This document shows positions 1-64,000 of a stretch of 64,000 nucleotides of DNA, one piece after another; positions within the stretch are counted from its first letter, which is position 1; each line of letters opens with the position of its first letter. The notes under the pieces were generated by a model. The model was given only the letters and a program-made list of their open reading frames with translations, was not told where the DNA came from and ran no database searches. The translations under genes were made by a program, and so were the position numbers. This DNA comes from a virus (lineage: Duplodnaviria; Heunggongvirae; Uroviricota; Caudoviricetes). The DNA lies in the IMG/VR virus record IMGVR_UViG_2851938318_000001, one strand, 5' to 3'.

Positions 1-159
1 TGTTGCAGGCTAATCTCTTAATTTCTTCTTTCATACCAACTCCTAGCTAACGGATGAAAGTATTCTTACAAAAACTTAAGTATGTATCTACTTATCATTT
101 TAGGTGCAATAGTTCTTTATACTAAGATGCCGGGCATATCCTCAGCCCAGCATTCACCT

Positions 160-573
160 TTAATGAGCTACAGCCTCACTGTTGCACATCTTTCTGTAGA
201 CCTGCTTATAACGCTGTAAATCATGAGGATCATTAGGTGCCAACGACTTCGATAGGATTTTGTATACCACCCCTTTTGAAAACATGCCCTTTGGCTTCAT
301 TTCGAGTTCAACAACATATGAGTGATAGCCCACGTATGCACCAAAGCCATTTTTGGCGTTTAATTCACCACACACAAAGCCTGTCACACTCCCATCATCA
401 TGATCAGTCCTGACAAACTTATCTTTCCTAAACATCACCGACGTGGGATCTTTCATATCATCCGCAATTGCCTGTTGGCCCAGAGTAATAGCCTTCTCGT
501 CTGTAGGCTTACACCCAACTAATGCAAACAAAGACAATAAAGCACCTGTTAAAATCAACTTCTTTTTGCTCAT
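160..573 (-). CDS. putative lipoprotein, unknown function
   Basis: 137 aa; N-terminal signal peptide with lipobox LVGC; segment FVCGELNAKNGFGAYVGY resembles MVCGEVNGKNVLNAYTGA in the 45550..46350 lipoprotein. Confidence 0.5.
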   Translation of the reverse strand: MSKKKLILTGALLSLFALVGCKPTDEKAITLGQQAIADDMKDPTSVMFRKDKFVRTDHDDGSVTGFVCGELNAKNGFGAYVGYHSYVVELEMKPKGMFSKGVVYKILSKSLAPNDPHDLQRYKQVYRKMCNSEAVAH

Positions 574-803
574 TTTGACTTCCCTTTATTTATATTTATC
601 GTAGGTATTAGTTAACCAAAACACGAGCCGTGTCACAATAATTCCATAGCTCATTATCTCTATCGGTGATTAATATCACATCAACTTTACAGTCCATAAA
701 TTAAATTATCAAAGCTGACAGATTAACTAAATTTAAGTACCCTTTTCGCACGCTTGACGCTTGCCGCGTCTAAACTATTCATCCCATATCAACAGAAAAA
801 AAC

Positions 804-1949
804 ATGAAATACATAAAACCTTCATCGTTGCTGGCATTAACTTTGCTTTTTAGCTCTGGATTCGTTAACGCAGACAATAAACAAACGCTGATAGAAGCCG
901 CTAACGCAGGTGATACCGCAGCACAAAGTGAGTTAGGGACAAATTATTTGGATGGTGTCAATGGTTTTGATAAGGATGTAGTTGAGGCCAAGAAGTGGAT
1001 TGATCTCGCTGCAGAAAAGGGAGATAAAGTAGCATATTATGCACTTGGAGTTATGTACACATTTGGCGAGGGTGTAGATAAAGACCTAAATAAAGCTGTT
1101 GAGTACTACAAACTTGCGGGGGATGCTCGTGAAGGTAGAGCCTACAACAATCTTGGTGCTATTTATCAAAAGGGGATGCTTGGTAAAGTAGATCATGCAC
1201 TCGCCATTAAATACTTCAAACTAGCCTCTGATGCCGGGTATGTTAAAGCAACTTCAGTTCTTGGGGCGTATTACCAATATGGTAAAGGCGTTCAAAAGAA
1301 TTATAAAAAGGCTTTTACTTATTACAAAAAGGCGGCAGACCAAGGCAGTTCAGAAGCTATGATAGGATTAGGAATACTATACGATGATGGGTTAGGCGTT
1401 AAACGCAATGATGCAGAAGCAGTTAAGTGGTATAAAAAGGCAGCGGAACTTGGAAACGCCGACGCCATAACCAATCTTGGCATTATGTATGAGAATGGGG
1501 AAGGAGTAAAAAAGGACTATAAAAAAGCAGCCGACCTTTATCAGACTGCTTGCAATAAAGGAGAAAAAAGAGGCTGTGAATACATTACTGAACTGAAAGA
1601 AAGCGGAAAATATCGAGTATCTGATTCCAAAGCCAAATCAAAATCAGATGTACAGCGACTTATTGCTAAATCCATTGATAAAGGCGTTAACGCAACTTTT
1701 ACCTGGCAAGGTGATGACGCCACATTCACCGCTAATGGCGGCAAAATTGACTGCACTTTCCTAAAGGATTTTTCAGAGAAAGGAGGCAATCTGGCTACCT
1801 CGTTTGTTTGCACCGATAACGTTCAAATCATCCTGAAGCAATTCAGAGATACCAAGAATGCCTACCTCGCGGTAATGACTGACAACTTCAACACAGAAGT
1901 TAAATCATTTTCGGTCAATGTTTACGTGACTAATACTGGTTCAAACTAA
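804..1949 (+). CDS. secreted Sel1-like repeat (TPR-like) protein
   Basis: 381 aa; hydrophobic N-terminal signal sequence; several tandem ~36-aa repeats with the A-x-x-W-Y-x-K-A-A-x-x-G pattern followed by G-x-x-Y-x-x-G-x-G-V. Confidence 0.7.
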   Translation: MKYIKPSSLLALTLLFSSGFVNADNKQTLIEAANAGDTAAQSELGTNYLDGVNGFDKDVVEAKKWIDLAAEKGDKVAYYALGVMYTFGEGVDKDLNKAVEYYKLAGDAREGRAYNNLGAIYQKGMLGKVDHALAIKYFKLASDAGYVKATSVLGAYYQYGKGVQKNYKKAFTYYKKAADQGSSEAMIGLGILYDDGLGVKRNDAEAVKWYKKAAELGNADAITNLGIMYENGEGVKKDYKKAADLYQTACNKGEKRGCEYITELKESGKYRVSDSKAKSKSDVQRLIAKSIDKGVNATFTWQGDDATFTANGGKIDCTFLKDFSEKGGNLATSFVCTDNVQIILKQFRDTKNAYLAVMTDNFNTEVKSFSVNVYVTNTGSN

Positions 1950-3194
1950 TGCTGCTATGCCTTTTACCTTGCTTAAAAGTTCAAGCTGTCGTGAGTAAGG
2001 TTTTGCGCAATAGTAGGCTTTGATAATCTTCCCCGGTGTCGCATCGCCGGGGTCGAGTCCTTCCTCGCCCAAACACGCAACTTTGACATTAAGACCGATA
2101 CTGGTCAGTCGCCTGGCTGCGGCCATAGTGTTGCGTATAGCTTGCTTTTCACTATCCCACATCATGATCACATTACGTAACCCACGCGCCTTGAGCGTCA
2201 GGAACGCGCCTAACTGATCTTCTGCATCCTGAGTGGTGTTACCAGATAGATGCATCCCGAACGTTCCTATTGGTTCCACGTAATCACGTAATGTTTCTTC
2301 GTCAAAAATAGCTCGTTTAACCCCCATAACATCGAACGCCCCCTCACAGACAACTACAGTCTGTTTGCCGACTGCATTATGGCCGTTGTAGAGAAACTTA
2401 CCTGAAGCTGGAAGCTGCATAGGAAAGAGGTAGCGGCGTTCTGCTGTACCGGTAATGTCTCGTCCCTGAAATGTCTTCATTACCCCATCCAGATCGTAAA
2501 CCGGTATCAGTATTCGCATATCGAATATCTGCCCTTTTACCTGATCTGTATACGGATCTACATAAGCGTGCTTGCCTTCGACGCAGTATCGTAGGTCAAA
2601 ATACTTTGCCATTTCAGGTGATATGTTTCGTTCAACCAGATAGTCTGGAAGACGGCCATCTATAGGAAGCTCGTAATGACGAGGGAGTGCAACTGGCCCC
2701 TCTAACTCGACTGTGCTTGCAAGCACTAGCTCTTCTTTCTTTGGTGCCCACCCCTGGGAAAGAAGGGCGTTCTGCACATATTCCTCGAACTGTCGTCGTG
2801 ATTTGCCGCTGTAGTACTTGAGGAAGACCAGCTTATTGAACTGAATCTCTTCGGGATGATCACCAGCGAAGCATTTACCGACGCCACTGGTCAGATTGAA
2901 ATATACCTTCCAGTTGGAGCTGCCGCATACCGGACACTCCTTGATATTCACTTCACGACCGCGAGTACTCACGCCTCCACGTCGATAAACGATACCTTCA
3001 GTATCCAACCATTGTTCAAAATCTAATTCGGTAATTAGCTCTTTCAGCTCGCTCACGATAATTCCACTTTTAACAGGCAATATTGTGACCAACCTAAATG
3101 TTGATATAACATAAAGGCTCATGTGTTTTTCTTTTGTGGTTTGGCAAAAGAAAAGTTGTTTCACCAATGAATCAAGCGTGGAGGTGTTCTCCAC
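1941..3194 (-). CDS. DNA primase (zinc-ribbon + Toprim type)
   Basis: 417-aa ORF; CPVCGSSNWKVYF...GKCFAGDH zinc-binding motif; Toprim-like VVVCEGAFDVMG; directly downstream of the helicase gene. True start may be the internal Met at 3122. Confidence 0.6.
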   Translation of the reverse strand: MENTSTLDSLVKQLFFCQTTKEKHMSLYVISTFRLVTILPVKSGIIVSELKELITELDFEQWLDTEGIVYRRGGVSTRGREVNIKECPVCGSSNWKVYFNLTSGVGKCFAGDHPEEIQFNKLVFLKYYSGKSRRQFEEYVQNALLSQGWAPKKEELVLASTVELEGPVALPRHYELPIDGRLPDYLVERNISPEMAKYFDLRYCVEGKHAYVDPYTDQVKGQIFDMRILIPVYDLDGVMKTFQGRDITGTAERRYLFPMQLPASGKFLYNGHNAVGKQTVVVCEGAFDVMGVKRAIFDEETLRDYVEPIGTFGMHLSGNTTQDAEDQLGAFLTLKARGLRNVIMMWDSEKQAIRNTMAAARRLTSIGLNVKVACLGEEGLDPGDATPGKIIKAYYCAKPYSRQLELLSKVKGIAALV

Positions 3195-3203
3195 GCTTAT
3201 TTT

Positions 3204-4544
3204 TTAGGTAACGTCTAAGATTCGCTCAATGAAGCGCATTTGTTCGAGGTTTTGTTTAACGCGAATGCTGATCCCTCCCTGCTGGTTACGCGAACCAGCA
3301 AAGTAGAGACGAGCCTCTCCTTTCGCTTCTTCTTCTTCGGTTTTGTTGATCGTTATTACCAGATCAGCAATACGTACTTTTTCGATGTTGTCGGCAGCGT
3401 GCATCATTGTGGCAACTTCTGACGCGCCACCTTCACGGTTTGTTTGCGACGCCGTGATACCAGCAACGTTATGCTTGTCATAAAGAGCACGTAAATCGGT
3501 GTAGATACTACGAATGTTGGCGCGATCATCACGAAGGTCATAACTGGCACGCATCAAATCTGCGTAGTCGACAACAACCATGTCAGGCACCATACCATTG
3601 GCTTTCATACTGTTAAGCATACGGTCCAGATCTGCCGGTGACATACTTCCTGACGGACGCTCAACAACCCACAAACTACCAATCCCCTTAGAGGCTCCCA
3701 ACTCTGCCAACTTACGATGAACTTCATCGCGCCGTTCCACCAACTTGGACATTTCCGTCTCCGACAATCTTGCATCAAAACGGTCGGACAAAATGTTGGT
3801 GTGAACCTCCAGCGAGAGATACAGAACATTGTAGCCAGCAAGCGTTGCGTTTATGGAAAACTCACCCATTGCGGTCGATTTACCGGATTTAGCGAACCCC
3901 ATGAAGAGCACCATTTCGCGCTTTGCCCAGCCTTTTTGGTACAGCAACCTATCGAGAAGAGGGAGTCCAGTTGTAATACTGTTTGGTACATACTCCTCTG
4001 AAGCCTCATATTCACGCGCTTTCAATCGCTCACTTGCGGAGGTGTAGTAGTCATAGATTCCGGTCGCTTCGTTCGATCCAATCTGCTGAACCTTGGCCAT
4101 GATTGCCATCGCCCCCTGAAAGTCGCCCTTCTCTTTCAGTTCAGCAGCCTTAATCAGAGCATCATCAAACGCTACGCTTTTTGCGAAGGTTGATACCTGG
4201 TCAACCATGTACGAGGTATCGGACAATTTTTCTGCAAGGATGCGCTTAAACGCAGCAACAACATCGGCGAATAGTTCCTCACGGATAGTCTTATCGCGTT
4301 TCGCACGCTTAAGCATATCCAGAATTGCAGATGAAGAGGGCGCGCTCTTGTACATACGGTAATAGCCCGAAACCATATTAACCAATATGGCATTGGCCGC
4401 ATTGGCAAATTGGCTAGGCACAACCAGATCTCCCGCACGAGTAAGAAACTCGTGATCACGACAAAAATATGCCGTCAGTCTGTTCTGGAAATCTTCATCA
4501 AACTCTTCGGACAGCCCGCGTCCTGTATGGCAAAGTTCGGTCAT
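3204..4544 (-). CDS. DnaB-family replicative DNA helicase
   Basis: 446 aa; Walker A GFAKSGKST, Walker B-like MVVVDYADL; N-terminal helical domain plus RecA-like C-terminal domain. Confidence 0.75.
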   Translation of the reverse strand: MTELCHTGRGLSEEFDEDFQNRLTAYFCRDHEFLTRAGDLVVPSQFANAANAILVNMVSGYYRMYKSAPSSSAILDMLKRAKRDKTIREELFADVVAAFKRILAEKLSDTSYMVDQVSTFAKSVAFDDALIKAAELKEKGDFQGAMAIMAKVQQIGSNEATGIYDYYTSASERLKAREYEASEEYVPNSITTGLPLLDRLLYQKGWAKREMVLFMGFAKSGKSTAMGEFSINATLAGYNVLYLSLEVHTNILSDRFDARLSETEMSKLVERRDEVHRKLAELGASKGIGSLWVVERPSGSMSPADLDRMLNSMKANGMVPDMVVVDYADLMRASYDLRDDRANIRSIYTDLRALYDKHNVAGITASQTNREGGASEVATMMHAADNIEKVRIADLVITINKTEEEEAKGEARLYFAGSRNQQGGISIRVKQNLEQMRFIERILDVT

Positions 4545-4587
4545 GTGCTTTCCTTTGTTTTTTAAACAAATTGTTTTCTAGTATTAG

Positions 4588-5337
4588 TTAATTAGATAGG
4601 GGATCAATAAACCGCCGTGCTTCTTCCAGTTCTTCTGGAAAGTGGGCGGAAATAAGGCGCTCTGGAACGATTTCCATTAGCCAGATAGCGGAGAAAATTG
4701 CGCGTATGCGCTTGCTGCGAGGGATGGTGCGCAAACGCTCCAGAATCCACTCAAAATAGCTTTCCTGAATCGGGTTGAACTGCATGTCTCCCATATGCTT
4801 AAAGCTAACAAGAGAGTCATCCAGACGGGTTGTTGCGCGTCTGGCTAATTTCTCTTCAAATATCTCAATCAGTTCTGGCTGCCACAAATGCTGTGGGCGC
4901 GGCAGCTTGTCCCACAGCCGTCGTGCAGCTGCGGAAAGAACGGTGGAGATAAAGTAGTCGTATGAGCAGCAATAGCGATCCGCAAACTGGCGTGCTTTCC
5001 ATAGCGACGTTTTATTGGCAGTCGACAACTCCTGATAAGGCAGGCGTTTTAACCCGGTGGTGAACGGAGCTGTTTCAAAGTGTTCGCGACCGTGCGTCAG
5101 CATGATATTTGAGTACTGACGTTTGTATGCCTCCGTAAAAAGACAGGTGGCCATGAGAGGATGCATGTCGCGGTAATCAAACCACTTCGTCTCGAAGAGT
5201 TCAGCCTCGTCTTTACAGCGCGACAAACCAATGTTTTCAGCGACCCACTTGTCCATAACAGCGGTATTCCACTCTGTCATGAAGTCGTACTGGTCGTTGT
5301 CGATGGTATCGAAAAAGATTTGGCTCATGTGGCTCAC
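4588..5337 (-). CDS. hypothetical protein of the replication module (possible initiator or helicase loader)
   Basis: 249-aa ORF immediately upstream of and co-oriented with the helicase gene; no recognisable motif. Confidence 0.4.
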   Translation of the reverse strand: MSHMSQIFFDTIDNDQYDFMTEWNTAVMDKWVAENIGLSRCKDEAELFETKWFDYRDMHPLMATCLFTEAYKRQYSNIMLTHGREHFETAPFTTGLKRLPYQELSTANKTSLWKARQFADRYCCSYDYFISTVLSAAARRLWDKLPRPQHLWQPELIEIFEEKLARRATTRLDDSLVSFKHMGDMQFNPIQESYFEWILERLRTIPRSKRIRAIFSAIWLMEIVPERLISAHFPEELEEARRFIDPLSN

Positions 5338-5444
5338 CTGGTAGGTAGTTACTTACTTATCACAATGAGCGGATGATAGCGACTGGTGGCAGTTTTTGGA
5401 AGTGGAAACGGAAGGGAGTTGTTCTGGTGGTGTCTTTTAAAAGA

Positions 5445-5499
5445 CCTGCTTCCGTATATATTTAATAAGTTACTTATTATTTATATATACAGAAGCAGG
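5445..5499. repeat. 55-bp near-perfect palindrome, copy 1 of 2
   Basis: cctgcttccgtatatatttaataagttacttattatttatatatacagaagcagg; arms contain CTGTATATAT-like half sites; centre carries the TAAGTTACTTATT motif. Confidence 0.8.
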
Positions 5500-5610
5500 C
5501 ATAACTTGTCGTCTTAGACGCCCAGAAGCTCTACACTTTGAGCCTGTTAAATTGATTAAAAACTTATGTGTAAAATAGAACGCATTAGTCAGTAGCTAAG
5601 AGATGCAATA

Positions 5611-6378
5611 ATGGACGATTTATCGGTATACGCGAGATCATTGGATAAGGCTAAATACTATGTTTACTGTCTCTATGATACAGAAGACAAGATGAAAAGA
5701 CCGTTTTACATAGGAAAAGGCAAATCGACTCGTTGTCTCGATCACATCAAGTATCCCGATGACTCTCCCAAATCCATGCGGATCAAAGAACTTTTGGCTA
5801 ATAAAAAATTAGGCATAGATATTCTTCGTCATGGTATGGATGAAACCACAGCCAAACTTGTTGAGGCGACATGCATCGACCTTATGGGGGTCGGAGAGCT
5901 TACGAATAAGGTACGAGGAAGTGGTTCCATGATGGGCAGAATATCACTGGACGCCTACCATCACTTAGTGCTGCAAGAGGAAACTGAAATTGCTCCTGAG
6001 CACGCCGGTCTTGCCTTCCTGCTAAACAGCACCTACAAGTCAGGAATGTCCGCTCTGGCATTATATGAAGCTACGCGTGGCGTATGGGCAAAGGTTCCAA
6101 GAGACGAGAATCTCAAATATGCCTACGCTACATATGGTGGGCTAATAATGGAAGTTTATCAGATTGAATGCTGGGTCAAAGCCGGTTCTCAGCAGTACTT
6201 TACAAGGGATATAGCTCTTGGCCCCGACACAAAACGTTATGAATTTGTTGGCAGAATAGCCGATGAGCATATTAGAAAACTGTATGTAGGCAAATTAATC
6301 AAGAAGCCACCAAGCTACGGTAGCCCTTTTGTGAAGGTTGGGGTGGTTAGGACTGAACATAGTGTTAGCGCGGCATAA
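5611..6378 (+). CDS. GIY-YIG domain nuclease, possible free-standing homing endonuclease
   Basis: 255 aa; N-terminus YVYCLYD...FYIGKGKSTRCLDH fits the GIY-(10-13)-YIG...R...H pattern; lone plus-strand gene between replication and partition modules. Confidence 0.55.
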   Translation: MDDLSVYARSLDKAKYYVYCLYDTEDKMKRPFYIGKGKSTRCLDHIKYPDDSPKSMRIKELLANKKLGIDILRHGMDETTAKLVEATCIDLMGVGELTNKVRGSGSMMGRISLDAYHHLVLQEETEIAPEHAGLAFLLNSTYKSGMSALALYEATRGVWAKVPRDENLKYAYATYGGLIMEVYQIECWVKAGSQQYFTRDIALGPDTKRYEFVGRIADEHIRKLYVGKLIKKPPSYGSPFVKVGVVRTEHSVSAA

Positions 6379-6430
6379 AGCTGACACTGTAGTTATGCAT
6401 TGGCGCAATGTACGCGCCAATGCATGATTT

Positions 6431-6790
6431 TTAACCTTTCTTCATCAACTCTCGTTTGATTTCATCGGTACGCATCGTGACATCGGCAGCGGTGATCGCC
6501 TCATTCAATTTCACGATGTCCTCGATTTCCTGCGGTGACTTCTCTGCCAGATGGAAAATGGCTGCTCGAATCACGTCAGAACGAGTGAACTTCTCGAAGC
6601 GAGGGATGAACTTCATCATCTCCAGCAGTTCGAAGTATTCGTCCTCCAGTGACATTGTGCGGCTTTTAATTTTCTCTTTGCCACGAGTCGGGCGTCCCTG
6701 TGGTCTGACTGGTTGGCGCAAAGGAGTTGTGTTCTTAGCCGGTGCATCAGGCTCTTTGCGCTTTGCTAGGTCACCCATTTTCATGGACAT
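6431..6790 (-). CDS. small centromere-binding partner of ParA (ribbon-helix-helix, ParG-like)
   Basis: 119 aa; basic N-terminal tail then a beta-strand/helix pattern (TMSLEDEYFELLEMM...RSDVIRAAIFHL); start overlaps the parA stop. Confidence 0.5.
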   Translation of the reverse strand: MSMKMGDLAKRKEPDAPAKNTTPLRQPVRPQGRPTRGKEKIKSRTMSLEDEYFELLEMMKFIPRFEKFTRSDVIRAAIFHLAEKSPQEIEDIVKLNEAITAADVTMRTDEIKRELMKKG

Positions 6791-7458
6791 TATTCTTCTT
6801 CCTCCAGACTCAACAGATAATCTACAAATTCTTCAAACTCGGCTTCCGCCTTTTTGTCGCGCTCGCTACCGGTCATTTCAAAGATAGAACGACCAGACTC
6901 TTCCGCATCATCATAGACGTTGCGGTTATATAGATTGACTGGCGCAGACTCGATTCCAAACGTCTCAACAATCTCTTTAGCCGCCAGAATGCGAGACACT
7001 TGTGATGGCAAAGCCGGGCACTGGTTCATGACCGCGCGGACCTTCACTTTATCGTTTACATTGCGAACATTGTCGATAATAGGATCGATGTCACGTAAAG
7101 ATTTCAAATCACGACGCTTAGGACGCAGCGGGATAATGATAACGTCAGCCATCAGCATCGCTTGTCGCTGAATTTCGGAGTCGAAGCCACCAGCATCTAC
7201 CACTACAAACTCAGCTCTACCCTGAAGCGATTTTAGGTGCTTAATGATGTCATCCTGAACGTATGCAAAAGGAATCAGCTCAAGGTCTTCGTTCTGTCGA
7301 CGGTCTTCACACCAGCTCGTTGTCGTGCGCTGAATATCTATATCGGTAATATAAACCTTCTTCTTCTTTTTGACTTTCAGGCAAACGGCAATTTGCTGGG
7401 CAACGGTGGATTTGCCAGGCCCGCCCTTTGTGCCGCCAACCACAAAGATCTTGGTCAT
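6790..7458 (-). CDS. parA: ParA-family partition ATPase (small, type Ib)
   Basis: 222 aa; deviant Walker A GGTKGGPGKST; second motif VVVDAGG. Confidence 0.8.
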   Translation of the reverse strand: MTKIFVVGGTKGGPGKSTVAQQIAVCLKVKKKKKVYITDIDIQRTTTSWCEDRRQNEDLELIPFAYVQDDIIKHLKSLQGRAEFVVVDAGGFDSEIQRQAMLMADVIIIPLRPKRRDLKSLRDIDPIIDNVRNVNDKVKVRAVMNQCPALPSQVSRILAAKEIVETFGIESAPVNLYNRNVYDDAEESGRSIFEMTGSERDKKAEAEFEEFVDYLLSLEEEE

Positions 7459-7633
7459 TGGAGAGTTCCCTTTGCGTATATAATTATCGTCTGAAACAAC
7501 TTGTTTTCTTATATGTGATATAGCCTAAATGCCTACGGCTGCGGTGTAAAGGTTAAATGGTAGGTTGTGATTAACAATTTGAACCGCCCCGGAAATCCTG
7601 GAGACTAAACTCCCTGAGAAAGAGGTAAACAGG

Positions 7634-7960
7634 ATGACTAAAAATACTCGTTTTTCCCCCGAAGTCCGTCAGCGGGCGATTCGTATGGTTCTGGAAAGTC
7701 AGGATGAATATGACTCACAGTGGGCGGCAATTTGTTCCATTGCCCCAAAGATTGGCTGTACGCCGGAGACTCTGCGTGTCTGGGTTCGCCAGCATGAGCG
7801 GGATACCGGGGGCGGTGATGGTGGGCTCACCAGCGCTGAACGTCAGCGTCTGAAAGAGCTGGAACGTGAAAATCGTGAACTGCGCCGCAGTAACGATATC
7901 CTTCGCCAGGCTTCCGCTTATTTTGCGAAGGCGGAGTTCGACCGCCTCTGGAAAAAATGA
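7634..7960 (+). CDS. IS3-family transposase OrfA (HTH)
   Basis: 108 aa; A-run at the orfA/orfB overlap consistent with -1 frameshifting. Confidence 0.85.
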
Positions 7961-8847
7961 TGCCACTGCTGGATAAGCTGCGTGAGCAGTACGGGGTCGG
8001 ACCGGTATGCAGCGAACTGCATATTGCCCCGTCAACGTATTACCATTGTCAGCAACAGCGACATCATCCGGATAAACGCAGTGCCCGTGCGCAGCACGAC
8101 GACTGGCTGAAGAGAGAGATACAGCGCGTATACGATGAAAATCATCAGGTGTACGGTGTGCGTAAAGTCTGGCGTCAGTTGTTACGGGAAGGAATCAGGG
8201 TGGCCAGATGTACAGTGGCACGTCTCATGGCGGTTATGGGACTTGCCGGTGTTCTCCGGGGTAAAAAGGTCCGTACGACCATCAGCCGGAAAGCCGTTGC
8301 CGCAGGCGACCGCGTAAACCGTCAGTTCGTGGCAGAACGACCTGACCAGCTGTGGGTGGCTGATTTTACTTACGTCAGCACATGGCAGGGCTTCGTCTAT
8401 GTGGCGTTTATCATTGATGTGTTTGCCGGATACATCGTGGGGTGGCGGGTCTCATCGTCTATGGAAACGACATTCGTGCTGGATGCGCTGGAGCAGGCGT
8501 TGTGGGCCCGTCGTCCGTCTGGCACCATCCATCACAGCGATAAAGGCTCTCAGTATGTGTCACTGGCCTATACGGAGCGACTAAAAGAAGCCGGATTACT
8601 GGCATCAACAGGGAGTACAGGCGACTCGTATGACAACGCGATGGCTGAGAGCATCAATGGTCTTTACAAAGCGGAGGTAATACACCGTAAGAGCTGGAAA
8701 AACCGTGCAGAAGTGGAACTGGCCACACTAACGTGGGTGGACTGGTATAACAATCGACGATTGCTGGGAAGGCTGGGCCATACTCCTCCGGCAGAAGCAG
8801 AAAAAGCTTATTATGCTTCCATCGGAAACGATGATCTGGCAGCCTGA
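7957..8847 (+). CDS. IS3-family transposase OrfB (DDE catalytic domain)
   Basis: 296-aa ORF in the -1 frame relative to OrfA. Confidence 0.85.
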
Positions 8848-9089
8848 GTTCACAGATAAAACACTCTCCAGGAAACCCGGGGCGGTTCAATTGGCAATCA
8901 TAGCTTGTATTTGTCTGTTGAAAAAAGTAACAATGACCTCTATATTACAAGTACGGTGATATGCCGTACACAATTTGATAATGCACACGTAATGGGCTAT
9001 AGCCTTTTAAAGTAATTTTTGAGTCGAAAACTCAGTTTGAACAGAGGAGATTGATGGCCTTCCTACATCACGGCCATCAGGAGGAATAC

Positions 9090-9359
9090 ATGTCAGCACT
9101 AAAAAAGCAGCGCATCGATTTGAGATTAACCGATGACGATAAAAGCATCATCGAGGAAGCTGCCGCAATGTCTAACCAGAGCATTACTCAGTTTATGGTT
9201 AGCAGTGCATCTGAACGTGCCGTGAAAGTTATAGAGCAACACCGTAGACTAGTTCTGAATGAAGAATCCTGGAATCTGGTTATGGACGCTATAAGCAATC
9301 CTCCGGCACCGAACGACAAGCTGAAACGAGCTGCTGATCGTCTGAAAAGCATGGAGTAG
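9090..9359 (+). CDS. DUF1778-type antitoxin (TacA-like)
   Basis: Start chosen at ATG 9090 preceded by AGGAGG; about 89 aa; immediately upstream of the GNAT toxin gene. Confidence 0.65.
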   Translation: MSALKKQRIDLRLTDDDKSIIEEAAAMSNQSITQFMVSSASERAVKVIEQHRRLVLNEESWNLVMDAISNPPAPNDKLKRAADRLKSME

Positions 9360-9366
9360 TTTACTC

Positions 9367-9888
9367 GTGAGCAATACAACGATAGAGATTTTCTCTGGAG
9401 AGAAAGATTATGATCTAAACGGTTTTGATTGCGGCGAAGAGTCACTAAACGCCTTTTTAGCCAACCACTTAAAAAGGCAGCATGAGGGAAAAATTCTTCG
9501 TGCTTATGTGCTTTGCACTCAAGAAGAAAGGCCAAAAGTGTTAGGATATTACACTTTGTCAGGTAGTTGTTTTGAAAAGGAGTCCTTACCTTCAAGAAGC
9601 AAACAAAAGAAGGTTCCTTATCGGAATGTTCCAAGTGTTACTTTGGGTAGGCTGGCTTTGGACAAGCCCCTTCAAGGTCAAGGATTTGGCTCAATGCTTG
9701 TAACACATGCAATGCGCGTTGTGTACAATGCATCTCTTGCTGTAGGCATTCATGGACTTTTCGTTGAGGCGTTAAATGACAAAGCCAAGGCGTTTTATAA
9801 AAGTTTAGGCTTTATCCAGCTGGTTGGTAACAACGAGCGTTCTTTGTTCTATCCTACAAAATCTATCGAAAAATTGTTCGAAGAATAA
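9367..9888 (+). CDS. GNAT-family acetyltransferase toxin (TacT-like)
   Basis: 173 aa; acyl-CoA-binding motif QGQGFGSMLV; GTG start 8 nt after antitoxin stop. Confidence 0.65.
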   Translation: MSNTTIEIFSGEKDYDLNGFDCGEESLNAFLANHLKRQHEGKILRAYVLCTQEERPKVLGYYTLSGSCFEKESLPSRSKQKKVPYRNVPSVTLGRLALDKPLQGQGFGSMLVTHAMRVVYNASLAVGIHGLFVEALNDKAKAFYKSLGFIQLVGNNERSLFYPTKSIEKLFEE

Positions 9889-10056
9889 TGTGTTCCCCTC
9901 ATTTGAGGGGAACTTCGACATCACCAACCACAAACCCTCTCTCCCATCGTATTGTGAAAAAGGATTTGGCGTTCGGTTTCTTCAGTCATTACATCATTAT
10001 TGCTGATATAGATAGGCTCAGCCCCATCGCAGAACAACACGCTGGCTGTTTGTGGT

Positions 10057-10308
10057 TTAATGACGCACCCACTTATCATACAACTCACGATGAACGGCAG
10101 AAGCATCTTTCTGACGTATTTTACTGCTCGTCTCATTCACCACTTTCACTGTGTTTTGAAGTCGTTTTCTGTCTTCCTGTTTTGCCTTCTCTTCCATTGC
10201 TCGTCGCGCCGCATTCCCGCCCATCGTGTAAGCGCCGACAAGAACGAAAAGAACGGCAGCCAGCGTAATCAAAGCAACTTTTAGCTTTGTCATCAGGCTG
10301 CCTAGCAT
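10057..10308 (-). CDS. spanin-like protein (N-terminal transmembrane helix + charged coiled region)
   Basis: 83 aa; TM segment LKVALITLAAVLFVLVGAY followed by KAKQEDRKRLQ-rich region; last gene of the lysis-like cassette. Confidence 0.4.
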   Translation of the reverse strand: MLGSLMTKLKVALITLAAVLFVLVGAYTMGGNAARRAMEEKAKQEDRKRLQNTVKVVNETSSKIRQKDASAVHRELYDKWVRH

Positions 10309-10309
10309 A

Positions 10310-11029
10310 TTAGACCATCCCTTTCTGGTGTTTTCTTACCTGCGACCAGGCAATGAATCCTGCCACAACAATAGTGGCAATACCGAAGATAATGCGTACT
10401 GTATCCCCGCTAGAGATATGACCTTGTGCTTTATCCATAGCAGCGGAAACCTGCGGCATAACATCGGCCAGCTGCGCCAGACCAATACCTGCTGTAACAG
10501 TTGCGCCTGCGGTTTCTTTAGTTACAGGAACAGCCTTCACGGTTTTCACCGGCTTAACAACGCCAGCTCGACGCAGACCTTCCTCAATAACTTCTGCCGC
10601 ATACCAGGTGTTCAGCGTTTTTAGCGGGCCTCGGCCATTCTCGTGGCGAATGATTGCCTCAACCAAAGGTCGAAGGATGTCGTAATCATGCAGATCGATG
10701 ATCATGTCTGCGGTTACACCAACGGCTTTAGACACCTCATTAATGTAGGCGTCAGTATTGTTTTCATTCGGCGGTGCCCAGCGTTCAATAACTTCACGAA
10801 TGGTATCGATACTTGTGCCGTCTTTTGCGCGACGTTTATCGTGGTAGGTAATTAGAGTCACCGCCAGCGCACGAATCCCCCAAACAGGGTCTTTAAACGT
10901 GCAAAAGCGCGGTTCGTCTGGATTCGCAACCAGACCTTGCCACGGTGATCCTTTATCAAGATTACCGGGGTTATTATTACGAATGCCTCTCGGAGTCTTC
11001 ATCCTTGATCTCCTGTTATTGCAGTCCAC
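10310..11029 (-). CDS. candidate endolysin or lysis-module protein with C-terminal membrane anchor
   Basis: 239 aa; conserved-looking N-terminal GIRNNNPGNL...W segment; C-terminal TM helix IIFGIATIVVAGFIAW; sits between holin-like and spanin-like genes. Confidence 0.35.
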   Translation of the reverse strand: MDCNNRRSRMKTPRGIRNNNPGNLDKGSPWQGLVANPDEPRFCTFKDPVWGIRALAVTLITYHDKRRAKDGTSIDTIREVIERWAPPNENNTDAYINEVSKAVGVTADMIIDLHDYDILRPLVEAIIRHENGRGPLKTLNTWYAAEVIEEGLRRAGVVKPVKTVKAVPVTKETAGATVTAGIGLAQLADVMPQVSAAMDKAQGHISSGDTVRIIFGIATIVVAGFIAWSQVRKHQKGMV

Positions 11030-11351
11030 TTTTTACGCCATACGCGGCTAACCCCAAAAGCAGTGCGGTAATAATGAACGACGTTATTTTAGAAACAATG
11101 CCGCCAAAGAACCCACTTGAGATGGAATCTAACCGGTTAAGGAGTTTGTCCAGATTGGAGTGTTGAATACTATGTTGCGCCGGGGTCATATCACCAAAGT
11201 AGGTTTTCAGCTGATCATTGACCTCCTGGCCAATTTCTTCACGTAGCTCTTTACCTAATTTGCCAACAACCTCCCGAGCAACGATCGCGGCAATACGCTC
11301 AACTTGCTCTGTTGTAACGCCCGCCATCTCGTTCGACATGTTTTCCTCCAT
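11016..11351 (-). CDS. holin-like small membrane protein
   Basis: 111 aa; one C-terminal TM helix ITSFIITALLLGLAAYGV; first gene of the lysis-like cassette. Confidence 0.35.
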   Translation of the reverse strand: MEENMSNEMAGVTTEQVERIAAIVAREVVGKLGKELREEIGQEVNDQLKTYFGDMTPAQHSIQHSNLDKLLNRLDSISSGFFGGIVSKITSFIITALLLGLAAYGVKSGLQ

Positions 11352-11541
11352 GAAAAGTCAAATCGGGATGGCGGATTTATATCACACTTCCCCTTTCAAT
11401 TATAGGTATATACTTACCTACCTATGCATATACCGTTTAACGGCTGTTCAAATTCGTATCTAGTAACTCACTAATATATCCCTATGATTGCGGCTGTGAG
11501 ATCGCATTTTAAACCTCACAGCCATATAAATAATGTCTAAA

Positions 11542-14500
11542 TCAGTTACTTGTTGCCCCAACAGTACCTGCAAATTTCAGCCATTGACCTGACGGACTTC
11601 TATTACTACGGTAGTGATAAACGAGGATTGCGTTTGTAATCCCACCATAGTCAGCTTTGTGTGACGTCGTTAAACGAATTGTATAATCACCGTTAGGTAG
11701 ATTAAAAACTTCGATTATAGATTCTGCTAATTCTACAGCACCAAATCCCGTTATATTGTTGATACTGCCAGCATTGAATCCCATAGCATCGCCAAAGCCA
11801 ATCCAATAACTTTTGCTAAACGCCCCATTTGATTTTAGGTGGCTAATGAATGCGGACAAGCTCATGCCCATATCCCCACCTGAAACAGAGGAAGTTCGCA
11901 CAGTCATGCTTGGAAGAGCACTGCTCTTCACATAGGAACTTAGAAGGTTTGTTACCTCTGTTTTCGTGTAAGCATTAACATTAGCCGCAGTCAAAGTTAT
12001 ATCGGCAGAGCCATCAAACGCCACACCAGCAATTTTCCTTGCTGTCTGCAATTTTGTGGCGGTTGCGGCATTACCAGTAGTGTTCTGGTTCCCATCTGCA
12101 TTCACACCTGGGATGCTGTCTTTTTTAGTATATATCTGAGTCCAGTCCTCTTCGAACCCATAGCCATCACGTGATGAACGGTAATACAATCCACCATTTT
12201 TATAATGCGCTCGGATTTGGAGAGTCCGACAACTACCTACGCCTGTATAAAAATTTGCAACGATATAAGAATCCCCGGAGCGTGTAACATTATACGCACC
12301 TGATTCGGCATTCCACGGGACCGCACCACTAGTATCGGCATAAGTTCCAGTAGCGCGTCGAGCAAAAGCAGATACATTTGCAGCTGTTAGTGTTATATCA
12401 GCAGAACCATCAAAAGACACGCCGCTTATTTTTCTAGCAGTTTGCAACTTCGTAGCTGTTGAAGCATTACCGTTCAAGCTGCCATTTACGCCACCAGTAA
12501 CATTTAGTCCATTACCAATGGACACAGCACCGCTGGTATTGTTAATTGTAATCGGTCGCAAACCGTTCCATGAACCTAATGTGTCTCCTGATGCTGTTAG
12601 CATGAAATATGTGTTCGACCCATCATTACGGATAAAGAACCCAAAGCTACCGTAAGCAATGCGGAAACCATTTGCATATTTTGAAATGATCTCGCCAGAA
12701 GATGTCAAACCTCCAGATAATGTCCCACCGGTAAGAGGTAATGCACCAACGTCAGATGCTGTTGGTTTATTTTTCGTGTTATATACTCTTCGCCATCCTG
12801 GAGAATAATCTGTGCCATTAAATACATAGATAAACTCCGCATTAGTGAGAGCACCAGAGACACTCGTCGTTGTGGCCGTTGTTATACGGATCGTATAATT
12901 GTTTGAGCTACTACCGTTATTAAATACCTCTATAACAGCTCCTGCCAATGGAATAACGCCACAACCAGTTTCACTATTTGGTATGGTTGCACTATTGGCA
13001 TAGGCCCACGCACATCGAGCAATCCATGACTTTGTGTTAAATGCTCCATTATTTTGCAATAACGTCACTAACTGTGCTGTTGTTATTGCTCCGCCATTAC
13101 TTCCTGTAGTTAACCAACCAGTAGGAGATGCCGGGCAACCTATATTTGCTGGCGATAAGGAAATATTTGCCGAGCCGTCAAACGACACCCCATTAATAGT
13201 ACGCGCAGTCTGCAACTTCGTAGCAGTAGCCGCGTTGCCCGTTGTATTCTGATTACCAGTCGTATTAACACCTGGCAAATTAATATTCGCAGTACCATCA
13301 AAGCTCACGCCGCCGATAGTTCTTGCCGTCTGAAGTTTTGTAGCAGTTGCAGCATTACCAGTGGTGTTCTGATTACCCGTAGTATTTACACCTGGAAGGT
13401 TGATATTTGCAGAACCGTCGAAACCAACTCCACCGATAGATCTTGCCGTCTGCAATTTCGTTGCTGTACTTGCATTACCATTTAATGTTCCGGTGATCCC
13501 ACCAGTAACAGACAACGGACCTGAAACTGTTCCTCCGGTTGTTGGCAGTGCACCAATATCTAACGGCGTCGGTTTCTGATGTGTGCTATACATCGTATAA
13601 ACAACACCATCGGTAACGCTGGAAGGCTTACTCGCTGAATATGTTGGCGATGTATAAATAGAAACTGTCGCATTTGCAGTACAATCCCAATGGATATTTA
13701 CACTCGTCGCATAATTGCCAATCTCAACGTAAATATCATATGTATCGCCGGATGTGTTGATCCAGGCGAAATTCGTTAATCCGACAGCTGTACGCTTCCA
13801 CAAAGCCCCGGTAATTCCTTTGGGGTTTCCATTGCCTGCTCGTAGAACCAGTTCTGAAATGCCTGCCTGATGTGGGGAACCGACGTTGTAACCAGCGCCA
13901 CCAATCAATGCGATGTAAACGATGGAACTCGCTTGTGGCATGGTAACCGTAGCCAGTTTGAACCACCCAGCCCCGCCAGAGAAAGACATCGTTACTGAAT
14001 TTAAAGTACCAATATCTTTCGGCGTTAATGTTATATCCGCAGTCAATGCTTTTCCGTTAACTTTTCGGTTAGATGGCACCCTGCTATTCGCATTGTCATT
14101 GGCTGCTTTAACTGCTTTTGGCGTTGCGGCCAGCGATTCACTGGTGCTGTCGACAGCACTGCTAAGTTTCACAACACCTTTGGTGGTAAGGCTTGCGTCT
14201 TCCATCGCAACTGCACCGGCAATCTCTTCAGCACGATCAGCGGCAGCTTCCGCACGGGTCGCAGCGGATTCAGCAGCAGTTTTGCTCTGAGATGCAGCTG
14301 TCGCACTGCCTGCCGCCTCTGTTGCCTTCGTGGATGCCGTTGAAGCACTGCTCTTCGCTGCTGATGCCTGCTTGGTCGCCTCATCTTTTGAAGCGGATGC
14401 TGAGGTGGCTGATGCAGACGCAGAACTTGCAGATTCAGCAGCTGCCGCCTTAGAGGAAGCAGCATTGTCTTCTGAGGTCTTTGCATTTGTTTCAGAGGTT

Positions 14501-15567
14501 TTTGCTGCCGATGCTGAATTTTTAGCAGCTGTAGCCTGACTCGTCGCCTCTGTCGCTTTTGTGGTAGCTGTTGTCGCGGATGACAATGCGCTATCCGCAG
14601 ATTTTCCTGCCGCTGTTGCACTTGATGAAGCACTATCCGCACTTGCTGAGGCTGCACTTGCTGACGCTTCTGCCACAGATTTCGAACTGTTTGCAGACGA
14701 TGCACTCTGTTCGGCTGCCGTTTCAGATGCTTTTGCGTTTGTCTCTGACGTTTTTGCTGCCTTAGAGGAATTTGCAGCTTCTGTTGCCGATGATGCAGCC
14801 GCGTTTGCACTCGATGAAGCGTTAGTCTCTGATGCTTTGGCTGCATCCTTAGATGCAGAGGCACTGGACGCAGATATTGCAGCCTCCGATGCTTTGGTCG
14901 ATGCTACAGACGCTGATTCTGCTGCCGCTTCTTTGGCGGCCTCTGCGTTCGTTTCAGATCTTTTCGCAGCAGTTGCACTCGCACTTGCAGCACTTTGTGA
15001 GGATGCCGCAGCGGATGCACTTTGAGACGCTTGAGATGCTTTTTCTCCAGCGGTATTGGCGCTTTCTGCCGCTGCGGCAGCACTGGCCGCCGCCTCACGA
15101 GCTTTGTCGCCAGCAGCATCAATCGCGTCAGTGTTATTTTTATACCACTCAACGTTTTCGTTGTGCTCGTTGACGATCTGCATTAGCGGCTTAACGGTCA
15201 CTTCTGTACCGTCTTCACGCTCGATTGTCACCTCATCCAGAGCAGTCAACCAACTGCGCATGGACTTTGAATCAGCCGACATACGCGACATTAGTGCAGT
15301 AAAGCGCGCGCTAAACTGTGTTAAGTCGCCTTCATAGGTCGTAATGATTCGGCACGGAACTTCAGACTGAGTTTCGCCGGTATAAGGTTCTGAGAGAACA
15401 ATGTTCGTATCACTGGTTACGCGCTTGATCTCATACAGCTTGTTGTCGGGGCCAATGACGATCATCCCCGGCAACACACCATTAGCTGTTACGTTCCAGG
15501 CTGTTCCAACACCAACGAGAGTATTGCTACCCTGTGTAAATGTGATAGTACCTTCCCTGTACCACAT
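11542..15567 (-). CDS. side tail fiber protein
   Basis: 1341 aa; long Ala/Ser-rich low-complexity region; three tandem tail-fiber repeats GNAATATKLQTARxIGGVSFDGxANINLPGVNTTGNQNTT. Confidence 0.75.
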   Translation of the reverse strand: MWYREGTITFTQGSNTLVGVGTAWNVTANGVLPGMIVIGPDNKLYEIKRVTSDTNIVLSEPYTGETQSEVPCRIITTYEGDLTQFSARFTALMSRMSADSKSMRSWLTALDEVTIEREDGTEVTVKPLMQIVNEHNENVEWYKNNTDAIDAAGDKAREAAASAAAAAESANTAGEKASQASQSASAAASSQSAASASATAAKRSETNAEAAKEAAAESASVASTKASEAAISASSASASKDAAKASETNASSSANAAASSATEAANSSKAAKTSETNAKASETAAEQSASSANSSKSVAEASASAASASADSASSSATAAGKSADSALSSATTATTKATEATSQATAAKNSASAAKTSETNAKTSEDNAASSKAAAAESASSASASATSASASKDEATKQASAAKSSASTASTKATEAAGSATAASQSKTAAESAATRAEAAADRAEEIAGAVAMEDASLTTKGVVKLSSAVDSTSESLAATPKAVKAANDNANSRVPSNRKVNGKALTADITLTPKDIGTLNSVTMSFSGGAGWFKLATVTMPQASSIVYIALIGGAGYNVGSPHQAGISELVLRAGNGNPKGITGALWKRTAVGLTNFAWINTSGDTYDIYVEIGNYATSVNIHWDCTANATVSIYTSPTYSASKPSSVTDGVVYTMYSTHQKPTPLDIGALPTTGGTVSGPLSVTGGITGTLNGNASTATKLQTARSIGGVGFDGSANINLPGVNTTGNQNTTGNAATATKLQTARTIGGVSFDGTANINLPGVNTTGNQNTTGNAATATKLQTARTINGVSFDGSANISLSPANIGCPASPTGWLTTGSNGGAITTAQLVTLLQNNGAFNTKSWIARCAWAYANSATIPNSETGCGVIPLAGAVIEVFNNGSSSNNYTIRITTATTTSVSGALTNAEFIYVFNGTDYSPGWRRVYNTKNKPTASDVGALPLTGGTLSGGLTSSGEIISKYANGFRIAYGSFGFFIRNDGSNTYFMLTASGDTLGSWNGLRPITINNTSGAVSIGNGLNVTGGVNGSLNGNASTATKLQTARKISGVSFDGSADITLTAANVSAFARRATGTYADTSGAVPWNAESGAYNVTRSGDSYIVANFYTGVGSCRTLQIRAHYKNGGLYYRSSRDGYGFEEDWTQIYTKKDSIPGVNADGNQNTTGNAATATKLQTARKIAGVAFDGSADITLTAANVNAYTKTEVTNLLSSYVKSSALPSMTVRTSSVSGGDMGMSLSAFISHLKSNGAFSKSYWIGFGDAMGFNAGSINNITGFGAVELAESIIEVFNLPNGDYTIRLTTSHKADYGGITNAILVYHYRSNRSPSGQWLKFAGTVGATSN

Positions 15568-15660
15568 GTTGAATATGCTCCTTGATTTGGTGGGCTATCC
15601 TTGCCCACCATAAAGTAAGTACCTACTTATTTTTACCGATGTAAATATTTTTTTCTACTA

Positions 15661-18600
15661 TCACAGAAGGCCAATTCTCACTCGGAGGACGTTGTTATCG
15701 TCATAAACGTCAATCCGCTGACCATTTATGACCAATCGCCCATTGCCGCCGCTATTACCGTTAATCTCAAGCGTTCCATTTTTGCCGAACCGCCATCCAG
15801 ATCTACCGCTAACAAAATTGGTAGATTGCAGATCGCCTACTTTTGCATTGGTGATTGTGCCATCCTTGATATACGCACCATTCATATAGGCGATACTGTT
15901 TTCGATAACAAATGGCGTGGTGATCTTCCCGTTAACAGAGTTGACCAAACCAAATCTGTCCGCCTGCACCAAAAACTGAGAAAGACCGGTGGTGTCGATA
16001 CCAAGCGCAATACCGGCAACATACTTCTGCCCTCCGCTCGTTGAAGTCTCCATTTTCAACGTCCACGCGGTTGAGACTTTTTTGTTGGTATCAGCAATGG
16101 CTGTTGCCTGCTGTTGAATTGTCGCGGTATTTCCATCCACCTCTGCTTTCAGAGTATCGATTCGCCCACTTAGAGCATTATCTGCCTGCGTTCTCGCTGT
16201 CGTTTCAGTTGTGACCGCCGCAGAAATGTTGGCTGCTGTTTGAGACTCTAAGTTTGTGATTTGAGTCGCCAGTGCCGCATCTTGCTCTGTACGCGTTTTC
16301 GTTTCGGTTGCTACAGCCGCTTTAATATCCTCTTTGTATTGAGAGGTCAGCTTGGTGATCTGAGATGACAACGCCGAGTCAGCATCAGTTCGAGCCTGCG
16401 TTTCAACTGCAACGGCCGCACTAATATCTTTCGCAGTCTGTGCTTTTAAACTTGAAACCTCTTTTGTTAAAGCGGTATCACCATCTGCACGAGCCGTTGT
16501 TTCTCTGGCAAGAGATGCCTCGAGATCATTAGCTTTTGCTGTAAGAGACGTAATCTGAGTGGACAATGCACTATCGGCATCAGTCCTTGCCTTTGTCTCT
16601 ACAGCAACCGCTGCGGCAATGTCAGTTCCGGTCTGCGCCCGCAGGATGTTAATTTCTCGTGAGAGCGCCTCGTCAGCACTTGCTCTAGCCTCCTGCTCCT
16701 GAGTGATGGCGGCGGATATATCACCGTCAACCTTTGCTTGAAGCTGGTTTATTTGTTTGGCTAAGGCAGAGTCCCCGCTTGCTCGAGCCTCCTGCTCACT
16801 ACGTATTGCAGCAGAAATATCATCATCAACCTTTGCCTGAAGTTGGGTGATCTGGCTTGCCAGAGCCGAATCTTCCGTTGCTCGGGCTTCTTGCTCCTCC
16901 TTAATAGCTGCGACGATATCGTTGCTTACTTTCGACTCAAGCTGAGTGATCTGTGTCGTCAGAGCTTCATCGGCAGATGTACGAGCCTCCTGCTCTGTAC
17001 TAATCGCCGCGCTGATATCTCCTTCAAACTTAGATTGCAGCTGAGTGACACGCTTTGCCAACGCTTCATCGCCATCGGCACGAGCGGTGGACTCTTCCAG
17101 AATACTGGCCTTAATGTCTTCGCCAATTTCTACGCGAATTTCCTCAACCTTCGTGGCCATTGCAGACATATCATCAGCAAAGGTTTTCTGTGTTGTTGCG
17201 ATCTTCGCGTTATTGACCATCTGCTTGTGCTGGTCTTCATCTTGACGAAGAGCCAGGTCAATGTTTGTTTTGGCCAACGCCTCAATGTTCGTAGTCAGCT
17301 CTGCACTTGCACGATCGACCTCTGCAACCGTCTTTTTCATTTCTTCAACGGCAGCGGAGCTTTCCTCTACCGTTGACTGCAACACTTCCAGTTGTTTAGC
17401 GTTTGCAGCATCGCCTTCAACACGAGCCTCGCTTTCCTTAGCAATAAGAGCCGCCGCTTCATCTCTTGCAGCCTTTATTGCCTCGACTGTATTAGCGAGA
17501 GCTTTATCGTGTTCAGATACGGCGTTTTCGATTTCAACAATTGCAGCATCAGTAGCATCAATTTTTTCAAACGCTTCATTGACCTTGTCGATCGTTGCCG
17601 AAACCTCACCTTTAAGCTCGGTTTGTGCGTTCTCCAAAGCATCGCTACGCTCGTTGAATTTTATTTCAAAATCCGCGAGGTTATCGCTGAACTGCTTATC
17701 TAATTCAGCTATATCTTCCTTAACGTCGTTTACCGCCCCCTCCAAAGATTCGACGCTCTGGTTGATATGCTCATTTAACTCGTCAACTGCTTCTTGAGAG
17801 GCTTTGCTGTTGATGTCCTCAAGCAGAGCCTGACCAAGCTCGGAAGATGTAATTTTGCCAGTCAGGAACGACAGTACATCGCGAGTTGTCGCCTCTGTAC
17901 CCAAGTTTGAGTTCGGAGGACTTAACATACCTCGCTTGTTCGATGCTCGAACCCAGTAATACCACGTTTCACTATCCCCAAGACCAGCATGTGTAAAGGT
18001 GGTGCTTGCAGACTCTGCGATCAGTTTCGCCGTATCCAGATTGTTGGTCTGGGATGCGTAAACATTAATGTGATCAAGGTCTACCGAATCTGGATTAACC
18101 CAATTCAGTATCACATTACGATAGTCTCCAACGGCCGTTAATGACGTTGGTGCATCCGGCGGTGTCATTGTGCCCAGCACCTGATAAACGGTACTGATAA
18201 TTTCTGTTTTTTTACCGTTGAATGAAACCGCATACAGTTGGAAGTCGTAGCGTCCATTCTCCGCGACATTAACGATTTCGTATTGCTCTTCGGTTACACG
18301 CGCCGATTGCCAGTTCGATACATTGTTTTCATCAGAACGTCGCCAACTGATCCAATACTCTGGAGATTTCCCTTCCCATGTTGCAGTCAGTTTTACTGAC
18401 AGGTTGCCCGGGCTTGAGAGATAAGTCCCTTCAGTGATTTGCAGATTAGATGGCTTGGAGTAAGTTGGGTCCAATACCGTCGTATTCTGCGGGATCAGCG
18501 TTGCACCATTGTCGATTGCCTCATATTTAGACGGATTGTTCTCAACAGCGGTGATGTCAAAGCTACCCGGCGTTTCCCCCTGCGCGATGTTAACGATGCG

Positions 18601-19530
18601 AACGCGCATAGGTTCGAGGTCTGGTTCTGTAATAGTCCAGACGCCGTTCAAAACAGGCGTTTCAGCCGAAGACAGGGCTTTTGAAAACGTAACTTTTGTT
18701 ATATTTTCGCCAGTTTCAAGAACATCGCGTTCAACGATTTTGCCTTCCTGATTCAGTATTCGAATAAAGCAGCCGCCTTTGGCTAACGACACAGGCGCAT
18801 CGAGTGTGACGCTGTTTTTGGTAAACGCCACAATTCGACCTGAGTTACGTTTGCCTGCGCGATATTTGTTCTGAATCAGAACGGTTTCACCAGGCATCAG
18901 AAATGACGCGTCTAAGCCGGCAGTAAATGTAATTACATCCGACTCCATTCTGGAGGTATATAAAAGCCACAAACCAACTCGGTGAGCCTGCCCTCGGCTT
19001 GTACAGCCAAATGCTACGACTTCTGTTTTACGCTCACCATAACGGCGCATTGCGTCCTGATCTTCGACGTACTCGATGTTTTGCTTATAACCGTCCTCCT
19101 TGTTGTTGTAGGTTACGAGCGCAACGGATGGGCGATCTTTACGCGCAGAACCTTTATAGGTAAACAATCCATCTTTGACGTTAGAGTTGGTAAACATCAT
19201 TACCGGATCTGATGGGCTATCCTGCATGATGTTAACCATCCCACCAGCCCAAAACACCATGCCGCGGAATGCTCCGGCAATATCCTGAATTAGCCGGTAT
19301 GCGTCCTGTCGACTGGTGATCTGCGTATTGATTGCAAAGCGTTTCTCTTTGCCACCAAAGCCATCATCGACCTCTTCGTCACAATATCGACCAATCTGGT
19401 ACAACTGGCCAAGGTCAATCATAGATTCCGACACATACTGACCAAGGCCATATCGAGCATTGGTCAGCAAATCAAAGAGAATCCACGCGGGGTTCGAAGA
19501 AGACAACAGCTTAAAAGTGCCATCCCATAC
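15661..19530 (-). pseudogene. host-specificity (tail tip) protein J, C-terminal fragment, cut by IS insertion
   Basis: Reading frame stays open up to the IS boundary at 19530 and reads V-WDGTFKLLSSSNPAWILFDLL, contiguous with the lambda J-like N-terminal fragment; central coiled-coil repeats (ISAAI/EQEARA). Confidence 0.8.
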
Positions 19531-19572
19531 TGAACCGCCCCGGGTTTCCTGGAGAGTGTTTTATCTGTGAAC

Positions 19573-20463
19573 TCAGGCTGCCAGATCATCGTTTCCGATG
19601 GAAGCATAATAAGCTTTTTCTGCTTCTGCCGGAGGAGTATGGCCCAGCCTTCCCAGCAATCGTCGATTGTTATACCAGTCCACCCACGTTAGTGTGGCCA
19701 GTTCCACTTCTGCACGGTTTTTCCAGCTCTTACGGTGTATTACCTCCGCTTTGTAAAGACCATTGATGCTCTCAGCCATCGCGTTGTCATACGAGTCGCC
19801 TGTACTCCCTGTTGATGCCAGTAATCCGGCTTCTTTTAGTCGCTCCGTATAGGCCAGTGACACATACTGAGAGCCTTTATCGCTGTGATGGATGGTGCCA
19901 GACGGACGACGGGCCCACAACGCCTGCTCCAGCGCATCCAGCACGAATGTCGTTTCCATAGACGATGAGACCCGCCACCCCACGATGTATCCGGCAAACA
20001 CATCAATGATAAACGCCACATAGACGAAGCCCTGCCATGTGCTGACGTAAGTAAAATCAGCCACCCACAGCTGGTCAGGTCGTTCTGCCACGAACTGACG
20101 GTTTACGCGGTCGCCTGCGGCAACGGCTTTCCGGCTGATGGTCGTACGGACCTTTTTACCCCGGAGAACACCGGCAAGTCCCATAACCGCCATGAGACGT
20201 GCCACTGTACATCTGGCCACCCTGATTCCTTCCCGTAACAACTGACGCCAGACTTTACGCACACCGTACACCTGATGATTTTCATCGTATACGCGCTGTA
20301 TCTCTCTCTTCAGCCAGTCGTCGTGCTGCGCACGGGCACTGCGTTTATCCGGATGATGTCGCTGTTGCTGACAATGGTAATACGTTGACGGGGCAATATG
20401 CAGTTCGCTGCATACCGGTCCGACCCCGTACTGCTCACGCAGCTTATCCAGCAGTGGCATCAT
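19573..20463 (-). CDS. IS3-family transposase OrfB
   Basis: 296-aa ORF identical to the copy-1 OrfB. Confidence 0.85.
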
Positions 20464-20786
20464 TTTTTCCAGAGGCGGTCGAACTCCGCCTTCGCAAAAT
20501 AAGCGGAAGCCTGGCGAAGGATATCGTTACTGCGGCGCAGTTCACGATTTTCACGTTCCAGCTCTTTCAGACGCTGACGTTCAGCGCTGGTGAGCCCACC
20601 ATCACCGCCCCCGGTATCCCGCTCATGCTGGCGAACCCAGACACGCAGAGTCTCCGGCGTACAGCCAATCTTTGGGGCAATGGAACAAATTGCCGCCCAC
20701 TGTGAGTCATATTCATCCTGACTTTCCAGAACCATACGAATCGCCCGCTGACGGACTTCGGGGGAAAAACGAGTATTTTTAGTCAT
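20460..20786 (-). CDS. IS3-family transposase OrfA
   Basis: 108-aa ORF identical to the copy-1 OrfA. Confidence 0.85.
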
Positions 20787-20840
20787 CCTGTTTACCTCTT
20801 TCTCAGGGAGTTTAGTCTCCAGGATTTCCGGGGCGGTTCA

Positions 20841-21707
20841 TACCCCAGCGTAAGTGTTACTGGACTCGTTATAGTTTGAAGGTACTCGAATTTTTAGGCC
20901 ACGCACCAGATAAGAGCGAGATGGCATGGTGCTACCGAATTGCTCAGAGTTTACCTTCAATCCAACCAAAACAGAGTTTGGATAGTTCATCGGTGTATCG
21001 ACAATTTCCCCGATTGAATCCACCCATGTATCGTTATAGAGATACTGGCTACTGTTATCATCGGTAATACGGACTACACGAACCTTGTATGCGCGTCCAG
21101 GCTTAGGCAGCTTCAGCTCGTAGCTACGGTAATAAACGCCGGTCTTCTTTGCTGTTAGCTTAATGCCAACGCTTTTTTCACCTTCCGCGACCACATCTAC
21201 AAATGTTGAGTCGCCATTTGCTATCTGGAACTTGTACTCAACAGTCGTACCGTTCGTGTCACCAGTTTTTTTATCTATGCTTCGCAAAGAAGGAAACTTC
21301 ATGATGACACGAACCCGATCAGCTTCATCGTTATCGATTGAAACCGTTACATAATGTGTTTTTTTTAACTGGATATTGACGGATTTAGGCGTTTCAACGA
21401 AATCAAAGCCAGACATTGGAGTCTGGTCTTGTGAACCGTCGCGAAAATCCCATGTGATTCCGCTGAAGTTGGAGGAACCGTCTTCATTTACAATCGGCAG
21501 ATCGTCGATAAAAATAGATCTTGCGCCATTTACTAAGCCGCCAATTACCCCTTCCCCAAGAAGATCGAGGATAGCGGCCATTGCACGAGAATTTACGGTA
21601 TCGTCGGCTTCAACCGGTGTACGGCTGGAGCTTTTGCTGCTTTTTTTACCACCCGCACCGGCAATAAACAGCGGTAGCTTTTTCTTCTTGAACTGTTCCA
21701 TGTTCAA
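20841..21707 (-). pseudogene. host-specificity protein J, N-terminal fragment
   Basis: 289 codons ending ...VPSNYNESSNTYAGV exactly at the IS boundary; the stop codon is supplied by the IS end (TGA of TGAACC). Confidence 0.8.
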
Positions 21708-21718
21708 AAAATCCTTGT

Positions 21719-22312
21719 TTACATTAGCTGGTCAATCGTGATTGAAGAACTCACAACCTGTGAGCCAACCAGAATTTCCTCGCCATAGATAAGTTGTACT
21801 GGGTTGCCCTGGTTTTCTGTATTTTGAGGGCCGTCGAAATAATAAGAGTTCGAGTTATCTGCCTGTCTCACACTTTCGTTAGTGGCTTGCGGCGATATGA
21901 TTTGTGATATGCCGCCCATCATCAGTGACAAACCGAGAGGTGCTAAAGCAGGCATCACTACCGCCGATACAACCAACAAAGCGGCCCCTACTACCGTCTG
22001 AAACCACCCAAAAGCAGATCCACCGCTTCCTCGCGGAACAGGTGTAATGCGGATTTTGGCAATGTTGTCAGACTGCCCCATCATCTGATATTCACTTTCG
22101 TCAACAGACCACTTGTGGCCCTGTTTATTGGTGATCTGGATGTGGTAACTGTCATAGGTTTTGATATTGCGCTTCATCCATGCTTTAAACCCAGGCTTGT
22201 TGGCTTCAATTAAATCCAGAGCCTGTTTTGTATTGCGCACCTTTAGATGCCAGTGGCGACCAAAATGTTTAGCCATAGGGCCGCCAAGCTGCACATGAAC
22301 TAACTCAGACAC
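21719..22312 (-). CDS. tail assembly protein I-like
   Basis: 197 aa; C-terminal hydrophobic Gly/Ala-rich segment; position between K-like and J-like genes as in lambda. Confidence 0.75.
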   Translation of the reverse strand: MSELVHVQLGGPMAKHFGRHWHLKVRNTKQALDLIEANKPGFKAWMKRNIKTYDSYHIQITNKQGHKWSVDESEYQMMGQSDNIAKIRITPVPRGSGGSAFGWFQTVVGAALLVVSAVVMPALAPLGLSLMMGGISQIISPQATNESVRQADNSNSYYFDGPQNTENQGNPVQLIYGEEILVGSQVVSSSITIDQLM

Positions 22313-23124
22313 GTCTCATCTCCCTTGAGCAAGTCTCTGTGACGCAAGTGATGCGTCGTATGTTTCTGATACATTCCGCCGTAATAAGCACGACAACTAA
22401 GGCGGTCGATCTGGTGATGAAGAATCATTCCATCGCCGATATAAACCGCGCAGTGGTCAGGCATTTTCCCGTATTGGATAAAGAAGATGTCCCCACGTTG
22501 AGGCTCTGTTCCGGGCGCAAGACGCACCAATCCCTCGTTACGGTAGTTCTGATCGAGAATGTCGTTATCGCCGGTGTACCACGATGGAATATGCAGGTGT
22601 GCGTTCGGGTTTAGTTCGACGTTAAACTCACGCTTCAAATAGTCCCGACACAACATCCAGCAATCGAATACGCCAAATACATACGGTCTGCCCAGGTATG
22701 GCATTTCGAAACCATCAGGTGTGATCACATTCATCTCGCTAAAATGGAAAGGGGCATCTCCCTCAACATTCTTGCGAATAGCCAGAATCATCCACGGAAC
22801 TTCCGTCGCTTCGCAGCCTGCACGATCGGCATCAGATGCTTCTGCTGATTCATCAGTATGTGAATGCCAGATTGCGATAACATCACCCGCATCCTCTGCC
22901 GCCATAATGTCGTCAACGTGCATTACAAAAGTGTTCTGCTGGTTCTCCGAAACATTTCGCGCTTCCATAAAGCGATATTTGTCGCCATTAGTTCTAACCA
23001 GAAAGCCACACGCTTCATTAGGGTAGCGATTTATGGCGCAGAGATAGATTTGCTGCATAACGTCAGAGCCAAGCTCAGGGATTGCTTTATTACCCATACC
23101 GCGTAGCTCCAATAAATCCGCCAA
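22300..23124 (-). CDS. tail tip assembly protein K-like (JAB/MPN + NlpC/P60 domains)
   Basis: 274 aa; JAB-like EACGF...HSHTDES motif and Cys/His NlpC-like C-terminal part. Confidence 0.75.
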   Translation of the reverse strand: MADLLELRGMGNKAIPELGSDVMQQIYLCAINRYPNEACGFLVRTNGDKYRFMEARNVSENQQNTFVMHVDDIMAAEDAGDVIAIWHSHTDESAEASDADRAGCEATEVPWMILAIRKNVEGDAPFHFSEMNVITPDGFEMPYLGRPYVFGVFDCWMLCRDYLKREFNVELNPNAHLHIPSWYTGDNDILDQNYRNEGLVRLAPGTEPQRGDIFFIQYGKMPDHCAVYIGDGMILHHQIDRLSCRAYYGGMYQKHTTHHLRHRDLLKGDETCLS

Positions 23125-23820
23125 AATGGATCACACCGTCGGCAAAATAATTTCGACGCGCATTACAGGCGTCATAACGTTTTGTGCAGTAATCCGCACC
23201 AGACATAGACGTCTGCTGGTTATTTTTGTCGAAATATGGACCGGTATAGCCGCATTCTGGCCCTCGGTATTTCCACGGGCAGGTGTTTTTAATGATCTGA
23301 CGATACGGCAGTTGCACCCCCATCAAATCGAACACACTGGACAATTCAAACTCGACAACCTGATGAGTTTCGAGAGTTTTCTGTTCGATAAACCACATTT
23401 CATCCGGGAAATGTTGGTTTGGATCTGCTGTTGGGTTGCCGTCTTAAAATTAACGGCATCGAGGAAGCGAGCCAGCGTCATCTTGCGAATAATGCGGCAG
23501 CCAACAAGATCGTCGTTCGCCTGAACTTCCGCAGAGACGGTTCCGGCAAAGTTCGATACCTGAATTTTTGGACGTGGCAACGTTCCCTGGCCAGTTTTGT
23601 CAAAGCCTGATGCTTTGATTGGCCACGGCTCGTATGTCACTCCTTGCCAGACGACCGGTTGCATCAGTTCGTTTGTTCCGGCGTGGAAGAATAACTTCCC
23701 CCCTGAAGTTGTGTTCGACATATCCAGTACGAACAACTCAATGAGTGCAGAGGGAGATAAGCTCTGAATATCAGCTTTAATTCCCATTGTTTCATCCTTG
23801 AAATAAGTAGGCGCTAACAT
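23090..23820 (-). pseudogene. minor tail protein L-like, frameshifted
   Basis: Two overlapping ORFs (23323..23820 and 23090..23398) each match half of a lambda L-like protein; frames differ by one nt and join inside an A4/T4 run at about 23441..23452. Confidence 0.75.
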
Positions 23821-23869
23821 CCTGTCAGCGCCACAATGATAGTAAATTAGTACTTACTTATCCAGATGC

Positions 23870-24205
23870 TTAAGCCTCAAATACTTGTCTGAATGGAGCG
23901 GTTAATACTGCGTACCCTTGATATCGCTTGACCGTATGACTGTCGCATACAACTACAATCCGTTTTCCTCTTGGATTAACCCAATAGAACGACTCAACGC
24001 CTGCTCGCTCAGTCAGGAAGTCATCGATTGCATTAATTTCGTTGTATGATCTGGTAAAGGTTAACGACCATTCTTCTTTAATACGATTAAGACCTTGAGC
24101 CTGTCGCTGCTCGTAGTCATCACCAAAATTAAGTACCGTTACATTCGGTTTTACGCTTTTTTCAGATTCGTAATCTGGATACCAATTAAACGTTTGTCTT
24201 TCCAT
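23870..24205 (-). CDS. minor tail protein M-like
   Basis: 111 aa; position between tape measure and L. Confidence 0.7.
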   Translation of the reverse strand: MERQTFNWYPDYESEKSVKPNVTVLNFGDDYEQRQAQGLNRIKEEWSLTFTRSYNEINAIDDFLTERAGVESFYWVNPRGKRIVVVCDSHTVKRYQGYAVLTAPFRQVFEA

Positions 24206-24247
24206 CTCACATCCTTGTGAGACTGCCCCGGTCGGGGCAGTCGATAG

Positions 24248-27200
24248 TTAGTTACGTTGAGTGTTTGGGTTGAGTGATCCGCCAGGGCGTTTCTCTTGCG
24301 CGATAGTCTCAAGCGCGATTGCTTTCATCCGTTGAGCGGCATTGTTCCATATGCTTTCTGTATCGCCGGATTCAGTTGTGCTACCGTCACTATGGACGTT
24401 GATCTCAATTGATACCGGAGAAAGAACATTTCCTCCTCCACTCATACCATCGGTACTGAGCGTTACAGGGATTGTTCGACCATCAGGCAATGGAACATAC
24501 GCCTCATTCATAGAACCTTCCCCAAACAACGCTAATTGAGGCGAGTTAGCAATACCGCCTTTCTGGTATGCCCGGAGCGGGATCACGCCGTCTTTTCCGA
24601 ATATTCCTCCATTTGCAAACTTCGGGATTGCAGGAATGCCTTTAGTTCCGTCAGCCACACTGCTGGTTGTGGTTTTAGCAGAGCTTGATGTCACACTATC
24701 GAAACCACCGCCAGCCCAAGCTGAAACAAGACCAGATGCAACCGTTGCTCCAAAACTCAACCACTTATTACCAGAGCCGGAAGCATTAGCTCCAAGCATT
24801 GCAAACGCGGCAGACAGCGCGCCGGTAACAGAGCTGAGGTTCTGCATCGAGAAGATGGAGTCCTTCACGGCTTTTGTCTCGGCATCTTTGGCTTCAGTAC
24901 TATCAAATAGCCCTGATACCCAGCTACCAATCGCATTTGTTGCAGTGCCAATTGCGCTGGTGGTCTGCTGTGTTGTTTGCCCCAATCCAGTTACCGAACT
25001 GGACGTCTCCTTCGTGGCTTCTCCTACCGACTTGTCACCGTTAACAGTGTTGCCCATTCGTACCCCTTGATTGGCAACGGCGGAAGCAACCCCGGTCAGC
25101 AAATTACCACTCTGTGAACTACCAGCTGCGGTGGTTCCCATCCCCAACATGTTCATTAGAGGCAGCGTGATCTGCGACTTCACGACCATATTGGTGATAT
25201 CTTTCAAAATGGACTGAGACAGGCTGGAGAAGCTCATCTTCCCGTTAATAACGAAATCAGTCAGGACATCAGTTAAGCCACTAAACAAATCAGTCCAGGT
25301 GCTTTCGATCTGCTCTGCCAGGTTTTCGTATTCCAGTGCCAACTTCTGCGTCGCAGTCCCCGTCTCTTTAATAAGCGCGGTATTGCCAGCAGCAATAAGT
25401 TGATTGATTTTCTTTGTATAAAGCGCCACGACTTTAGGATCAGACGCCTTATCACGAAGTTCTATCAACGCTTTGAGATTGCGGTTGTAGGTGTCTTCGA
25501 AATCAGCAACTTTCTCTTCACGAGACGGCGTATAGCCAGCACTAATAATGGAATCTGATTCCGGTGCCCAAGTGGAGATCATCTGCTCAACATTGCGGCG
25601 ATTAAACATCTCGCGATATTCAGGTGTCGCATTTTTGAGGTCTTCAAGACGTTTTTTCGCCTTGTCGATCATCTCTTGAGTGATGAACTCGTTAGGAACC
25701 GCATTAGCCAAATCTGTCAGCGATTTCGTTGTATCGCGAAGAGACTGATCAAACGATACCGTAGCCTTAGAGCTTTCACCCATTTGCCCCATAAGCTGAT
25801 CGGCCTTGTCCAGAGCCTTCTGGTATCCGGCTGCCAGTTTCTGTTGCGCTGCCTGTTCCTTCTTGGCCGCACGCTGCGAGGCGTTAGCTGATCGTTGGGC
25901 TGCTTTCTCGGCGGCTGCGGCATCCTGTTCACGAGCTTTAGTCAGTGCGGCAATGGCTGCGGCACGCTCTTCATCGCTCATTTTCTCCAGAGAGCTGGCG
26001 CTGGATGCTTTCTGCAAATTAAGCTGCGTCTTGAGTTGTTTAGGCCCAATAATCGGCTTACCTTCGAAGTCCATCATCGGAGTGCCGTCAGGCAGAGTAC
26101 GCTGATAAGTCGCAGAATCCATCTGGTTTCGCATATATTGCGCCAGCGCCTTCTGAGCTGCTTTATCAGTTGTACCTAACCCCAGAACATCTCCATTGAT
26201 TGACACTAAGCCATTACCACTTTTGGCCGCGTTATCCCTCTTAAACTCTGCCTGAGTCAGTTCCTGAGCAACGACTTCCAAATGCTCCTGATAGCCACGA
26301 ATACTTCCTTGCAGTTTCTGAATCTGCTCGGTATTTCCTTCCTTTTTCGCTTTTTCAAGCTGATCATTAAGAGTCGCGATTTGCTTCTCGGTCGCATTCT
26401 TACGAGAAGAAAGTGAATCAACCAGTTTTTGCGCAGGCTCCAGATAGCTTTTGTTTACCGTTTCACGTAACGGTGCCAATAGCTTGTTCTTTTCGTCATC
26501 CGAAAGTGAACCGTCATCCTTGATTTTCTGGATTTTCTCCAGAGCCTCCTGACGAGCTTTCACGAACGTTGCCGCAAAGTCTCTATTCTCTTCGAGTATT
26601 TTCTCTATCTGGGATTCTGCCGTCTCTTTTGCCAGACGTTTGGCTACAGCCAAATCCCCTCTGGCAATAGTTTCATTGGTTTCATCGCGTTTCTTACGAA
26701 GTTCATTTAGCTCATTTTCTATTCGCTTACGTTCATCATGATTAATCTTTACTGTAGTTCCGGCCATACCCGGCCCATAAACCACCTTTTCGCCAGATTT
26801 TAACTCTTGTTCCTTTTGCGTGATTTGTTGCTCAAGACGCGCTTTATACTCGGCCATCTGTGCACGTTTAGCCGCCGTCATCGCTTCTGGTATTTTCCTA
26901 ATCTCGTCAACGACCTTTGAAGTTTCGCTACGAAGCATGGTCATATACGTGATTAAGCCAGCAACAGCGGTCATTGCAGCAGTGAAAACAAAACCTATCG
27001 GATTCGCCGCAATAAACGCAGTCAGGCCAGCAAAAGCGCCTTTAAGCCCCGTAATCGCCCCACGGATGGCGAAAATAAGAGAGGGGATCGGAGCCAGCCC
27101 CATACGTGCCGCACGATTGAATCGAGTTACTGCTGTAGCGCCGAGGTTAAATGGAGTCTGTATGGCGGTCGCCATCGTGGCAAAGGTGCTAACCATCTGG

Positions 27201-28828
27201 CTGCCAGCACCAACTACCCCCATGATCCCTGCTCGCATCAGTTTGAACGCAACCATCGCGGCCACGACCTTACCGAGATTAATTACCAGCTCTTGGTTCT
27301 TTGCTAACCATTGAGCAAGCTGACGCAACCCATCGATTGCCGTCGTTAACCCCGAACCTAAAGAATTGGCAAACGAAATCCCTTCGGCGCTATTCATGAT
27401 TGAAGCCAGTTCTTTCATCCCCTTTGATAGAGAATCCAGATATCCGGCCTGACCAACTCGATCAGCAAATAACGTGAATGACGTCTGAAGTTGCGCCAGC
27501 GCACCTGTGTAGGTTTGCATCATGTCTTTCGCTGCGTTCTCGTTCTCCGCACGCAGACCAACAAACATCAGAGACAACGCCTGTTTTGCCTCAACCGTAC
27601 CGCTGGCAACAGCTTTAGTCAGTTCCCCCATAGTGATGCCTGCGGCATCTGCCATTGCCTGCATCGCGTTAGGAACGGCTTCACCTAATTGCTGACGTAG
27701 CTCTTCCATTGACACAACGCCCTTACCGGACATCTGCTGAACGGCCACAGCCGCACGTTTCAACAGCTCACTATCACCACCAAAACGAGCAACGGAGTCC
27801 ACCAGCGCCTTCAGAGAACCATCGGTTGGATCTAAGCCAGCAGAACGAAACTTCACGAAGGAATCTGTTAACGCCTGCATCGCGAACGGCGCATTTTGAG
27901 CCATGTCTACGATGTACTTCATATCATCAGCGGCAGCCTGGCCAGGGTTGGACTTCTCCTTATTCAACCCTCGAAGCATCACCCGCATACGTTCCATTTC
28001 GGCCGCAGCTTCAACAATAGGCTTCTGCCACCCAAACATGATGTCAGTAACCGTTCTGGCTGCATCTCCGATCTCGCCAAGCAGGAAAATGTTGCCACGA
28101 AGGCCAGAGAACATACCTCCTTCGTTATTTTTACCGCTGTGACCAGAAGCGCCGCTACGCTGCCCGCTACCACCATCGCCACTTCCAGATGTACGAACGC
28201 GTACCGGCTTGCTAATCAGTTGCTGACGTCCGATAACTTCGTCCATCTGCTCACGAACCTTTTTCAGTCCCTCGGCAGCCTGACTCGTTGTGACCCCCCA
28301 ATTACTGAGTCGCTTCGTCGTGGTATTAAGGCGCGTATTCATGCCACTCACGGACGCAGATGCTTCTTTGACCTCCGTTCCAAAGCGGCTTGCGCTTTTG
28401 CTTGCATAGGTCGCCCAATCAGAGAAATCATTTAGCTCTGATTGCACTTTACGTAATGACGCAGTGAGTTTATCTACTGAAGAAGTTGTCGTATCGACGC
28501 GCTCAATCAGGGCTTTAAGACCAGAATTGAGGCTGGTGATGTTGCCACGCATTTTACGCGTAGCATCTGAAGCAAGCTCAAAACCGGCAGCTACATCCTG
28601 TAGTTTATCTGCCGTAGAATCGAGCTTGCTTTCCAGAACGCCAATGATACGGGCGACCGAACCCAAAGAGCGTTCAAAGGTTTGGATTTTTTGAGCAGGC
28701 TTTGTTACCTGCTCACCAAATCGAGTAAGCAGTTTCCCCGCACGATCGATTGACGCTGTAAACTGTTTGTCTTCCAGCGACAGGATAAACTCTACGTTTT
28801 GTGACATTCCCTTGTCATCCTCTGCCAA
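24248..28828 (-). CDS. tail tape measure protein
   Basis: 1526 aa; long alpha-helical and Gly/Ala-rich hydrophobic segments; position downstream of the G/G-T chaperone genes. Confidence 0.85.
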   Translation of the reverse strand: MAEDDKGMSQNVEFILSLEDKQFTASIDRAGKLLTRFGEQVTKPAQKIQTFERSLGSVARIIGVLESKLDSTADKLQDVAAGFELASDATRKMRGNITSLNSGLKALIERVDTTTSSVDKLTASLRKVQSELNDFSDWATYASKSASRFGTEVKEASASVSGMNTRLNTTTKRLSNWGVTTSQAAEGLKKVREQMDEVIGRQQLISKPVRVRTSGSGDGGSGQRSGASGHSGKNNEGGMFSGLRGNIFLLGEIGDAARTVTDIMFGWQKPIVEAAAEMERMRVMLRGLNKEKSNPGQAAADDMKYIVDMAQNAPFAMQALTDSFVKFRSAGLDPTDGSLKALVDSVARFGGDSELLKRAAVAVQQMSGKGVVSMEELRQQLGEAVPNAMQAMADAAGITMGELTKAVASGTVEAKQALSLMFVGLRAENENAAKDMMQTYTGALAQLQTSFTLFADRVGQAGYLDSLSKGMKELASIMNSAEGISFANSLGSGLTTAIDGLRQLAQWLAKNQELVINLGKVVAAMVAFKLMRAGIMGVVGAGSQMVSTFATMATAIQTPFNLGATAVTRFNRAARMGLAPIPSLIFAIRGAITGLKGAFAGLTAFIAANPIGFVFTAAMTAVAGLITYMTMLRSETSKVVDEIRKIPEAMTAAKRAQMAEYKARLEQQITQKEQELKSGEKVVYGPGMAGTTVKINHDERKRIENELNELRKKRDETNETIARGDLAVAKRLAKETAESQIEKILEENRDFAATFVKARQEALEKIQKIKDDGSLSDDEKNKLLAPLRETVNKSYLEPAQKLVDSLSSRKNATEKQIATLNDQLEKAKKEGNTEQIQKLQGSIRGYQEHLEVVAQELTQAEFKRDNAAKSGNGLVSINGDVLGLGTTDKAAQKALAQYMRNQMDSATYQRTLPDGTPMMDFEGKPIIGPKQLKTQLNLQKASSASSLEKMSDEERAAAIAALTKAREQDAAAAEKAAQRSANASQRAAKKEQAAQQKLAAGYQKALDKADQLMGQMGESSKATVSFDQSLRDTTKSLTDLANAVPNEFITQEMIDKAKKRLEDLKNATPEYREMFNRRNVEQMISTWAPESDSIISAGYTPSREEKVADFEDTYNRNLKALIELRDKASDPKVVALYTKKINQLIAAGNTALIKETGTATQKLALEYENLAEQIESTWTDLFSGLTDVLTDFVINGKMSFSSLSQSILKDITNMVVKSQITLPLMNMLGMGTTAAGSSQSGNLLTGVASAVANQGVRMGNTVNGDKSVGEATKETSSSVTGLGQTTQQTTSAIGTATNAIGSWVSGLFDSTEAKDAETKAVKDSIFSMQNLSSVTGALSAAFAMLGANASGSGNKWLSFGATVASGLVSAWAGGGFDSVTSSSAKTTTSSVADGTKGIPAIPKFANGGIFGKDGVIPLRAYQKGGIANSPQLALFGEGSMNEAYVPLPDGRTIPVTLSTDGMSGGGNVLSPVSIEINVHSDGSTTESGDTESIWNNAAQRMKAIALETIAQEKRPGGSLNPNTQRN

Positions 28829-29200
28829 ATATTTGCATCAGTTGCTCTTTGGCGTCAGGGTCTGCCTTATCCTGGCTTGGATCGTAGACTTTATCTGTTA
28901 CGACTGGTCTTCCAATCCTGAGTTGCAAACCCTCCATGAACGCCTTCACAGCCTCGCCATCCGCCTGGGACGCACGAGCGACTTGTAAGTTGCGGACATC
29001 CTCTTCCGCACGCAGACGGTCTATATTGCGACTGAGCATCCAGAACATCGTGAGAGGGATGTTCAATAGCTCTAATGGCGACACAGCGTAGTGAGCAACT
29101 ACACGACTGAAATAGAATCCGAGATCTATTGAAACGGTCCTTGTCCCGGATTCATCGCGGGAAATTACTTTGCCCCTTCGCCAGCCGCTTTTTCGTTTTC
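28815..29200 (-). CDS. T-frame extension of the tail assembly chaperone (G-T -1 frameshift product)
   Basis: ORF in the -1 frame relative to G; frame stays open through the 3' end of G (checked codon by codon 29085..29198). Confidence 0.45.
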
Positions 29201-29482
29201 TTCATCAATCACTTCCATAGCGAAGGTGAAGATCTGCTGGAGTTGCGGAACAGTCAGTTTTTCAAGAACTTCGTCAGGTACTGAAGGGATAACCTTACGA
29301 ACCAGATCTGCATAAGCTGTCACTTGCTCAACAGGAGACATGTTCATGAGATCTTTACCTTCCATCTGCTTGATGGAAACGAACAGACCTACCGTCATTT
29401 CAACGATGGGATATTCCTGACCGCCAAATTTGATGCTTTTCTTCGGAGGCAGAATGGAATCGAGATCGAGTAATTTGGTCAT
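29165..29482 (-). CDS. tail assembly chaperone G-like
   Basis: 105 aa acidic protein between major tail and tape measure genes; ends ...EKAAGEGAK over an A-rich stretch. Confidence 0.6.
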   Translation of the reverse strand: MTKLLDLDSILPPKKSIKFGGQEYPIVEMTVGLFVSIKQMEGKDLMNMSPVEQVTAYADLVRKVIPSVPDEVLEKLTVPQLQQIFTFAMEVIDEENEKAAGEGAK

Positions 29483-29537
29483 TGGTTAAAATCCTTTTAA
29501 AAGAGAGGCCCATCCTGAGCCTCTGCTTAATTACTGA

Positions 29538-30284
29538 TTAATCTGCGGGGTTAATCGTTACTGACTTAGTAGCCTTCTTAGAACCGCTATTGCTGGTGAA
29601 GGAGATGTTTGCAGTACCCTGCGCCACACCACGTACCAGACCCGTTTGATCTACCGTGGCCTTTTCCTGGTCTTCGGATTCCCAAACACCGGTTTTGTCT
29701 GCGGCATCAGCTGGAGTGATTTCGGCTGTCAGTTGCACAGTTTCTCCAGCTTTTACGGTTGGAGATTCCGGTGTGATCGACACAGTTTTTACCGGTTTGG
29801 GACCGCTCATTTTGCCCAGAACGCCTTCATCATCCGGGTATGCGCTGAACTGAACAGAGAACACACGAACATCATCAGACTGGTAGGTCATAGTGAAGTT
29901 GCCCGCGGTTGCCGCTTTCGGAATGGTCAACACATAGTCGGTGGTGTCCTGCGGAGTCAGAACCAGCTCCTTCGCCACATCGATCAGGTTGACGCCCTGT
30001 GCAGATGTGATCGTGACAGAGTTGTCATCTTCGCTCAGAGTAGAACCGGGCATCAGGTCAACCATGTTTTGGAGTACAGACTCAGCCAGAGGCGCGGTGA
30101 TGGTAATGTTGCGCCCCTGAACTAATTCGGAAATTACGGTCTGCCCCAACTGATCGACGGTGACTTTCAGCGTTTCAGTGGCTACTTCAACCTGAACACC
30201 ACCTTTGGTGTAACCCAAATCCACACCACCAAACGACACCTTACAGGCACCAAGTTTGATGTTTTTTACATGGGTATTAGACAT
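29538..30284 (-). CDS. major tail protein with C-terminal Ig-like domain
   Basis: Start placed at ATG 30284 (AAGGAG 10 nt upstream); C-terminal Ig-like segment VKTVSITPESPTVKAGETVQLTAEITPAD; the ORF could extend to 30320. Confidence 0.65.
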   Translation of the reverse strand: MSNTHVKNIKLGACKVSFGGVDLGYTKGGVQVEVATETLKVTVDQLGQTVISELVQGRNITITAPLAESVLQNMVDLMPGSTLSEDDNSVTITSAQGVNLIDVAKELVLTPQDTTDYVLTIPKAATAGNFTMTYQSDDVRVFSVQFSAYPDDEGVLGKMSGPKPVKTVSITPESPTVKAGETVQLTAEITPADAADKTGVWESEDQEKATVDQTGLVRGVAQGTANISFTSNSGSKKATKSVTINPAD

Positions 30285-30358
30285 TGATGGAAAACTCCTT
30301 TTTCCGTTAATTCTACGCATTCATTGCGCTAATGGTAAGTATATACTTACCTATTGAC

Positions 30359-30715
30359 TTAATTCAATAAATAGCCAGCAAATTCAACAGGAATGCCTGC
30401 TTCTATTAATGCCCCATCATTTTTGGGATAAATGATTGGCATCGCCATCGGTCGTACAAGTCGAAAATAAACACCACCAGATTCCGTTTCCTCTACTGGA
30501 AACATCTCAATGATTTTATTGGCTTTCTCAACCGTCGTAGTAATTGACGAACCACGCACAATGATTGTGAATGATTCGTGATAAAAGCCCTGTAGCTCAT
30601 GATCGATGCAGATGCCGGTATTTGGGTTAATAAGCAAGACGCCAGATTTCACATTGGCAGGCAAGTAGTGACAGAAAATGTCAGTCCCGACCGTGCCAAT
30701 CTTTGCCTTCTGCAT
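30359..30715 (-). CDS. tail terminator / tail completion protein
   Basis: About 119 aa from internal Met 30715; position just upstream of the major tail gene. Confidence 0.45.
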   Translation of the reverse strand: MQKAKIGTVGTDIFCHYLPANVKSGVLLINPNTGICIDHELQGFYHESFTIIVRGSSITTTVEKANKIIEMFPVEETESGGVYFRLVRPMAMPIIYPKNDGALIEAGIPVEFAGYLLN

Positions 30716-30743
30716 CAAACTTGCAAACGCTTCGATAAACACA

Positions 30744-31217
30744 TTAACCTCTCGTAAAACCGGCTTTTCTGGCAGCCTCAAGAATCGCTTCTGAGAACTG
30801 CTTCTCGCTAATTTCCACCGCTCTTTCCAGAAAGTGTGGCCCAACACGAGGTTTAACACCGGCAATTGGTGGATTTGTCACGTTCTTCATTCGAGAAAGA
30901 TAACCGAGTCGATATTTACCCAGCTCCATGTACTTAGCATAGTCACCTACTTCTACGCCCGGATGCCCCTGACGTGGTTTTGCTCCAGACACAGAAAGCT
31001 CAATGCGCAGCCCTGAATAACCTTCTTTAATCACCCTGGCAAAGATAGCTGTCTCCAGAGATCCGGTTTCCAGCGGAGCCATTGCACGGCTGAGACGCTC
31101 AACCAAACGCGCCAGCTTTTCCATGTCCCGAATAAGATATCGCTTAAATGCTTTCTGGCTGTTGTTGAGTCTATTCCCCGCACGTTTGAACTGATGCGCA
31201 TCGTATTTCAGACCCAT
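30744..31217 (-). CDS. head-tail connector / tail completion protein
   Basis: 157 aa; position only. Confidence 0.4.
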   Translation of the reverse strand: MGLKYDAHQFKRAGNRLNNSQKAFKRYLIRDMEKLARLVERLSRAMAPLETGSLETAIFARVIKEGYSGLRIELSVSGAKPRQGHPGVEVGDYAKYMELGKYRLGYLSRMKNVTNPPIAGVKPRVGPHFLERAVEISEKQFSEAILEAARKAGFTRG

Positions 31218-31552
31218 ATATTCGCCCCCACTTCAAGATGCCCAGGTCTTCCTCGTAGCCCCCAGCGACGATGAACACTGGACACCTTTAATTTTTGACC
31301 TTCAAGGATCAGCACATCATCAAGTTGTACAGCCGCTTCTAAAGGGACAACTAACACAGCATCAAACAACTCCAGACTCGCCTTACCACGGCTACCAGAG
31401 CTATCAGCACGAACTGACGATTTCTCATTACTCTGTTCGAACTTAACCACGCCGACATTCGTCTTCCTGACGAATTGCAATTGCGCCTCGCCGTAAACGT
31501 TCTTTGCGCCAAAGCGGTAGATCGCAATTTCTGTTTGCCATGAAATATTCAT
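31208..31552 (-). CDS. head-tail joining protein
   Basis: About 114 aa from ATG 31552 with GGGAGAGAG upstream; position only. Confidence 0.35.
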   Translation of the reverse strand: MNISWQTEIAIYRFGAKNVYGEAQLQFVRKTNVGVVKFEQSNEKSSVRADSSGSRGKASLELFDAVLVVPLEAAVQLDDVLILEGQKLKVSSVHRRWGLRGRPGHLEVGANIWV

Positions 31553-31631
31553 GCTCTCTCCCTGTTGTTGTCGGTCGCTCTCATTACTGGCCAAAAACCA
31601 TTTCGACCAAAAGTAAATAATGCGACTAGCG

Positions 31632-32465
31632 TTACGCACGGCGAACAATCATACGGTTGTTAATGTAACTGACCAGCAAGCGCCAGGTACTGCGAGCCAC
31701 ATGCACGTTTGCAGCTTTACCGGTACGGTACATGTTGGTTGTTTCACCGATGGACTCTGACAAAATGCCATCTTCTCGTGCTGCGGCAACATCATTGCCA
31801 TTTGCGATCTCACACGCTTCGTTGACAACGGCAAGCATCAACGCTTCTTTGAAGTAGTCAGGGAACTCTTCAAACTTCTCCTGCGTCATCTTTTCCCAAT
31901 CGACTAAATCATGCCGGTACGCTCCGTCTGCTCCCCACGGAATGTCATACACATTCAGCATATTTTGAGGGCGATCGTATCGGTCAAAGTCGATACGTAG
32001 AATTTTGCGGATTGAGAACGGTAAAGTTTTAATTCGTCTGGTAGCCTCAATGAGACGCTTGCGCATTAAGCCTTCACCATCCGACAGCAAAGTGTCCCCA
32101 TTCAGCATATCGATCGCCTGCATTTGAGCATCAGCGACAGTTGCAAACGACTGTTCTGGTATCGACAGTTCAAAACTATTCAGCAGAACATACATTTGCC
32201 GCTCTTCATGCGTCAGACCCGATGCAACAGCCTTCACAATGACGTACCGCAGATCGCGTTCTTTCTCAGAGAGCAGGTTATATTCAGCCGACACGACAAC
32301 CGGAATCGACATTTGCCCGCTGGTAATTTCTAGCGGCTCGCCATCAACGAGAATAGCCCCGGTGCTGTCCTTTACTGTGTAGGTGGCAGATTCGATATCC
32401 AGCACGTTGAAGGCAAATGAAAGAGAAACAGCTTCACCGCTACGATACGAGTCGATCTGCGCCAT
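31632..32465 (-). CDS. hypothetical head-tail module protein
   Basis: 277-aa ORF between capsid and tail genes. Confidence 0.35.
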   Translation of the reverse strand: MAQIDSYRSGEAVSLSFAFNVLDIESATYTVKDSTGAILVDGEPLEITSGQMSIPVVVSAEYNLLSEKERDLRYVIVKAVASGLTHEERQMYVLLNSFELSIPEQSFATVADAQMQAIDMLNGDTLLSDGEGLMRKRLIEATRRIKTLPFSIRKILRIDFDRYDRPQNMLNVYDIPWGADGAYRHDLVDWEKMTQEKFEEFPDYFKEALMLAVVNEACEIANGNDVAAAREDGILSESIGETTNMYRTGKAANVHVARSTWRLLVSYINNRMIVRRA

Positions 32466-32899
32466 TACTCACCGCCTTGTGCTTTCAGGATGCCTTCAAT
32501 CATCTCGACAATTCCTTTCGCTTTAACACCAACCTGATTACCAATAACTCGTAGACCGGCAATACCTTCGTTGTCTGCAATGGACTCCAGCTCTTCTCGT
32601 GTGAAAGTCTGGATCTGTTTGGCCGGTTCATCTGGTGTCCCACGTTTCATTGGCACAATGTCAGGCGCTACTGGCTCTGTAATCAGGTCTGCGGCCAATT
32701 CACCACGATCACTGTATGCGGCAGATGGGGAAACATTTTTTCCCTCTACTGTTGACGCTCGCATTGATGCACAAATTCTCTGCTGATCGATAAAAGGCAA
32801 CTCCGCTACGGATACCCCGTTCTCGAACTGAACGCCGCACAGCATTCCCGAATAACCGGAAAATTGCGGTTCTAATAAAACAATTTTTGCTGGTTTCAT
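32465..32899 (-). CDS. hypothetical head module protein
   Basis: 144-aa ORF, start overlapping the stop of the upstream gene. Confidence 0.35.
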   Translation of the reverse strand: MKPAKIVLLEPQFSGYSGMLCGVQFENGVSVAELPFIDQQRICASMRASTVEGKNVSPSAAYSDRGELAADLITEPVAPDIVPMKRGTPDEPAKQIQTFTREELESIADNEGIAGLRVIGNQVGVKAKGIVEMIEGILKAQGGE

Positions 32900-32943
32900 A
32901 ACGCTTTCTCTCCACTTGGGCGGCTTTCGCCGCCCAATATCGG

Positions 32944-33864
32944 TTATTCCTGTGCGGCAGTGACCTCTACGGTCGCTGTCGCTTTGTGGCTACCATCTTG
33001 TGTAGTAACCTCGATTGTGGCAGTGCCAGCCGCAACACCAGTTACAACACCGGTTTCGCTGTCCACCGTTGCAAACTCGGTATTTTTGGATTCCCAAGTA
33101 ACGGTTTTATTTGTGGCTCCTACCGGCTCGACATTTGCGGTCAGCTGAACAGTTTTGTTTGCCTCAACGGTTGTGCTATTTGGGTCGATTTCGACACCAG
33201 TAACAGCCACAACAGGCGCAGTTACTTCCACCGTTGCAGTTGCCTTTTTGCTGCCATCTTGGGAAACGATCTCAATCGTCGCAGTGCCAACTTCTACACC
33301 AGTTACGTTCCCGCTCTGGTCTACCGTTGCCTTATCTTCATTTTTGGAAGACCAGGTAACAGCCTTATTCGTCGCATTTGACGGCTGAACATTCGCTTTC
33401 AGACTGACTGATTTTCCTTTCTCAACAGAGGTTGAGTCTGGCGTTACCGTTACGGATTGAACGGCTACCGGATTTACGGTGACTTCCACTGAAGCGGAAA
33501 GCTGGGTTTCCTGATCAGTTGCAGTAATTTTTACTTTGCCTGGGGCTACGCCAGTTACTAATCCAGTGCCGTTAACGGTTGCAATTTGATCATTGGCTGA
33601 CTTCCAGGTGAATGAACTGGCACTCTTACCCATAGTAATACCTGCACTAAGTTGAACAGTTTTCCCAACCAAAACTGACGGTGAAGCCGGGGTTATGTTT
33701 ACGGATTGGGAGAAGGGAACCGCCTGCAAACAAGCAGATAGCTGACTTTGTTGTCGCTCGGTTAAAGGTTCATCGGAGATAGAATTGGTAAATCCGGCAC
33801 GGCACATATGCCCCGTAAAATCCGAAAATGCCTCTTCCGTAATCTTCATCTTTTGTTCTGGCAT
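32944..33864 (-). CDS. Ig-like (Big_2-type) repeat protein, probable capsid decoration
   Basis: 306 aa; three to four tandem ~80-aa Ig-like repeats (e.g. VTVTPDSTSVEKGKSVSLKANVQPSNATNKAVTWSS); immediately downstream of the capsid gene. Confidence 0.6.
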   Translation of the reverse strand: MPEQKMKITEEAFSDFTGHMCRAGFTNSISDEPLTERQQSQLSACLQAVPFSQSVNITPASPSVLVGKTVQLSAGITMGKSASSFTWKSANDQIATVNGTGLVTGVAPGKVKITATDQETQLSASVEVTVNPVAVQSVTVTPDSTSVEKGKSVSLKANVQPSNATNKAVTWSSKNEDKATVDQSGNVTGVEVGTATIEIVSQDGSKKATATVEVTAPVVAVTGVEIDPNSTTVEANKTVQLTANVEPVGATNKTVTWESKNTEFATVDSETGVVTGVAAGTATIEVTTQDGSHKATATVEVTAAQE

Positions 33865-33937
33865 TTCTCGCTCCTACAAAAAGGGTGGGCGTATAGCCCA
33901 CCCTTTAACATAGATAATTACTTATCTACTGCACTGA

Positions 33938-34813
33938 TTAAATTTTTACATTGGTCAGTGCAGCGATAGCCTTATCGTGCTTATTCGCCAGAGAGCAGTA
34001 CCACTTCACACGGGTACGTACTGCGTCTTTGTTCTGTACAGTACCAATGTTTTCAACAACGATACCTGCGTTGTCGCCGCCATACAGACCAGTAACGCCG
34101 TTCTCTTCTGACAGATGCAGGCAGTAGATGCTTGCTTTGCCAGAATCGGTCGGGATGAAGTCGTTGATGATGAACGGAACGCCGTTGTGACACAGCATCG
34201 GACGACCGAAGTTCTCCATCATGATTTCAGACGGACCTACGTTTACTGTACGCAGCAGCGCACGGTAAGCACGCAGGTGCTCTGAACGCATCATGATGCA
34301 GTCAGCACCAAGATCTTTCACCGCATCGACCAGTTCGTCGAACATGGAGAAAGTCATAGATGCACCTGCGATGTCGATCTTCTGATCTTCATGCATCAGG
34401 CGTGGAATACCGTCGAACGCTTTGTTGTTGGAGCTGGAGTCACCCAAAATCAGGTTGCGGCGGAACGCACGAGCCAGACCTTTAACTTTCTGACGAACCT
34501 GAATAGCCAACTGGTTATTGGTGTCGGCCATAGTGGTTGCCAGGAATTTATCAACGTCTACGTCACCAGCCAGAATACGCAGTTTCGCAACGCATTCTTC
34601 GAAGGTTGCTGCACCTTCAGGGATGGTGTCGTTAACGTCGATGAAGGTAGCTTCACTCAGCGTTTTTTCACGGTTGTACAGATATGCCTTTGAATTAATT
34701 TTCATAAAAGGCAAGATGGCAAACAGGTCATCGCGATCGATGATAGTTTCGATCACACCCTGTTCAAGTTCGTTGTTAGACAGCTTTTCAGCTTCTTCAC
34801 GCAGTAATGGCAT
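33938..34813 (-). CDS. major capsid protein
   Basis: 291 aa; position directly after the scaffold gene. Confidence 0.6.
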   Translation of the reverse strand: MPLLREEAEKLSNNELEQGVIETIIDRDDLFAILPFMKINSKAYLYNREKTLSEATFIDVNDTIPEGAATFEECVAKLRILAGDVDVDKFLATTMADTNNQLAIQVRQKVKGLARAFRRNLILGDSSSNNKAFDGIPRLMHEDQKIDIAGASMTFSMFDELVDAVKDLGADCIMMRSEHLRAYRALLRTVNVGPSEIMMENFGRPMLCHNGVPFIINDFIPTDSGKASIYCLHLSEENGVTGLYGGDNAGIVVENIGTVQNKDAVRTRVKWYCSLANKHDKAIAALTNVKI

Positions 34814-34838
34814 CTATCAATTCCCTTTGATTTAGATG

Positions 34839-35726
34839 TTACTTAAGTCCAATTTTCCCCAGACCGGAGGCCAACTTATCCATAGTCGACTTGTTCTTCG
34901 GTTGGGATATTGTGTAGGTCGATTTGGAATGTGAGCCTACACCCTGCTTGGCTTCGCTACGCATCAATGCGTCAGCTTCCGGATCTGCCCGCACAATGCG
35001 TTCAATCGCGGATTCAAACGGCAACGGCTTACCTTCACCGTCAACCAGAACAGCTCGTTCTTTATGACCTGCCGGTTTGTCATAACCCACTACGCTACCG
35101 TCTTCACCCACTTCAAAATGAGAACCGTAGATCACGCGGGCTTTTGCCGGAGTCATCAGAACTTTGTCACGTAGGAAGAGAGAGTTACTGAAGGAAGCGC
35201 CCACGGTCATCTCGACTAATTGAGATTTCAGTGATGCGTTTTCACTTTCCAGTGCTGCATAACGTTCGTCACGCTGTGCCAGCTCTGCCTGGTGTGCTTC
35301 GATCATCTGTTTTTTAACAGCATCGAACTCACCACGACGCTCCAGTTCAGCTTGCTCCGCCTCACGACGTGCATTTTCTGCGGCCTGTTCAGCTTCTAAA
35401 AGCTGGCGAGCACGCGCCGGGTCGATATCACCGTACTGAGCAAGCTGATCGGCCAATGTGCGCTCTTTCTCTTTGCGCTTCATGTTCTCTTTCAGCAGTT
35501 CAGCACCAGCTTTCTTGGTTTTACGAAGTTCGGCCAGTAACTCTTCATGAGTCATGCCAGCGTATTCGTCATCACCCTTCGGCTGCTCTTTTTGTTCACC
35601 CTGTTTGTCAGGATTTTGTGTACTCTGCTCATTATCAGCAGCTACACCGCCAGCGCCTCCACGCTCATGCGCTTCAGCAACATTCATCAGACCACGACGG
35701 GCCAAAAGCATTTGCCACAGTTTCAT
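34839..35726 (-). CDS. scaffolding protein
   Basis: 295 aa; Glu/Ala/Arg/Gln-rich predicted coiled coil; between portal and capsid genes. Confidence 0.6.
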   Translation of the reverse strand: MKLWQMLLARRGLMNVAEAHERGGAGGVAADNEQSTQNPDKQGEQKEQPKGDDEYAGMTHEELLAELRKTKKAGAELLKENMKRKEKERTLADQLAQYGDIDPARARQLLEAEQAAENARREAEQAELERRGEFDAVKKQMIEAHQAELAQRDERYAALESENASLKSQLVEMTVGASFSNSLFLRDKVLMTPAKARVIYGSHFEVGEDGSVVGYDKPAGHKERAVLVDGEGKPLPFESAIERIVRADPEADALMRSEAKQGVGSHSKSTYTISQPKNKSTMDKLASGLGKIGLK

Positions 35727-35747
35727 AAAAATTCCCTTTGTTACTTA

Positions 35748-37322
35748 TCACTCGTTCTCTTGAGTAGATGAGTCCCCATTCCCTCGGGGTTGATCTTGCC
35801 CGCTTTCTTGGGCCGCGCCTTGATCATAAGTAAGTACTGACTTATTTTCAAGGGTATTTAGATCATTTTTTGGCGGAAAATTCAAGAGATCTTTATCAAA
35901 TTCCTTCTTCATCGCCTCAGTGATGTTCGGGAAAATCTTCTCAATAAGCATTTCCATCTGGTGACGACGTACAGAGTCCGGTGCCTGGAGTAATGACAGT
36001 TTCTCGGCAACAGAAAATTCATCAGTAAGGCCACGAATATCAAAACTTTCTGGATACGCAATTAAAGAGTGGTCTTCGTCCAGATCTACCCCCATCCATT
36101 TCGCAACCAGTAGCATGATTTGGCGTTCAGCCCTTTCCAGACGCTCTGCTTTTGTGACAAGCAAGCTATTTACACGCTGGAAGTCATACATTTTTGCGGC
36201 ACCAGATGAGTTATCGATTCCCTGTGCGTTGTCCTGCTTCGTTCGCTCACCAGCTACACCAACTGAATGGTAGATTTCGTTAATCACCGTCTTAATCGTA
36301 GTGATGATCATCTGAGCTTGTTTCGGGTCTGGTGACAGATAAAACGGCTGGTTTCCACCTTCAGAATCGTAGGTGAAGACTCGCTTTGTGCCCATTTCAA
36401 GCACTTTAGTGTGGTTTTCATCACCAGGTAAAAGCGACTGTACCGGTATAGCCAACTGGCTAAATGTCTGATCCTGAATAATGGCATCAAGGTTTGACAG
36501 ATAGTTTGCAACCGCACGATCAAGATAAGCGATATCATCGATCAACGATGGGCTGAAATACGGTGATTCGCTTTCTCCAATACAATCAACAGGAAACACA
36601 GGAACTACGCCGAGATTATGCGCACCGCTATCCTCTAAAATAACTTTTGCCTGACGGCGACCTGCTCCACCAGCGCCCTTCTTCACTTCCTCACGGAACA
36701 GATACCACTCGTTTTGTGTCCACAGACGATAACGTTGGTATTCCTGACCTGTAGAAGTAAAAGGATCTGCGTCATCACGAGCGACTTCCACAATTAACGC
36801 CCACAACATATTCCCGTCGTCGTCCCATGCCACATCCAGCATTTGCTGAGGTGAAATCCAGTAGGCGTAGGCGCGAGCATCTTTCTTTTTCTCGTCAGCT
36901 ACTGACTCAACATCACCACTCATCGTGCTATCGACAACAACCCATATGCGACCGTAAATAGACGACTGCAAATCAATAGCGGCCATAAATGAGTCAATAG
37001 AGGCATTCTGGCGGGTCGCACGTTTCCAGAAATTGCGGATCTGCTCTGGTGCCTCTTCGATATTTCTATGAATGTCTTCTTTAAAGAGATATTTGTTGAT
37101 GAGGTTTACCACCTCACGAGTGTGGTTGAAGCGATAAGCACGCTCAACTCGCTCCTTAAACTCCTGATCTCCCTCTTTAAAGTAACGAAAGATATTGTCT
37201 GTAAACCAACCACGCCCGCCAGCGTAAGTGCTGGCGAGGAAGTCCCAATGTTCTTTTTTCTTTTCGTATTCCGGGTGGCGTCGCGCCACCAGATCCTTAA
37301 TTTGTTTGTCGTTCAATTCCAT
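35748..37322 (-). CDS. portal protein
   Basis: 524 aa; position immediately downstream of the terminase large subunit. Confidence 0.65.
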   Translation of the reverse strand: MELNDKQIKDLVARRHPEYEKKKEHWDFLASTYAGGRGWFTDNIFRYFKEGDQEFKERVERAYRFNHTREVVNLINKYLFKEDIHRNIEEAPEQIRNFWKRATRQNASIDSFMAAIDLQSSIYGRIWVVVDSTMSGDVESVADEKKKDARAYAYWISPQQMLDVAWDDDGNMLWALIVEVARDDADPFTSTGQEYQRYRLWTQNEWYLFREEVKKGAGGAGRRQAKVILEDSGAHNLGVVPVFPVDCIGESESPYFSPSLIDDIAYLDRAVANYLSNLDAIIQDQTFSQLAIPVQSLLPGDENHTKVLEMGTKRVFTYDSEGGNQPFYLSPDPKQAQMIITTIKTVINEIYHSVGVAGERTKQDNAQGIDNSSGAAKMYDFQRVNSLLVTKAERLERAERQIMLLVAKWMGVDLDEDHSLIAYPESFDIRGLTDEFSVAEKLSLLQAPDSVRRHQMEMLIEKIFPNITEAMKKEFDKDLLNFPPKNDLNTLENKSVLTYDQGAAQESGQDQPRGNGDSSTQENE

Positions 37323-37348
37323 TTGAATAACCTTAGATAATTACTTAC

Positions 37349-38605
37349 CTATCGAGAACCACCAAGAATAACACGGTTTTTGACTGGATACCTACGATGT
37401 ACTGGATAGCCCAATGCGTCTGCACTATGCTCAATGCCACCTGTCTTATCCATATCTCGTGTTCCAGGCTTGTAGATGACCTTTTCCAGTGAATCAATCA
37501 AATGCTTGCACTTCGGATCGATATACAGCCGGATATCTCCAGATGCGGTCATCAGCATTCGGTTAACAGCATTAACACGATCCGCAATTGGCGGGTGCTT
37601 TTTCGAATAATCGACACGTAAGAATCCCTTCTCTTTGAATATGTCTACGTCAGACTCCCCGCGAGCATGTTGGCGATAAGCACCTGCCGGATCTGGAAAT
37701 ACCGTTATCTGTGATTTCCAGCGCCAGAAGCGCCTCTCAAGCTCATCACAAACCTCTGCCGTGTTAGAGGAAAAGAGCACCAATTCATCAATTGCCCATA
37801 GCTCACCATTTGGCTGAGGTTGCAAAATTACGGAAGACATCGGGTCAATGTTGAAGTCCTGTCCTACCCATATAGGCAACCGAGGGTTGAACTGAAGCGG
37901 TTTAACATGCACGTTTCGATCGAACGGGTAGTAAACGCGCCCGGACATATTTTCAAAGCTGGCCAGGTACTCCTGAGCGAACGATTTAGGGTCCATATCG
38001 TTCTTAGCAGCTTCAATTTCCGCCGTAGGCACAAACGGCGAATCAGCAGTTACAAACTGCCAGCTCTTCCACTGTCCCTTTCTTTGCAGCTCTACGTTCT
38101 GGCCTATAGTCCACAGTTTGTGAAATTCCGAGAAGCCTTTTGGCGTACCAATAATCAGTGCACCGCCGCGTGTCGATGAAAGAGTAGGTCGTAACACCTT
38201 GTACCAGGTGTCAGCCTTCATATCCTGAAATTCATCAAGCACTACAAAATGCAACGCTACGCCGCGCAGAGTGTCAGGTTTATCAGCTCCTTTGAGGGCG
38301 ATCTCCGAACCGTTCTTCAACACGATTGTCATCGTGGTGTCGTTCTTTTTCCTAACCCACTTACGGGGCAGAACTTCCTGTAGATCGTCCCACAAAATCT
38401 GGCGAGCCATCTGGTAAGTAGGAGCGACATACCAGACCCTTTGCTTTTTTTCCTTTGCCGCCGCACGAATAATAGTGGAGATCGACAACCGGGATTTTCC
38501 CCAGCGTCGACCAGCACAAACAACTTTAAATCGATGCGGAGACTGGAAGACTTTCATCTGTCCAGAATGCAGTTGCACAAGACTGAGCGAGGACGGGATT
38601 GCCAT
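37349..38605 (-). CDS. terminase large subunit
   Basis: 418 aa; Walker A-like GRRWGKS, Walker B-like FVVLDEFQD; start overlaps the small-subunit stop. Confidence 0.8.
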   Translation of the reverse strand: MAIPSSLSLVQLHSGQMKVFQSPHRFKVVCAGRRWGKSRLSISTIIRAAAKEKKQRVWYVAPTYQMARQILWDDLQEVLPRKWVRKKNDTTMTIVLKNGSEIALKGADKPDTLRGVALHFVVLDEFQDMKADTWYKVLRPTLSSTRGGALIIGTPKGFSEFHKLWTIGQNVELQRKGQWKSWQFVTADSPFVPTAEIEAAKNDMDPKSFAQEYLASFENMSGRVYYPFDRNVHVKPLQFNPRLPIWVGQDFNIDPMSSVILQPQPNGELWAIDELVLFSSNTAEVCDELERRFWRWKSQITVFPDPAGAYRQHARGESDVDIFKEKGFLRVDYSKKHPPIADRVNAVNRMLMTASGDIRLYIDPKCKHLIDSLEKVIYKPGTRDMDKTGGIEHSADALGYPVHRRYPVKNRVILGGSR

Positions 38606-39237
38606 TATTCGTCCTCCCCTTCACTTCCATCATCTGTCGCATCAAATTCGCTTAGAGCTTCTTCTTCCAACGTCTCAAGCAATTCGTCATCGATGATTTC
38701 AGGCTCGTCGTCTTCCTGACGTAATTTCGCCACCTGGGAAGGCGTAAGCTCACCAAATACCAGGTTCGGAATTTCTTCCTCGTCATTTTCCGCATGATCC
38801 ATGCCCAATGCTTTGGACGAAACTTCAAAGCATTTTGCAAGGGTATTACTGGCTCTCTGTAAGCTCTTGAGAGAACCCTCAATCGCCCCTAAAGGCTTAC
38901 CCTCACGTTTGGCCGTAGTGACTTCGACCATCACCATCTGCCCCAACGCATACGCCCAGCCGTCATAACGTGTACGACGTTCTTCTATCTTTTCCGCACG
39001 GGCTTTAGCGCGAAGCTCTGCGTCAGATTTAAGAGACTCACGAACCATCTTCCCAACAGAGTCCGCGCCTTTCTCTAATCCTCGCTTTTTGAAATGTCTG
39101 GAGAGTGTTTCACGACGAATGCCGTACTCTTCCTCCAGCTTTGAGAGTGTATATTCGCCTGACGTCCATTTGGCTTCAGCTTCGGCCCACTCCGCTGGTG
39201 TCAGGCGAGTTTTTACCTCGTCTTTTTCGACAGTCAT
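38605..39237 (-). CDS. terminase small subunit (putative)
   Basis: 210 aa; N-terminal helix-turn-helix-like region and highly acidic C-terminus. Confidence 0.5.
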   Translation of the reverse strand: MTVEKDEVKTRLTPAEWAEAEAKWTSGEYTLSKLEEEYGIRRETLSRHFKKRGLEKGADSVGKMVRESLKSDAELRAKARAEKIEERRTRYDGWAYALGQMVMVEVTTAKREGKPLGAIEGSLKSLQRASNTLAKCFEVSSKALGMDHAENDEEEIPNLVFGELTPSQVAKLRQEDDEPEIIDDELLETLEEEALSEFDATDDGSEGEDE

Positions 39238-39354
39238 AGATCCCTCTAAAACACACAGAGCGCGTCCATGCGCTCTAAAACAACTTGTTTACTGCATCTG
39301 CTAACCAACTTGTTTTCTGGTGTGTCTAATTAGGTCTGGGCATGTCTTACTAAG

Positions 39355-39411
39355 CCTGCTTCTGTATATATATTTAATAAGTTACTTATTATTTATATAT
39401 ACAGAAGCAGG
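39355..39411. repeat. 57-bp palindrome, copy 2 of 2
   Basis: cctgcttctgtatatatatttaataagttacttattatttatatatacagaagcagg; nearly identical to 5445..5499. Confidence 0.8.
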
Positions 39412-39435
39412 TCTTTAAATAACGTCCCAGACCGA

Positions 39436-39702
39436 TTACATCACCAGTAACTTCGCTTTGGCTCGACCTAAAGTGGTTAACCCAAGAGTCCGGCGGTGAT
39501 AGCGATTGTCACTGCGTTGGCGCGTATGCCCTTTCTCCACCAGCCCCTTTTTTATCAGAGCGCGAATTGAGAACTGGATACTTTGCTTTGTTGTCTTGTA
39601 CGGCAAAACTTCAAGCAATTCGTCCAGATCAAGTAGATGACCTCGCTCATAACCGAGATTGAGCGTTTTGATGATGTCCTTTTGTTTGTCGGTTAACGTC
39701 AT
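39436..39702 (-). CDS. small winged-helix DNA-binding protein
   Basis: 88 aa, basic; last gene of the ParB/ATPase operon. Confidence 0.4.
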   Translation of the reverse strand: MTLTDKQKDIIKTLNLGYERGHLLDLDELLEVLPYKTTKQSIQFSIRALIKKGLVEKGHTRQRSDNRYHRRTLGLTTLGRAKAKLLVM

Positions 39703-39711
39703 GGCAAATCC

Positions 39712-40602
39712 TTATGCCGGTAAAGCAATTTCTAACGGTTTATCCAAAGGTTGTTTGTCGAATGCCAGCAGTGGCAGCGTGTCAGGCAGTCGACGACCAA
39801 AGTCAGGGTTTCGATACACACCATACAACGGAGACGTAAAGCTCAGGTTGTGAATGTCCTTGAGCAGCTTCACAATGCTGGCCTCGTCCACCAGACTGTC
39901 GGCAATGTCCTGAATCGTCGTGCCACGATTCCGCCCAGCTTTTGCCAGGGAACTGTTCTTGTGGTAGTCCGCCACCAGATCACGCAGTGCACGGCGACGA
40001 CGTGACTCGCTCATTGCGAACAACTCTTTGACGATCGCCTCGTTATCACCCGGGTCGGAGCGGAAATGGCGCTGGAACACACGCAGTGCACTTTCATAGC
40101 TCTTCGGTCGCTCAGGGCGGATGAACTTGAACCCTGCTTTCATGGCGAAGGGATTGTATTTGCTCATCGAGGATTGGATCTCAATGATTGGCCGGTCATG
40201 CATCCTGCTAACCAGGTTAATCATTCGATAAGAGACGCCTACGCCACGGTACTGAGTATCCACAACTGAGCGGCTGATCACCGCAAAGTTGTTATTCACG
40301 TACCGGCCCCAGTACTGGTTAGCCACGGTGGTATTGGTGGTTGGTTTCAACTTAGGAAACATGCGATGGCGAGGTGCCAGCAGAAGTTTCGGGTAAGCCA
40401 TAACCACGACGCCCACCAGACGGTCATCCAGTTCGCAGCGATAGTATGTTGGCGCGAAAGGTTTGCCGTCTGTTTTGTAGTGAAGCGACTTAAGAGCGTG
40501 CCAGTCCTCTACAGTTCCCTTTGTGACAGTCATTCGCTCCAGAAAGTCCAGATGACGCGGAAACTCTTCAGGGCGGTAGCGTTTAATGATGATGTCCGTC
40601 AT
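39712..40602 (-). CDS. GNAT-like protein (putative acyltransferase fold)
   Basis: 296 aa; motif ISRSVVDTQYRGVGVSYRMINL resembles the GNAT acyl-CoA loop; start overlaps the ATPase stop by 4 nt. Confidence 0.35.
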   Translation of the reverse strand: MTDIIIKRYRPEEFPRHLDFLERMTVTKGTVEDWHALKSLHYKTDGKPFAPTYYRCELDDRLVGVVVMAYPKLLLAPRHRMFPKLKPTTNTTVANQYWGRYVNNNFAVISRSVVDTQYRGVGVSYRMINLVSRMHDRPIIEIQSSMSKYNPFAMKAGFKFIRPERPKSYESALRVFQRHFRSDPGDNEAIVKELFAMSESRRRRALRDLVADYHKNSSLAKAGRNRGTTIQDIADSLVDEASIVKLLKDIHNLSFTSPLYGVYRNPDFGRRLPDTLPLLAFDKQPLDKPLEIALPA

Positions 40603-41264
40603 GAATGGACCTCATCATAACTACCATTGTGATATTCCACCTTCACGCGTTCTTTGTAGTGCTTGGTGATCTGCATATCCGGGCGCAGCGCGTTCTTCAG
40701 GTCTTCGTGAGTCGTCGCCACCATTACCGTCGCACCAACCTTTCGAGCGGCACGCTGGAGGTTAGATGCCACAACCTGAGCGGTTACACGGTCTAGAACA
40801 GCACCGAACTCGTCAGCAGCCCACACTTTAGCGCCTGACTCAATCAGTTTGGCAATCTTGAGACGATATTTCTGACCGTCTGACATTTCAGAAGGCTTGC
40901 GAACAAACAGATATGCATCGTTCAGACCAGCCATAGATAACAACCCAAGCGCATCGCTGGTCGTTTTGCCCAACTGATCGATGACGTTAACCTCATTATC
41001 GAAGGTAAAATCATCGATGGAGGCTACAGACAGCCCTTCATCCTTCATCTGGCGTTGCAGCTCGCGCAACACAACGGATTTACCTGAACCGGATTGGCCG
41101 GTGATGTACACCACATCGCCCTGCTTCACTTCCAGCTCCAGATTGTCGTAAAGCGTCCACTCTTTTTCGTCCAGGCCAAGCCCGAACGACTCAGCGATTT
41201 CCAACGTGCGCGTGGTTTTATTTACGCGTGTCTGAAACGATACGTTGATGATGTATTTACTCAT
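40599..41264 (-). CDS. ABC-type P-loop ATPase (stand-alone)
   Basis: 221 aa; Walker A GQSGSGKS, signature-like MSDGQKYRL, Walker B VWAADEF, H-loop TTHE. Confidence 0.65.
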   Translation of the reverse strand: MSKYIINVSFQTRVNKTTRTLEIAESFGLGLDEKEWTLYDNLELEVKQGDVVYITGQSGSGKSVVLRELQRQMKDEGLSVASIDDFTFDNEVNVIDQLGKTTSDALGLLSMAGLNDAYLFVRKPSEMSDGQKYRLKIAKLIESGAKVWAADEFGAVLDRVTAQVVASNLQRAARKVGATVMVATTHEDLKNALRPDMQITKHYKERVKVEYHNGSYDEVHS

Positions 41265-41929
41265 GCAGCCATCTCCCCGGAAGAGATCTTCTCCGCATAT
41301 GCCACAAATGCGTCTACCCCGCTTTCTCCCGTCATTTCTTCCATATGGGCAAGCAAATCACCAACAACAATGGCAGAGCCAGCAGGGAGCGTTTTAAAGC
41401 CCAATACGTCGACAACACGTACTTCTTCCGCTGCAACTTCACGACTGATCTCGGTGTGTTCATCCTTCTGTCGTTTAGTTTCTTCGCCAAGATCGATAAC
41501 TAGCGAGTCGGTGTCCATTTCTTCTGTCATACTGCCAACGAGAACATTCAACTCACGCTCTTCAAAGCCGAAAACCTCGATATCGTCCAGAACAAGCGAC
41601 TCAAGCTCTTTCTGTAGCTTAATTGCATCGTAATCAATGCTGGCAAGTCGGTTATCTTCAAGGCGCTTCGCACGAACCTCGTCATCACTGAGATCATCGC
41701 GAACAATAACCGGTACGCGCTCAAGTCCAGCAAAAATTGCAGCCTCACGGCGGCCGTGGCCAGTAATAATTACGTCGTTCTTATCGACCGTAATTGGCTG
41801 GTCAAATCCGCGCTTTTTAATGGCTGCGGCCAGATCTCGGATCTGCTGTTCATCATGCTTTTTGGCATTCATCTCATAGGGAATAAGATCTGCCGGGTCG
41901 CGATATACGATTTCAAACTTTTTGGTCAT
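41261..41929 (-). CDS. ParB/Srx-domain protein 1
   Basis: ParB box-II-like ITGHGRREAAIFAG; start taken at Met 41929, sharing one nt with the upstream stop. Confidence 0.65.
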   Translation of the reverse strand: MTKKFEIVYRDPADLIPYEMNAKKHDEQQIRDLAAAIKKRGFDQPITVDKNDVIITGHGRREAAIFAGLERVPVIVRDDLSDDEVRAKRLEDNRLASIDYDAIKLQKELESLVLDDIEVFGFEERELNVLVGSMTEEMDTDSLVIDLGEETKRQKDEHTEISREVAAEEVRVVDVLGFKTLPAGSAIVVGDLLAHMEEMTGESGVDAFVAYAEKISSGEMAA

Positions 41930-42627
41930 TACATACGCTCCTTGTAGTAGTCGACCAGCCACACCAGAGCCTCACCAGCGTTCTCCATTTCATTACCGGT
42001 GTTAATAGCCTGCTCTTTGATGATGTTTTTTATGGTTTCTGCAACACGATCTGACGCATCGAAAGTTACTTTGAAGCGCATGGTCTGATGTTCCGCCCCC
42101 ACACGTTCGGTTTTCTCTCGTTTGTCGGTATCGACAGGCTCATCACTACCACGAGACAACGCCTCCAGTGCTTCAAGGTCGATTGCCGCCTCTTTTGCTA
42201 AAACCATCGAGATTTCGTCGTCATACGGGGCGATTTCAGACAGTTGATAGTCAAGTTCTGACTGAATTTCTTCAATGAAGCGTTGCAATGCGATTTGGTC
42301 GTCTTCACCGTATCGCTCGTTGTCCACCAGTGACATCTGTTTAGCTACGACATCGCTAATTTTGCCCACAGAAAGCACCGGAACCGTTGAAATTCCTTGC
42401 TCAATAGCAGCACGCCAGCGATGTTCGCCGCCGAGGATTTCAAAAAATCCATCTTCAAGTTCACGAGCCAAAATTGGCTTAAAAAAGCCCAATTTTTCGA
42501 TAGAACCTTTCAGTTTTTCAAAATTCTGCGCACCAACCGAATTGGTGTTCCAGGTATTCGGGCGAAGGTTGGCAACATCAACCTGCAAAATCGTGATTTT
42601 TACATCCATTTTATTGCTACAATCCAC
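41929..42627 (-). CDS. ParB/Srx-domain protein 2
   Basis: 232 aa; ParB box-II-like ILGGEHRWRAAIEQGI; first gene of the operon; phage palindromic motif at 42627..42648. Confidence 0.65.
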   Translation of the reverse strand: MDCSNKMDVKITILQVDVANLRPNTWNTNSVGAQNFEKLKGSIEKLGFFKPILARELEDGFFEILGGEHRWRAAIEQGISTVPVLSVGKISDVVAKQMSLVDNERYGEDDQIALQRFIEEIQSELDYQLSEIAPYDDEISMVLAKEAAIDLEALEALSRGSDEPVDTDKREKTERVGAEHQTMRFKVTFDASDRVAETIKNIIKEQAINTGNEMENAGEALVWLVDYYKERM

Positions 42628-42691
42628 TAAGTAATTACTTACTTATTATAATAGCCAAATAACATACAAAAGGCACTAAGGAAAGAGGTTT

Positions 42692-44251
42692 ATGACTGTT
42701 CGGATTGTATCTAACGCAGTAAATGCGCTTATTTCTGGCGCAGATGACAAGGTAAAGCAACTGGTGCAGCAAATGTTGAGCTACGAAGTCGAGACTGGCG
42801 ACTGGAAGGGCACAAGCACGATGTTCAACTGGAGTAAAAACTCGTTCCCTGCTGGCTTTGCCAAGCCTGTAGCAGCGAACTTGAACAAGGCGGGCATCAA
42901 ATGTGTTCATATCCGCAAAGACAAAGCCCCGGCGCTTGGTAAACCAAATCCGGCGGTTAACCCATTCCCATACAATCCTGATTATGCGTATCAGGATCAG
43001 ACTGTGGAAACACTGGTTCGAGAGGGAATGATGATTGCGCAGATCGCTACTGGTGGCGGGAAATCTAATGTTGCCTGCAAAGCAGCTGCACGTATCGGTC
43101 GAATGACATTATTTTTAACAACCCGCTCTGTTCTGATGTTTCAGATGGCCGAAAACTTCCAGAGATCCATCGACTACCGCGCCGAAAATGGCGAACCGTG
43201 GTTAAAAGACCAAAAGGTTGGAGTAATTGGCTCGGGTGAGTTCCAGGTATCACGACATATCAACGTCGCTACAGTTCAAACTCTTGCAAGTTTCCTTGAA
43301 GAACCACCACGCGATGCAACTCCAGATAAGAAAAGCTACCACCTCAAACGTCGGGAGTTGGTGAAACGCTTCCTTTCAAGTGTCTCTCTTCTTATTCTGG
43401 AAGAGGCGCATGAGTCTTCAGGCTCTAATTTCTATGACATTGCCAGATTATGTGCGAACGCAGACTATCGCCTGGCGCTTACGGCAACGCCGTTCATGAA
43501 GGATTCTACGGAAGCCAACATGCGTCTGATGGCTGTAGCCGGGCGAATTGAAATAAAAGTCACGGAAAAGTACCTGATTGATAGAGGAATTCTGGCAAAG
43601 CCATACTTCCTTTATCATAAAGTTGCCTACAAACCGGACGAGGTCAGAATCAAGGCAGAACTTGCTAACAAACACCTCAATTTTAGAGTAGGTATGAGCA
43701 CTGCCTACCAAAAGGCTTATCAGTTGGGGATCGTGTATAATTTGGGACGTAACGAGGCCATTGTGCGCGAAGCATTGCTCTATAAGCAACACTCTCTCAA
43801 CTGCATGACTCTGGTTCGTCTTAAACGCCACGGGCAAATCCTGATGGAGATGATGAAGGAGTCCGGTCTTAGAGTTGACTTCATCTATGGGGAATCGAAC
43901 CAGGCGACAAGGCAAGCAAAGCTGAACAGTTTAGCGTCTGGTGAAATAGATGTTTTAATAGGCTCGACTATTCTGGATGTCGGTGTTGATGTGCCAAGCG
44001 TTGGTGCGGTCATTCTTGCTGGTGGCGGGAAAGCAGAAGTTGAAATGAGACAACGTGTCGGTCGTGGCTTACGAGCCAAGAAGAATCAGGCAAACGTGTG
44101 TTTTATCACTGATTTCATTGACATTAGCAACAAATACCTGTTGTCTCACTCTTATGAGCGAAAACACATCATCGACACTACACCTGGCTTTGCAGAAGGT
44201 GTATTGCCAATTGATGGCACATTCGATTTTGGAGTTCTGAAACGAGATTAG
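42692..44251 (+). CDS. SF2 DEAD/DEAH-box family helicase
   Basis: 519 aa; motif I TGGGKS, motif II LEEAHE, motif III LTATP, motif VI QRVGRGLR; ATG preceded by AAGAGG. Confidence 0.75.
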   Translation: MTVRIVSNAVNALISGADDKVKQLVQQMLSYEVETGDWKGTSTMFNWSKNSFPAGFAKPVAANLNKAGIKCVHIRKDKAPALGKPNPAVNPFPYNPDYAYQDQTVETLVREGMMIAQIATGGGKSNVACKAAARIGRMTLFLTTRSVLMFQMAENFQRSIDYRAENGEPWLKDQKVGVIGSGEFQVSRHINVATVQTLASFLEEPPRDATPDKKSYHLKRRELVKRFLSSVSLLILEEAHESSGSNFYDIARLCANADYRLALTATPFMKDSTEANMRLMAVAGRIEIKVTEKYLIDRGILAKPYFLYHKVAYKPDEVRIKAELANKHLNFRVGMSTAYQKAYQLGIVYNLGRNEAIVREALLYKQHSLNCMTLVRLKRHGQILMEMMKESGLRVDFIYGESNQATRQAKLNSLASGEIDVLIGSTILDVGVDVPSVGAVILAGGGKAEVEMRQRVGRGLRAKKNQANVCFITDFIDISNKYLLSHSYERKHIIDTTPGFAEGVLPIDGTFDFGVLKRD

Positions 44252-44253
44252 TT

Positions 44254-44532
44254 ATGAGCGAAAAGAAAACAACTTATTGCCAAGTGGCATTGTCTGATAA
44301 AGCCAATGAAAAACTTGGAAAATTTCAAATAAAACTCAAAGAGAAAAAAATCAAGATGTCTAAGGCTGAAGTTATCAATGCCATTCTGGAGACGATGACT
44401 ATGGCTGAATTTGACAAAGTCACATCTGCCGTTGGGGTTTCCGCTAAGACGCGTGAGAAAATCATGCGCATCTATGAGAACTCCAATATGACAAAAAAAG
44501 ATCTAGAGGAAATACTGAGCAGGTTGCCGTAA
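44254..44532 (+). CDS. hypothetical small protein
   Basis: 92-aa Lys-rich ORF starting 3 nt after the helicase stop. Confidence 0.4.
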   Translation: MSEKKTTYCQVALSDKANEKLGKFQIKLKEKKIKMSKAEVINAILETMTMAEFDKVTSAVGVSAKTREKIMRIYENSNMTKKDLEEILSRLP

Positions 44533-44597
44533 CATTTCATATTTACCCCCTATCTACTAAATCTATGATGTGCTCACTTGTTAGAAAGGAGCACATC

Positions 44598-45164
44598 ATG
44601 AGTTGGTTAAAAGAATTATCATTTGTTGACACCACTGGCGCTAAGAAAAATCATTCTTTCTGGAAAGTCAGCGATCCTTCTGATTTTCTTGTTGGTGCTA
44701 ATGCTGCTTTTGAATTGCTTAACTTTTATCAACGTTATCCTGAAATGAAACACAGTCCACTCCTGTACAGAATAACAAACGATATGAATAGGTCTGGTTT
44801 ATTATCAAGTGAGTCAGCGAAAGGCTTTTTTAGCAAAATTACGCCTCACATATCATTCGATGCAGCAAACGAAATTGATTATCTATCCACAAAATCTCAA
44901 GAACAATTATCTGTGCCACCTGAGAAAAAAGAAAGACGAATTGCCAGCATTGAAAATATATCGAAAGAGCTTCGCACAACAACGTTGAGGCTGCTGAACT
45001 TTCTTACGCTACTTAATTGGATAGATGATCAAACATTGATTCCATCAACCGATGCGTTGGATAACAGAGTCCTTAGGCTGAACAAAAAATCGCAATTTGG
45101 TTTTGTGTTCACCAAAAAAGGTGAAGATTTAATCAAAAGAAAATATAGATTATTGAATGATTAA
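44598..45164 (+). CDS. hypothetical protein
   Basis: ATG 44598 preceded by AAAGGAG; AT-rich codon usage. Confidence 0.4.
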   Translation: MSWLKELSFVDTTGAKKNHSFWKVSDPSDFLVGANAAFELLNFYQRYPEMKHSPLLYRITNDMNRSGLLSSESAKGFFSKITPHISFDAANEIDYLSTKSQEQLSVPPEKKERRIASIENISKELRTTTLRLLNFLTLLNWIDDQTLIPSTDALDNRVLRLNKKSQFGFVFTKKGEDLIKRKYRLLND

Positions 45165-45549
45165 TAGTCTACATGCAGGTGTATGAGAGCACCTGCATGT
45201 GACATTCATCACATTTTTGAATGTATATACCTTCGGCTGAAAAAAGATCTTGATAGGCTGAATGATATTTGTAGGCTTCGCCTCCGAAGAAATTCGGAGG
45301 ATATATGCGACAATTTATAAAAACGTGTGACCTAAGAAATATAGTAGATGATATTGCATGTGATGAAATTAGCAAAAAAGAGAAGAACAAAAACGCCAAT
45401 TAACGCTATCTACCTATAAATCTGAAGAGTTCAATAGGATACATATCTGAAACACGCCCTCGACAATACCAAAAAGATTTGTCGAGGGCGTCGGGCTTTC
45501 CCTATGTCTGAACGATTAAATTTTACAGCAATTAAATATTTTGTATATG

Positions 45550-46350
45550 TTATTCTTCTGGTGGTACGACAAAATCGTCGAGCTTATTCTTTTCGTCCCG
45601 AAGCAACCTGATTTCTTCTTCTGTTATGCATTTGTCATAATCTGTTTGTTCAGAATGGCACAGCGCAACTGCGAATGGATAGCCGGTGTAAGACAGCCCT
45701 CTAACAGGTTCTAATTCACCGTTGTCTTTTTTCCTAAATTTGTAAAAGTCAGGAGTGTCATAATTGGTGACGCTAACAAGAGCATATTTATCATTTTCTC
45801 TTGCATACACTTCACTAACACCTCTCGATTCTCCCAACTCTCTACTCACATATGTCGAATCACTTGCAGCATCAAACACAGCCTGACCTAATGGAGTTTT
45901 TTTTAAATCATCTATTTTCTCTTTTTCTTTCCTGATTTTAGATTCGTTTTCCAGATAAAGTTTCACACCATTTTCTTTACATGCTAGATTTTGGCGTTCA
46001 AAACGTAATCGTTCACTTGCCGAGTTGGTACTTTTATCCATTGTAACGAATACAATCGGGTTACGTTCACGAACATCAAAGATGTGTGCATTGAATGCGG
46101 TCGCACCTGTATAGGCGTTCAAGACGTTTTTGCCATTCACCTCTCCACATACCATATATGAATAGCTATTTTCACCTAACTGAATAGCTCGCATATTCGT
46201 GAACCGACCAGCATCAGGATCTAGCAGTGTAGAGCGAATATCCTTTTCAACTAGATTTATGACTCGCTCTTCATCAGAATCACAACCTGTTAATAGTAAA
46301 GCCGCTATTAACAATGCTAATGAGTATTTTTTATTCACCCCATTCTTCAT
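45550..46350 (-). CDS. putative lipoprotein
   Basis: 266 aa; signal peptide with lipobox LTGC; shares a domain with the 160..573 lipoprotein. Confidence 0.5.
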   Translation of the reverse strand: MKNGVNKKYSLALLIAALLLTGCDSDEERVINLVEKDIRSTLLDPDAGRFTNMRAIQLGENSYSYMVCGEVNGKNVLNAYTGATAFNAHIFDVRERNPIVFVTMDKSTNSASERLRFERQNLACKENGVKLYLENESKIRKEKEKIDDLKKTPLGQAVFDAASDSTYVSRELGESRGVSEVYARENDKYALVSVTNYDTPDFYKFRKKDNGELEPVRGLSYTGYPFAVALCHSEQTDYDKCITEEEIRLLRDEKNKLDDFVVPPEE

Positions 46351-46452
46351 GAAACTTATTCCATAATCAATTTTTGGTGGAATGTACGGTTAGTCTGTCT
46401 ACGCATCATAGAGATGTATATAATGACCAAAAAAGACTTAAAAAGGTAGACT

Positions 46453-46974
46453 ATGGTTAAAGACATCACCTACGGCATACCGGCTGAAGTCTGGCCGCGA
46501 GACTACGAACATGCTGAAAACATACTTATGTTCTGGCGGAAGAACAACATTCCTGTAAGAGTCACGCTTGAAGACGGTCAGGTGTTTTGCATGTACGTTC
46601 AGGGGACAATGCCTTCCCGCAATAAGCTAGATTTATGCCCGCTTCCATATGATAAAGAAAATCGTATAAGACTCCCACTTGAGCGCATTAGCACAATTGA
46701 ATCAGGTGTAATCGATGGCATTGCTCGCGAGTTCAAAGGTAGGCTAACAATACATCCAGACTATGTTGACAATCAGCCATCACGCCGTGACTTTTTTGCG
46801 ATATGTCGCAAGGCTTATCAAAACGACCAATCTATAAGGGTCTACATGGCAGACGGTCGTGAAATAGAAGGGGTGTCAAGAGGCGTTGATGCTTGCCAGG
46901 TCACTCTTAAGTTAGAAGACGGCAGAAAAATACTTGTTTTCTTCGATTGGGTTGAACGAATCCTTCCTTTTTAA
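46453..46974 (+). CDS. hypothetical protein with an internally duplicated domain
   Basis: 173 aa; two similar halves (IPVRVTLEDGQVF / IRVYMADGREIEGV). Confidence 0.4.
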   Translation: MVKDITYGIPAEVWPRDYEHAENILMFWRKNNIPVRVTLEDGQVFCMYVQGTMPSRNKLDLCPLPYDKENRIRLPLERISTIESGVIDGIAREFKGRLTIHPDYVDNQPSRRDFFAICRKAYQNDQSIRVYMADGREIEGVSRGVDACQVTLKLEDGRKILVFFDWVERILPF

Positions 46975-47269
46975 ATCTATAAGGGTAATAACCGGCTAAG
47001 TCCGGTTATTATTTTACATGCCATTCATTTAAAACTCTTTCAATGCTACGCTGTATAAATATATAAGGTTAAAAGCCTGAATTGATTATTTATTTAGGGA
47101 ACACCTTCGACGATCTCGCTTTTATTTCTAGGACTTTCATCCCTGCAAAAAATTTAAAAAAAACACTTGCAATCTTTTTTCACGTATCGATAATTGAACT
47201 CGTCGAAAGCGAGCTAGCTAACGACAGTAAAAAATAAATTCATTTTAATTTTTCGTAAGGATGTCCATC

Positions 47270-47920
47270 ATGGCTAACATTATCATTTCTAAAAAATCCA
47301 TCATTGAAGCTGCTTCCATTGTATCCGATGAACTGCGCGAAAAAGCAGATCTGGCAACTCAAACATATAACGAACATTATAAAAATGGTACGCACACTAA
47401 AGCAGACAAAGCAAATATGCAAGCTGCGACCACTAAACTTGCTTACTTCATCAACAACGTTGTAAACGCTGTTGAAGACGAAAAATTATGCTCTGTTTTC
47501 TACTATGCAATTAAAGCAAGCAAACAAGCGCCAGAAGTATTTTTCCGTGATGCAATGACTAATAGTTATTCACTGGAAAAACTGGTTTATCTGGTTAAAT
47601 CCATTAAAGCTGGTAAATGTGTTTATTCCGTCGCTGATATGTCAGGATCTCGTGTATTCGCTTTAATCGATATGATTAACGACGAGATCGACACGTTCAC
47701 CAATGGCGCTGTTTTCGATTTAATGAATGAAGCTAAAAAAGCGTGTGAAATTAAATTGGACGCTGGATATACTCAAGCCAACCAGTTGATCAATCTTTGC
47801 GAACGTCTCGGACTTGTTGAAAAAGTCAAAGGAGCTGGGAGCGCCAAAGCTGGTACGCAGCAATATCGCTTCATTAAAAATGATTTCTACAATTATTTAG
47901 CTGATGCTTTCAAAGCGTAA
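47270..47920 (+). CDS. hypothetical protein
   Basis: Start placed at second ATG (47270), 9 nt after TAAGGA; hairpin gcgcccactttgggcgc follows the stop. Confidence 0.4.
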   Translation: MANIIISKKSIIEAASIVSDELREKADLATQTYNEHYKNGTHTKADKANMQAATTKLAYFINNVVNAVEDEKLCSVFYYAIKASKQAPEVFFRDAMTNSYSLEKLVYLVKSIKAGKCVYSVADMSGSRVFALIDMINDEIDTFTNGAVFDLMNEAKKACEIKLDAGYTQANQLINLCERLGLVEKVKGAGSAKAGTQQYRFIKNDFYNYLADAFKA

Positions 47921-47942
47921 TTAATGGAATCAAGCGCCCACT

Positions 47943-48173
47943 TTGGGCGCTTTAAAGGAGCTTTCAAAAATGGTCAGCTATGACAAGATCCGCGCGGAAT
48001 ATCGCGCAAAGTATCGCGCTTATAAACTGGAATTAATCGATGATTTGATCGCGCAACGCGACCAATTAAATTTTACGTTTTCTGATTTGCTTAACAGTAA
48101 ACGAGATTGTAAGCGTAAACGTGAATATTTACGTTTAAGCGCATTAATCGGAAAACTGCAAAATTCTATTTAA
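47943..48173 (+). CDS. hypothetical small basic protein
   Basis: 76-aa ORF, Arg/Lys-rich. Confidence 0.35.
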   Translation: MGALKELSKMVSYDKIRAEYRAKYRAYKLELIDDLIAQRDQLNFTFSDLLNSKRDCKRKREYLRLSALIGKLQNSI

Positions 48174-48193
48174 TTTTTTTAAGGAGCTTAATC

Positions 48194-48421
48194 ATGGTTA
48201 TTTTCATCTCTGGCGTAAATATCAATAATCATACTCTTGTTTATGATATTGCTGGTTTAGCTGGATATGCTCTAAGTTCTGAAGTGGTTGATGAAACAAC
48301 GTTTAAAATAAACATCAATGACGTAGAACATAGAGCGCGCGTAGGAATCAATGAAGCTGATGTTACTTTAATGCTTCAAGAATTTTTAAACGCTGGCTTT
48401 AATATTCACTTAGAAAAATAA
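48194..48421 (+). CDS. hypothetical small protein
   Basis: 75-aa ORF followed by a strong terminator. Confidence 0.35.
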   Translation: MVIFISGVNINNHTLVYDIAGLAGYALSSEVVDETTFKININDVEHRARVGINEADVTLMLQEFLNAGFNIHLEK

Positions 48422-48428
48422 AAACAAT

Positions 48429-48453
48429 AGCGCCCACTATGGGCGCTTTTTTT
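48429..48453 (+). terminator. rho-independent terminator closing the plus-strand accessory genes
   Basis: Hairpin agcgcccactatgggcgct followed by a T7 run; a second hairpin cgcgccaatgatggcgcg plus T-run lies at about 48476..48500. Confidence 0.6.
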
Positions 48454-48736
48454 CGTTTCCAATACTCCCACCATAACGCGCCAATGATGGCGCGTTTTTT
48501 ATTGTCTTTAACTCACTCCAACAACATAAAAATAAGCACCAAAATAACGCCATAGACGCGCTTTTATATCCTTGCCAGTACATACCCATTACTTAACACA
48601 TTAACGCGCTTAAAACGCGTTATAGCGCATAGTTAATCATTGGCTTTTAGTCTTGCTATGTAATCCGCGTTTAATTGTCGGCGCGGATCGGCATTTTGTG
48701 TTGTTCTGTATCCGCTCGCGTATTATGTGCGCGTGA

Positions 48737-49020
48737 TTTTTCACATAATCACACCACTTAATCACGTATGTGATTACGCTACGAAAGAAATCTGGATGTC
48801 TCAGGCGACGAAAGTCATCATAATTTTCCCCGCTCGCCTGTCCGACAACCGCTGGTTGGATTCCACCAGCTTCCCGATGTTTTTTCTACACAAAGGCGAA
48901 TGCAGCCGTTTCCCGAAAAAATCCTGGCCGTTCCCCGTCGGCTCATGAATACGTTCCTCGCCGTTTCTGAAAATTTCCCTGCGGCAGCTGGTGGCTATAG
49001 AGAAAGGGCCGTTTCTGGCC
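48737..49020. repeat. iteron-like direct repeat cluster 1 with a DnaA-box-like site
   Basis: GCCGTT(T)CC cores at 48905, 48927, 48960 and 49008 (22-, 33-, 48-bp steps); TTTTTCACA at 48737..48745. Confidence 0.5.
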
Positions 49021-49030
49021 CTCTTCTCAG

Positions 49031-49513
49031 TTACACGCCATCAAGGATGTGGATGCGGTTGCTTGCGTATACATTCAGCATAAAGTTAGCGCAAAACAGT
49101 TTCCATGTGTCAACGCCAGCGGTATACGTAATATTTTTGCATTTAATTGCATTGTTGGCGATCCGCATCCCCTGCGATACTGCTTCATCGTCGGAAAATT
49201 TGAACGACGATTGAGTTTTAATCCAGACAGAAATCTGCGTAGCGAACTCAATCAGCTTGGACTGGCAGAATCGCCCGGAGCGCACCGGAAAGACGAACGT
49301 TCCGAATCCAGAATTTACCACATACGCTTTCTCAAATACCCGCGAGTAACGACGATTACCAATGATGTCACGTGCAATAATGCATTTTTCTTGTGCTGAC
49401 AGTTCTACCGTCTCATTGTCGCGCCATGCACCAAGTACTCGTTTTTCAATGTCAGAGAACGTTACAGCGATATTGCCATGTGCGGGTGCGTTTACAGTAG
49501 CGATAAAATTCAT
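49031..49513 (-). CDS. hypothetical protein (early small-gene array)
   Basis: 160-aa ORF; conserved AAACAA-N-TTGTTTTCTT element at 49535..49570 upstream. Confidence 0.45.
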   Translation of the reverse strand: MNFIATVNAPAHGNIAVTFSDIEKRVLGAWRDNETVELSAQEKCIIARDIIGNRRYSRVFEKAYVVNSGFGTFVFPVRSGRFCQSKLIEFATQISVWIKTQSSFKFSDDEAVSQGMRIANNAIKCKNITYTAGVDTWKLFCANFMLNVYASNRIHILDGV

Positions 49514-49717
49514 GATTAATTCCTTATCGTAAATAACAAATTGTTTTCTTGTTGTTGTTAATTATCGCTGTACGAATAAGGCGTCAAAGTTGAAAACTAC
49601 GGTAGCCGGACGGGAACAGGTGGGTTTGTCGGTTGCCTGGAGGTAAGAGGTTGGTGTTTTTAGCCTGCGGGAAACAAGATGGTCATTTAAGGCCACCAGC
49701 ATTGGTGGCCTTATTCT

Positions 49718-49999
49718 TTAGTGGAGTAGAGCGATGTCGATGGTATCCCCTGAATCATCCACACGGATCATCAGCATGGCGAAGGCGTTTAGTGGATAAC
49801 TGGCGTGCCATTCAGGGAAGCGGTCATCTCGCATGAAGTCAGCAATGTCGTAAACGCAGCCCTCAAAGTGGAAGAATCGCGTGCTTACCTGCTCGTCATA
49901 ATCCACATGATCCATTTCTTGCTGTTCTGTTTCCGGCAAGTCCAGCCATGATTCGAGGAATACATTTTGTGCTTTGGTGGTAATGGTGAAATCAGTCAT
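49718..49999 (-). CDS. hypothetical small protein (array member)
   Basis: Start at second Met (49999), 7 nt after AGGA; N-terminal 19 codons lie in a 57-bp repeat shared with 50482..50540. Confidence 0.45.
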   Translation of the reverse strand: MTDFTITTKAQNVFLESWLDLPETEQQEMDHVDYDEQVSTRFFHFEGCVYDIADFMRDDRFPEWHASYPLNAFAMLMIRVDDSGDTIDIALLH

Positions 50000-50191
50000 G
50001 AGCATATCCTAACTGCGTAAACATGTTGTTTTCTTGTTGGTGTAATTATCGCAGTGTAGATAAGGCATAAAAGAAGTTAATACAGGCTGAATACGCAAGA
50101 AAGGTTCTGGAAGTTGATAGCTAGGTTTCAAACTAACCTTCGGTTATTAAAAGTCATTTAAGGCCACCAGCGTTAACTGGTGGCCTATATC

Positions 50192-50455
50192 TCATTGCTT
50201 TCGATGTGCTGCAACGAACTCTTTCAACGTTTCTAGCGCATGATAAAGACCGACGATATTTGAGCCGTAGTCGATGCAAACAGGGGAAAGTGATGTCTTC
50301 CCGTCGTGCGATGAATATGCCGATGTGGTAGTTGCAGGGTAATCGTGGCGATAGCAAACCGCAGTTTTTGGGTGTCGCAGATACGCTATCCCTCTTTCAA
50401 GATCATAAATTGCGCGTCGCAGGTCATGCTCCTGCGCTCTGGTCAATTTTGCCAT
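50192..50455 (-). CDS. hypothetical small protein (array member)
   Basis: About 87 aa from Met 50455. Confidence 0.4.
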   Translation of the reverse strand: MAKLTRAQEHDLRRAIYDLERGIAYLRHPKTAVCYRHDYPATTTSAYSSHDGKTSLSPVCIDYGSNIVGLYHALETLKEFVAAHRKQ

Positions 50456-50469
50456 CGTAATACTCTCAC

Positions 50470-50730
50470 TTAATGCGGCAAAGCCAGCCATGATTCGAGG
50501 AATACATTTTGTGCTTTTGGGGTAATGGTGAAATCAGTCATCGTGCCCCCCATCTCCTGCAACTGTGCAACGGTGATATCTGGACACAGCCCGTCGATCC
50601 ACACCCACACGTCAATGATGCTGTCACCGGCTTCAAAATGGTGAAATGCGCGCTCAAGCTGCTGATTGTTATCCACAGGCTCATTTGCTAGCTGCGCCCA
50701 GATTTGCTGGACTTGAGTAATAGTTTTCAT
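50470..50730 (-). CDS. hypothetical small protein, apparently chimeric
   Basis: 86 aa; last 24 codons (TMTDFTITPKAQNVFLESWLALPH) are a copy of the N-terminus of the 49718..49999 product; SD AGAGGA upstream. Confidence 0.45.
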   Translation of the reverse strand: MKTITQVQQIWAQLANEPVDNNQQLERAFHHFEAGDSIIDVWVWIDGLCPDITVAQLQEMGGTMTDFTITPKAQNVFLESWLALPH

Positions 50731-50843
50731 CTGCTTTCCTCTTGTTTTCTTGTTGTTGTAATTATCGAAGTTTAGATAAGGCAGAAAATAAATTGTTATC
50801 GGGCATAAGAAAATGGCGCGGTTTACGCGCCATTCAAAGAGGA

Positions 50844-51239
50844 TTAAGCGAATACGCTTTCAGGGATTAAGGTGTCGGCAGGAATGCCAGAGGTAATGCG
50901 CAGGCCGTACTGACCAATCCAGGTGGTGCTGGTGTTCAGGCTGGAGGTGAATACGGAATTAACCATACTCATCATGGTTTCAAACACCTCTTCATCAACC
51001 TGGCGGAAGTAGTTCTCGATTTTCAGCAGCAGTGGGTCAGTTGCATCGAGAATGGACTGGTATTGAGTCGCGTACTCGCCGCCGGAGGCATCACCTTTAC
51101 GCACGATCGTACTGGCCTGGACTTCGGCACCAGTTTCGGTGTTGTACGTAACAACGGTGATTTTTGCCACATTCTTACCTTCGGCAGTTTCAGAGGCATA
51201 GTAAACATCAACTGTCAGTTTTTCGCGTTTAACGGTCAT
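50844..51239 (-). CDS. hypothetical protein
   Basis: 131-aa ORF; palindromic motif gtaggtatgtacttac at 51283..51298 upstream. Confidence 0.4.
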   Translation of the reverse strand: MTVKREKLTVDVYYASETAEGKNVAKITVVTYNTETGAEVQASTIVRKGDASGGEYATQYQSILDATDPLLLKIENYFRQVDEEVFETMMSMVNSVFTSSLNTSTTWIGQYGLRITSGIPADTLIPESVFA

Positions 51240-51365
51240 TTCACTCTCCGTAGTGTATTGGTTATTTTTCTATTTTATAGTCGTAGGTATGTACTTACAA
51301 TACAAAAAAGCCCCGTAAGGATGGCGGGGCTGTCGTACTGTCGACTAATTACCACTTGCACATTA

Positions 51366-51707
51366 TCAGGCTATTGCCATCACTGATGCTCTCTGAATTT
51401 CTTGCTGGGCCACGCGGTTAACTTCCATCAAAGCCAGTTCGAGCTGATGTTCCGGCCACATTCTTTGAAATGCCACCCAGCCTTTTCCACGCTGGCGGCG
51501 AACATTCATTACATAACGAGTAAAGGTGTTTTTATCGAAAGACACCGCGGTTTCACGGAACAGACGAATAGAGGTTCCATTGGCAACGATGTCCAGCAAA
51601 GTTAATTGAGCAACCAGTGCAGGCTTCTCTTTTCTCTTCTGGTCTTTGTCCAGACCAAGAACCAATGATTTTTTCATCACAACTCCGTAAACAACTTGTT
51701 TTCTCAA
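51366..51707 (-). CDS. hypothetical basic protein
   Basis: 113-aa ORF; conserved upstream element at about 51700..51720. Confidence 0.35.
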   Translation of the reverse strand: MRKQVVYGVVMKKSLVLGLDKDQKRKEKPALVAQLTLLDIVANGTSIRLFRETAVSFDKNTFTRYVMNVRRQRGKGWVAFQRMWPEHQLELALMEVNRVAQQEIQRASVMAIA

Positions 51708-51830
51708 TGGCGTAAATAATACCAGTAAGAAAACGGCTACAAAGCATATTGATCAGGTGCATGAGCGATATGCAGGTTCTTCCCTGCGGCTACAGATTAA
51801 GTTAAGCCAGCAATGCTGGCTTAGATTGGT

Positions 51831-52181
51831 TTACGCGAATACCTCAAGAAACTCCTGAACGTCCCAATGCTGGACGAGGTGAAGATAGACCTTAGAAATC
51901 ACGTCATTCTCGCTATCGCATGTGAAGTAGTACTTCTGGCTGCGGTTGTATGTGTCCACACAAAATTCGCTCATATCCATAAAGTCAGCATCTTCACCCA
52001 GGTCGCAAATCATCAAAGCAGGTGCGTCATCACGAGTCATCAGCTCAAGCACCCACCGCGAATTGATCAGAGTGGAAGACCAACCTTCTAACTCATAAAA
52101 CTGATCAAACTCTTTTTGAGTTAATTTCTTGATTTGGTTGATGTCGATATGTGCAAACATAAAGCAATCCTTAAACAACAT
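51831..52181 (-). CDS. hypothetical acidic protein
   Basis: 116-aa ORF; conserved upstream element at 52176..52210. Confidence 0.4.
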   Translation of the reverse strand: MLFKDCFMFAHIDINQIKKLTQKEFDQFYELEGWSSTLINSRWVLELMTRDDAPALMICDLGEDADFMDMSEFCVDTYNRSQKYYFTCDSENDVISKVYLHLVQHWDVQEFLEVFA

Positions 52182-52334
52182 GTTTTCTTGTTGGTGTTAT
52201 TATCGTAATAACGCACAGGCGAAAAAGGATTTTATTCCGGTGAATGTGGTTTTGGCAGTGAGTTTTCAGGTTCAGTACCGAGTACACTTTTTACATTATT
52301 CTGATTTAGTGGCCGAAGGTGGCTGGTGGACAGA

Positions 52335-52652
52335 ATAATCCTCTCCCCGAAAACCTACTGAAATCGATTGTGACCCGCTGACTGTCTGGCACAATTACGC
52401 TGTAGCTGGGCATTCAGAGGGAATCCAGCGGTAAGCAAGTCCGCCTGCACGTGAGCGCCTCTCTTCTTCCCGCACATTGCAGGTGGGTAGCCGCAACTCT
52501 CCCTCTCGCTATACCGGTACGCCGCCGTTCCTGAACCGGCATTGAGCCTTTTCCCGAAATCCACACAGGCAACTCGACCGTTTCCCTGAAAACCTCCAGC
52601 CGTTCCCAAAGGCAACCCAGCCGTTTCTGTAGCGGGATGCAGCCTTTCCCCT
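52335..52652. repeat. iteron-like direct repeat cluster 2
   Basis: GCCGTT/GCCTTT cores at 52524, 52546, 52578, 52599, 52620 and 52642 (mostly 21-22-bp steps); related ctccccgaaaacc at 52335. Confidence 0.55.
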
Positions 52653-52789
52653 GTATGGACCGAAGGCTGACCGTAGGGGTGTTACGGGGGATAAAATCAG
52701 GAGTTGAATAAATACGAAAAAGGAGGCGACCCCCCTCCTTCCCTCCCCACTTATACATACCTGGCTTCTTCGCTATACATGTTGTGTTT

Positions 52790-53560
52790 TCTTCGTGTTT
52801 TATCTGTCTCAACCTCTCTATAGGCGTTAATGCTCACACCTTCCAGAACGTTCTATACGGCGACTAATTCTGTTGGTGAATTGGGTGTGTTGTTCTCTCT
52901 GTCGGTGTAAATGGTTTCGTTAGTTTTGCGGTGGTTCTTCTGTGGGATGTTCTCGTCGTTTTGGTGATTGTTCTTCTCCGTGTATGGAGTAAAGGCAGGT
53001 GGGCGATTCCTTTCGTTATTGTGTTTGAGTTGTTTGTCTGGAGTGTGTGAAGGGCTTTTGTAGTTATTCGTGTATTGGGTAATGGCGTTTCCCGTGATTG
53101 TTATGTTTCGTGTCTTTTGGGATTGAGAGAATCCTTGCGGTTACAGGCTTCGTTGGGGTTTCAGTGATTCTGGTGTTTCTTCGCTGTTTGGGTAATGGCG
53201 TGTCGTGGGTATCGCGCGTATGGAAGTTTCGAATTGCCTGTGAAAGTTAGGTTGGTTGTCCGGTAGCCTGCCATAAAGAGGTTGGTTGTTTTTGGAATGG
53301 CATATGTGTTATTTGGTTGTTTTGTTATACCTGAAAATAAGTTGTTTATATGGTTGTGTAACGCAACGGGAGCGATTTTGAGCGTGTGTTTTTGTTGGTA
53401 GTGTGTTTGGTCGTCTGTGGTGAAAATTGGACGCTGTGGCGCTGTCTGCTGCGTAGAATTACGGGTATAAGCAGTGATGTGTGAAAACGTCAATTTTTTA
53501 GACCAAATCGGGTGAAAGCGTTGATGTTTCGTTGATCTGTTATTCAGTTGTTTTCTTATT
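52790..53560. other. ORF-free GT-skewed tract (candidate non-coding RNA or origin-associated region)
   Basis: About 770 bp rich in G and T on the plus strand with short degenerate repeats (gggtaatggcgt twice; ggttggttgt several times); bounded by upstream-element-like sequences at 52787..52815 and 53536..53560. Confidence 0.4.
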
Positions 53561-53690
53561 GGTATAAACAACTATAACCTATTGATATTTAAGGATGTGA
53601 TTGCAGGTATAGAATGGGGGTAGTGGCGATCAACGGATTCTTATAGAAAAGAATCAAATTGTGACCGCCATTATCAATGAGTTGCAACCG

Positions 53691-54260
53691 TTAGTTGTTC
53701 AGATAAACATTTGGAACACGGACGTAGAAGTTCCTGTCGCCGGTAAGTTCCAGAGTAATGTTAATGTCATTACCATTGTCTAGTGTAGCCGTTGCTCTAT
53801 AGAACTTATCCGTCACCTTGTCCTCTATTGTCACCTTCATACATTTTGGTGCAGTCGAACCGTTATTCTCTTTCAGAATAGTTGTCACGAGAGGGCAGGC
53901 TGCTTCTTCAAGAGCAACCTCGTCCTTGTGTGGGATGCCGATGAAGATAACCCAAGCCAGCGACGCAACGATTATGATAAATGGCACTCTGCTGCCTTTT
54001 GTAATAGTCGCGCGCTTCCAGAGATAGACAGGCAGGAGGAATACCCCCCATAGAATTGAAGGTGGTTCACAGCCAGACTCCGATAGAGCCATTCTGTCAG
54101 CTACTAACAAACCGATGGTAGTTACACCCCCAATTATAATAGCGTAATTGGTATACTCTTCCGGCGATACTCCAAAGAAGAAAGGCATGAACGCTAGAAT
54201 CCACGCATAAATGTTATTCAGAGGTTTTGTTTGTTGGTTCTGGGTTTCCATCACATCCAT
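53691..54260 (-). CDS. hypothetical membrane protein
   Basis: 189 aa; about four predicted TM helices then a soluble C-terminal domain. Confidence 0.45.
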   Translation of the reverse strand: MDVMETQNQQTKPLNNIYAWILAFMPFFFGVSPEEYTNYAIIIGGVTTIGLLVADRMALSESGCEPPSILWGVFLLPVYLWKRATITKGSRVPFIIIVASLAWVIFIGIPHKDEVALEEAACPLVTTILKENNGSTAPKCMKVTIEDKVTDKFYRATATLDNGNDINITLELTGDRNFYVRVPNVYLNN

Positions 54261-54413
54261 TCCATCACATAAAAATCGCGTTTATATATTATCAATTTTC
54301 TCACTTGTATAACCTAAATACGCATCCGTTTATCAATCCACCTTCCACAAACATCAGCTTTAGCTATGAAAAATAACAATCTCAAAGTGAAAACCATTAT
54401 CATAGGATAACGA

Positions 54414-54599
54414 TTAGATGAGATGGTCTAATTCATCATCTATCATTGCTTTAACACTTGAGTCATTAACCCCGTATTGATTTATGAACCGTTTCAGCTC
54501 CGGTGAAAACTGAAGGTAGATATCGTGAGCGTTTTTCACTGTAGGTTCAACGCCACGCATTTCAAGCGCCTTTAGTAGATATGAGTCTTCTTTAAGCAT
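54414..54599 (-). CDS. hypothetical small protein
   Basis: 61-aa ORF. Confidence 0.3.
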   Translation of the reverse strand: MLKEDSYLLKALEMRGVEPTVKNAHDIYLQFSPELKRFINQYGVNDSSVKAMIDDELDHLI

Positions 54600-54635
54600 A
54601 AATTCTCCGTTGTCTAGTATGAAGCGATTGCCGGA

Positions 54636-54944
54636 TTACCATTGCCAGCACTCTAGCCCTTCAACGACCGGTGCACCACAATCAAAATGTACAGAGTCAA
54701 AGCCTACATCAAGTACTTTCTGAATGTTCGCAATCGCGCCCTCGGATATACCATATCGACGCAACTCATCTTTCCAGTCATCGTCCTGTAACCCAGCGTG
54801 GACAATGCAACCGTACTCAATTTGTGAAACCCAATCCAGCTCATTGCTTGCGATCATGAATCGGCGAGCATCTTCCTCTGATGTATGAGATGAGCTGATC
54901 AATGCCACCTGGTAGGCTTGGGTAATGTTCAACATTTCAACCAC
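54636..54944 (-). CDS. hypothetical small acidic protein
   Basis: 102-aa ORF; conserved upstream element at 54950..55010. Confidence 0.4.
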   Translation of the reverse strand: MVEMLNITQAYQVALISSSHTSEEDARRFMIASNELDWVSQIEYGCIVHAGLQDDDWKDELRRYGISEGAIANIQKVLDVGFDSVHFDCGAPVVEGLECWQW

Positions 54945-55042
54945 TCCAAAACAAGTTGTTTTCTTATGTGGTTTATTATCTCCATCAACAAAAGGCAGAA
55001 AACAAATTGTTTTAGGTACTGTGTAAATCAGAAGGGATTGTG

Positions 55043-55075
55043 TCTATATGAAAATGCCCGGCGTGTTGCCGGGCA
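55043..55075 (-). terminator. probable metG terminator
   Basis: Hairpin atgcccggc-gtgtt-gccgggcat just downstream of the metG stop, followed on the minus strand by a short T-rich run. Confidence 0.5.
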
Positions 55076-55096
55076 TTGCGAAGAGAGGTTGTTTAA

Positions 55097-57130
55097 TTAC
55101 TTAACCTGGTGGCCAGGTTTAGCACCAGCATCCGGGCTTAACAGGAAGATATCTTTCCCGCCGGGGCCAGCAGCCATCACCATGCCTTCAGAGATACCGA
55201 AGCGCATTTTACGTGGTGCCAGGTTAGCCACCATAATGGTGTGACGACCAATCAGTGCCTGTGGATCTGGATAAGCGGAACGGATGCCTGAGAAGACATT
55301 ACGCTTTTCACCACCGAGATCCAGCGTCAGGCGAAGCAGTTTGTCAGAACCTTCTACAAACTCTGCGTTTTCAATCAGCGCCACGCGCAGGTCAACTTTG
55401 GCGAAGTCGTCAAAGGTGATAGTTTCCTGAATCGGGTCGTCAGCCAGTGGGCCAGTTACCGGTGCGGCTGTGGCTTTCACTTCTTCTTTGGATGCTTCCA
55501 CCAGTGCTTCAACCTGCTTCATATCGATGCGGTTATACAGTGCCTTGAACGGATTCACTTTATGGCCCAGCAGCGGTTGCTGGATACCATCCCAGGTCAG
55601 TTCTGTATTCAGGAATGCTTCTGCACGTTCAGTCAGTTTCGGCAGTACCGGCTTCAGGTACGTCATCAGCACGCGGAACAGGTTAATGCCCATAGAGCAA
55701 ATCGCCTGCAGATCGGCATCGCGTCCTTCCTGCTTCGCCACCACCCACGGAGCCTGTTCATCGACATAGCGGTTAGCCAGGTCAGCCAATGCCATGATTT
55801 CACGGATAGCTTTACCAAATTCGCGGCTTTCCCACGCTTCACCAATCACTTCAGCGGCATCAGTGAAGGTTTTGTACAACTGCGGGTCAGCCAATTCGCT
55901 TGCCAGCACGCCGTCAAAACGCTTGTTGATAAAGCCCGCATTACGAGAGGCCAGGTTAACCACTTTGTTCACGATATCGGCATTCACGCGCTGAACGAAA
56001 TCCTCCAGGTTGAGATCGATATCATCAATGCGCGAAGAGAGTTTCGCAGTGTAGTAGTAACGCAGGCTGTCGGCGTCAAAATGATTCAGCCAGGTGCTGG
56101 CTTTAATAAAGGTGCCGCGAGACTTGGACATCTTCGCGCCGTTCACCGTCACATAGCCGTGAACAAACAGGTTGGTCGGCTTGCGGAAGTTGCTGCCTTC
56201 CAGCATGGCAGGCCAGAACAGGCTGTGGAAGTAAACAATATCTTTACCGATGAAGTGGTACAGCTCGGCGGTGGAGTCTTTCTTCCAGTATTCATCGAAG
56301 CTGGAGGTGTCGCCGCGTTTGTCGCACAGATTCTTGAAGGAACCCATGTAGCCAATCGGCGCGTCCAGCCAGACGTAGAAATATTTGCCCGGTGCGTTCG
56401 GAATTTCAAAACCGAAGTACGGCGCATCGCGGGAGATATCCCACTGTTGCAGACCAGATTCAAACCACTCCTGCATTTTGTTTGCCACCTGCTCCTGCAA
56501 CGCACCGCTGCGGGTCCATGCCTGCAACATTTCGCTGAAAGAAGGCAGATCAAAGAAGAAGTGTTCGGAATCACGCATTACCGGCGTAGCACCAGAAACT
56601 ACCGATTTCGGCTCGATCAGTTCAGTAGGGCTGTATGTCGCGCCGCAGACTTCACAGTTATCGCCGTATTGATCCGGCGCTTTACATTTCGGGCATGTGC
56701 CTTTCACAAAACGGTCCGGCAGGAACATGCCTTTTTCCGGGTCGTACAGCTGAGAGATGGTGCGGTTTTTAATAAAACCGTTCTCTTTCAGGCGAGTATA
56801 GATAAGCTCGGACAACTGACGGTTCTCTTCGCTGTGCGTCGAGTGATAGTTGTCATAGCTGATGTTAAAGCCTGCAAAATCAGTCTGGTGTTCCTGACTC
56901 ATTTCGCCAATCATCTGTTCCGGTGTGATACCAAGCTGCTGTGCTTTCAGCATGATCGGTGTGCCGTGGGCATCGTCGGCACAGATGAAATTAACCTCGT
57001 GGCCGCGCATTCGCTGGTAACGAACCCAGACATCAGCCTGGATGTGCTCCAGCATATGGCCGAGGTGGATTGAGCCGTTAGCGTACGGCAGCGCGCACGT
57101 CACCAGAATTTTCTTCGCGACTTGGGTCAT
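55097..57130 (-). CDS. metG: methionyl-tRNA synthetase
   Basis: 677 aa from [26 protein letters not shown] (HIGH motif), KMSKS motif present; the 720-aa track ORF has an N-terminal extension upstream of the real start. Confidence 0.95.
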
Positions 57131-57287
57131 AGTAGGCATTACTTCTTTGTAGTGAAAAGGGGCTTGATAGTAACAAAATGGCCTTATGTCTGCCATGTGA
57201 TAACAGCATTTCTCATAAATGATTAAATGCCGTAGCTGGAGTACACTACAAGGCGACAATTGCGCAAATTAAAATAAAGGAGACGGG

Positions 57288-58388
57288 ATGAGCGAGTCCA
57301 AATCGCCGGATGCCCTGAGAGCAATGGTAGCCGGTACGCTGGCTAATTTTCAGCACCCAACCCTGAAACACAATCTGACTACGCTTAAAGCGTTACACCA
57401 TGTTGCGTTGATGGATGACACACTGCATGTCGAACTAATCATGCCTTTCGTGTGGAATAAGCCTTTTGAAGACCTGAAAGAGCAATGTAGTGGTGATCTG
57501 CTCCGTATCACTGGCGCAAAGGCTATTGACTGGAAGCTGTCGTACAACATTGCCACGCTTAAGCGCGTCAAAAACCAACCAGGCATTAATGGCGTGAAGA
57601 ACATTATCGCCGTCAGCTCAGGCAAGGGCGGCGTTGGTAAATCCTCCACGGCGGTAAACCTGGCACTGGCGTTGGCTGCTGAAGGTGCGAAAGTTGGTAT
57701 TTTGGATGCCGATATCTACGGGCCATCAATTCCAACCATGCTTGGCGCGGAAAACCAACGTCCAACCTCACCGGACGGTACTCACATGGCACCGATTATG
57801 TCTCATGGACTGGCAACCAATTCAATTGGTTATCTGGTAACTGACGACAATGCGATGGTGTGGCGTGGTCCGATGGCGAGCAAGGCGTTAATGCAGATGT
57901 TGCAGGAAACTCTATGGCCTGATCTGGACTATCTCGTTCTCGATATGCCGCCGGGTACTGGTGATATTCAGCTGACGCTGGCGCAGAACATTCCTGTAAC
58001 TGGTGCTGTTGTGGTAACTACGCCGCAAGATATCGCGCTGATCGATGCGAAGAAAGGCATTGTGATGTTCGAAAAAGTCGAAGTGCCGGTACTGGGTATC
58101 GTCGAAAACATGAGTGTGCATATTTGCAGTAACTGCGGTCATCACGAGCCAATTTTTGGCACCGGTGGCGCACAGAAGCTGGCCGAGAAATACAACACGC
58201 AGTTGTTAGGCCAAATGCCACTTCATATCTCTCTTCGTGAAGATCTGGATAACGGAACACCAACCGTTATTAGTCGTCCAGATAGCGAATTTACGGCTAT
58301 TTATCGTGACCTCGCAGATCGCGTTGCTGCCCAAATGTATTGGCAAGGTGAAGTAATACCTGGCGAAATCGCATTCCGCGCAGTGTGA
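57288..58388 (+). CDS. apbC: iron-sulfur cluster carrier ATPase Mrp/ApbC
   Basis: 366 aa; deviant Walker A SGKGGVGKSS; CxxC near the C-terminus; divergent from metG as in E. coli. Confidence 0.9.
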   Translation: MSESKSPDALRAMVAGTLANFQHPTLKHNLTTLKALHHVALMDDTLHVELIMPFVWNKPFEDLKEQCSGDLLRITGAKAIDWKLSYNIATLKRVKNQPGINGVKNIIAVSSGKGGVGKSSTAVNLALALAAEGAKVGILDADIYGPSIPTMLGAENQRPTSPDGTHMAPIMSHGLATNSIGYLVTDDNAMVWRGPMASKALMQMLQETLWPDLDYLVLDMPPGTGDIQLTLAQNIPVTGAVVVTTPQDIALIDAKKGIVMFEKVEVPVLGIVENMSVHICSNCGHHEPIFGTGGAQKLAEKYNTQLLGQMPLHISLREDLDNGTPTVISRPDSEFTAIYRDLADRVAAQMYWQGEVIPGEIAFRAV

Positions 58389-58414
58389 TAAAAAGGTGGT
58401 GCAATGCACCACCT
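58389..58414 (-). terminator. rho-independent terminator after the UmuD'-like gene
   Basis: Hairpin aggtggtgca-t-tgcaccacct followed on the minus strand by TTTTTAT. Confidence 0.5.
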
Positions 58415-58425
58415 AAACAGTTCTC

Positions 58426-58815
58426 CTACATCACAGGACAATCATCAAACTCGCCACTTCTTGCGTCGTTGATAATGTGAGTGATCACACCAAACACGGC
58501 ATTGCTGCCCGTGCATCCATCATCATCCTTTGGCAATGCTTCCTTCTTACCAGTTCTTAAATCCTCCAGATGCTGACGTGGATACTTCCGGTATCTTTTT
58601 ACGCGATATTCCCCATCCAGAGCACATACAAGAAGAGATCCATCAACAGGAGTGAGTGAGGAATCGACCACCAGCAATGCACCCTGCAATATTCCCTCAC
58701 GATGATGGCTGTCTGCCGCCCTCATGAAGTAGGTCGCTGAAGGATGTCTAATTATCTGCTGATCAAGAGAAATACGGCTCTCAGCATAATCCGCCGCAGG
58801 AGAAGGGAAGCCCAT
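58426..58815 (-). CDS. UmuD'-like S24 peptidase-fold protein (lacks the N-terminal arm and Cys-Gly cleavage site)
   Basis: 129 aa starting MGFPSPAADY, matching the start of processed UmuD'; conserved Ser (AADS) and Lys (YRVKRY); in-frame TAA four codons upstream of the ATG; SD AGAGG. Confidence 0.65.
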   Translation of the reverse strand: MGFPSPAADYAESRISLDQQIIRHPSATYFMRAADSHHREGILQGALLVVDSSLTPVDGSLLVCALDGEYRVKRYRKYPRQHLEDLRTGKKEALPKDDDGCTGSNAVFGVITHIINDARSGEFDDCPVM

Positions 58816-58831
58816 AATACTCGCCTCTTAA

Positions 58832-58851
58832 TACTGTATATACATACAGTA
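58832..58851. promoter_or_regulatory. LexA box (SOS operator)
   Basis: TACTGTATATACATACAGTA: perfect CTGT-N8-ACAG palindrome just upstream of the SD and ATG of the UmuD'-like gene. Confidence 0.75.
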
Positions 58852-59477
58852 TATGTTGAAGCTATATATTTTTGAACTCTATCTCTTAAAAAAGATGTTA
58901 ATAAGATGCTAACTATTGAAAGGCATAAATATATACAATTCCAACAAACGTTATTTTTAACAAATTTTTTCTCTCTGTTGACTTTTGCGAAAGCCTTGTC
59001 TGGCCTAAATTGCGCGGAAGCTACTTTTTCCTTCCTGAGTTATCCACAGAGTTATGCACTTGCATGCATAACCTATACACACTATCTTAATTCGCAAGAC
59101 ACTGATGTTGCGGTATTGAAGGTTCATTGGGTTAAAAATAGACATTAAAAAGCCCAGTTGACTAGGCTGGGCTTTTTAAAAGGAAACAGAGTTTGCGGCT
59201 CTGTTCCTGAGCCATAAGTATCTGGCGACTGAATTAAGATTAACCGAATGTACTGGATTCATCAAGAAACGTTGAGTGGTCATACCAGGTAATAATGACC
59301 ATTTACTAAACATCGTTGTTCTCAAAGAAGATTTAAGTCCAGGTTTTTGGTGACTCTAAAACCTTACCTTAACTCGAAATCGTGCCGTAAGTATCTGGCG
59401 ACTACAGATATTGCAACTGCAAAGGCAAGCCCAAAGGTATTTGCAGCTAGGCGCGATAAAACTAAGTGAGGCCTGTT

Positions 59478-59561
59478 ATGGTTAACTTACTGTTCAAAAT
59501 CGTGCCGCCGATGTTCGCGATTATCAAAGCGATCATTGAGTACGTAAACCAGCGTCCATAA
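59478..59561 (+). CDS. small hydrophobic peptide (27 aa), candidate small membrane protein or type I toxin
   Basis: ATG 59478 with GTGAGG 7 nt upstream; MVNLLFKIVPPMFAIIKAIIEYVNQRP; terminator hairpin after the stop; too short for the ORF track. Confidence 0.35.
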   Translation: MVNLLFKIVPPMFAIIKAIIEYVNQRP

Positions 59562-59574
59562 CGCTAGTTGCTAC

Positions 59575-59608
59575 AGGCCCCATCAAGAGCATGGGGCCTC
59601 TTTATCGT
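59575..59608 (+). terminator. rho-independent terminator
   Basis: Hairpin aggcccca-tcaagagca-tggggcct followed by CTTTAT. Confidence 0.5.
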
Positions 59609-59616
59609 ACTATTGC

Positions 59617-60243
59617 TTATTTTTTACGGACTGAGTTGTTCACTGCTCTGGCAATCTTCTCCCGCAATTGCTGCGTTCCGTGGTACTGAACCGCAATATC
59701 TCTCAACTCGTTCACCAGTTCTCGAATCTGGTGATCTTTAAGCTCATTATTTGGGTGATGGGTAACAACTCTGGTTAATTCACCCTTGTCTTTTGCTCTT
59801 ACGTATGCAGCTCTTGTGCATTCGACCCATGTATTACCGCCTACATTAACTTCGTAGATTAGGCTGGACTTATCTGTCAATTCGGAACAAATACGGGCCG
59901 TGGTCTGGCAACTAGAGCATTCGCAGTTATCGCGGAAACCGTGATCTACCGGTCGAGAAAGAGGTTTAACTTTTTCATCCAACTTCATCACAGCATCGTG
60001 ATAAGCGTTCCAGCCGTCATCTTTACCAAGTTGATAAATCTCTGAAGGCTCCATGTAGTCTATATCGCAACCTTCTTCATCCGATCTATCTGGTCGCTTC
60101 CCTGGTAATCGCTCATAAAAACGATTTCTGTCTCGACGTTCGGCTCTCAGTGCTAACGCAAGAAGTTGCTCAAGCGAGGTATTTGCACCAGCAATAATTT
60201 CATTGAGAATATCTTCTGTGAGATCTTTCGCTACCGTGCTCAT
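59617..60243 (-). CDS. hypothetical prophage protein
   Basis: 208-aa ORF with several Cys pairs (CECSSC). Confidence 0.4.
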   Translation of the reverse strand: MSTVAKDLTEDILNEIIAGANTSLEQLLALALRAERRDRNRFYERLPGKRPDRSDEEGCDIDYMEPSEIYQLGKDDGWNAYHDAVMKLDEKVKPLSRPVDHGFRDNCECSSCQTTARICSELTDKSSLIYEVNVGGNTWVECTRAAYVRAKDKGELTRVVTHHPNNELKDHQIRELVNELRDIAVQYHGTQQLREKIARAVNNSVRKK

Positions 60244-60623
60244 TTATCTCTCTCAGTATGTTGCGATGGCGTAAATTTGACGACATCAAATATTTTGGAT
60301 GGCATCAACTTTATCCGCGAGCTTAGTTCGGCTCTTCTCTGTAATGCGGTTAATAATGTTTTCGTTCTGACGCCTTCGTGTATCCTCATCCCTGGCACAA
60401 GAACTACATCGCAGGGGAGATGCTCAGGTGACAAATCATTTTGGGCATCGCTAATCAGTCGTGTAATCTCTCTTTCAAGCCGACCGCCTAGCTCTGTTTT
60501 AGTGCAATGTTCTGACCAATCGCCAGCCTCAAGCAGCGCGAGAATGCTTAAAATATCGTCCAATAGATCAGTGGTATTATCGACTTCCTTCTGAAACTCA
60601 CCGGCTACTGATTTATGCATCAT
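60240..60623 (-). CDS. hypothetical prophage protein
   Basis: 127-aa ORF with overlapping start/stop to its neighbours. Confidence 0.4.
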   Translation of the reverse strand: MMHKSVAGEFQKEVDNTTDLLDDILSILALLEAGDWSEHCTKTELGGRLEREITRLISDAQNDLSPEHLPCDVVLVPGMRIHEGVRTKTLLTALQRRAELSSRIKLMPSKIFDVVKFTPSQHTERDK

Positions 60624-61537
60624 TCGTCATCCTCATCCGAGTCATCCTCATCACAGGATGAGAGTAGTGGGTTAGTCATTCGCCCTACTTGAGTGGCGTA
60701 GCCACGCCGACAGAGATTGCGCAGCACACTGTATATTTCGAACATCTCGGTTCGTTCATCGCCAACATCAAGCTCAGATGCTATAGCGTGGCATTCAGTC
60801 GCGAGAGCCGATATTTTCTGAAATAACTCTGCATTATTCACTGTTCGACTCCTGCGGCGTTCTGGTAGTGGCATCCAGTGTGTGACATTGCTAATCAGAC
60901 CATATTCATTAGTTTGAGGATGGTTGCCGTTATCGTCTCCGTATTTAAGACTCTCCATAAAGCCATAATGCCTATCACCATTAACGCTCACAAAGCCGTA
61001 ATAAGCTGGTATAACGCCGATCTCACACGTAATCAGCAAAGGAAAACCAGTTCTCCAATTTAACTCGCCGATTACAGGCATTCGCTCACTACAGCTTATC
61101 CAACCATCCTTAATGCAATTATCTTGACTCTGAAGCATAGCGGCACGACAGGCGTTCCAGCCTCTCACCTCTGCAATAGCGGCAACAGCATCAACCGCGT
61201 ACATGCTAAGAGGATTAGGCATTGGTTTTTCTTCCGGTACTACTGGCACTGGAGGGGCGGCGTATACTTCAATTGTCCCATTATCAATAGGCCATTCTCC
61301 ATCCTTGAGGTAGTCACTTGTGCCGTCAACTTGCTGTTCTGCAATGTGGAATGCACCTATTGGTTTTGCCTCAAGCGAGGCCAGTGCAATTCGTGCCAGT
61401 TTTAGATCTCGTGCAACCATCTCAATAACAACTTTGCAGTCCGCACCTTCTTTACTAACACGTCCTTTCAAGTCTTCCAGATAACTAACGCTTTCGCGTG
61501 CATGGGAGATTAACTGTTCTTTGGTTAAGGTGGTCAT
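60620..61537 (-). CDS. DUF551-like prophage protein
   Basis: 305 aa; C-terminal region with the HWMPLPE motif I associate with DUF551-type prophage proteins. Confidence 0.45.
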   Translation of the reverse strand: MTTLTKEQLISHARESVSYLEDLKGRVSKEGADCKVVIEMVARDLKLARIALASLEAKPIGAFHIAEQQVDGTSDYLKDGEWPIDNGTIEVYAAPPVPVVPEEKPMPNPLSMYAVDAVAAIAEVRGWNACRAAMLQSQDNCIKDGWISCSERMPVIGELNWRTGFPLLITCEIGVIPAYYGFVSVNGDRHYGFMESLKYGDDNGNHPQTNEYGLISNVTHWMPLPERRRSRTVNNAELFQKISALATECHAIASELDVGDERTEMFEIYSVLRNLCRRGYATQVGRMTNPLLSSCDEDDSDEDDE

Positions 61538-61722
61538 TAGGCAGCTCTCTCAACAACAAGCAATTCGTCGTAGTCATAATCCGTTTCGGAACCATCCGTA
61601 CCGAACAGAGTCACTTTGTCACCTTCCATCCAGAAAGATTTAACCGCACATCGTTTGCCTTTAGATGTTATGACCACATCACCTGGGGTTACATCTTCAG
61701 CGCGAACTTCTACTGTTCTCAT
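61537..61722 (-). CDS. hypothetical small prophage protein
   Basis: About 61 aa from internal Met 61722. Confidence 0.3.
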   Translation of the reverse strand: MRTVEVRAEDVTPGDVVITSKGKRCAVKSFWMEGDKVTLFGTDGSETDYDYDELLVVERAA

Positions 61723-62263
61723 AATGCTGACCCTCTTTGGTGAAAACGCCTGATGCAATACTGTTTATGATGCTGTCAGTACAGGGAGTAGAAAGCTGGG
61801 CATCTCCAGCTATTTTCATGACTTCGACATTCGCATATCGAATACCGAGGTGTATCAGACCTGCTATACCTGACTTAAGTCGAACATTTTCCATAAACAG
61901 ATCCTTTTCCCGCTGTTTAACGGTCTCCAGCTCAACACGCAGTTTCTCAAGCGTTAGGGCCATCTCTACGTTCTCCTGCTCAAGACGTCGGATGTGTTGC
62001 TGTCTTTTATCCAGTTCGTCCAGCAGTGCAATCACATCGGGATCACTATCATCAACTACTGTTACGCGTGATTTTTCATAATGTTCGTCTGCAAAAGTAC
62101 GCCCTATCTTAAAATATCCGTCATCACTCTCACCGGAACAGGCATAAACAACATGTGCTCCAGATATGCGCTGTATTGACATTTCCTCGCCACAAACAGA
62201 GCATTTAGGCGCTGGTTTTGGTGAATAACGTTCACGTAACGTCAGGTAGTAAATCTCATTCAC
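61697..62263 (-). CDS. coiled-coil prophage early-region protein (Ead/Ea22-like)
   Basis: 188 aa; CxxC near N-terminus and a long heptad-like coiled coil. Confidence 0.4.
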   Translation of the reverse strand: MNEIYYLTLRERYSPKPAPKCSVCGEEMSIQRISGAHVVYACSGESDDGYFKIGRTFADEHYEKSRVTVVDDSDPDVIALLDELDKRQQHIRRLEQENVEMALTLEKLRVELETVKQREKDLFMENVRLKSGIAGLIHLGIRYANVEVMKIAGDAQLSTPCTDSIINSIASGVFTKEGQHYENSRSSR

Positions 62264-62715
62264 TGTTTATTTCCTGTACGAAGCTCAGCGGCAAAAGCTA
62301 CTGCGTGATCATGATGTTCAAGTGTGTATGCGCACTCAGCAAACATCTCCACGCCCTGCGCACGTACTTCAGCCAGAAAAGCATCGGTGGCTGGAGTCTC
62401 CGTTAATTCGCTAACCCAATTATCTCCGTGTTCCTCGGCACACATCGCATCGAATGCTCGCTCAGATTCTTTCAGGGCTGCATTCTCCGCCGCTAATGCG
62501 TCTCTCTGCGCCCGCAACTTCTCAATTTCAGCAGCCATGTAGTAACCAACCATAGCGAAGACGGCAAAAGAGTTGTCTGCCTCATCAGGCGACACTGAGG
62601 CCATTAGCAGGCCATCGTAAAAATCGTGACTCCCATTGGTGATCGCCACCGCATAGGAGTCGTGGTTCTCGCGCTTGTGAATGAGAACTACGGGATTTTC
62701 GATTTTGTTACTCAT
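62260..62715 (-). CDS. coiled-coil prophage early-region protein (Ead/Ea22-like)
   Basis: 151 aa; central coiled coil EIEKLRAQRDALAAENAALKE. Confidence 0.4.
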   Translation of the reverse strand: MSNKIENPVVLIHKRENHDSYAVAITNGSHDFYDGLLMASVSPDEADNSFAVFAMVGYYMAAEIEKLRAQRDALAAENAALKESERAFDAMCAEEHGDNWVSELTETPATDAFLAEVRAQGVEMFAECAYTLEHHDHAVAFAAELRTGNKQ

Positions 62716-62853
62716 GTGTTTTTCTCTTCTTTGCTGTTACATAAGCACTACCAAGTGCTGGTTTATTTTCACAAATAAGAAAAGGTAGAAAACAATTTAT
62801 TTAAGGCCATAAGTTATGGCCTTTATTTATTCATGCAGAAGGATTTGTAGCGC

Positions 62854-63234
62854 CTAATTGCCGTATAAAATGGGTTGAGGTGCTTGCCAGTAAGCTCCAC
62901 CGTCCCATGTGAACCCCATGCGAATAAGAGTGTTTATTGCGGCTTTGGTAGACTCTGATTCGACGCTGACTTTTCGAAACTCTTGAACCTCTTTCGCCAA
63001 CTTGTATGTAATTGTGCAGGGGACGATTGCAGCCCAGCCTTTCTCATGACTGTTAATGACCATCTGGATGTGACCATCCAGAATAGGTTGATCAGGCATG
63101 TTATTGAAAACGTCTGCCTGTTTTTGAATGTGAAGAAAAAGCCTTGCCAGCTCCATTTGCTCACTACGAGACAAGGGATTATCAAGAGGGCTTTTTGCAA
63201 AAGCTGCTATACGCTGTGCATCAATGCCAAACAT
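62854..63234 (-). CDS. hypothetical prophage protein
   Basis: 126-aa ORF. Confidence 0.35.
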   Translation of the reverse strand: MFGIDAQRIAAFAKSPLDNPLSRSEQMELARLFLHIQKQADVFNNMPDQPILDGHIQMVINSHEKGWAAIVPCTITYKLAKEVQEFRKVSVESESTKAAINTLIRMGFTWDGGAYWQAPQPILYGN

Positions 63235-63938
63235 CAGCGCACCTCACCATCTTTATGGCTGGAGTTAACTTCCGTCATTAAATGTCTGACGTAATCGACA
63301 AGAGAGCCGCCTGGTGGAATCTGGCATTCCTCAACTAACTGGAAGTAGATATCCGCTGCATTACGTGTATTGCTACCCGCGCATATTCTTTCTTCCCGAA
63401 GTGCATGAAGCTCGTTGATCAAACGGTCACACTCTCCGTTACGCTGATCCACAACAGCCTCAAGTTCTGCGACGCGTTCACCTGGCGTCTTACCTTCTTT
63501 GCGTTGGATGGTAACGACGAAATCGCCAATTGCAGGGACGTTGTAATCCAGCTCAAGGTAGTTTTTGGCACCGCTGCGGACGAACTCACCCGCGAACATG
63601 GTGGCGAACATCGCAGAGGCCACTTCGCCGTTGAAAAGTGACTCCAGATCTAACGGAGTCCCGGCAGCAAGAGCCTCTTTTGCTGTATCCATTGCATCCA
63701 TGAACCGATCAAACTCACTAGCGCGCTTTTCCAGGTCTTTCCATTGCTCGCTCCAACGTTTGGCAACGAAGTCTATGAATGTTTTCGCGGATTCATCAAA
63801 ATTCCCCTCAAACTTAACGATGCCTTTATCAATAATGATCTGGCCTACCGCATCCTCTGCATAACCTTTCAATGTAAACTTGAAAGGAAAATCAGAATGG
63901 CCTGTGACGTTAAAATGCTCTAACTGGAGGTTGTTCAT
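63234..63938 (-). CDS. hypothetical prophage protein
   Basis: 234-aa ORF; phage palindromic motif taagtaagtatttacctat at 63982..64000 upstream. Confidence 0.4.
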   Translation of the reverse strand: MNNLQLEHFNVTGHSDFPFKFTLKGYAEDAVGQIIIDKGIVKFEGNFDESAKTFIDFVAKRWSEQWKDLEKRASEFDRFMDAMDTAKEALAAGTPLDLESLFNGEVASAMFATMFAGEFVRSGAKNYLELDYNVPAIGDFVVTIQRKEGKTPGERVAELEAVVDQRNGECDRLINELHALREERICAGSNTRNAADIYFQLVEECQIPPGGSLVDYVRHLMTEVNSSHKDGEVR

Positions 63939-64000
63939 GTGTTTTTCTCTTATCGTTTAGTTACTACATTCTTACACAAATTAAGTAAGTATTTACCTAT

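Follow-up and report, generated by a model that had tools for sequence, protein, structure and literature searches.

A conserved arm of SSU5-type phage-plasmids

The plus-strand genes described here form, with a probability of roughly 70%, a conserved arm of an SSU5-type phage-plasmid that runs divergently from the ParB-like genes, and not an acquired island. The whole stretch of DNA analysed (64,000 nucleotides, hereafter the window) corresponds to the E. coli plasmid pRM9131-1 (100% match), a phage-plasmid of the SSU5/pHCM2/Cyrano type. As judged from sequence comparison, the arm is common to about 800 SSU5-type phage-plasmids, and the AT-rich block within it is mostly not imported cargo. 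The initial annotation had described this block as six plus-strand ORFs opposed to the phage backbone. All six were found, at the same or close coordinates, and the backbone is indeed mainly on the minus strand. The block is not made of plus-strand genes only, because a 266-aa lipoprotein gene (45550–46350), overlooked at first, lies on the minus strand.

The 10 annotated relatives share a gene order that runs from the helicase through the 92-aa family, the slot, and the FljA-like, 216-aa, and small genes to the hairpins; one record is truncated on the helicase side and L011, a distant lineage, lacks the small gene, and both fit this order. The succession of helicase, 92-aa, slot, FljA-like and 216-aa genes and hairpins H2 and H3 was present in every relative examined with the region covered, including a lineage with a 35%-identical FljA-like protein. 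We searched the 72,556 plasmids of PLSDB with tblastn and found the 92-aa, FljA-like, and 216-aa genes in 787, 830, and 814 records, respectively, which, with their fixed order in relatives, speaks against the claim that the whole block is acquired cargo. The matches come from Escherichia, Klebsiella, Enterobacter, Yersinia, Salmonella, Citrobacter, and Cronobacter. Only two parts of the arm are patchy, and these are cassette-exchange sites: slot A (about 44565–46350) and slot B (47951–48429). Transcript levels are available for CYRAN_112 to CYRAN_118 in a lysogen of phage Cyrano, an element 97% identical to the window: the helicase, 92-aa, lipoprotein, and FljA-like genes show transcription, the 188-aa gene hardly any, and the 216-aa and 67-aa genes are silent (PMC9928086, table S1).

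The FljA-like gene encodes a predicted tandem Sm-like protein

The core gene at 46453–46974 (plus strand) encodes a 173-aa FljA-family protein with a full-length match to Pfam Flag1_repress (PF03614, E = 5e-81). To call the function of the block unknown was too pessimistic for this gene. The internal duplication noticed earlier in its product is clear in the alignment, which consists of two repeats, and in the structural model, where a helix followed by five strands occurs twice. The model contains two tandem Hfq/Sm domains (pLDDT 79), and the Pfam match to Hfq is below threshold (18.9 bits versus 27). We thus have a predicted tandem Sm/Hfq-like RNA-binding protein that differs from Hfq/Sm-like proteins in having two Sm-like domains in one chain, instead of one per subunit, and in a sequence similarity under the Pfam thresholds. 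Its gene is transcribed in Cyrano lysogens, more in cell-culture/macrophage samples than in overnight LB (PMC9928086, table S1).

Salmonella FljA, encoded in the fljBA operon, is a post-transcriptional repressor of fliC, which encodes phase-1 flagellin. The two proteins share the family match over the full length, their size and two-repeat layout, and the conserved WPRDY and RDFF helix starts; by analogy, sequence-specific mRNA binding is probably also the activity of the FljA-like protein. The genetic context differs. A chromosomal clade of the family, about 40% identical to the FljA-like protein, is encoded directly behind a flagellin gene, as is P0084, whereas none of the phage-plasmid copies has a flagellin neighbour. 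Unlike that of Salmonella FljA, the gene occurs on about 830 phage-plasmids, some of them from non-flagellated Klebsiella, and 821 of the 830 PLSDB records cover at least 80% of the protein. We looked for a fliC-UTR-like sequence in the element and found none. A distance tree places the flagellin-linked clade among the lineages found on phage-plasmids.

We consider it unlikely that the protein is a true phase-1 flagellin repressor, with which the lysogen would shut host FliC off as a form of lysogenic conversion (with effects on motility, the H antigen, recognition by TLR5, or sensitivity to phages that depend on flagella), and that the other genes of the block have nothing to do with it. The full-length PF03614 match, the 29 invariant positions that it has in common with the flagellin-linked clade, and its transcription pattern in lysogens would agree with such a role. 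Hosts in E. coli, Salmonella, Enterobacter, and Citrobacter are flagellated in many cases, and a role on flagellin is possible in E. coli and Salmonella because these hosts have fliC. However, Klebsiella is classically non-flagellated, and 341 plasmids of this genus and a distant lineage from it carry an intact gene under purifying selection; Y. pestis keeps the gene as well (62 plasmids). Retention thus extends to hosts lacking or not expressing flagellin, and dN/dS is 0.09–0.16. The identity of only about 40% to the flagellin-linked clade, together with the missing flagellin neighbour, points the same way, as do LF82 (Cyrano) and S. Typhi CT18 (pHCM2), which carry the gene and which we take to be motile strains. 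The missing flagellin partner gene, and purifying selection on the copies from Klebsiella and Y. pestis plasmids, make it probable that the target is not fliC. We therefore favour a tandem-Sm RNA-binding post-transcriptional regulator, which would act on a transcript of the phage-plasmid or a non-flagellin transcript of the host.

Composition and conservation of the core genes

The AT-richness reported for the block was confirmed, with a GC of 0.36–0.42 versus about 0.47. Successive 1-kb intervals from 44001 to 49000 have GC values of 0.391, 0.363, 0.415, 0.370, and 0.402, when most of the window lies between 0.45 and 0.53, and the block is the longest AT-rich stretch within it. Hence, composition is not uniform with the backbone, but the block is largely conserved in relatives. 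We ranked the 68 genes by CAI, with weights after Sharp and Li 1987; with the major head, scaffold, and major-tail-like genes at the top, the ranking appears sound. There are two sources of this AT-richness: genes of the slots combine low GC with low CAI, with the 188-aa and lipoprotein genes lowest (ranks 65 and 53), whereas the 216-aa gene combines low GC with high CAI.

This 216-aa core gene (47270–47920, plus strand, phrog_1513) ranks sixth of 68 in CAI, level with the scaffold and tail genes, and shows low dS in all relatives. Its GC is 0.38–0.41 in 10/10 elements, for backbones of 0.44–0.505. On these comparisons, its AT-richness is an ancestral, selected property, not a foreign one. The orphan protein is modelled as a helical N-terminal part and a C-terminal winged-helix-like domain, and structure comparison gave no specific neighbour; any function assigned to it would be a guess from a generic winged-helix resemblance. 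The gene is silent in Cyrano lysogens (PMC9928086, table S1), and its product would be abundant upon infection or induction.

The arm is headed by an SF2 helicase gene (42692–44251, plus strand; DEAD/ResIII, UvsW-like; Pfam ResIII, DEAD, and Helicase_C; phrog_16), which had been proposed to have arrived together with the block. Its composition is backbone-like (GC 0.469, CAI rank 37/68) and none of the nine relatives for which the fetched sequence extends this far lacks it, so that we count it as a core gene too. It is transcribed in Cyrano lysogens (PMC9928086, table S1). The gene of the 92-aa protein (44254–44532, plus strand, phrog_1466) starts 2 nt past the helicase stop, which suggests translational coupling. 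It is core and fast-evolving: 596 of its 787 PLSDB matches are below 60% identity, and L011 has a distant homologue. Its Cyrano orthologue, CYRAN_117, reaches 12 times the background in lysogens, the highest expression within the arm (PMC9928086, table S1). PDB and Pfam searches with the protein gave no match; from its sequence pattern alone, it may be a ribbon-helix-helix-like regulator.

These data leave very little probability that the whole block, perhaps with the helicase, was horizontally acquired as accessory cargo in a phage backbone, as first proposed, and for the block as a whole the proposal is largely refuted. Such an origin would account for the AT-rich stretch, for the orientation opposite to the backbone, and for the lack of Pfam, NCBIfam, and PADLOC matches in the block outside the FljA-like and helicase genes. 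It does not account for three core genes each present in about 790–830 plasmids of seven or more genera in fixed order, for a helicase conserved in relatives and of backbone composition, or for a 216-aa gene that is as AT-rich in every lineage and has a high CAI; moreover, integrases and transposases are absent and the block as a whole has no flanking repeats. Gene by gene, the acquired-cargo claim holds for the 188-aa, lipoprotein, and 75-aa genes, which are truly patchy, and fails for the core genes.

Cassette exchange at slots A and B

Slot A, of about 1.8 kb, contains here the 188-aa gene and an inverted lipoprotein gene, with one hairpin each. The variable 188-aa gene (44598–45164, plus strand, phrog_13473; 199 aa if translation starts at 44565 instead) has a GC of 0.354 and a CAI of 0.186; PLSDB has 177 records with a match, of which 78 reach ≥90% identity. 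Its product has no match in Pfam, NCBIfam, PADLOC, or PDB. A strong hairpin without U-run lies 3' of it (45170–45203, plus strand, −24.7 kcal/mol, z = −6.4). The lipoprotein gene (phrog_20234; GC 0.388), present in only 60 PLSDB records, is followed by another strong hairpin (45455–45491, minus strand, −26.2 kcal/mol, z = −5.1). Its predicted product has the lipobox LLTGC, then Asp at +2, and an N-terminal half similar to phrog_2320. The Cyrano orthologue, CYRAN_115, is expressed at log2 4.7–9.4 in lysogens (PMC9928086, table S1). In SSU5, pMT1, and pHCM2, an unrelated lipoprotein (phrog_890) occupies the slot.

A lysogen-expressed lipoprotein in slot A would be a lysogenic-conversion or exclusion-type moron. 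Like the superinfection-blocking lipoproteins Llp of T5 and Cor of phi80/N15, it is a small lipoprotein of the envelope that a prophage-type element produces in the lysogenic state; a further likeness is that different lipoprotein families fill the slot in different relatives. Unlike them, it has an Asp at +2, which by the +2 rule would suggest retention in the inner membrane, not outer-membrane localisation. It showed no sequence similarity to either protein in the searches run, and its exclusion role is a candidate one, by analogy.

Slot B is bounded by hairpins. The three hairpins reported earlier as terminators do exist (−15.1, −14.1, and −14.8 kcal/mol; z-scores −2.7 to −3.9), but only the last two look like intrinsic terminators. 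The sequence GCGCCCAnnnTGGGCGC occurs in exactly two copies, at 47934–47950 and 48430–48446, for a chance expectation of 0.01. The first copy is H1 (GCGCCCACTTTGGGCGC, 47934–47950, plus strand), the left boundary of the slot. After it comes UUUAAAGGAG, which is the next gene's ribosome-binding site, and the terminator scan made no call; without a U-run, H1 could at most serve as an attenuator or affect RNA stability. H2 (GCGCCCACTATGGGCGC + U7, 48430–48453, plus strand), the right boundary, is intrinsic-terminator-like, and H3 (AACGCGCCAATGATGGCGCGTT + U6, 48475–48502, plus strand; stem 48475–48496) is a second terminator. The H1 stem is the same in nine SSU5-type relatives and different in L011, the H2 sequence is identical in 10/10 relatives, L011 included, and H3 keeps its stem with a variable loop. 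By alignment and hairpin census, each of the nine SSU5-type relatives has a single small gene after H1 and before H2 and H3; L011 has no small gene and keeps H2 exactly.

The small gene is normally of one of two alternative types, and the window has both in tandem, with no hairpin between them. The first encodes a 67-aa charged helical protein (47970–48173, plus strand, phrog_6145). The ORF annotated from 47943 exists, but its TTG start lies inside H1; the ATG at 47970, 8 nt past AAGGAG and used by RefSeq, is likelier and gives 67 aa. This type occurs alone in SSU5, an E. hormaechei plasmid, and the K. pneumoniae S1 plasmid, and is silent in Cyrano lysogens (PMC9928086, table S1). The 75-aa type (48194–48421, plus strand, phrog_1585; 413 PLSDB records, mostly divergent alleles) occurs alone in pMT1 and pHCM2, and as a divergent allele in Cyrano and K. 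pneumoniae BA4656.

Variable accessory regions (morons) are described in the P1, N15, and SSU5 groups of phage-plasmids (PMC7969092) and in Cyrano (PMC9928086). The two slots resemble them in being patchy, low in GC and CAI, and provided with a hairpin per gene, and at least the slot A lipoprotein is expressed in the lysogen. They differ in being small (about 1.8 kb and 0.25–0.5 kb) and set within a strongly conserved arm, and slot B has a distinctive boundary of two identical terminator-type hairpin copies. It is highly improbable that the slot genes (188-aa and lipoprotein, or 67-aa/75-aa) make up a cassette for anti-phage defence or of toxin-antitoxin type, with the block as a defence hotspot: variable content between conserved core genes, a lipoprotein expressed in lysogens, and the toxin-antitoxin pairs among the other morons of Cyrano would suit it, but PADLOC gave nothing meaningful (one marginal match, SspC at E = 0.004), none of the slot proteins has a recognisable nuclease, ATPase, or toxin domain, and lysogens show hardly any transcription of the 188-aa gene.

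Intergenic elements and putative transcription units

The FljA-like gene is followed by a terminator-like hairpin and then AUUAUUUU (46989–47010, plus strand, −15.0 kcal/mol, z = −4.9), overlooked in the initial annotation. It is invariant in seven relatives, and L011 has a hairpin of different stem sequence at the equivalent site. Upstream of the 216-aa gene, a deeply conserved region contains a sigma-70-like promoter (TTGCAA-16-GATAAT, 47167–47194, plus strand) with A-tracts 5' of it, and its TCGATAAT and CTTG blocks are invariant.

Consensus scans would divide the plus strand into three transcription units: one with the helicase, 92-aa, and 188-aa genes; one with the FljA-like gene, ending at the terminator 46989–47010; and one with the 216-aa, 67-aa, and 75-aa genes, transcribed from the sigma-70-like promoter, dampened by H1, and stopped by H2 and H3. 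This model is limited by the promoter consensus scan, which is not enriched (21 found versus 18.4 expected), and by the layout of SSU5 and pMT1, where the FljA-like gene lies 4 nt past the slot gene and is probably co-transcribed with it.

The same intergenic region contains a repeated motif. M1 (TAAATCTATAAGGGT, 46972–46986, plus strand) overlaps the FljA-like stop codon directly 5' of the terminator hairpin; relatives have it unchanged, and its TATAAGGTAAT core is retained in L011. A second copy, M2 (TAAATATATAAGGTT, 47056–47070, plus strand), is kept in all relatives, L011 included. The pattern has four matches in the window versus 0.32 expected, three of which are in this region. M1, M2, and the promoter blocks are kept in L011, where the flanking proteins are only 35–50% identical.

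Identity of the element and its relatives

Positions 42000–50000 of the window are a 100% match to the E. coli RM9131 plasmid pRM9131-1 (NZ_CP028430.1), and they match the phage-plasmid Cyrano (pLF82) at 97% and the Salmonella phage SSU5 at about 79%. The region is matched by 781 plasmids of PLSDB, nearly all of about 105–115 kb and non-mobilizable, from Escherichia, Klebsiella, Enterobacter, Yersinia (pMT1), Salmonella (pHCM2), Citrobacter, and Cronobacter. Given this set of plasmids and the similarity to Cyrano and SSU5, the window is therefore an SSU5-type phage-plasmid, and its virion module, on the minus strand, is what the initial annotation called the phage backbone. Such elements are very common in clinical Enterobacteriaceae, since about 800 of the 72,556 PLSDB plasmids match, and their regulation is almost unstudied.

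Two IS3-family copies of 1310 bp (7580–8889 and 19531–20840; HTH_Tnp_1 and rve ORFs), 100% identical and in inverted orientation, flank 10.6 kb with the tail-tip (Phage_Tail_Tip) and long-tail-fibre (Gp34_trimer) genes. Inversion or deletion of this host-range module could conceivably follow, and the copies help explain why the plasmid, at 117 kb, exceeds its relatives in size. Upstream of the helicase gene and divergent from it, the minus strand (39712–42627) encodes two ParB-like proteins, a small ABC-type ATPase, and a 296-aa protein annotated in Cyrano as ATPase-associated acetyltransferase-like. This set is kept in all relatives.

Conservation and variation of the plus-strand arm

The initial annotation described six AT-rich plus-strand ORFs closed by tandem terminators, and read them as imported cargo. 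The observation itself is real, with corrections. All six ORFs are present behind the helicase gene (42692–44251), encoding proteins of 92 aa (44254–44532), 188 aa (44598–45164), 173 aa (FljA-like, 46453–46974), 216 aa (47270–47920), 67 aa (47970–48173), and 75 aa (48194–48421). The block is nevertheless not exclusively plus-strand, as it contains a minus-strand gene for a 266-aa lipoprotein (45550–46350). The start once assigned at 47943 must also be moved, because it is a TTG inside a hairpin and the ATG at 47970 (67 aa) is likelier.

A common gene order is found in ten annotated relatives: two ParB-like genes (minus strand), the helicase, the 92-aa family, a variable slot, the FljA-like gene, the 216-aa gene, one small gene, the hairpins, and a 160-aa gene (minus strand). 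The fetched part of one record begins past the helicase, and one of the ten is a distant Klebsiella lineage with a different replicon, a FljA-like protein 35% identical, and no small gene. Searching PLSDB with each protein by tblastn gave 830 plasmid records for the FljA-like gene (821 of them covering at least 80% of the protein), 814 for the 216-aa gene, and 787 for the 92-aa gene. The distribution is patchy for the other three genes searched: 413 records for the 75-aa gene (mostly alleles 35–52% identical), 177 for the 188-aa gene (78 at at least 90% identity), and 60 for the lipoprotein gene. The shared order and these counts argue that the arm is core and that its variation is confined to two places, slot A (about 44565–46350) and slot B (47951–48429). 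Horizontal acquisition as cargo is a valid reading for these two slots only; it fails for the 92-aa, FljA-like, and 216-aa genes, which keep a fixed order across 787–830 records.

Slot A holds phrog_13473 and the inverted lipoprotein gene in the window and in E. hormaechei, an unrelated lipoprotein (phrog_890) in SSU5, pMT1, and pHCM2, and varied combinations of two or three genes in the remaining K. pneumoniae and E. coli relatives. The signal peptide of the window's lipoprotein ends in a lipobox with the invariant Cys, MKNGVNKKYSLALLIAALLLTGC-DSD, as seen in the translation itself. Its equivalence with the SSU5 slot lipoprotein was rejected, the likeness being confined to the signal peptide.

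Among the PADLOC-DB 2.0 defence models, the block proteins gave only generic helicase-domain matches to the helicase and a marginal SspC match (E = 0.004) to the 188-aa protein, and NCBIfam and PADLOC scans of all nine proteins revealed nothing past generic helicase matches. PDB sequence and profile searches with the FljA-like, 92-aa, lipoprotein, and 188-aa proteins produced no meaningful match; designed helical repeats matching the 92-aa profile were discarded as spurious. The 92-aa protein may perhaps be of the ribbon-helix-helix type.

Two kinds of AT-richness

The composition of the block deviates from that of the backbone, as first noticed: five 1-kb windows between 44 and 49 kb have a GC content of 0.36–0.42, versus about 0.45–0.53 elsewhere (around 0.47). 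By gene, GC is 0.325–0.388 for six block genes and 0.446 for the FljA-like gene. We computed the codon adaptation index (CAI) with the weights of Sharp and Li 1987 and used the ranking of the virion genes as a sanity check; the major head protein has the top CAI in the window. The slot genes are AT-rich and poorly codon-adapted (188-aa gene: GC 0.354, CAI 0.186, rank 65 of 68; lipoprotein gene: GC 0.388, CAI 0.229, rank 53 of 68). The 216-aa gene is AT-rich and well adapted (GC 0.381, GC3 0.34, CAI 0.430, rank 6 of 68), level with the scaffold (0.429) and a major-tail-like protein (0.436).

This gene has a GC content of 0.38–0.41 in all ten elements, independent of the GC of the backbone, and a synonymous divergence of 0.67–1.06 where helicase comparisons are saturated. 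Because its synonymous divergence is low, megablast finds it in Klebsiella relatives and little else of the arm. The constant GC, the high CAI, and the low synonymous divergence together show a composition that is ancestral and selected, not foreign. The gene is the most instructive element of the arm in this respect, and a caution that low GC can mirror long-standing selection instead of foreign origin.

Conserved spacer upstream of the 216-aa gene

The 295-bp spacer between the FljA-like and 216-aa genes is strikingly conserved among relatives. It includes a motif copy at the FljA-like stop codon (M1, 46972–46986; TAAATCTATAAGGGT), an invariant terminator-like hairpin of the FljA-like gene (46989–47010; −15.0 kcal/mol), a second motif copy 84 bp beyond the first (M2, 47056–47070), two more blocks without variation, a sigma-70-like promoter (TTGCA-16-GATAAT) preceded by A-tracts, and a ribosome-binding site (TAAGGAT) before the 216-aa gene. 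These blocks are kept in the distant Klebsiella lineage despite flanking proteins only 35–50% identical; the terminator stem there has the same position and a different sequence. Such conservation points to a tightly regulated promoter. Here and below, we infer targets and transcription units. Short TATAAGGRT-type motifs were rejected as a window-wide signal, as they are not enriched elsewhere in the window; the one notable occurrence is the local pair of 15-mers, M1 and M2.

In pHCM2, an extra insertion of about 310 bp (7539–7850 of the L007 record) lies exactly at the FljA-like stop codon, before M1, and begins with an ORF having a signal-peptide-like start (MKAILLSSILLASSTAASA...). This point is a third small insertion site of the arm.

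Public RNA-seq data are available for a Cyrano lysogen in LF82, 97% identical to the window region (log2 FPKM, background near 2.3; PMC9928086, table S1). The orthologue of the 92-aa gene, listed by the authors as a moron at 12 times background, reads 6.3–9.9, and those of the helicase, lipoprotein, and FljA-like genes read 5–8, 4.7–9.4, and 4.2–8.1. Values are 2.3–5.9 for the 188/199-aa orthologue, 2.3–4.9 for the 67-aa orthologue, and 2.3–3.9 for the 216-aa orthologue, which rises up to 5.6 late in macrophages. Both ParB-like genes stay close to background in these lysogens (PMC9928086).

A FljA-family protein without a flagellin partner

The 173-aa protein matches the Pfam family PF03614 (Flag1_repress) with 270.9 bits (cut-off 24; E = 5e-81) over its full length (residues 4–170 on profile positions 1–170 of 170), and also matches phrog_1444. 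Its nearest homologues are all on phage-plasmids of about 105–112 kb. A clade about 40% identical to it is named phase-1 flagellin repressor, and a chromosomal homologue from this clade (P0084) lies directly behind a flagellin gene. Salmonella FljA, which represses by binding the fliC 5′ UTR, blocking translation, and destabilising the mRNA, likewise sits just downstream of the alternative flagellin gene fljB and is co-expressed with it, whereas the phage-plasmid copies have no flagellin neighbour, either in the window (where the neighbours are the lipoprotein and 216-aa genes) or in the ten relatives.

Klebsiella accounts for 341 of the 830 plasmids with a FljA-like match, and Y. pestis for 62. 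Klebsiella is classically non-flagellated. E. coli and Salmonella hosts do offer a fliC mRNA for repression, and Klebsiella and Y. pestis would not. Pairwise dN/dS of the FljA-like gene is 0.09–0.16. Since Klebsiella is a non-flagellated host, a role restricted to flagellin cannot explain the retention of the gene. Databases label it 'repressor of phase-1 flagellin' or 'transcriptional regulator', and these data suggest that the former is a misnomer for the phage-plasmid clade, inherited from Salmonella FljA.

The internal duplication attributed to this product from its sequence was borne out by alignment and by an AF2 model (pLDDT 79, pTM 0.78), which has a helix and five strands, twice. The model thus has the arrangement of the Sm/Hfq fold, in which an N-terminal helix leads into an antiparallel sheet of five strands that is strongly bent, and the predicted activity is RNA binding by two Hfq-like units in one protein. 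It remains below the Pfam thresholds for Hfq (18.9 bits, cut-off 27) and LSM (14.5 bits, cut-off 23.4), and a PDB search returned no solved structure with a sequence match. A literature search retrieved no paper linking SSU5-type elements or pHCM2 to fljA function, and none on FljA as an Sm-like protein. This FljA-family protein, with its predicted tandem Sm domains and no flagellin partner, is the most informative element.

One joint reading, to which we assign a probability of only about 15%, is that SSU5-type phage-plasmids encode, in their FljA-family protein, a sequence-specific tandem-Sm repressor that binds mRNA and acts on the element's own transcripts, and that Salmonella FljA is a domesticated offshoot of the phage-plasmid family, not the reverse. 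One candidate target would be the codon-optimised winged-helix gene next to it (216 aa), which is preceded by the conserved UAUAAGG-type motifs M1 and M2 and the UAAGGAU ribosome-binding site. The lysis-lysogeny or establishment decision would thereby gain an RNA-level layer. The flagellin-linked clade branches among phage-plasmid lineages in a distance tree rooted at its midpoint, which is weak evidence on the direction of transfer. If the protein does control phage-plasmid transcripts, it would be an example of a temperate phage with a dedicated translational regulator of the Sm type and hint at the origin of flagellar phase-variation control.

We gave up the idea that the element contains a fliC-like operator: the 5′ UTR of fliC from E. 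coli K-12, aligned locally with the 216-aa gene UTR, the intergenic regions, and the whole window, scored no better than with shuffles.

An allele of the FljA-like gene at least 95% identical to that of the window is present in only 41 PLSDB plasmids, versus 186 for the adjacent 216-aa gene, and otherwise near-identical E. coli elements carry FljA-like alleles 64–79% identical. These figures indicate a mosaic gene, swapped between lineages though always present. An E. coli chromosome (CP125919.1, 5.2 Mb; locus L014, 386158–396682) has a FljA-like ORF, 48% identical and degraded in appearance, whose neighbours are short ORFs (92, 76, and 93 aa) resembling those of the phage-plasmid arm. The locus is probably a decaying integrated SSU5-type element.

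Slot B, its hairpins, and the downstream stretch

The 17-nt palindrome GCGCCCAnnnTGGGCGC occurs exactly twice in the window (0.01 expected), at 47934 (H1, 47934–47950) and 48430 (H2, 48430–48453), and the third hairpin of the initial annotation (H3) is present at 48475–48496. The stems have similar folding energies (H1 −15.1, H2 −14.1, and H3 −14.8 kcal/mol). They differ in the U-run that follows, which is U7 in H2, U6 in H3, weak in the hairpin of the FljA-like gene (AUUAUUUU), and missing in H1 (UUUAAAGG). The role of terminators proposed for these hairpins would fit H2 and H3, which score as terminator-like, but not H1, which runs into UUUAAAGGAG, where the next gene has its ribosome-binding site. 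In SSU5, AUUUUU directly follows the H1 stem. An Rfam search of 42–50 kb at a permissive threshold gave only sub-threshold matches, on terminator hairpins.

Nine SSU5-type relatives have the same succession after the 216-aa gene: H1, a single small gene, H2 (the H1 stem with a U-run), and H3. The small gene is of the 67-aa type in SSU5, E. hormaechei, and K. pneumoniae S1, of the 75-aa type in pMT1 and pHCM2, and a divergent 75-aa allele in Cyrano and K. pneumoniae BA4656. The window is unusual in having the 67-aa and 75-aa types in tandem, with no hairpin between them. The H1 loop of pHCM2 is the reverse complement of the usual loop, and the distant Klebsiella lineage, which lacks the small gene, keeps H2 exactly. 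The identical stems of H1 and H2 are a plausible substrate for cassette exchange, of which this hairpin-bounded slot would be a tidy example; the conservation of the hairpins at the sequence level leaves room for a specific binding role.

SSU5 (SSU5_119), PHROG 6145, and some plasmids (K. oxytoca AP014953.1) label the 67-aa protein 'MIT family metal ion transporter (CorA)'. The protein is short, highly charged, and helical, with no Pfam match, and the label looks like a propagated mis-annotation.

Beyond the hairpins, about 530 bp between convergent gene ends (48497–49030) are conserved between genera and, in part, as far as the distant Klebsiella lineage, with blocks that include GCCGTTTCY (three copies), CAGCCGTTTCCCGAAAA, and TTCCCTGCGGCAGCTGGTGG. 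A structured RNA in this stretch found no support (RNAalifold covariation term +1.13, no Rfam match). RefSeq places a 50-aa ORF at 48796–48948, and non-triplet indels among relatives argue against its coding. The stretch may be a cis-acting DNA site.

What the first reader, a model, noticed from the sequence alone, without database searches (positions are those of the whole stretch)
48737..49020. Second iteron cluster with DnaA-box-like site in a 600-bp ORF-poor region
Seen in sequence: between two strong terminators (48429..48500) and the stop of gene 49031..49513 lie about 550 bp with no convincing ORF. They contain palindromes (aacgcgcttaaaacgcgtt; aatcacgtatgtgatt), a DnaA-box-like TTTTTCACA and four GCCGTTTCC-type repeats. 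This is kept separate from the 52335..52652 cluster because its spacing is less regular and it has the extra DnaA-like and palindromic elements.
Basis: seen in the sequence. Interest (0 to 1): 0.45.

Follow-up and report, generated by a model that had tools for sequence, protein, structure and literature searches.

The report
Conserved repeat array in phage-plasmid gap
The four GCCGTTTCC repeats are real and form one of two deeply conserved arrays of a 9-base motif in SSU5/pHCM2/pMT1-type phage-plasmids, most likely docking sites for a DNA-binding protein, but they are not the plasmid's replication origin, and the supposed DnaA box next to them is a chance match.

Summary
The window is E. coli plasmid pRM9131-1, an SSU5/pHCM2/pMT1-type phage-plasmid.

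- **Conserved elements.** Across about 18 diverged lineages and three remote relatives, two things survive: the four GCCGTTTCC repeats (48905-49016) and the block around the first palindrome (48603-48621).
- **Non-conserved elements.** TTTTTCACA is a chance-level match, and its surroundings are the least conserved part of the gap.
- **Second array.** The same 9-bp motif forms a second array at 52525-52651, in the same orientation. Nine of the ten top-scoring sites in the 117-kb plasmid lie in these two arrays.
- **Arrangement.** The arrays bracket a variable leftward operon, and each one abuts a minus-strand terminator.
- **Not the plasmid origin.** The real plasmid origin is about 49 kb away. 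It has repA, different iterons (TATCCACTGTAG type), TTATCCACA boxes and GATC runs.
- **No gene or RNA.** No conserved ORF, Rfam match, covariation or unusual folding energy was found.
- **Candidate binder.** A conserved predicted winged-helix protein (47261-47920) is the only gene always adjacent to the gap.

Best reading: these are iteron-like protein-binding arrays in a transcriptionally insulated cis-acting module. A phage-mode origin role, as in P4 ori/crr or SPP1 oriL/oriR, is possible but unproven.

The parts
48429..48496 (+). Two tandem intrinsic terminators that end the rightward operon. The first (48429-48447) is also terminator-like on the - strand. They form the left boundary of the insulated gap.
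   Evidence: Terminator scan. Nearly invariant in 12 lineages.
48545..48625 (.). Left-half block with ACGCG(C)TT-type motifs. It includes the palindrome aacgcgcttaaaacgcgtt at 48603-48621.
   Evidence: Three of the 7 window matches to ACGCGYTTW lie within 48556-48620. The CGCTTAAAACGC block recurs in the divergent group and in remote relatives L292 and L295; L294 has only a loosely similar stretch. Column identity at 48606-48625 is 0.73. Function not tested.
48737..48775 (.). DnaA-box-like TTTTTCACA (48737-48745) and the TAATCAC / aatcacgtatgtgatt repeats. This is a lineage-specific, poorly conserved segment.
   Evidence: TTWTNCACA is at chance level. Column identity is 0.35-0.44. Only 'TTCACATAATCACA' is shared with other lineages.
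48796..48948 (+). RefSeq-annotated 50-aa CDS (WP_023145150.1), judged spurious.
   Evidence: Annotation. Frame and length are not conserved.
48863..48870 (-). Chi site (GCTGGTGG on the - strand), left of repeats 1-3.
   Evidence: The inverted pair with 48987-48994 is repeat I5. CCACCAGC is kept in most enteric lineages.
48905..48968 (+). Repeats R1 (48905-48913 GCCGTTTCC), R2 (48927-48935 GCCGTTCCC) and R3 (48960-48968 GCCGTTTCT). This is the core of array A.
   Evidence: It is the best-conserved part of the gap, at 0.80-0.87. R1 plus its flank is invariant over 15 nt in 22 lineages.
48987..48994 (+). Chi site (GCTGGTGG), right of repeat 3.
   Evidence: Conserved in most enteric lineages.
49000..49028 (-). 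Intrinsic terminator of the leftward gene 49031..49513. Its loop and 3' arm carry repeat R4 (49008-49016 GCCGTTTCT).
   Evidence: It is the only robust hairpin in the RNA folds. The stem changes in a compensatory way (GGGCC/GGCCC versus GGGGC/GCCCC versus GCGCC/GACGC) while the motif is kept.
52525..52651 (+). Array B: six units of the same motif at 22-29 bp spacing, in the same orientation. It lies just beyond the minus-strand terminator at 52716-52741 and upstream of the leftward operon.
   Evidence: Conserved across lineages, in SSU5 and in remote relative L295.
47261..47920 (+). Candidate binding protein: 219 aa, phrog_1513, with an N-terminal helical bundle and a C-terminal predicted winged helix.

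Best explanation
**What is shown.**

- The four GCCGTTTCC repeats are the core of a deeply conserved, non-coding module of SSU5/pHCM2/pMT1-type phage-plasmids.
- The module is closed off from transcription by terminators on both sides.
- Array A (48905-49016) and array B (52525-52651) carry the same 9-bp motif, all in one orientation. Together they hold nine of the ten high-scoring sites in the 117-kb element.
- The arrays bracket a variable leftward operon of small genes (49031-52181). Each array lies just past a minus-strand terminator.
- The arrays are not the RepA/IncFIB plasmid origin.

**What is inferred.**

- The arrays act as DNA. They are rows of docking sites (iteron-like) for a sequence-specific protein encoded by the element.
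- The best candidate is the predicted winged-helix protein at 47261-47920. It is the one gene that stays next to the gap across all relatives.
- Binding in register along each array, and possibly pairing of the two arrays, would build a nucleoprotein complex.
- Among the possible roles, I rank a phage-mode replication origin or enhancer first, at roughly one in three. Phage P4 (ori plus crr) and SPP1 (oriL plus oriR) have that design. The element also carries a T4-like replication and recombination gene set, with a helicase gene just upstream.
- Operator or insulator arrays controlling the bracketed operon come second. A partition site comes third.
For: **Motif clustering.** 8 of the 14 CCGTTYCY sites in the plasmid lie in the two arrays, all on the + strand. 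All matrix scores of at least 14 bits lie in the arrays except one. Information is confined to a 9-bp core.

**Conservation.**
- 48902-49016 is the best-conserved part of the gap over 18 lineages.
- R1 plus its flank is invariant in 22 lineages that are otherwise 40-60% identical.
- Spacing of 22-24, 33-34 and 48 bp is kept.
- The two-array layout is kept at separations of 1.5-4.2 kb.

**Remote relatives.** Their winged-helix proteins match only at E 1e-29 to 1e-35. They keep the same synteny and end their gaps with TTTCCC-type arrays plus a hairpin whose loop carries GTTTCC or a near variant. L295 and SSU5 also have the second array.

**Shared content of A and B.** The two arrays share only the repeat units, not flanking sequence. 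This fits two sets of sites for one factor rather than a duplicated gene.

**DNA-level behaviour.** Relatives show deletions of exactly 22 nt.

**Against an RNA or a protein product.** No Rfam hit. Covariation term about 0. Fold z-scores -0.67 and +0.18. The ORF is not conserved.

**Insulation.** Terminators lie on both sides.

**Candidate binder.**

**Replication context.** UvsW-like helicase, gp32-like SSB and SbcC-like genes, and dnaE, RNase H and ligase.
Against: - No binding, replication or expression data exist for this locus.
- Against an origin: no conserved DnaA box, no GATC cluster, no GC-skew turning point, only a modest AT-rich stretch (35-40% GC) 250-400 bp away, and a site of convergent rather than divergent transcription.
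- R3 to R4 spacing (48 bp) is out of helical phase.
- The motif stays nearly unchanged while the candidate protein diverges. That could instead point to a host factor or to an RNA-level role.
Confidence: 0.55

Rival explanations
1. The region is a replication origin built from iterons plus a DnaA box, and DnaA and/or the plasmid Rep protein act on it.
For: The array looks like iterons. TTTTTCACA fits the relaxed DnaA consensus. The gap is ORF-poor and insulated.
Against: The RepA origin, with its own different iterons, TTATCCACA boxes and GATC runs, is about 49 kb away. The DnaA-like box is at chance level and not conserved. A relative with another replicon type keeps the array. There is no skew turning point.
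Confidence: 0.05
2. The repeats act as RNA. On the minus strand they read GGGAAACGG, and several sit in the loops of short GCCG/CGGC hairpins, as does the terminator loop. They could be binding sites for an RNA-binding protein. Candidates are a CsrA-like GGA binder, the FljA-like protein encoded at 46453..46974, or an antitermination factor that lets transcription pass the adjacent terminators, as at lambda nut or HK022 put sites.
For: Each array lies immediately downstream of a minus-strand terminator. Motif R4 is kept in the terminator loop while the stem covaries. G-U pairs show that the B terminator works on the minus strand. A PF03614 (FljA) homologue lies nearby. The motif is unusually constant while neighbouring proteins diverge.
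Against: No Rfam hit. No covariation outside the terminators. Folding energy is ordinary. No convincing promoter was found. The most conserved bases are AAACGG rather than GGA, and R3 lacks GGA. The FljA-like gene is missing from two of the three remote relatives examined (L292, L294), which still have the arrays. Y. pestis RNA-seq lists only two pMT1 sRNAs (sR082, sR083), and both lie outside the stretch homologous to this gap.
Confidence: 0.17
3. The gap encodes a small protein, and the repeats are conserved because they are coding sequence. The candidate is the RefSeq 50-aa CDS at 48796..48948 or another short ORF.
For: PGAP calls the CDS in this record and in some other E. coli records.
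Against: The frame relative to R1 differs (0, 1 or 2), length varies from 4 to 83 aa, and the start is absent in Klebsiella-type and divergent lineages. Indels are not multiples of three. The minus-strand short ORFs are also not conserved, judged by direct reading of alignment A1.
Confidence: 0.03
4. The arrays have no sequence-specific partner. They would be C-rich, G-poor tracts that serve as Rho loading sites to stop antisense (+ strand) transcription. Or they would simply be conserved flanks that promote cassette exchange of the variable operon by recombination, helped by the nearby Chi sites.
For: The + strand is C-rich over the arrays, with GC skew about -0.15 to -0.3 over most of 48830-48980. 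The gene content between the arrays varies (1.5-4.2 kb). Chi sites flank R1-R3, and Chi is 9-fold enriched in the window.
Against: Rho loading sites are not sequence-conserved, yet here a 15-nt string is invariant over lineages that are otherwise 40% identical. The same 9-mer is reiterated with conserved spacing.
Confidence: 0.15

Closest known systems
Phage P4 ori plus crr, and Bacillus phage SPP1 oriL plus oriR (from established knowledge, not tested here)
   Same: In both systems the same short initiator-binding repeats form two separate clusters kilobases apart on one genome. In P4 and SPP1 the binding protein uses a winged-helix-type domain and is encoded by the phage.
   Different: No initiator, helicase loader or replication start has been tied to these arrays. 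The candidate protein has no detectable sequence or fold relationship to P4 alpha or SPP1 G38P beyond a generic winged helix. The arrays here follow terminators and bracket an operon.
Iteron origins of RepA-type plasmids (RepFIB, P1 oriR/incA), including this plasmid's own origin
   Same: Direct repeats in one orientation at roughly 22-bp spacing, in two groups.
   Different: This plasmid's RepA iterons are a different sequence (TATCCACTGTAG type) and flank repA about 49 kb away, together with DnaA boxes and GATC runs. None of those accessory elements is conserved at the finding.
Centromere arrays of type Ib, II and III partition systems (R1 parC, tubC bound by TubR)
   Different: No partner NTPase gene lies next to the candidate protein. 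The arrays are not upstream of a par operon. The fold match is generic.
Lambda nutL/nutR and HK022 putL/putR (RNA sites for processive antitermination)
   Same: Two copies per genome, each in one transcription unit and close to terminators.
   Different: No conserved stem-loop, boxA/boxB or put-like structure was found. Here the arrays lie after the terminators, not before them.

Membership tests
RepA/IncFIB iteron origin of this plasmid | Repeats match the iterons that flank the plasmid's rep gene | tested here: not met
   Iterons beside repA read TATCCACTGTAGTGAG or CCACTATAGAGAG. The finding's repeats read GCCGTTTCC.
RepA/IncFIB iteron origin of this plasmid | Lies next to the rep gene | tested here: not met
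   repA is at record position 1-1056. The finding is at about record position 49,500-49,700.
RepA/IncFIB iteron origin of this plasmid | Conserved DnaA boxes, GATC cluster and AT-rich unwinding element beside the iterons | tested here: not met
   The single TTTTTCACA is at chance level and not conserved. There is one GATC in the gap. The AT-rich stretch is modest and 250-400 bp away.
Iteron-like protein-binding array (generic) | Several copies of one short motif in the same orientation, clustered far beyond chance | tested here: met
Iteron-like protein-binding array (generic) | Motif and spacing conserved across diverged relatives while spacers vary | tested here: met
   Remote relatives.
Iteron-like protein-binding array (generic) | A specific protein binds the repeats | not testable with these tools
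   There is only a candidate, the predicted winged-helix protein at 47261..47920.
Two-cluster phage origin (P4 ori/crr, SPP1 oriL/oriR type) | Two separate clusters of the same repeat on one genome | tested here: met
   Arrays A and B are 3.6 kb apart, and the layout is conserved.
Two-cluster phage origin (P4 ori/crr, SPP1 oriL/oriR type) | Replication starts at, or depends on, the clusters | not testable with these tools
   No marker-frequency or functional data. GC skew is uninformative.
CsrB/RsmZ-type or other structured small RNA | Match to a curated RNA family, or a conserved structure with covariation | tested here: not met
   No Rfam hit at E up to 1. Covariation terms are 0.03 and -0.61 kcal/mol. 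Fold z-scores are -0.67 and +0.18.
CsrB/RsmZ-type or other structured small RNA | Own promoter and terminator that delimit a transcript over the repeats | tested here: inconclusive
   No conserved sigma-70-like promoter was found. Terminators lie upstream of the arrays on the minus strand. No expression data cover this locus.
Protein-coding gene (RefSeq CDS 48796..48948) | Reading frame and length conserved in relatives | tested here: not met
Intrinsic terminators bounding the gap | GC-rich hairpin followed by a U-run, with the hairpin kept by compensatory changes | tested here: met
   Compensatory stem changes are, and G-U pairs on the minus strand at array B.

The most novel reading that the evidence does not exclude
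The two arrays, together with the adjacent predicted winged-helix protein, would form a previously undescribed cis/trans system common to the whole SSU5/pHCM2/pMT1 supergroup. One version is a phage-mode replication origin. It would be used alongside a T4-like replication and recombination set and be independent of the RepA plasmid origin. The other version is a boundary system that defines and controls the early, anti-defence-type operon, for example by looping, or as an injection or transcription stop.
Probability: 0.3. Interest if true: 0.65.

Novelty: new variant of a known kind. Interest (0 to 1): 0.45.

Why it matters
SSU5-type phage-plasmids are widespread in clinical Escherichia, Klebsiella, Salmonella and Enterobacter. 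They include pHCM2 of S. Typhi and pMT1 of Y. pestis, and some carry resistance genes. How they switch from plasmid maintenance to phage replication is not known, and no phage-mode origin or control site has been mapped.

This locus is a compact non-coding module that stays constant while surrounding genes drift to 30% identity, and it comes with a candidate binding protein. That makes the question directly testable by deleting or cloning it. The result also corrects the annotation: the 50-aa CDS is probably spurious. It further shows that this finding and the one at 52335..52652 are a single system.

Tried and rejected
- **Rfam.** A scan of 44000-56000 at E up to 1 gave only sub-threshold hits on the terminators.
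- **Consensus RNA folding.** Folding of both arrays gave only tiny hairpins and no covariation. Single-sequence folds are no better than shuffles.
- **Pattern scans of viral contigs.** Scans for spaced CCGTTTCC repeats and for the array-B 15-mer returned mostly chance hits or coding repeats. Clusters occur only in this phage-plasmid family.
- **Y. pestis RNA-seq.** The two pMT1 sRNAs it lists both lie outside the stretch homologous to this gap.
- **Literature.** The LF82/Cyrano paper and the phage-plasmid surveys say nothing about this locus.
- **GC skew.** It rises monotonically from repA, with no turning point here.
- **Packaging-site idea.** The locus is internal in SSU5 and in all phage records and is about 10 kb from the terminase genes. 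The idea is not excluded, but nothing supports it.
- **FljA-like RNA-binding protein as partner.** The gene is absent from two of the three remote relatives examined, which still have the arrays.
- **Promoter checks by eye.** I looked for sigma-54 and sigma-28 promoters and for known E. coli regulator sites. Nothing fitted; this rests on memory of consensus sequences only.

Full report
**Identity of the window**

The window is 100% identical to E. coli RM9131 plasmid pRM9131-1 (NZ_CP028430.1, 117 kb, IncFIB), read as the reverse complement. It is an SSU5/pHCM2/pMT1-type phage-plasmid. Phages Cyrano, PhiR41_1 and CMS-2020a are about 95% identical over the locus. In total 765 plasmid records from Klebsiella, Escherichia, Enterobacter, Yersinia, Salmonella and others match part of it.

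**The observation**

The finding lies in a gap where transcription converges.

- A rightward operon ends at 48421, followed by two strong terminators at 48429-48447 and 48475-48496.
- A leftward gene, 49031..49513, ends with its own terminator hairpin at 49000-49028.

**What exceeds chance**

- A relaxed DnaA box (TTWTNCACA) occurs 5 times in the window against 6.7 expected.
- CCGTTYCY occurs 14 times in the whole 117-kb plasmid. Eight of these lie in two places, 48906-49016 and 52525-52628, all on the + strand.
- A weight matrix built from the units has information only in a 9-bp core, GCCGTTTCC.
- Every site in the plasmid scoring at least 14 bits lies in these two arrays, except one inside a coding region.
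- So this cluster and the 'other' cluster at 52335..52652 belong to one system. Array B has six units at 22-29 bp spacing.

**Conservation**

I aligned the gap from 12 annotated plasmids and then from 89 loci, reduced to 18-28 lineages that are only 38-60% identical over the gap.

- The best-conserved stretch is 48902-49016, at 0.80-0.87 column identity.
- R1 with its flank (GCCGTTTCCCGAAAA) is invariant.
- The spacings of 22-24, 33-34 and 48 bp are kept.
- The segment holding the DnaA-like box and the second palindrome is the worst conserved, at 0.35-0.44.
- The block around the first palindrome is moderately conserved (0.73). It recurs as CGCTTAAAACGC in the divergent group and in remote relatives L292 and L295; L294 has only a loosely similar stretch.
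- Relatives show deletions of exactly 22 nt that remove one unit in array A (Klebsiella pCRE-234_3) or in array B (PhiR41_1).
- Array B is conserved too. It always has the same orientation as A and lies 1.5-4.2 kb away, depending on how many small genes sit in between.
- A and B share nothing but the repeat units.

**Not the plasmid origin**

- repA sits at record position 1-1056, about 49 kb from the finding.
- Both of its flanks carry a different iteron (TATCCACTGTAGTGAG or CCACTATAGAGAG), canonical TTATCCACA boxes and runs of GATC.
- pSAN1-1735, typed with a different replicon, still has array A.
- Cumulative GC skew rises steadily from repA and has no turning point at the finding.

**Not a gene or a structured RNA**

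- RefSeq calls a 50-aa CDS at 48796..48948. In relatives its frame relative to R1 is 0, 1 or 2, its length is 4-83 aa, and its start is missing in several lineages.
- Rfam gives nothing at E up to 1 apart from weak hits on the terminators.
- Consensus folding finds three tiny hairpins with a covariation term of 0.03 kcal/mol for array A and -0.61 for array B.
- Folding energies are ordinary: z -0.67 (+ strand) and +0.18 (- strand) for A.
- Only the terminator hairpins are supported. The stem at 49006-49021 changes in a compensatory way between lineages, and the array-B terminator keeps G-U pairs on the minus strand.
- The motif persists in the loop of the array-A terminator even when the stem sequence changes.
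- Published Y. pestis RNA-seq lists two pMT1 small RNAs, and both lie outside the stretch homologous to this gap.

**Neighbours and a candidate partner**

- All neighbouring proteins lack Pfam domains, except an FljA-type repressor homologue at 46453..46974.
- The 160-aa protein next to the array is restricted to this family. It folds confidently but matches no known structure. It is only 31% identical in the most divergent group, where the motif is unchanged.
- The 219-aa protein at 47261..47920 is 62% identical in that same group.
- A profile search of 1.84 billion representatives finds only 23 relatives.
- Three remote relatives (E 1e-29 to 1e-35) sit in the same gene order: two ParB_N proteins, a UvsW-like helicase, the winged-helix gene, a terminator, a 600-790 bp gap, then convergent genes.
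- Their gaps again end in arrays of a TTTCCC-type motif, plus a hairpin whose loop carries GTTTCC or a near variant.
- L295 and SSU5 itself also have the second array beyond the leftward operon.
- In these remote relatives the winged-helix gene directly precedes the gap, while the genes on the other side differ.
- This is the strongest comparative signal linking a protein to the module. It remains an inference.

**Other features**

- Chi sites (GCTGGTGG) are 9-fold enriched in the window, 13 against 1.4 expected.
- One Chi on each strand flanks R1-R3, at 48863-48870 (-) and 48987-48994 (+). By the established rule that RecBCD recognises Chi from its 3' side, each faces an enzyme approaching from outside.
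- Most enteric lineages keep both sites, and the most divergent group has neither. I record this but do not build on it.
- The element carries a T4-like replication and recombination set: gp32-like SSB, SbcC/SbcD-like proteins, a UvsW-like helicase, RNase H, DnaE and ligase.

**Interpretation**

Shown:
- Two conserved, oriented arrays of one 9-bp motif bracket a variable operon.
- The module is non-coding and is bounded by terminators.
- It is distinct from the RepA origin.

Inferred:
- The arrays are DNA docking sites for one sequence-specific protein, with the winged-helix protein as the best candidate.

The role stays open:
- I rank a phage-mode origin or enhancer first, at about one in three. 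It fits the iteron geometry, the two clusters (as in P4 ori/crr and SPP1 oriL/oriR), the adjacent helicase and DNA-binding genes, and the insulation from transcription.
- Operator or insulator arrays for the bracketed operon come second.
- A partition site comes third.
- An RNA-level role of the minus-strand GGGAAACGG repeats next to the terminators remains a live rival, at about 0.17. A composition-only or recombination-flank reading is at about 0.15.

**Novelty**

I found no description of this locus in the papers searched. It is a new variant of a known kind of element, iteron-like binding arrays, in a medically widespread family. Interest is moderate: the structure is clear and testable, and the function is unproven.

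Noticed in passing
window 52182-53690: This 1.5-kb stretch has no RefSeq gene. Beyond array B and the terminator at 52716-52741, about 900 bases are strongly G+T-rich on the + strand (A+C-rich on the - strand). It holds loose 20-31-nt direct repeats such as TTATTCGTGTATTGGGTAATGGCGTTTC. A similar pyrimidine-rich, ORF-poor tract follows array B in remote relative L295.
   Followed up: partly
window, whole (for example 7187, 19241, 27799, 36667, 39537, 48863, 49693, 50164, 58668 on the - strand; 24956, 44018, 48987, 52322 on the + strand): Chi (GCTGGTGG) occurs 13 times against 1.4 expected, with 9 of the 13 on the - strand. Two of the four + strand sites lie next to arrays A and B.
   Followed up: partly
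window 49514-49560 and 52182-52232: The leftward small genes share a similar leader just upstream of their start codons. On the - strand it reads CGATAAT(T)AACA(A/C)CAACAAGAAAACA... ATG. Pieces of 28-51 nt recur at several places in related loci.
   Followed up: no
window 49718-50005 (-): This 95-aa protein is labelled 'ABC transporter' in RefSeq. It is a small, very acidic protein with no Pfam match (phrog_1845). It is the best-conserved protein of the leftward operon, 68-71% identical in the divergent group. The label looks wrong; it may be an anti-restriction-type DNA mimic (a guess from composition only).
   Followed up: partly
window 46453-46974 (+): This is a full-length homologue of FljA, the repressor of phase-1 flagellin (PF03614, E 5e-81). 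Its C-terminal part has a sub-threshold Hfq-like match (E 0.0012). It is conserved in the family and duplicated in one remote relative (L296).
   Followed up: partly
window 48796-48948 (+): The RefSeq 50-aa CDS WP_023145150.1 overlaps repeats R1-R2 and is probably a false gene call. Its frame and length are not conserved.
   Followed up: yes
L015 13968-14651 and L016 14426-15667 (plasmid record 13968-14651 and 112925-114166): Two halves of an SbcC/Rad50-like ATPase gene lie far apart, each next to an IS1203 copy. This suggests an IS-mediated rearrangement. nrdA and a 5'-3' exonuclease gene are also split by insertion sequences, so this copy of the phage-plasmid is probably defective as a phage.
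   Followed up: no
window 55097-57259 (-) and 57288-58388 (+): The phage-plasmid carries a full methionyl-tRNA synthetase gene and an ApbC/Mrp-type P-loop ATPase gene, annotated in Cyrano as a septum site-determining protein. According to the LF82 paper the latter is expressed in lysogens.
   Followed up: no
L292 5686-5780: In a remote relative, a 29-aa hydrophobic ORF (MKSLFTKVFQFILIGVLVVPLVWWWMLAF) sits between two terminators, right after the winged-helix gene.
   Followed up: no

Follow-up and report, generated by a model that had tools for sequence, protein, structure and literature searches.

What kind of locus places seven small genes on one strand, most of them behind copies of the same upstream element, and how did two of these genes come to share part of their coding sequence? 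The question arose from a first-pass annotation of a 64,000-nt stretch of DNA (the window), which attributed the arrangement to recombination between cassettes, as seen in anti-defence or takeover gene islands. The window is E. coli plasmid pRM9131-1 (100% match to NZ_CP028430.1), and the element carrying the array is an SSU5/Cyrano-type phage-plasmid; Cyrano and ∼600 SSU5-like plasmids match this region at lower identity (PLSDB). Phage-plasmids of the SSU5-like type occur commonly in Escherichia, Klebsiella, Salmonella, Enterobacter and Yersinia, and their accessory genes are almost entirely uncharacterised. The locus is probably an array of single-gene transcription units, whose shared modules would both co-regulate the genes and provide the homology for their exchange.

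Genes, modules and hairpins of the array

All seven minus-strand ORFs were recovered between 49,031 and 52,160 with small coordinate corrections (Table 1). The conserved upstream element was likewise confirmed by alignment, as five copies preceding ORF1, ORF2, ORF4, ORF6 and ORF7. Each module is ∼60 nt long and consists of TGnGATAAT followed by CAACAAGAAAACAAnnTGTTTA as the conserved transcript start, with a leader that usually includes the 13-bp palindrome AAACAAnTTGTTT. The window's P2 and P6, like most of the relatives' copies, have TG ahead of GATAAT, and at the sequence level an SD and an ATG lie 25–45 nt downstream of GATAAT. The core TTGTTTTCTTGTTG has eight matches in the window (≤2 mismatches) against 1.1 expected, a count reached by none of 100 shuffles, and a profile built from the five copies recovered one further independent copy (E = 2e-7).

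Table 1. Features of the array region, with positions in the window.
Feature	Position	Strand	Remarks
Hairpin after ORF1	49000..49028	-	followed by UUUCUCU, terminator-like; -19.3 kcal/mol, z -3.4
ORF1	49031..49513	-	160 aa, basic, pI 9.2, phrog_1641
P1 module	49532..49590	-	TTGACG, GATAAT, then CAACAAGAAAACAATTTGTTA
T1 hairpin	49688..49713	-	5 nt past ORF2 stop; 11-bp stem
ORF2	49718..49999	-	93 aa, net -15, pI 4.1, phrog_1845
Repeat copy A	49934..49999	-	5' end, codons 1-22, of intact ORF2
P2 module	50013..50075	-	TGCGATAAT extended -10
T2 hairpin	50161..50186	-	after ORF3; near-copy of T1
ORF3	50192..50455	-	87 aa; short start agrees with homologues
ORF4	50470..50730	-	86-aa chimera, net -8
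Repeat copy B	50476..50541	-	22-codon stub of ORF2 copy, ending ...ALPH and stop
G6 run	50546..50551	-	C6 on + strand; sets 63-aa gene in frame with stub
P3 module	50736..50791	-	profile copy
Hairpin after ORF5	50811..50835	-	followed by UUUUCUU; canonical intrinsic-terminator shape
ORF5	50844..51239	-	131 aa, acidic, phrog_2473
Hairpin after ORF6	51309..51331	-	followed by UUUUUUG; canonical terminator shape
ORF6	51366..51677	-	103 aa, basic, pI 10.5, phrog_5125; kept across genera
P6 module	51683..51746	-	TGGTATTAT extended -10; perfect palindrome AAACAAGTTGTTT
Hairpin after ORF7	51803..51823	-	no U-tract
ORF7	51831..52160	-	109 aa, very acidic, net -13, phrog_7645
P7 module	52168..52229	-	alignment and profile
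Sixth module copy	54948..55002	-	outside reported interval; upstream of 99-aa gene 54636-54935

Across 39 distinct copies from 10 sources the module has the consensus cTTTtnnGCC...tGcGATAATtACacCAacAAGAAAACAAgtTGTT. Its identity to the SSU5 copies was 0.81–0.90, compared with 0.68–0.81 for the adjacent coding sequences. An exact-pattern scan of IMG/VR returned 74 stretches, 56 of them with array genes; several of the other 18 share the same ∼100-kb contigs. The module is predicted to be an extended −10 promoter, with a weak −35, for host sigma-70 RNA polymerase. A simple sigma-70 scan did not flag the modules (6 promoter-like sites versus 10 in shuffles) because the −35 is weak. ORF5 has a promoter-like site of a different kind (TTGTAA-17-TAAAAT, 51300–51272), while ORF3 has no module of its own; ORF4 precedes it, and the two are predicted to be co-transcribed.

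The start of ORF2, the ATG at 49999, agrees with the full-length PHROG profile. The RefSeq label "ABC transporter" on this gene is wrong, and ORF3 has neither a PHROG nor a RefSeq annotation.

Stable stem-loops were found at all six transcription-unit ends (z −2.7 to −5.3), as short perfect stems of 9–11 bp directly past the stop codons that differ between cassettes. The hairpins noted earlier near 49691 and 50152 correspond to T1 and T2, each with an 11-bp stem, and the related hairpin at 62806–62826 exists. T1 and T2 (−19.2 and −20.9 kcal/mol, z about −5.2 for both) have flanks that are 85–95% identical. Neither of them, nor the hairpin after ORF7, has a U-tract on the coding strand, and these three may serve as attenuators or to stabilise RNA ends instead of terminating transcription.

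The direct repeat, the ORF4 fusion and cassette exchange

The direct repeat is real but longer than the 57 bp first reported, at 66 nt with 62 positions identical (94%; BLAST E = 3e-23). As had been proposed, it codes for residues 1–22 of ORF2 and, in frame, for residues 64–85 of ORF4. ORF4 matches PHROG profiles end to end, phrog_24588 and then the N-terminus of phrog_1845, such that residues 1–63 are a phrog_24588-type gene and residues 64–86 the ORF2 stub. The chimeric gene is not a clean domain swap; it is the 63-aa gene joined to a stub by one extra G (G6, versus G5 elsewhere). With G5, as in NZ_MT773672.1 (L003), the 63-aa gene ends in ...EMGAR and a stop, and is separate from the stub with an ATGA overlap.

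Mis-joined reads of two related plasmids could have produced both the repeat and the ORF4-ORF3-ORF2 layout, with G6 as a homopolymer error; the full arrangement occurs in one of 72,556 PLSDB plasmids, which is the source record itself, and the fusion hangs on a single base in a homopolymer. We reject such an artefact because the layout recurs in three independent short-read assemblies that differ by ∼2% (L014, L016 and L017; colinear with the window over the part covered, 1.7–2.2% different elsewhere), all three with G6. L014 covers the whole array, L017 likewise includes both repeat copies, and L016 ends just past the ORF3 stop; furthermore, the repeat copies differ at four positions and the exact 86-aa ORF4 product is present on 12 contigs. 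The independent colinear assemblies also exclude an assembly duplication, which the first-pass annotation had raised.

The window unites two arrangements that are found separately elsewhere. In the history we infer, the body of one ancestral ORF2 copy would have been replaced by ORF3, leaving a 22-codon stub, with the stub-ORF3 unit downstream of the 63-aa gene. This unit may later have come to lie beside an intact P2-ORF2 cassette through a junction at the near-identical T1/T2, a step that would have generated the direct repeat of 66 nt. The 63-aa gene and the stub are merged into the 86-aa ORF4 by a single additional G in the G-run. Since the stub/ORF3 junction is inside a coding sequence and outside any module, illegitimate recombination would have been required for one step or more.

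Recombination between cassettes is well supported by the relatives, among which at least eight gene contents, in as many arrangements, occupy the slot between ORF5 and ORF1. Cassettes of ORF3, ORF4N, ORF2 and ORF7 are present or absent between conserved neighbours, and gene gain, loss and allele replacement end in short shared sequences. In a small sample of about eight, the junctions sit in promoter modules, hairpins, or the 66-nt 5' end of ORF2. Compared with L003 the indel is flanked by T1 and T2, and compared with L005 by the 66-nt repeats; for the indel of the ORF2 cassette, against L003 as well as L004, the junction is T1. Compared with Cyrano, L004 and L006, junctions lie at T2 and within P3, where the breakpoint relative to Cyrano/L004-type elements falls after GCCTTATCT. 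Three mosaics (L075, L082 and L050) have ∼100% identical ORF1, ORF6 and ORF7 with ORF2 at 77% and ORF5 at 35%, and their breakpoints are in the ORF5 promoter region and at the upstream edge of P1 (the latter being the L075 breakpoint).

Synteny of ORF6, ORF5, ORF2 and ORF1 extends across the SSU5-like elements of Escherichia, Salmonella and Klebsiella, in which the modules and hairpins are conserved too, and the order of the four genes is kept in Salmonella SSU5, pJN2-26 and ST13-OXA48phi12.3. Because this four-gene order is retained in Salmonella SSU5 and the Klebsiella relatives, the array is part of the backbone rather than a free island. Of the cassette-island picture, shuffling is upheld, but it is confined to certain slots. 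ORF1, the final gene of the array, is kept in every SSU5-like relative; ORF7 was found in the Escherichia lineage and is missing from SSU5 and the Klebsiella relatives. The ORF5-ORF1 slot is a hot slot for recombination, and several variants of it occur in nature.

Products, expression and possible roles

The products were initially described as having no recognisable motif, and searches bore this out: none matched Pfam, NCBIfam, PADLOC (defence models) or PDB, ORF2 included in the case of Pfam and PDB, and comparison with anti-defence, Acr-associated and defence-related families gave no match. Structure models of ORF1 and ORF5 matched no solved (PDB) fold, and that of ORF1 had no match in BFVD. 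We rejected ORF5 as a CARF-domain protein; its CARF-like matches were weak (E 0.02–0.05, no significant CARF profile match) and are contradicted by a predicted beta-meander topology, which is not a Rossmann-like alternating beta-alpha fold.

Homologues of some products were found beyond this lineage. The ORF2 profile recovers 147 representative clusters, and members of the ORF2 superfamily are also encoded by virulent phages of Vibrio, Pseudomonas, Edwardsiella and Rhodococcus, with the gene 2.5–4.2 kb from one record end in Vibrio VH-8, Pseudomonas UAntarctica and Rhodococcus NiceHouse. ORF3 homologues (42% identity) are present in IncA/C-like conjugative plasmids, 8.5 kb from mobI in such a plasmid, where the neighbours are small genes on the same strand together with a hok/flmC toxin-antitoxin pair and a SAM methyltransferase. 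ORF4N homologues are carried by conjugative Legionella plasmids.

Expression data are available from a relative of the window's element, Cyrano in strain LF82, where the orthologues CYRAN_105-108, 110 and 111 were transcribed at 0.6–2.6 times the prophage background in LB (PMC9928086 Table S1). Transcripts of the Cyrano array rise in macrophages without detectable virion production, as do those of many Cyrano genes and not the array alone (PMC9928086). The 47-aa gene CYRAN_109, which Cyrano carries in the same slot, stands at 6 times background and was counted as a moron (PMC9928086); it has no counterpart in the window.

One alternative is that the array is an anti-defence island, whose genes are made on DNA entry to inhibit restriction, CRISPR or abortive infection and turn over in an arms race. 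DNA-mimic inhibitors such as Ocr and ArdA are acidic, and ORF2, ORF7 and ORF4 are strongly so; the genes are small, orphan and individually promoted, and their expression is low in the plasmid state. The presence of the ORF2 superfamily near record ends in virulent phages, and of ORF3 and ORF4N homologues in conjugative plasmids, also points this way. Against this, neither the family searches nor the structure comparisons yielded a known match, the CARF-like signal of ORF5 did not hold, no aca-like HTH gene was recognised within the array, and four genes are ordered alike in three genera, unlike typical fast-turnover anti-defence islands. On balance we consider an anti-defence island possible but unlikely. 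That the small products, three of them strongly acidic, have an early effect on the host, for example in its takeover, in establishment or in counter-defence, is a guess, and counter-defence as their specific role is possible but unlikely. Should such a function be established for some of them, the ORF2 superfamily would represent a broad new family.

Co-regulation by shared modules, the reading we favour, is implied by the single promoter family common to all cassettes. The array may then be a compact putative regulon, with one promoter-leader family and a clear invariant core, forming one co-regulated gene set that would be almost silent while the element is a plasmid and turned on at induction or infection. 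The operator is probably the conserved leader or palindrome. More elaborately, the invariant AAGAAAACAA/palindrome with which each cassette transcript begins could be the operator (in DNA or the 5' UTR) of a dedicated phage-plasmid regulator of a ∼8–10-gene ORFan regulon with acidic members serving counter-defence or takeover, a proposal that we regard as doubtful. If true, the regulator would hold the regulon silent in the plasmid state until entry or induction releases it, and the strongly acidic members, among them ORF7 and the ORF2/phrog_1845 superfamily, would be novel proteins of counter-defence or host takeover. Candidates for this regulator would be the basic ORF6 product, a candidate DNA-binding protein, and the adjacent FljA-like protein.

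Comparison with known systems

The array can be compared with anti-defence gene clusters in phages and with leading regions in conjugative plasmids (Pinilla-Redondo et al. 2020, PMC7648647). Like these, it is a run of ORFan genes on one strand, small and often acidic, for which early expression is probable, and homologues of ORF3 and ORF4N reside in conjugative plasmids. Unlike them, it has no identified anti-defence gene, Aca-type regulator or ssDNA promoter, and its membership would be guilt by architecture only. Samuel et al. 2024 reportedly also dealt with such clusters and leading regions.

The cassettes could instead be lysogenic-conversion morons, expressed from the resident plasmid-prophage, where they would serve the host or help to maintain the plasmid, like those of lambdoid and other temperate phages that Juhala et al. 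2000 are said to have described. A single gene bracketed by its own promoter and hairpin, present in some relatives and missing in others, is the defining layout of a moron and is found here in the ORF3, ORF4N, ORF2 and ORF7 cassettes; the moron call on CYRAN_109 and the rise of array transcripts in macrophages are in keeping with it. However, morons are typically expressed from a repressed prophage, whereas the Cyrano orthologues of ORF1, ORF2, ORF5, ORF6 and ORF7 are near background in lysogens, under the operational moron cut-off of 5-fold over prophage background, which only CYRAN_109 passes (PMC9928086). Morons also often differ in base composition, but cassette GC (0.44–0.52) is not distinct from the backbone (0.47 in the window, 0.49 in the structural module), and the array cassettes share one promoter family. 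We therefore judge a moron origin improbable.

An integron-like system, with the hairpins as recombination sites of a dedicated recombinase, would account for a linear array of small promoter-proximal cassettes with a hairpin behind each, and for the near-identity of T1 and T2. It is highly improbable: no integrase or recombinase is annotated within about 8 kb either side of the array, the short perfect stems, unlike one another, are not attC-type imperfect palindromes, an RNA and DNA family search at a relaxed threshold gave no match, each cassette carries a promoter of its own, and junctions lie at more than one site, including promoters and the inside of ORF2, and thus fit homologous exchange rather than one defined site.

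By analogy, the closest counterpart of the array is the shuffling mediated by promoter-early stem-loop (PeSL) cassettes in T4-type phages (Arbiol et al. 2010, PMC2839356; Comeau et al. 2014, PMC4122927). Both systems combine a repeated sigma-70-type promoter motif upstream of small ORFan genes with stem-loops between them in a plastic region, and in both, indels and replacements between close relatives end within repeated regulatory sequence. These repeats provide the homology for shuffling and, as predicted from sequence in the case of the array, the expression signals too; PeSLs are further characterised by demonstrated promoter and terminator activity and by excised mini-circles. By the same logic, shared repeats would provide the homology for cassette exchange between co-resident SSU5-like relatives. 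The systems differ in that PeSLs reside in virulent T4-like myoviruses and the array in a temperate siphovirus-type phage-plasmid, its elements have no sequence similarity to PeSLs, its promoter is of the extended −10 type with a weak −35, and conservation is highest in the first ∼22 nt of its transcript, palindrome included. Nor is there a composite stem-loop motif; T1 and T2 stand separately, 80–100 nt upstream of the next module, whereas the PeSL stem-loop is integrated, with ∼100 bp in all. Lastly, four array genes are stably syntenic across genera. The array is an orderly case of known phage mosaicism in a new lineage, not a new mechanism, and it extends cassette shuffling by shared regulatory repeats, so far associated with virulent T4-type phages, to temperate phage-plasmids.

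Seven small genes on an SSU5-type phage-plasmid

All seven minus-strand ORFs that the first-pass annotation had proposed were found in the window sequence (coordinates of the features are tabulated below). The array interval is 100% identical to Escherichia coli RM9131 plasmid pRM9131-1 (NZ_CP028430.1, 117 kb), Escherichia phage Cyrano (pLF82) matches it at 97%, and ∼600 plasmids of roughly 100–112 kb, found in Escherichia, Klebsiella, Yersinia, Enterobacter and Salmonella, also match. Remaining window genes encode terminase, portal, capsid and tail proteins, two ParB-like proteins, a helicase, MetRS and an S24 peptidase. Based on the matching plasmids and this phage and plasmid gene content, the window element is an SSU5-type phage-plasmid. 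Cyrano is induced by ciprofloxacin and produces siphovirus particles (PMC9928086). A full-length methionyl-tRNA synthetase gene (metG) and an ApbC/MinD-like ATPase gene adjoin the S24 LexA-like peptidase gene, whose Cyrano counterpart is strongly induced in macrophages (PMC9928086).

The gene order ORF6-ORF5-ORF2-ORF1 is common to Salmonella phage SSU5 and Klebsiella phages pJN2-26 and ST13-OXA48phi12.3 (35–82% amino acid identity), and the ORF1, ORF2 and ORF5 families (90% clustering) occur almost solely on ∼100–112 kb Enterobacterales contigs. The array is partly backbone. Conservation as structural or replication genes in related phages had been named as grounds against the cassette reading; these hold in part: the array genes are conserved in related elements, but none is a recognisable structural or replication protein.

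Strongly acidic products are encoded by ORF2, ORF4 and ORF7, and a basic one by ORF6. PDB sequence searches with ORF1, ORF2, ORF5, ORF6, ORF7 and two family profiles returned nothing credible, and PADLOC and NCBIfam scans of the array products gave no match; a multicystatin match of ORF7 (E = 1e-4), of which no stretch passes on its own, was taken as compositional. A search with the ORF2 profile found 147 representative clusters (proteins of ∼90–100 aa); all 47 clusters scanned match phrog_1845, and the family showed no relation in Pfam or PDB. RefSeq names ORF2 an “ABC transporter”, a label that no profile backs and that has spread to dozens of records. ORF3 is unannotated in the RefSeq record, yet conserved with homologues in other plasmids.

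The ORF2 family extends to virulent phages that infect Edwardsiella, Vibrio, Pseudomonas, Marinobacter and Rhodococcus; in three of them, Vibrio VH-8, Pseudomonas UAntarctica and Rhodococcus NiceHouse, the gene lies 2.5–4.2 kb from one record end. Homologues of ORF3 (42% identity) reside on IncA/C-like conjugative plasmids, where mobI is 8.5 kb away and the neighbours are small genes on the same strand, a hok/flmC pair and a methyltransferase gene; those of the 63-aa gene (the phrog_24588-type upstream part of ORF4) are carried by conjugative plasmids of Legionella and Halomonas. An early, entry-associated role of the array genes would agree with these settings. That they form an anti-defence island, with products that counter host defence, is a guess of low probability; any anchor for the label is absent from the array.

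The orthologues of ORF7, ORF6, ORF5, ORF2 and ORF1 in Cyrano (CYRAN_105, 106, 107, 110 and 111) were expressed in LF82 at 0.6–2.6 times prophage background in overnight LB, the moron cut-off of the study's authors being 5-fold; array transcripts rose several-fold in macrophages, as did many other Cyrano genes (PMC9928086). These values fit array genes largely silent in the plasmid state, a reading taken from the relative Cyrano that does not fix their timing.

Features of the array and its surroundings in the window
Feature	Position	Strand
Low-GC region (0.38–0.39 vs ∼0.47–0.49 elsewhere)	44000–48000	
FljA-like gene	46453–46974	+
GCCGTTYCC clusters	48905–49016; 52524–52650	+
Array (ORF1–ORF7)	49031–52160	−
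P1 upstream edge, mosaic switch point	∼49567–49590	
Hairpin T1 (after ORF2)	49688–49713	
Segment extra to L003	49712–50152	
ORF2	49718–49999	−
Direct repeat copies	49934–49999; 50476–50541	
Segment extra to L005	50000–50475	
Hairpin T2 (after ORF3)	50161–50186	
Junctions with Cyrano, L004, L006	50186; 50774	
ORF3	50192–50455	−
ORF5 promoter region, mosaic switch point	51276–51284	
Stretch without annotated gene	52200–53690	
Conserved block	52669–52755	
Terminator-like hairpin	52716–52741	
Degenerate modules	52785; 53548	
A- and C-rich part	52850–53560	−
99-aa gene	54636–54935	
Further module copy	54948–55002	
metG, ATPase and S24 peptidase genes	∼55097–58400	

A shared, putative promoter-leader module

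The conserved upstream element reported before most ORFs stands ahead of ORF1, ORF2, ORF4, ORF6 and ORF7 (copies P1, P2, P3, P6 and P7), its core giving 8 matches vs 1.1 expected by chance. ORF3 lies directly behind ORF4 without such an element, and ORF5 has a promoter-like site of another type. A profile of the five copies found one further copy in the 64 kb and only weak matches elsewhere; that copy, outside the reported interval, lies upstream of a 99-aa gene. The consensus of 39 distinct copies, drawn from nine relatives as well as the window, is cTTTtnnGCC...tGcGATAATtACacCAacAAGAAAACAAgtTGTT, and is most conserved at GATAAT (or TATTAT), usually with TGn before it, and at AAGAAAACAA with TGTT. 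We read the module, from its motifs, as a putative extended −10 sigma-70 promoter with a weak −35, which would be why a simple two-hexamer promoter scan misses it. Transcription would begin near CAACAAG, and the invariant block would form the first ∼22 nt of every mRNA, ahead of a Shine-Dalgarno sequence and an ATG start. The palindrome AAACAAnTTGTTT lies inside the block in most copies, P3-type copies retaining the left half only. Compared with SSU5, modules are equally or more conserved (identity 0.81–0.90) than adjacent coding sequences (0.68–0.81).

An exact-pattern scan of IMG/VR returned 74 stretches, 56 with array genes; several of the other 18 are on the same ∼100-kb contigs as array-bearing ones. 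Because modules on some contigs occur in regions without any array gene, the scan suggests further arrays elsewhere in SSU5-like genomes. In NZ_MT773672.1 (L003, 6392–6449) an extra 71-aa cassette uses a P7-type module, and ORF7 has a P6-like one. The FljA-like gene, annotated “repressor of phase-1 flagellin”, adjoins the array in every relative examined, and its orthologue in the related element L011 matches Pfam Flag1_repress. FljA acts on the 5' UTR of an mRNA, which makes the FljA-like protein a candidate for binding the conserved leader.

A stable hairpin is present at all six transcription-unit ends, with a clear U-tract only after those of ORF5 and ORF6 and a weaker one (UUUCUCU) at that of ORF1. 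The two “aaggccaccag” hairpins previously described as similar, T1 and T2, are stable (z ∼−5.2) and near-identical. The array is chiefly of value as a cleanly delimited, putative regulon that comes in natural variants and belongs to a very common phage-plasmid family.

Cassette exchange and the chimeric ORF4

The slot between ORF5 and ORF1 has at least eight arrangements, and that of the window combines two of them: its ORF5 side is that of L003 and its ORF1 side that of L006 and Cyrano.

Content of the slot between ORF5 and ORF1
Element	Content
SSU5	ORF2, then reverse-strand repressor-like gene
pJN2-26	ORF2, then 58-aa gene
L011	98-aa fusion P0044 (phrog_24588 gene + last 38 residues of ORF2), then 58-aa gene
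NZ_CP027369.1 (L005)	phrog_24588 gene in in-frame fusion with full ORF2
NZ_MT773672.1 (L003)	63-aa phrog_24588 gene, stub, ORF3; no ORF2
NZ_CP075058.1 (L004)	124-aa gene, T2, P2, stub, ORF3
Cyrano, L006	136-aa gene, 47-aa gene, T2, P2, ORF2
Window	63-aa gene joined to stub, ORF3, T2, P2, ORF2

The window segment extra to L003 is edged by T1 and T2, and that extra to L005 by both repeats; junctions with Cyrano, L004 and L006 are at T2 and inside P3, just past GCCTTATCT. Three IMG/VR mosaics (L075, L082 and L050) are ∼100% identical to the window in ORF1, ORF6 and ORF7, with 77% in ORF2 and 35% in ORF5, and switch in the ORF5 promoter region and at the P1 upstream edge. Since the mapped junctions fall at T1/T2, P3, the P1 edge and the ORF5 promoter region, exchange is seen at short shared regulatory sequences, and once at the common ORF2 5' end. 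The recombination between cassettes proposed earlier is thus supported, and can be described junction by junction across relatives.

The direct repeat is likewise present, at 66 nt rather than the 57 bp first given, with 62/66 positions identical (E = 3e-23). ORF4 (86 aa) is chimeric as proposed, residues 9–57 corresponding to phrog_24588 and residues 64–85 to the first 22 positions of phrog_1845, i.e. to the stub, a 22-codon 5' remnant of an ORF2 copy. At the L003 junction (GAGATGGGGGCACGATGACT) the upstream gene ends ...EMGAR*, its TGA overlapping the ATG of MTDFTIT; one extra G relative to L003, found in the window, L005 and three independent assemblies, creates the single frame ...EMGGTMTDFTIT.... 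The stub/ORF3 junction must have arisen through an illegitimate event, because it falls within the ORF2 reading frame. The stub reads TTCCTT in three independent assemblies and TTCCTC in the window, like the window's own ORF2 copy; this single shared SNP would be consistent with gene conversion between the repeats, which we do not claim. Paralogy of the 63-aa gene and ORF2 is not claimed, its sole basis, one 16-residue match (pairwise E = 0.002), being too weak. P0044 (L011, 5001–5297) is another independent slot fusion, in which the ORF2-family C-terminal 38 residues directly follow the phrog_24588 gene.

An assembly duplication, the other explanation raised for the repeat, is excluded: the copies differ at four positions, the arrangement recurs in independent assemblies, and an identical 86-aa protein is encoded on 12 contigs. 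Three contigs, from SRR6212928, SRR20643102 and SRR27904687, follow the window colinearly from end to end at 1.7–2.2% divergence; the first and third hold both repeat copies, and the second stops just past the ORF3 stop.

Flanking regions and relation to known systems

Iteron-like GCCGTTYCC clusters bracket the array in the same orientation with ∼21–22-bp spacing. The motif occurs 11 times on the plus strand of the 64 kb (9 within the two clusters) vs 2 on the minus strand, and bracketing with 22-bp spacing is also found in SSU5, L011 and two Klebsiella relatives. The clusters, which enclose no replication initiator gene, might serve as a site of copy control or partition, or as an origin. Beyond the array, ∼1.5 kb without annotated gene shows strong strand asymmetry (41% A and 31% C on the minus strand of the A- and C-rich part) and holds two degenerate promoter modules, a strong terminator-like hairpin, and a block with 84% identity to Klebsiella pJN2-26 (surroundings ∼65–70%) that contains a DnaA-box-like TTATCCCCC; this stretch may encode a non-coding RNA, contain an origin or be an empty cassette. 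A putative small RNA comprising the 52785 degenerate module and the terminator was considered, and dropped because its promoter part is unconserved in SSU5 or the Klebsiella relatives. Even at relaxed threshold, an Rfam scan of 47.5–54.5 kb returned no more than chance matches below threshold, at the 48.4-kb terminators. The low-GC region just left of the array carries plus-strand genes.

In the literature searched, neither the array nor its promoter module was found described for SSU5-like elements. An integron-like system was rejected, as there is no integrase and there are no attC-like sites. The array has the layout by which morons are defined, but lacks their usual lysogen expression and compositional signature. 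The closest described phenomenon is PeSL shuffling in T4-type phages, where ORFans in hyperplastic regions are bordered by repeated motifs, early promoters and stem-loops, that act as recombination points (PMC2839356, PMC4122927). By analogy, the array appears to behave like a PeSL system without being a member: the virus type differs, a sequence relation is absent, hairpin and promoter are separate, and the best-conserved part is the transcribed leader. The array is a known kind of phage genome plasticity in a new variant form.

Follow-up and report, generated by a model that had tools for sequence, protein, structure and literature searches.

Organization of the locus

The window analyzed here, a stretch of viral DNA of 64,000 nucleotides, belongs to an SSU5/pHCM2-type phage-plasmid. 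The E. coli plasmid pRM9131-1 (NZ_CP028430.1, 117,123 bp, IncFIB) served as reference; it is identical (100%) to the window over the 5-kb region studied and is read on the reverse strand, with record position = 98546 - x for window position x. The same region presents 93-97% identity with Escherichia phage Cyrano and other SSU5-type phage-plasmids. The annotation of pRM9131-1 lists head, tail and terminase genes (terminase genes at window positions 37349-39237), which marks it as a phage-plasmid, and replication-type genes for a DnaB-like helicase, a primase, a polymerase III alpha subunit, an RNase H, a ligase and a UvsW-like helicase. Additionally, the element encodes ParA and a small RHH-like partner protein of 119 aa (6431-7458). 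An earlier note on this DNA had found no obvious Rep gene in the window, correctly, as repA sits elsewhere on pRM9131-1 (record positions 1-1056).

Two clusters of short direct repeats are located at the edges of a variable island of small genes (Table 1). The PHROG matches of the island products belong to function-unknown families, and a weak Gp5.9-like match was seen near the island. Concerning the flanking DNA, the block directly right of cluster 1 holds a pyrimidine tract of 19 nt; there is also a terminator-like hairpin on its - strand (52741-52716), which is peculiar to this window. Since relatives do not keep this hairpin, the block is conserved at the sequence level. The strand-asymmetric DNA that follows has a GC skew of -0.22 and an AT skew of +0.32 (record orientation), and the skew recurs in 10 relatives despite diverged sequence. 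The noncoding zone on the far side of cluster 2 contains GTTATAGCG/GTTTTAGCG-type motifs and inverted repeats; the equivalent zone of a divergent relative (L093) bears some nine TTTAGC units in tandem, together with inverted repeats that contain GATC and a stretch of AT-rich DNA.

Table 1. Features of the repeat locus, in window coordinates.
Feature	Position	Strand	Remarks
219-aa protein gene (phrog_1513)	47261..47920	+	Best candidate binder; N-terminal helical hairpin, C-terminal winged helix (model)
Conserved noncoding zone	48430..48897	.	Between convergent terminators (48429-48496) and cluster 2
Cluster 2	48898..48976	+	Three same-orientation copies; core starts 48905, 48927, 48960 (steps 22, 33)
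Chi site GCTGGTGG	48987..48994	+	In cluster 2; conserved in relatives
Hairpin GGGCC gtttct GGCCC	49000..49028	.	Directly past stop codon of 160-aa gene
160-aa protein gene (phrog_1641)	49031..49513	-	Conserved; anchors cluster 2; last island gene
Variable small-gene island	49718..52181	-	Own promoter/5'UTR module and terminator per gene (repeat families D1-D4)
Chi site	52322..52329	+	About 200 bp to the left of cluster 1; kept in the lineages of E. coli, Salmonella and Klebsiella
Segment TCTCCCCGAAAACCTACTGAAATCG	52335..52362	+	Conserved; matches 3' half of motif only
Cluster 1	52517..52660	+	Six same-orientation copies of (C)CA-GCC(G/T)TTYCC-(T)GAAAA
Most conserved block of the locus	52665..52756	.	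GTTACGGGGGAT..TTGAAT..ACG..AAAGGAGGCGAC-CCCCTCCTTCCCTCCCCACTTATAC
Noncoding strand-asymmetric DNA, about 900 bp	52757..53690	.	+ strand G+T-rich, - strand C+A-rich

Anatomy of the two arrays

The recurring GCCGTT-type core claimed by the earlier note is real. Searched on both strands of the 64 kb, GCCGTTYCY gave 8 matches against 1.84 +/- 1.36 expected, a count reached by 0/100 shuffles, and seven of the eight are on the + strand, grouped in two clusters. The relaxed pattern RCCKTTYCY adds the copies at 52546, 52577 and 52642. Core starts in cluster 1 are therefore at 52524, 52546, 52577, 52599, 52620 and 52642, with steps of 22, 31, 22, 21 and 22; the copy previously placed at 52578 is the same one, but it starts at 52577 and its first base is A instead of G. 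Cluster 2 had been described as four copies, of which the three in Table 1 stand, while the fourth (49008) is doubtful. It forms the loop of the hairpin past the 160-aa gene, where a + strand pyrimidine tract follows, and it reads GGGGCGTTTCC in relatives; its place in a hairpin loop and its reading in relatives suggest that it is probably not a true site. In relatives the hairpin takes the form GGGGC gtttcca GCCCC with a T-run on the - strand and is terminator-like. Finally, the "related copy" proposed at 52335 has only the CCCCGAAAACC tail in common with the motif and belongs to a block that not all lineages conserve.

A position weight matrix was trained on nine motif copies, which score 15.8-23.2 bits (a test that is partly circular), and the best other site in the 117-kb plasmid reaches 13.8. 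The motif is confined to the two cluster loci in this plasmid. The array is absent from the output of Tandem Repeats Finder, because its units are too divergent beyond the core. Local alignment of cluster 2 with cluster 1 gave a score of 50 against 24.6 +/- 4.1 for shuffles; the counterpart of cluster 2 is copies 3-5 of cluster 1, and the similarity extends past the core. Each array is also preceded by a pyrimidine tract or hairpin ending in CTTA. On the alignment beyond the core and this shared leading element, we regard the two clusters as paralogous modules.

Conservation of the arrays among relatives

Through the neighboring 160-aa protein, 77 IMG/VR loci were collected, and 22 representatives were scanned for arrays. 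Both arrays were present, in the same orientation, in 22/22. With plasmids and contigs included, almost all SSU5/pHCM2/pKpn relatives examined carry both. The earlier note's description of two clusters in the same orientation that bracket the small-gene array was confirmed and holds in the relatives too. The region carries no annotation; the plasmids in which it is conserved number several hundred and come from Escherichia, Klebsiella, Enterobacter, Salmonella (including pHCM2), Citrobacter and Cronobacter. Where divergence is greatest among the relatives with arrays, the neighboring proteins are 51-63% identical, and the core is still GCCGTTTCC. The exceptions are pMT1, which is without cluster 1, and a rearranged Serratia contig without either cluster. 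An exact 16-mer scan of genome contigs returned scattered single chance matches only, in unrelated phyla, and was uninformative.

The placement of the arrays is equally constant. Wherever a relative has the 160-aa gene, cluster 2 lies 68-136 nt past its 3' end, and cluster 1 lies 1.3-4 kb beyond cluster 2, at a distance that tracks the number of intervening small genes (the island measures about 1.3 to 5 kb in the relatives). The six copies of cluster 1 persist, with steps of 22/31/22/22/22, in divergent lineages of about 67-77% nucleotide identity, and this spacing is kept in Salmonella, Klebsiella, Enterobacter and Citrobacter elements. Spacing is irregular in the most divergent relative (34, 18-24 and 28-34 bp), so that strict two-turn phasing is not universal. 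In an alignment of 48 distinct relatives the core columns are about 90-100% identical and the spacer columns 40-70%, and two variants (L014 and L039) have each lost exactly one repeat unit. Near-invariant cores, variable spacers and loss of whole units fit protein-binding sites and not decayed genes. Read from this pattern of substitution, the repeats are under selection as sites throughout the family.

Candidate binding proteins

Two proteins had been put forward earlier as possible binders, and neither gained support. The 160-aa product of 49031..49513 models well and has no significant fold match; the 249-aa product of 4588..5337 has no Pfam, NCBIfam or PDB match. The most likely predicted binder of the arrays is instead a 219-aa protein, whose gene is located about 1 kb from cluster 2. 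It is among the most conserved proteins of the neighborhood (83-86% identity across genera). Its AlphaFold model (pLDDT 87) combines a long N-terminal helical hairpin, forming a coiled coil, with a C-terminal winged helix, and the recognition helix and wing do not vary in the family even where overall identity falls to 53%, just as the DNA core does not vary.

Foldseek matches of the model were generic winged helices with E-values that are not significant. They include the Cdc6/ORC winged helix, TubR and RTP, the last with high probability and, again, an E-value that is not significant. Many winged-helix relatives are transcription factors. The family profile gave zero matches among PDB sequences, and no Rep-family match was found for the protein. 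In one Klebsiella contig (L094), a single case, the 219-aa gene is frameshifted and copies 2 and 3 of cluster 2 are degraded. The rearranged Serratia contig encodes a 63%-identical homologue, yet has no motif within 10 kb.

Between genera whose element proteins have diverged to about 51% the core does not vary, an observation that would fit a conserved host factor too. The motif resembles LytTR-type (YpdB/BtsR) sites, Cra/PurR half-sites and sigma-32/sigma-E elements in part only, and no identity with any of them is claimed.

Coding potential, RNA and transcription

Compared with the 97%-identical Cyrano, the window has a 1-nt indel inside the CDS that Cyrano annotates over cluster 1, and for this reason the array region is read as noncoding. 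The ORFs over cluster 1 (52414-52812, 52355-52615 and Cyrano CYRAN_104) were rejected as genes because of 1-nt and 10-nt indels between close relatives, the 21-22-nt units and the absence of a PGAP gene call there. In RNA-seq of LF82, a Cyrano lysogen, CYRAN_104 (the repeats) and CYRAN_103 (the skewed region) are near or at the detection floor, and the Cyrano homologue of the 219-aa gene is also near the floor (PMC9928086 S1 Table). An Rfam search of both strands over 48000-54500, with E up to 1, left the clusters without a match and returned only sub-threshold ones, namely terminators at 48415-48503 and a weak one at 54345-54411. Folding of 52500-52760 as single-strand DNA or RNA gave z-scores of 0.13, -0.68 and -0.58, shuffles being equally good. 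A structured RNA or sRNA sponge was rejected on the missing Rfam match, the ordinary fold and the near-floor expression in the lysogen.

These results also bear on the proposal that the repeats have no function as sites, being either the decayed 3' end of a duplicated gene, an alternative that the earlier note had set against its own reading, or a structured RNA or single-strand DNA element. The modules are paralogous, each stands after a stop-codon-like CTTA and pyrimidine tract, and the GGA-rich repeats of the - strand superficially resemble CsrB-type sponges. The periodic purifying selection on the cores over wide divergence, which distinguishes them from their spacers, argues against decay, and the RNA version conflicts with the Rfam, folding and expression results; we consider the proposal extremely unlikely.

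As transcriptional control sites, the clusters would form an array of operator, activator or roadblock type and would switch or insulate island expression. Each array is located at an island edge and, followed in the sense in which the island is transcribed, comes right after a terminator-like element; winged-helix proteins of the kind encoded nearby are often transcription factors. However, cluster 1 is about 270 bp away from the closest promoter-like site (52258-52229), and no conserved promoter was seen right of either array in the relatives compared. The island promoters carry a different sequence, the palindromic operator AAACAAnTTGTTT, which has 12 copies against 0.31 expected and is found at every island promoter and also at par, helicase and terminase-region promoters. 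The "regulator binding array" of the earlier note thus survives in the broad sense of a possible protein-binding array, but not as the operator of the island promoters, and control of the island by the arrays seems improbable.

Relation to replication origins

The plasmid origin lies elsewhere. Both flanks of repA carry classical 21-bp iterons (ATCCACTATAGAGAG; record 116581-117081 and 1055-1323), and the region upstream of repA has TTATCCACA-type DnaA boxes and AGATCC/GATC-rich repeats. By its sequence the repA region is a RepFIB/P1-type origin; it spans record positions of about 116450-1340, outside the window and some 46-49 kb from the clusters, and its iterons share no similarity with the cluster motif GCCGTTTCC. 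Furthermore, Y. pestis pMT1, which has the same replicon type and is plasmid-maintained, keeps cluster 2 and has lost cluster 1 in an IS1541-associated rearrangement. As repA, its iterons and its DnaA boxes are elsewhere and unrelated, the arrays, judged on these sequence comparisons, are not the origin of plasmid replication. The idea that they are a RepA-bound vegetative origin or copy-control iterons draws on a general iteron-like look only and is effectively refuted.

Other origin hallmarks were sought at the clusters. The pattern TTWTNCACA occurs 5 times against 6.66 expected, i.e., at chance level; the DnaA-box-like TTTTTCACA noted earlier at 48737 belongs to this background and is not conserved in relatives. 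No IHF consensus was found inside or beside either cluster, the only matches over 48300-53800 being at 52134, 53587 and 53672, and a GATC scan revealed no origin hallmark at the clusters. A duplex-stability scan of the window and relatives detected no unwinding element beside the clusters: the least stable 60-mers are at the 86th-98th percentile, the one near cluster 2 being 350 bp off (97th percentile), with none at cluster 1. Cumulative GC and AT skews of the whole plasmid track the direction of transcription and contain no origin signal. An AT-rich palindrome at 5435-5499, just upstream of the helicase/primase operon, reaches the 99.97th percentile of instability.

A second, RepA-independent origin used in lytic growth would be a special case of protein-bound arrays, with the repeats as iterons for a phage initiator. 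Cluster 2 and the conserved noncoding zone at 48430-48900 would be the origin proper and cluster 1 a distant cis enhancer; P4 ori/crr and SPP1 oriL/oriR are precedents for an origin with a distant cis element. The anatomy is iteron-like, and the winged-helix gene, less than 1 kb away and silent in the lysogen, has Cdc6/ORC-like folds among its matches. The element has its own helicase, primase, polymerase III alpha, RNase H, ligase and UvsW-like helicase, and the tandem TTTAGC units, GATC inverted repeats and AT-rich stretch of L093 would suit an origin. Against this weigh the missing unwinding element beside both clusters, the unconserved DnaA-like box at chance level, the lack of IHF sites, the silent skews and a distance of 43 kb to the helicase/primase operon, whose own palindrome is a much better candidate. 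A lytic origin, or origin-enhancer pair, is unlikely on this balance, and it is nevertheless the leading one among the specific functional readings. Of the iteron and origin interpretation given earlier, then, the phased same-orientation iteron-like repeats selected as sites remain, but the repA origin is elsewhere and the hallmarks are missing.

Protein-bound boundary modules as the preferred reading

We tentatively favor, with somewhat less than even confidence, the view that the clusters are binding arrays for one sequence-specific protein, likely the 219-aa protein, and that they act in the lytic phase as paralogous boundary modules at the island edges. The binding-array reading was adopted because of the cooperative-array anatomy, i.e., an asymmetric core in one orientation, 6 + 3 copies, gain and loss of units and two loci. 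Each island edge would have one boundary module, in which a pyrimidine tract or hairpin precedes an array. The putative binding sites are asymmetric, point in one direction and are spaced two or three helical turns apart, and on account of this direction and spacing a bound protein would be aligned on one DNA face and could oligomerize along the array. A protein present on both arrays could bridge the two island edges. The binder would be the element's own winged-helix/coiled-coil 219-aa protein and, given the silence of its gene in the lysogen, the arrays would serve infection or lytic growth and not plasmid maintenance. Candidate roles of the bound arrays are those of a nucleoprotein element in the lytic phase, an enhancer or second origin, and a packaging boundary.

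The last of these roles was considered as an explanation in its own right, in which the repeats are sites for terminase or an accessory protein that bound a terminal repeat or a pac/cos region, and the island enters the cell first. Its models would be the first-step-transfer region of T5, with the injection stop signal, and the repeat arrays on the flanks of the T7 terminal repeat. The large terminase is about 25% identical over 91% to T5-like phage terminases, an identity that is not predictive of packaging mode. The inner boundary of the T5 terminal repeat has about 1.7 kb of noncoding DNA, same-orientation repeat families and a GC-skew patch. The island genes are small and individually promoted, with the weak Gp5.9-like match nearby, and the two conserved Chi sites, both on the + strand, would be oriented towards a DNA end right of cluster 1. 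On the other hand, the terminase genes are 10-14 kb from the clusters (though ends of the T5/T7 type do not call for proximity), no phage record of this family begins or finishes at the clusters, and contig ends in the 77 IMG/VR loci accumulate at the host-like metG only. A packaging or genome-end signal is accordingly rated as distinctly unlikely.

A partition centromere, serving either the element's ParA with its small partner or a winged-helix adaptor of the TubR kind, must also be weighed. Type Ib and type III centromeres are typically direct-repeat arrays, the par operon of SSU5 has no adjoining repeat array, and TubR is among the fold matches of the 219-aa protein. Nevertheless, more than 41 kb separates the arrays from the par genes, the gene of the winged-helix candidate is silent in the lysogen, the state that requires partition, and pMT1 has lost cluster 1 (cluster 2 being kept). 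The palindromic operator at the par promoter, which is all that the region upstream of the operon carries, would be a more natural site for the RHH-like partner, and a centromere is judged very unlikely.

Finally, a bolder extension of the preferred reading would make the paired arrays and the 219-aa protein the dedicated boundary system of a recombination-prone island of early genes, either as a polar barrier to replication or transcription or as a DNA loop that aids cassette exchange together with Chi, or as a T5-like stop signal. We offer it as a speculation of low probability. In such a boundary system the Chi sites belong to the island terminators and flanks; in the T5-like stop variant the island enters and is expressed ahead of the remaining genome.

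Significance

Elements of the SSU5/pHCM2/pKpn/pMT1 group carry resistance genes and are frequent in E. coli, Klebsiella, Salmonella Typhi and Yersinia pestis, and hardly any study has addressed their lytic replication, packaging or early gene control. A family-wide cis element defined together with a named candidate binder offers a concrete entry point. The present analysis also corrects a mis-annotation, as the repeats are not a plasmid origin and several records place spurious CDSs over them. If the arrays do form the boundary system of an island that is variable and probably anti-defence, this would be a new organizing principle for phage accessory regions.

Comparison with known systems

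The closest likeness in anatomy is to iterons, such as those of P1/RepFIB oriR, R6K, RK2 oriV, lambda ori, P4 ori and crr, and SPP1 oriL/oriR. These share with the present arrays asymmetric cores of 13-18 bp, one orientation at about two helical turns, multiple copies with gain and loss of whole units, two clusters kilobases apart and a winged-helix gene nearby. In contrast to them, the arrays described here are without an adjacent AT-rich unwinding element, conserved DnaA or IHF sites and a recognizable Rep-family protein. Moreover, the plasmid's real RepA iterons differ in sequence and place, and cluster 1 is dispensable for pMT1 replication. The centromeres of TubR/tubC, ParR/parC and ParG/parH resemble the locus in two direct-repeat clusters, which would be coated cooperatively, and in the TubR fold match. 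They differ in that our arrays are away from the partition genes, with no linked matching motor protein, and in that the candidate binder is unexpressed in the lysogen.

Concerning genome ends, the T5 injection stop and terminal-repeat boundary and the flanking arrays of T7 are alike in having at least 1 kb of noncoding DNA, same-orientation repeats, skew and an adjoining block of small early genes, and the large terminases are distantly related. However, there is no sequence homology, no ends of SSU5-type genomes were seen at this locus, and two arrays stand against one boundary. RTP/Ter of B. subtilis and Tus/Ter are alike in a winged helix with a long dimerizing helix and in asymmetric same-orientation sites, but known Ter has one or two sites as opposed to an array of six, and the Ter consensus is absent here.

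These repeats are undescribed in the searchable literature, full text of phage-plasmid papers included. A phased direct-repeat binding array is a well-known kind of element; what is new here is the motif, its occurrence as a pair of arrays on either side of a variable island, the lack of origin and centromere hallmarks, and the protein put forward as binder.

Operator-Like Palindromes, Chi Sites and the par Operon

Apart from the repeat clusters, which are same-orientation GCCGTTYCY arrays, the window carries two further dispersed motifs. The first one is the palindrome AAACAAnTTGTTT, present in 12 copies in the window when up to one mismatch is allowed (expectation 0.31). Copies of it are found at, or just 3' of, the promoters of the small genes of the island (the variable block between the two clusters), of the par operon, of the helicase gene and of the terminase region. 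The palindrome has the look of a global repressor's operator; another possibility is an arrangement like that of phage N15, in which the small ParA partner has dispersed sites. The ParA partner encoded here weakly matches an RHH-type regulator family (aCcr1, E-value = 2e-4), which fits a type Ib centromere-binding protein. In this plasmid, the upstream region of the par operon is interrupted by an IS1203 copy at ~7580.

The second motif is Chi (GCTGGTGG), which is enriched about ninefold window-wide (13 copies against 1.4 expected), with 9 of the 13 copies on the - strand. Two of the 13 lie within terminator hairpins that separate island cassettes; two others, both conserved and on the + strand, are found next to the repeat clusters.

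Positions of the features described, in window coordinates
Feature	Position	Strand	Remarks
17-bp inverted repeat	5435-5499		Around a very AT-rich core
ParA partner	6431-6790	-	119 aa
ParB_N-domain proteins (two in tandem), then ABC-type ATPase	41261-42627 and 40599-41264	-	
FljA family protein	46453-46974	+	PF03614, repressor of phase-1 flagellin; full-length, E = 5e-81
Strand-asymmetric noncoding DNA	52757-53690		~900 bp, extreme asymmetry
61-aa protein	54414-54599	-	Weak, sub-threshold match to T7 Gp5.9 RecBCD inhibitor (E = 0.006)
DUF5983 protein	54636-54944	-	Neighbour of the 61-aa protein
metG	55097-57259		Full methionyl-tRNA synthetase gene
ApbC/Mrp-like gene (apbC-like)	57417-58517		
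AAACAAnTTGTTT palindromes	4564, 7494, 39278, 39303, 49534, 50019, 51689, 52173, 53335, 54949, 55000, 62790		
Chi, examples	48863, 49693, 50164	-	
Chi, examples	48987, 52322	+	

Surroundings of Cluster 2 and a Lytic-Origin Candidate

In the most divergent relative (L093), TTTAGC(C/A) is repeated in tandem about nine times in the zone that separates cluster 2 from the convergent terminators (8740-8990, corresponding to about 48500-48850 of the window); this zone also has inverted repeats containing GATC and a stretch rich in AT. The matching zone of the window has scattered GTTATAGCG/AACGCGC motifs. These repeats beside cluster 2 constitute a second repeat system distinct from the clusters. In the Klebsiella contig L094, the 219-aa winged-helix gene has a frameshifted homologue (9323-9975), and copies 2 and 3 of cluster 2 (8530-8605) have one and three core mismatches, respectively. 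Gene and sites may have degenerated together in this single case.

As a candidate for the lytic origin, the 17-bp inverted repeat looks better than the repeat clusters, for which the earlier note had suggested a role as replication origin or regulator binding array. Its duplex instability is at the 99.97th percentile of the window, and it sits in a divergent promoter region, upstream of an operon encoding the 249-aa protein, a DnaB-like helicase and a primase.

Neighboring Genes

The FljA-family gene is kept in all relatives and, unlike its neighboring genes, is expressed in the lysogen of Cyrano, an SSU5-type Escherichia phage; through it, the phage-plasmid may switch off host flagellin. The ParB_N/ParB_N/ATPase trio, located between the UvsW-like helicase and terminase genes, is also kept in all relatives and may serve in partition, packaging or DNA modification. 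The 61-aa protein and the DUF5983 protein fit an early anti-defense neighborhood. Concerning metG, five independent IMG/VR contigs break exactly at its stop codon, and a single metagenome supplied four of these; the chromosomal metG paralogue is the probable cause.

Strand-Asymmetric Noncoding DNA and Comparison with T5

On the + strand of the noncoding stretch, GC skew rises to +0.45 and AT skew falls to -0.5, a property kept in 10 relatives despite diverged sequence. The CDS annotated in the equivalent stretch of Cyrano is at the RNA-seq floor. If transcribed from the - strand, the stretch would yield a long untranslated RNA, rich in C and poor in G, resembling a Rho-loading site. A useful comparator for repeat-rich noncoding DNA adjoining early genes is the injection-stop/terminal-repeat boundary of phage T5 (L100, 9140-10950), where seven TGTGCAAATCCGA copies straddle the repeat end, a 23-nt unit occurs five times at steps of 23-46 bp, and one patch has a GC skew of +0.45 to +0.49.
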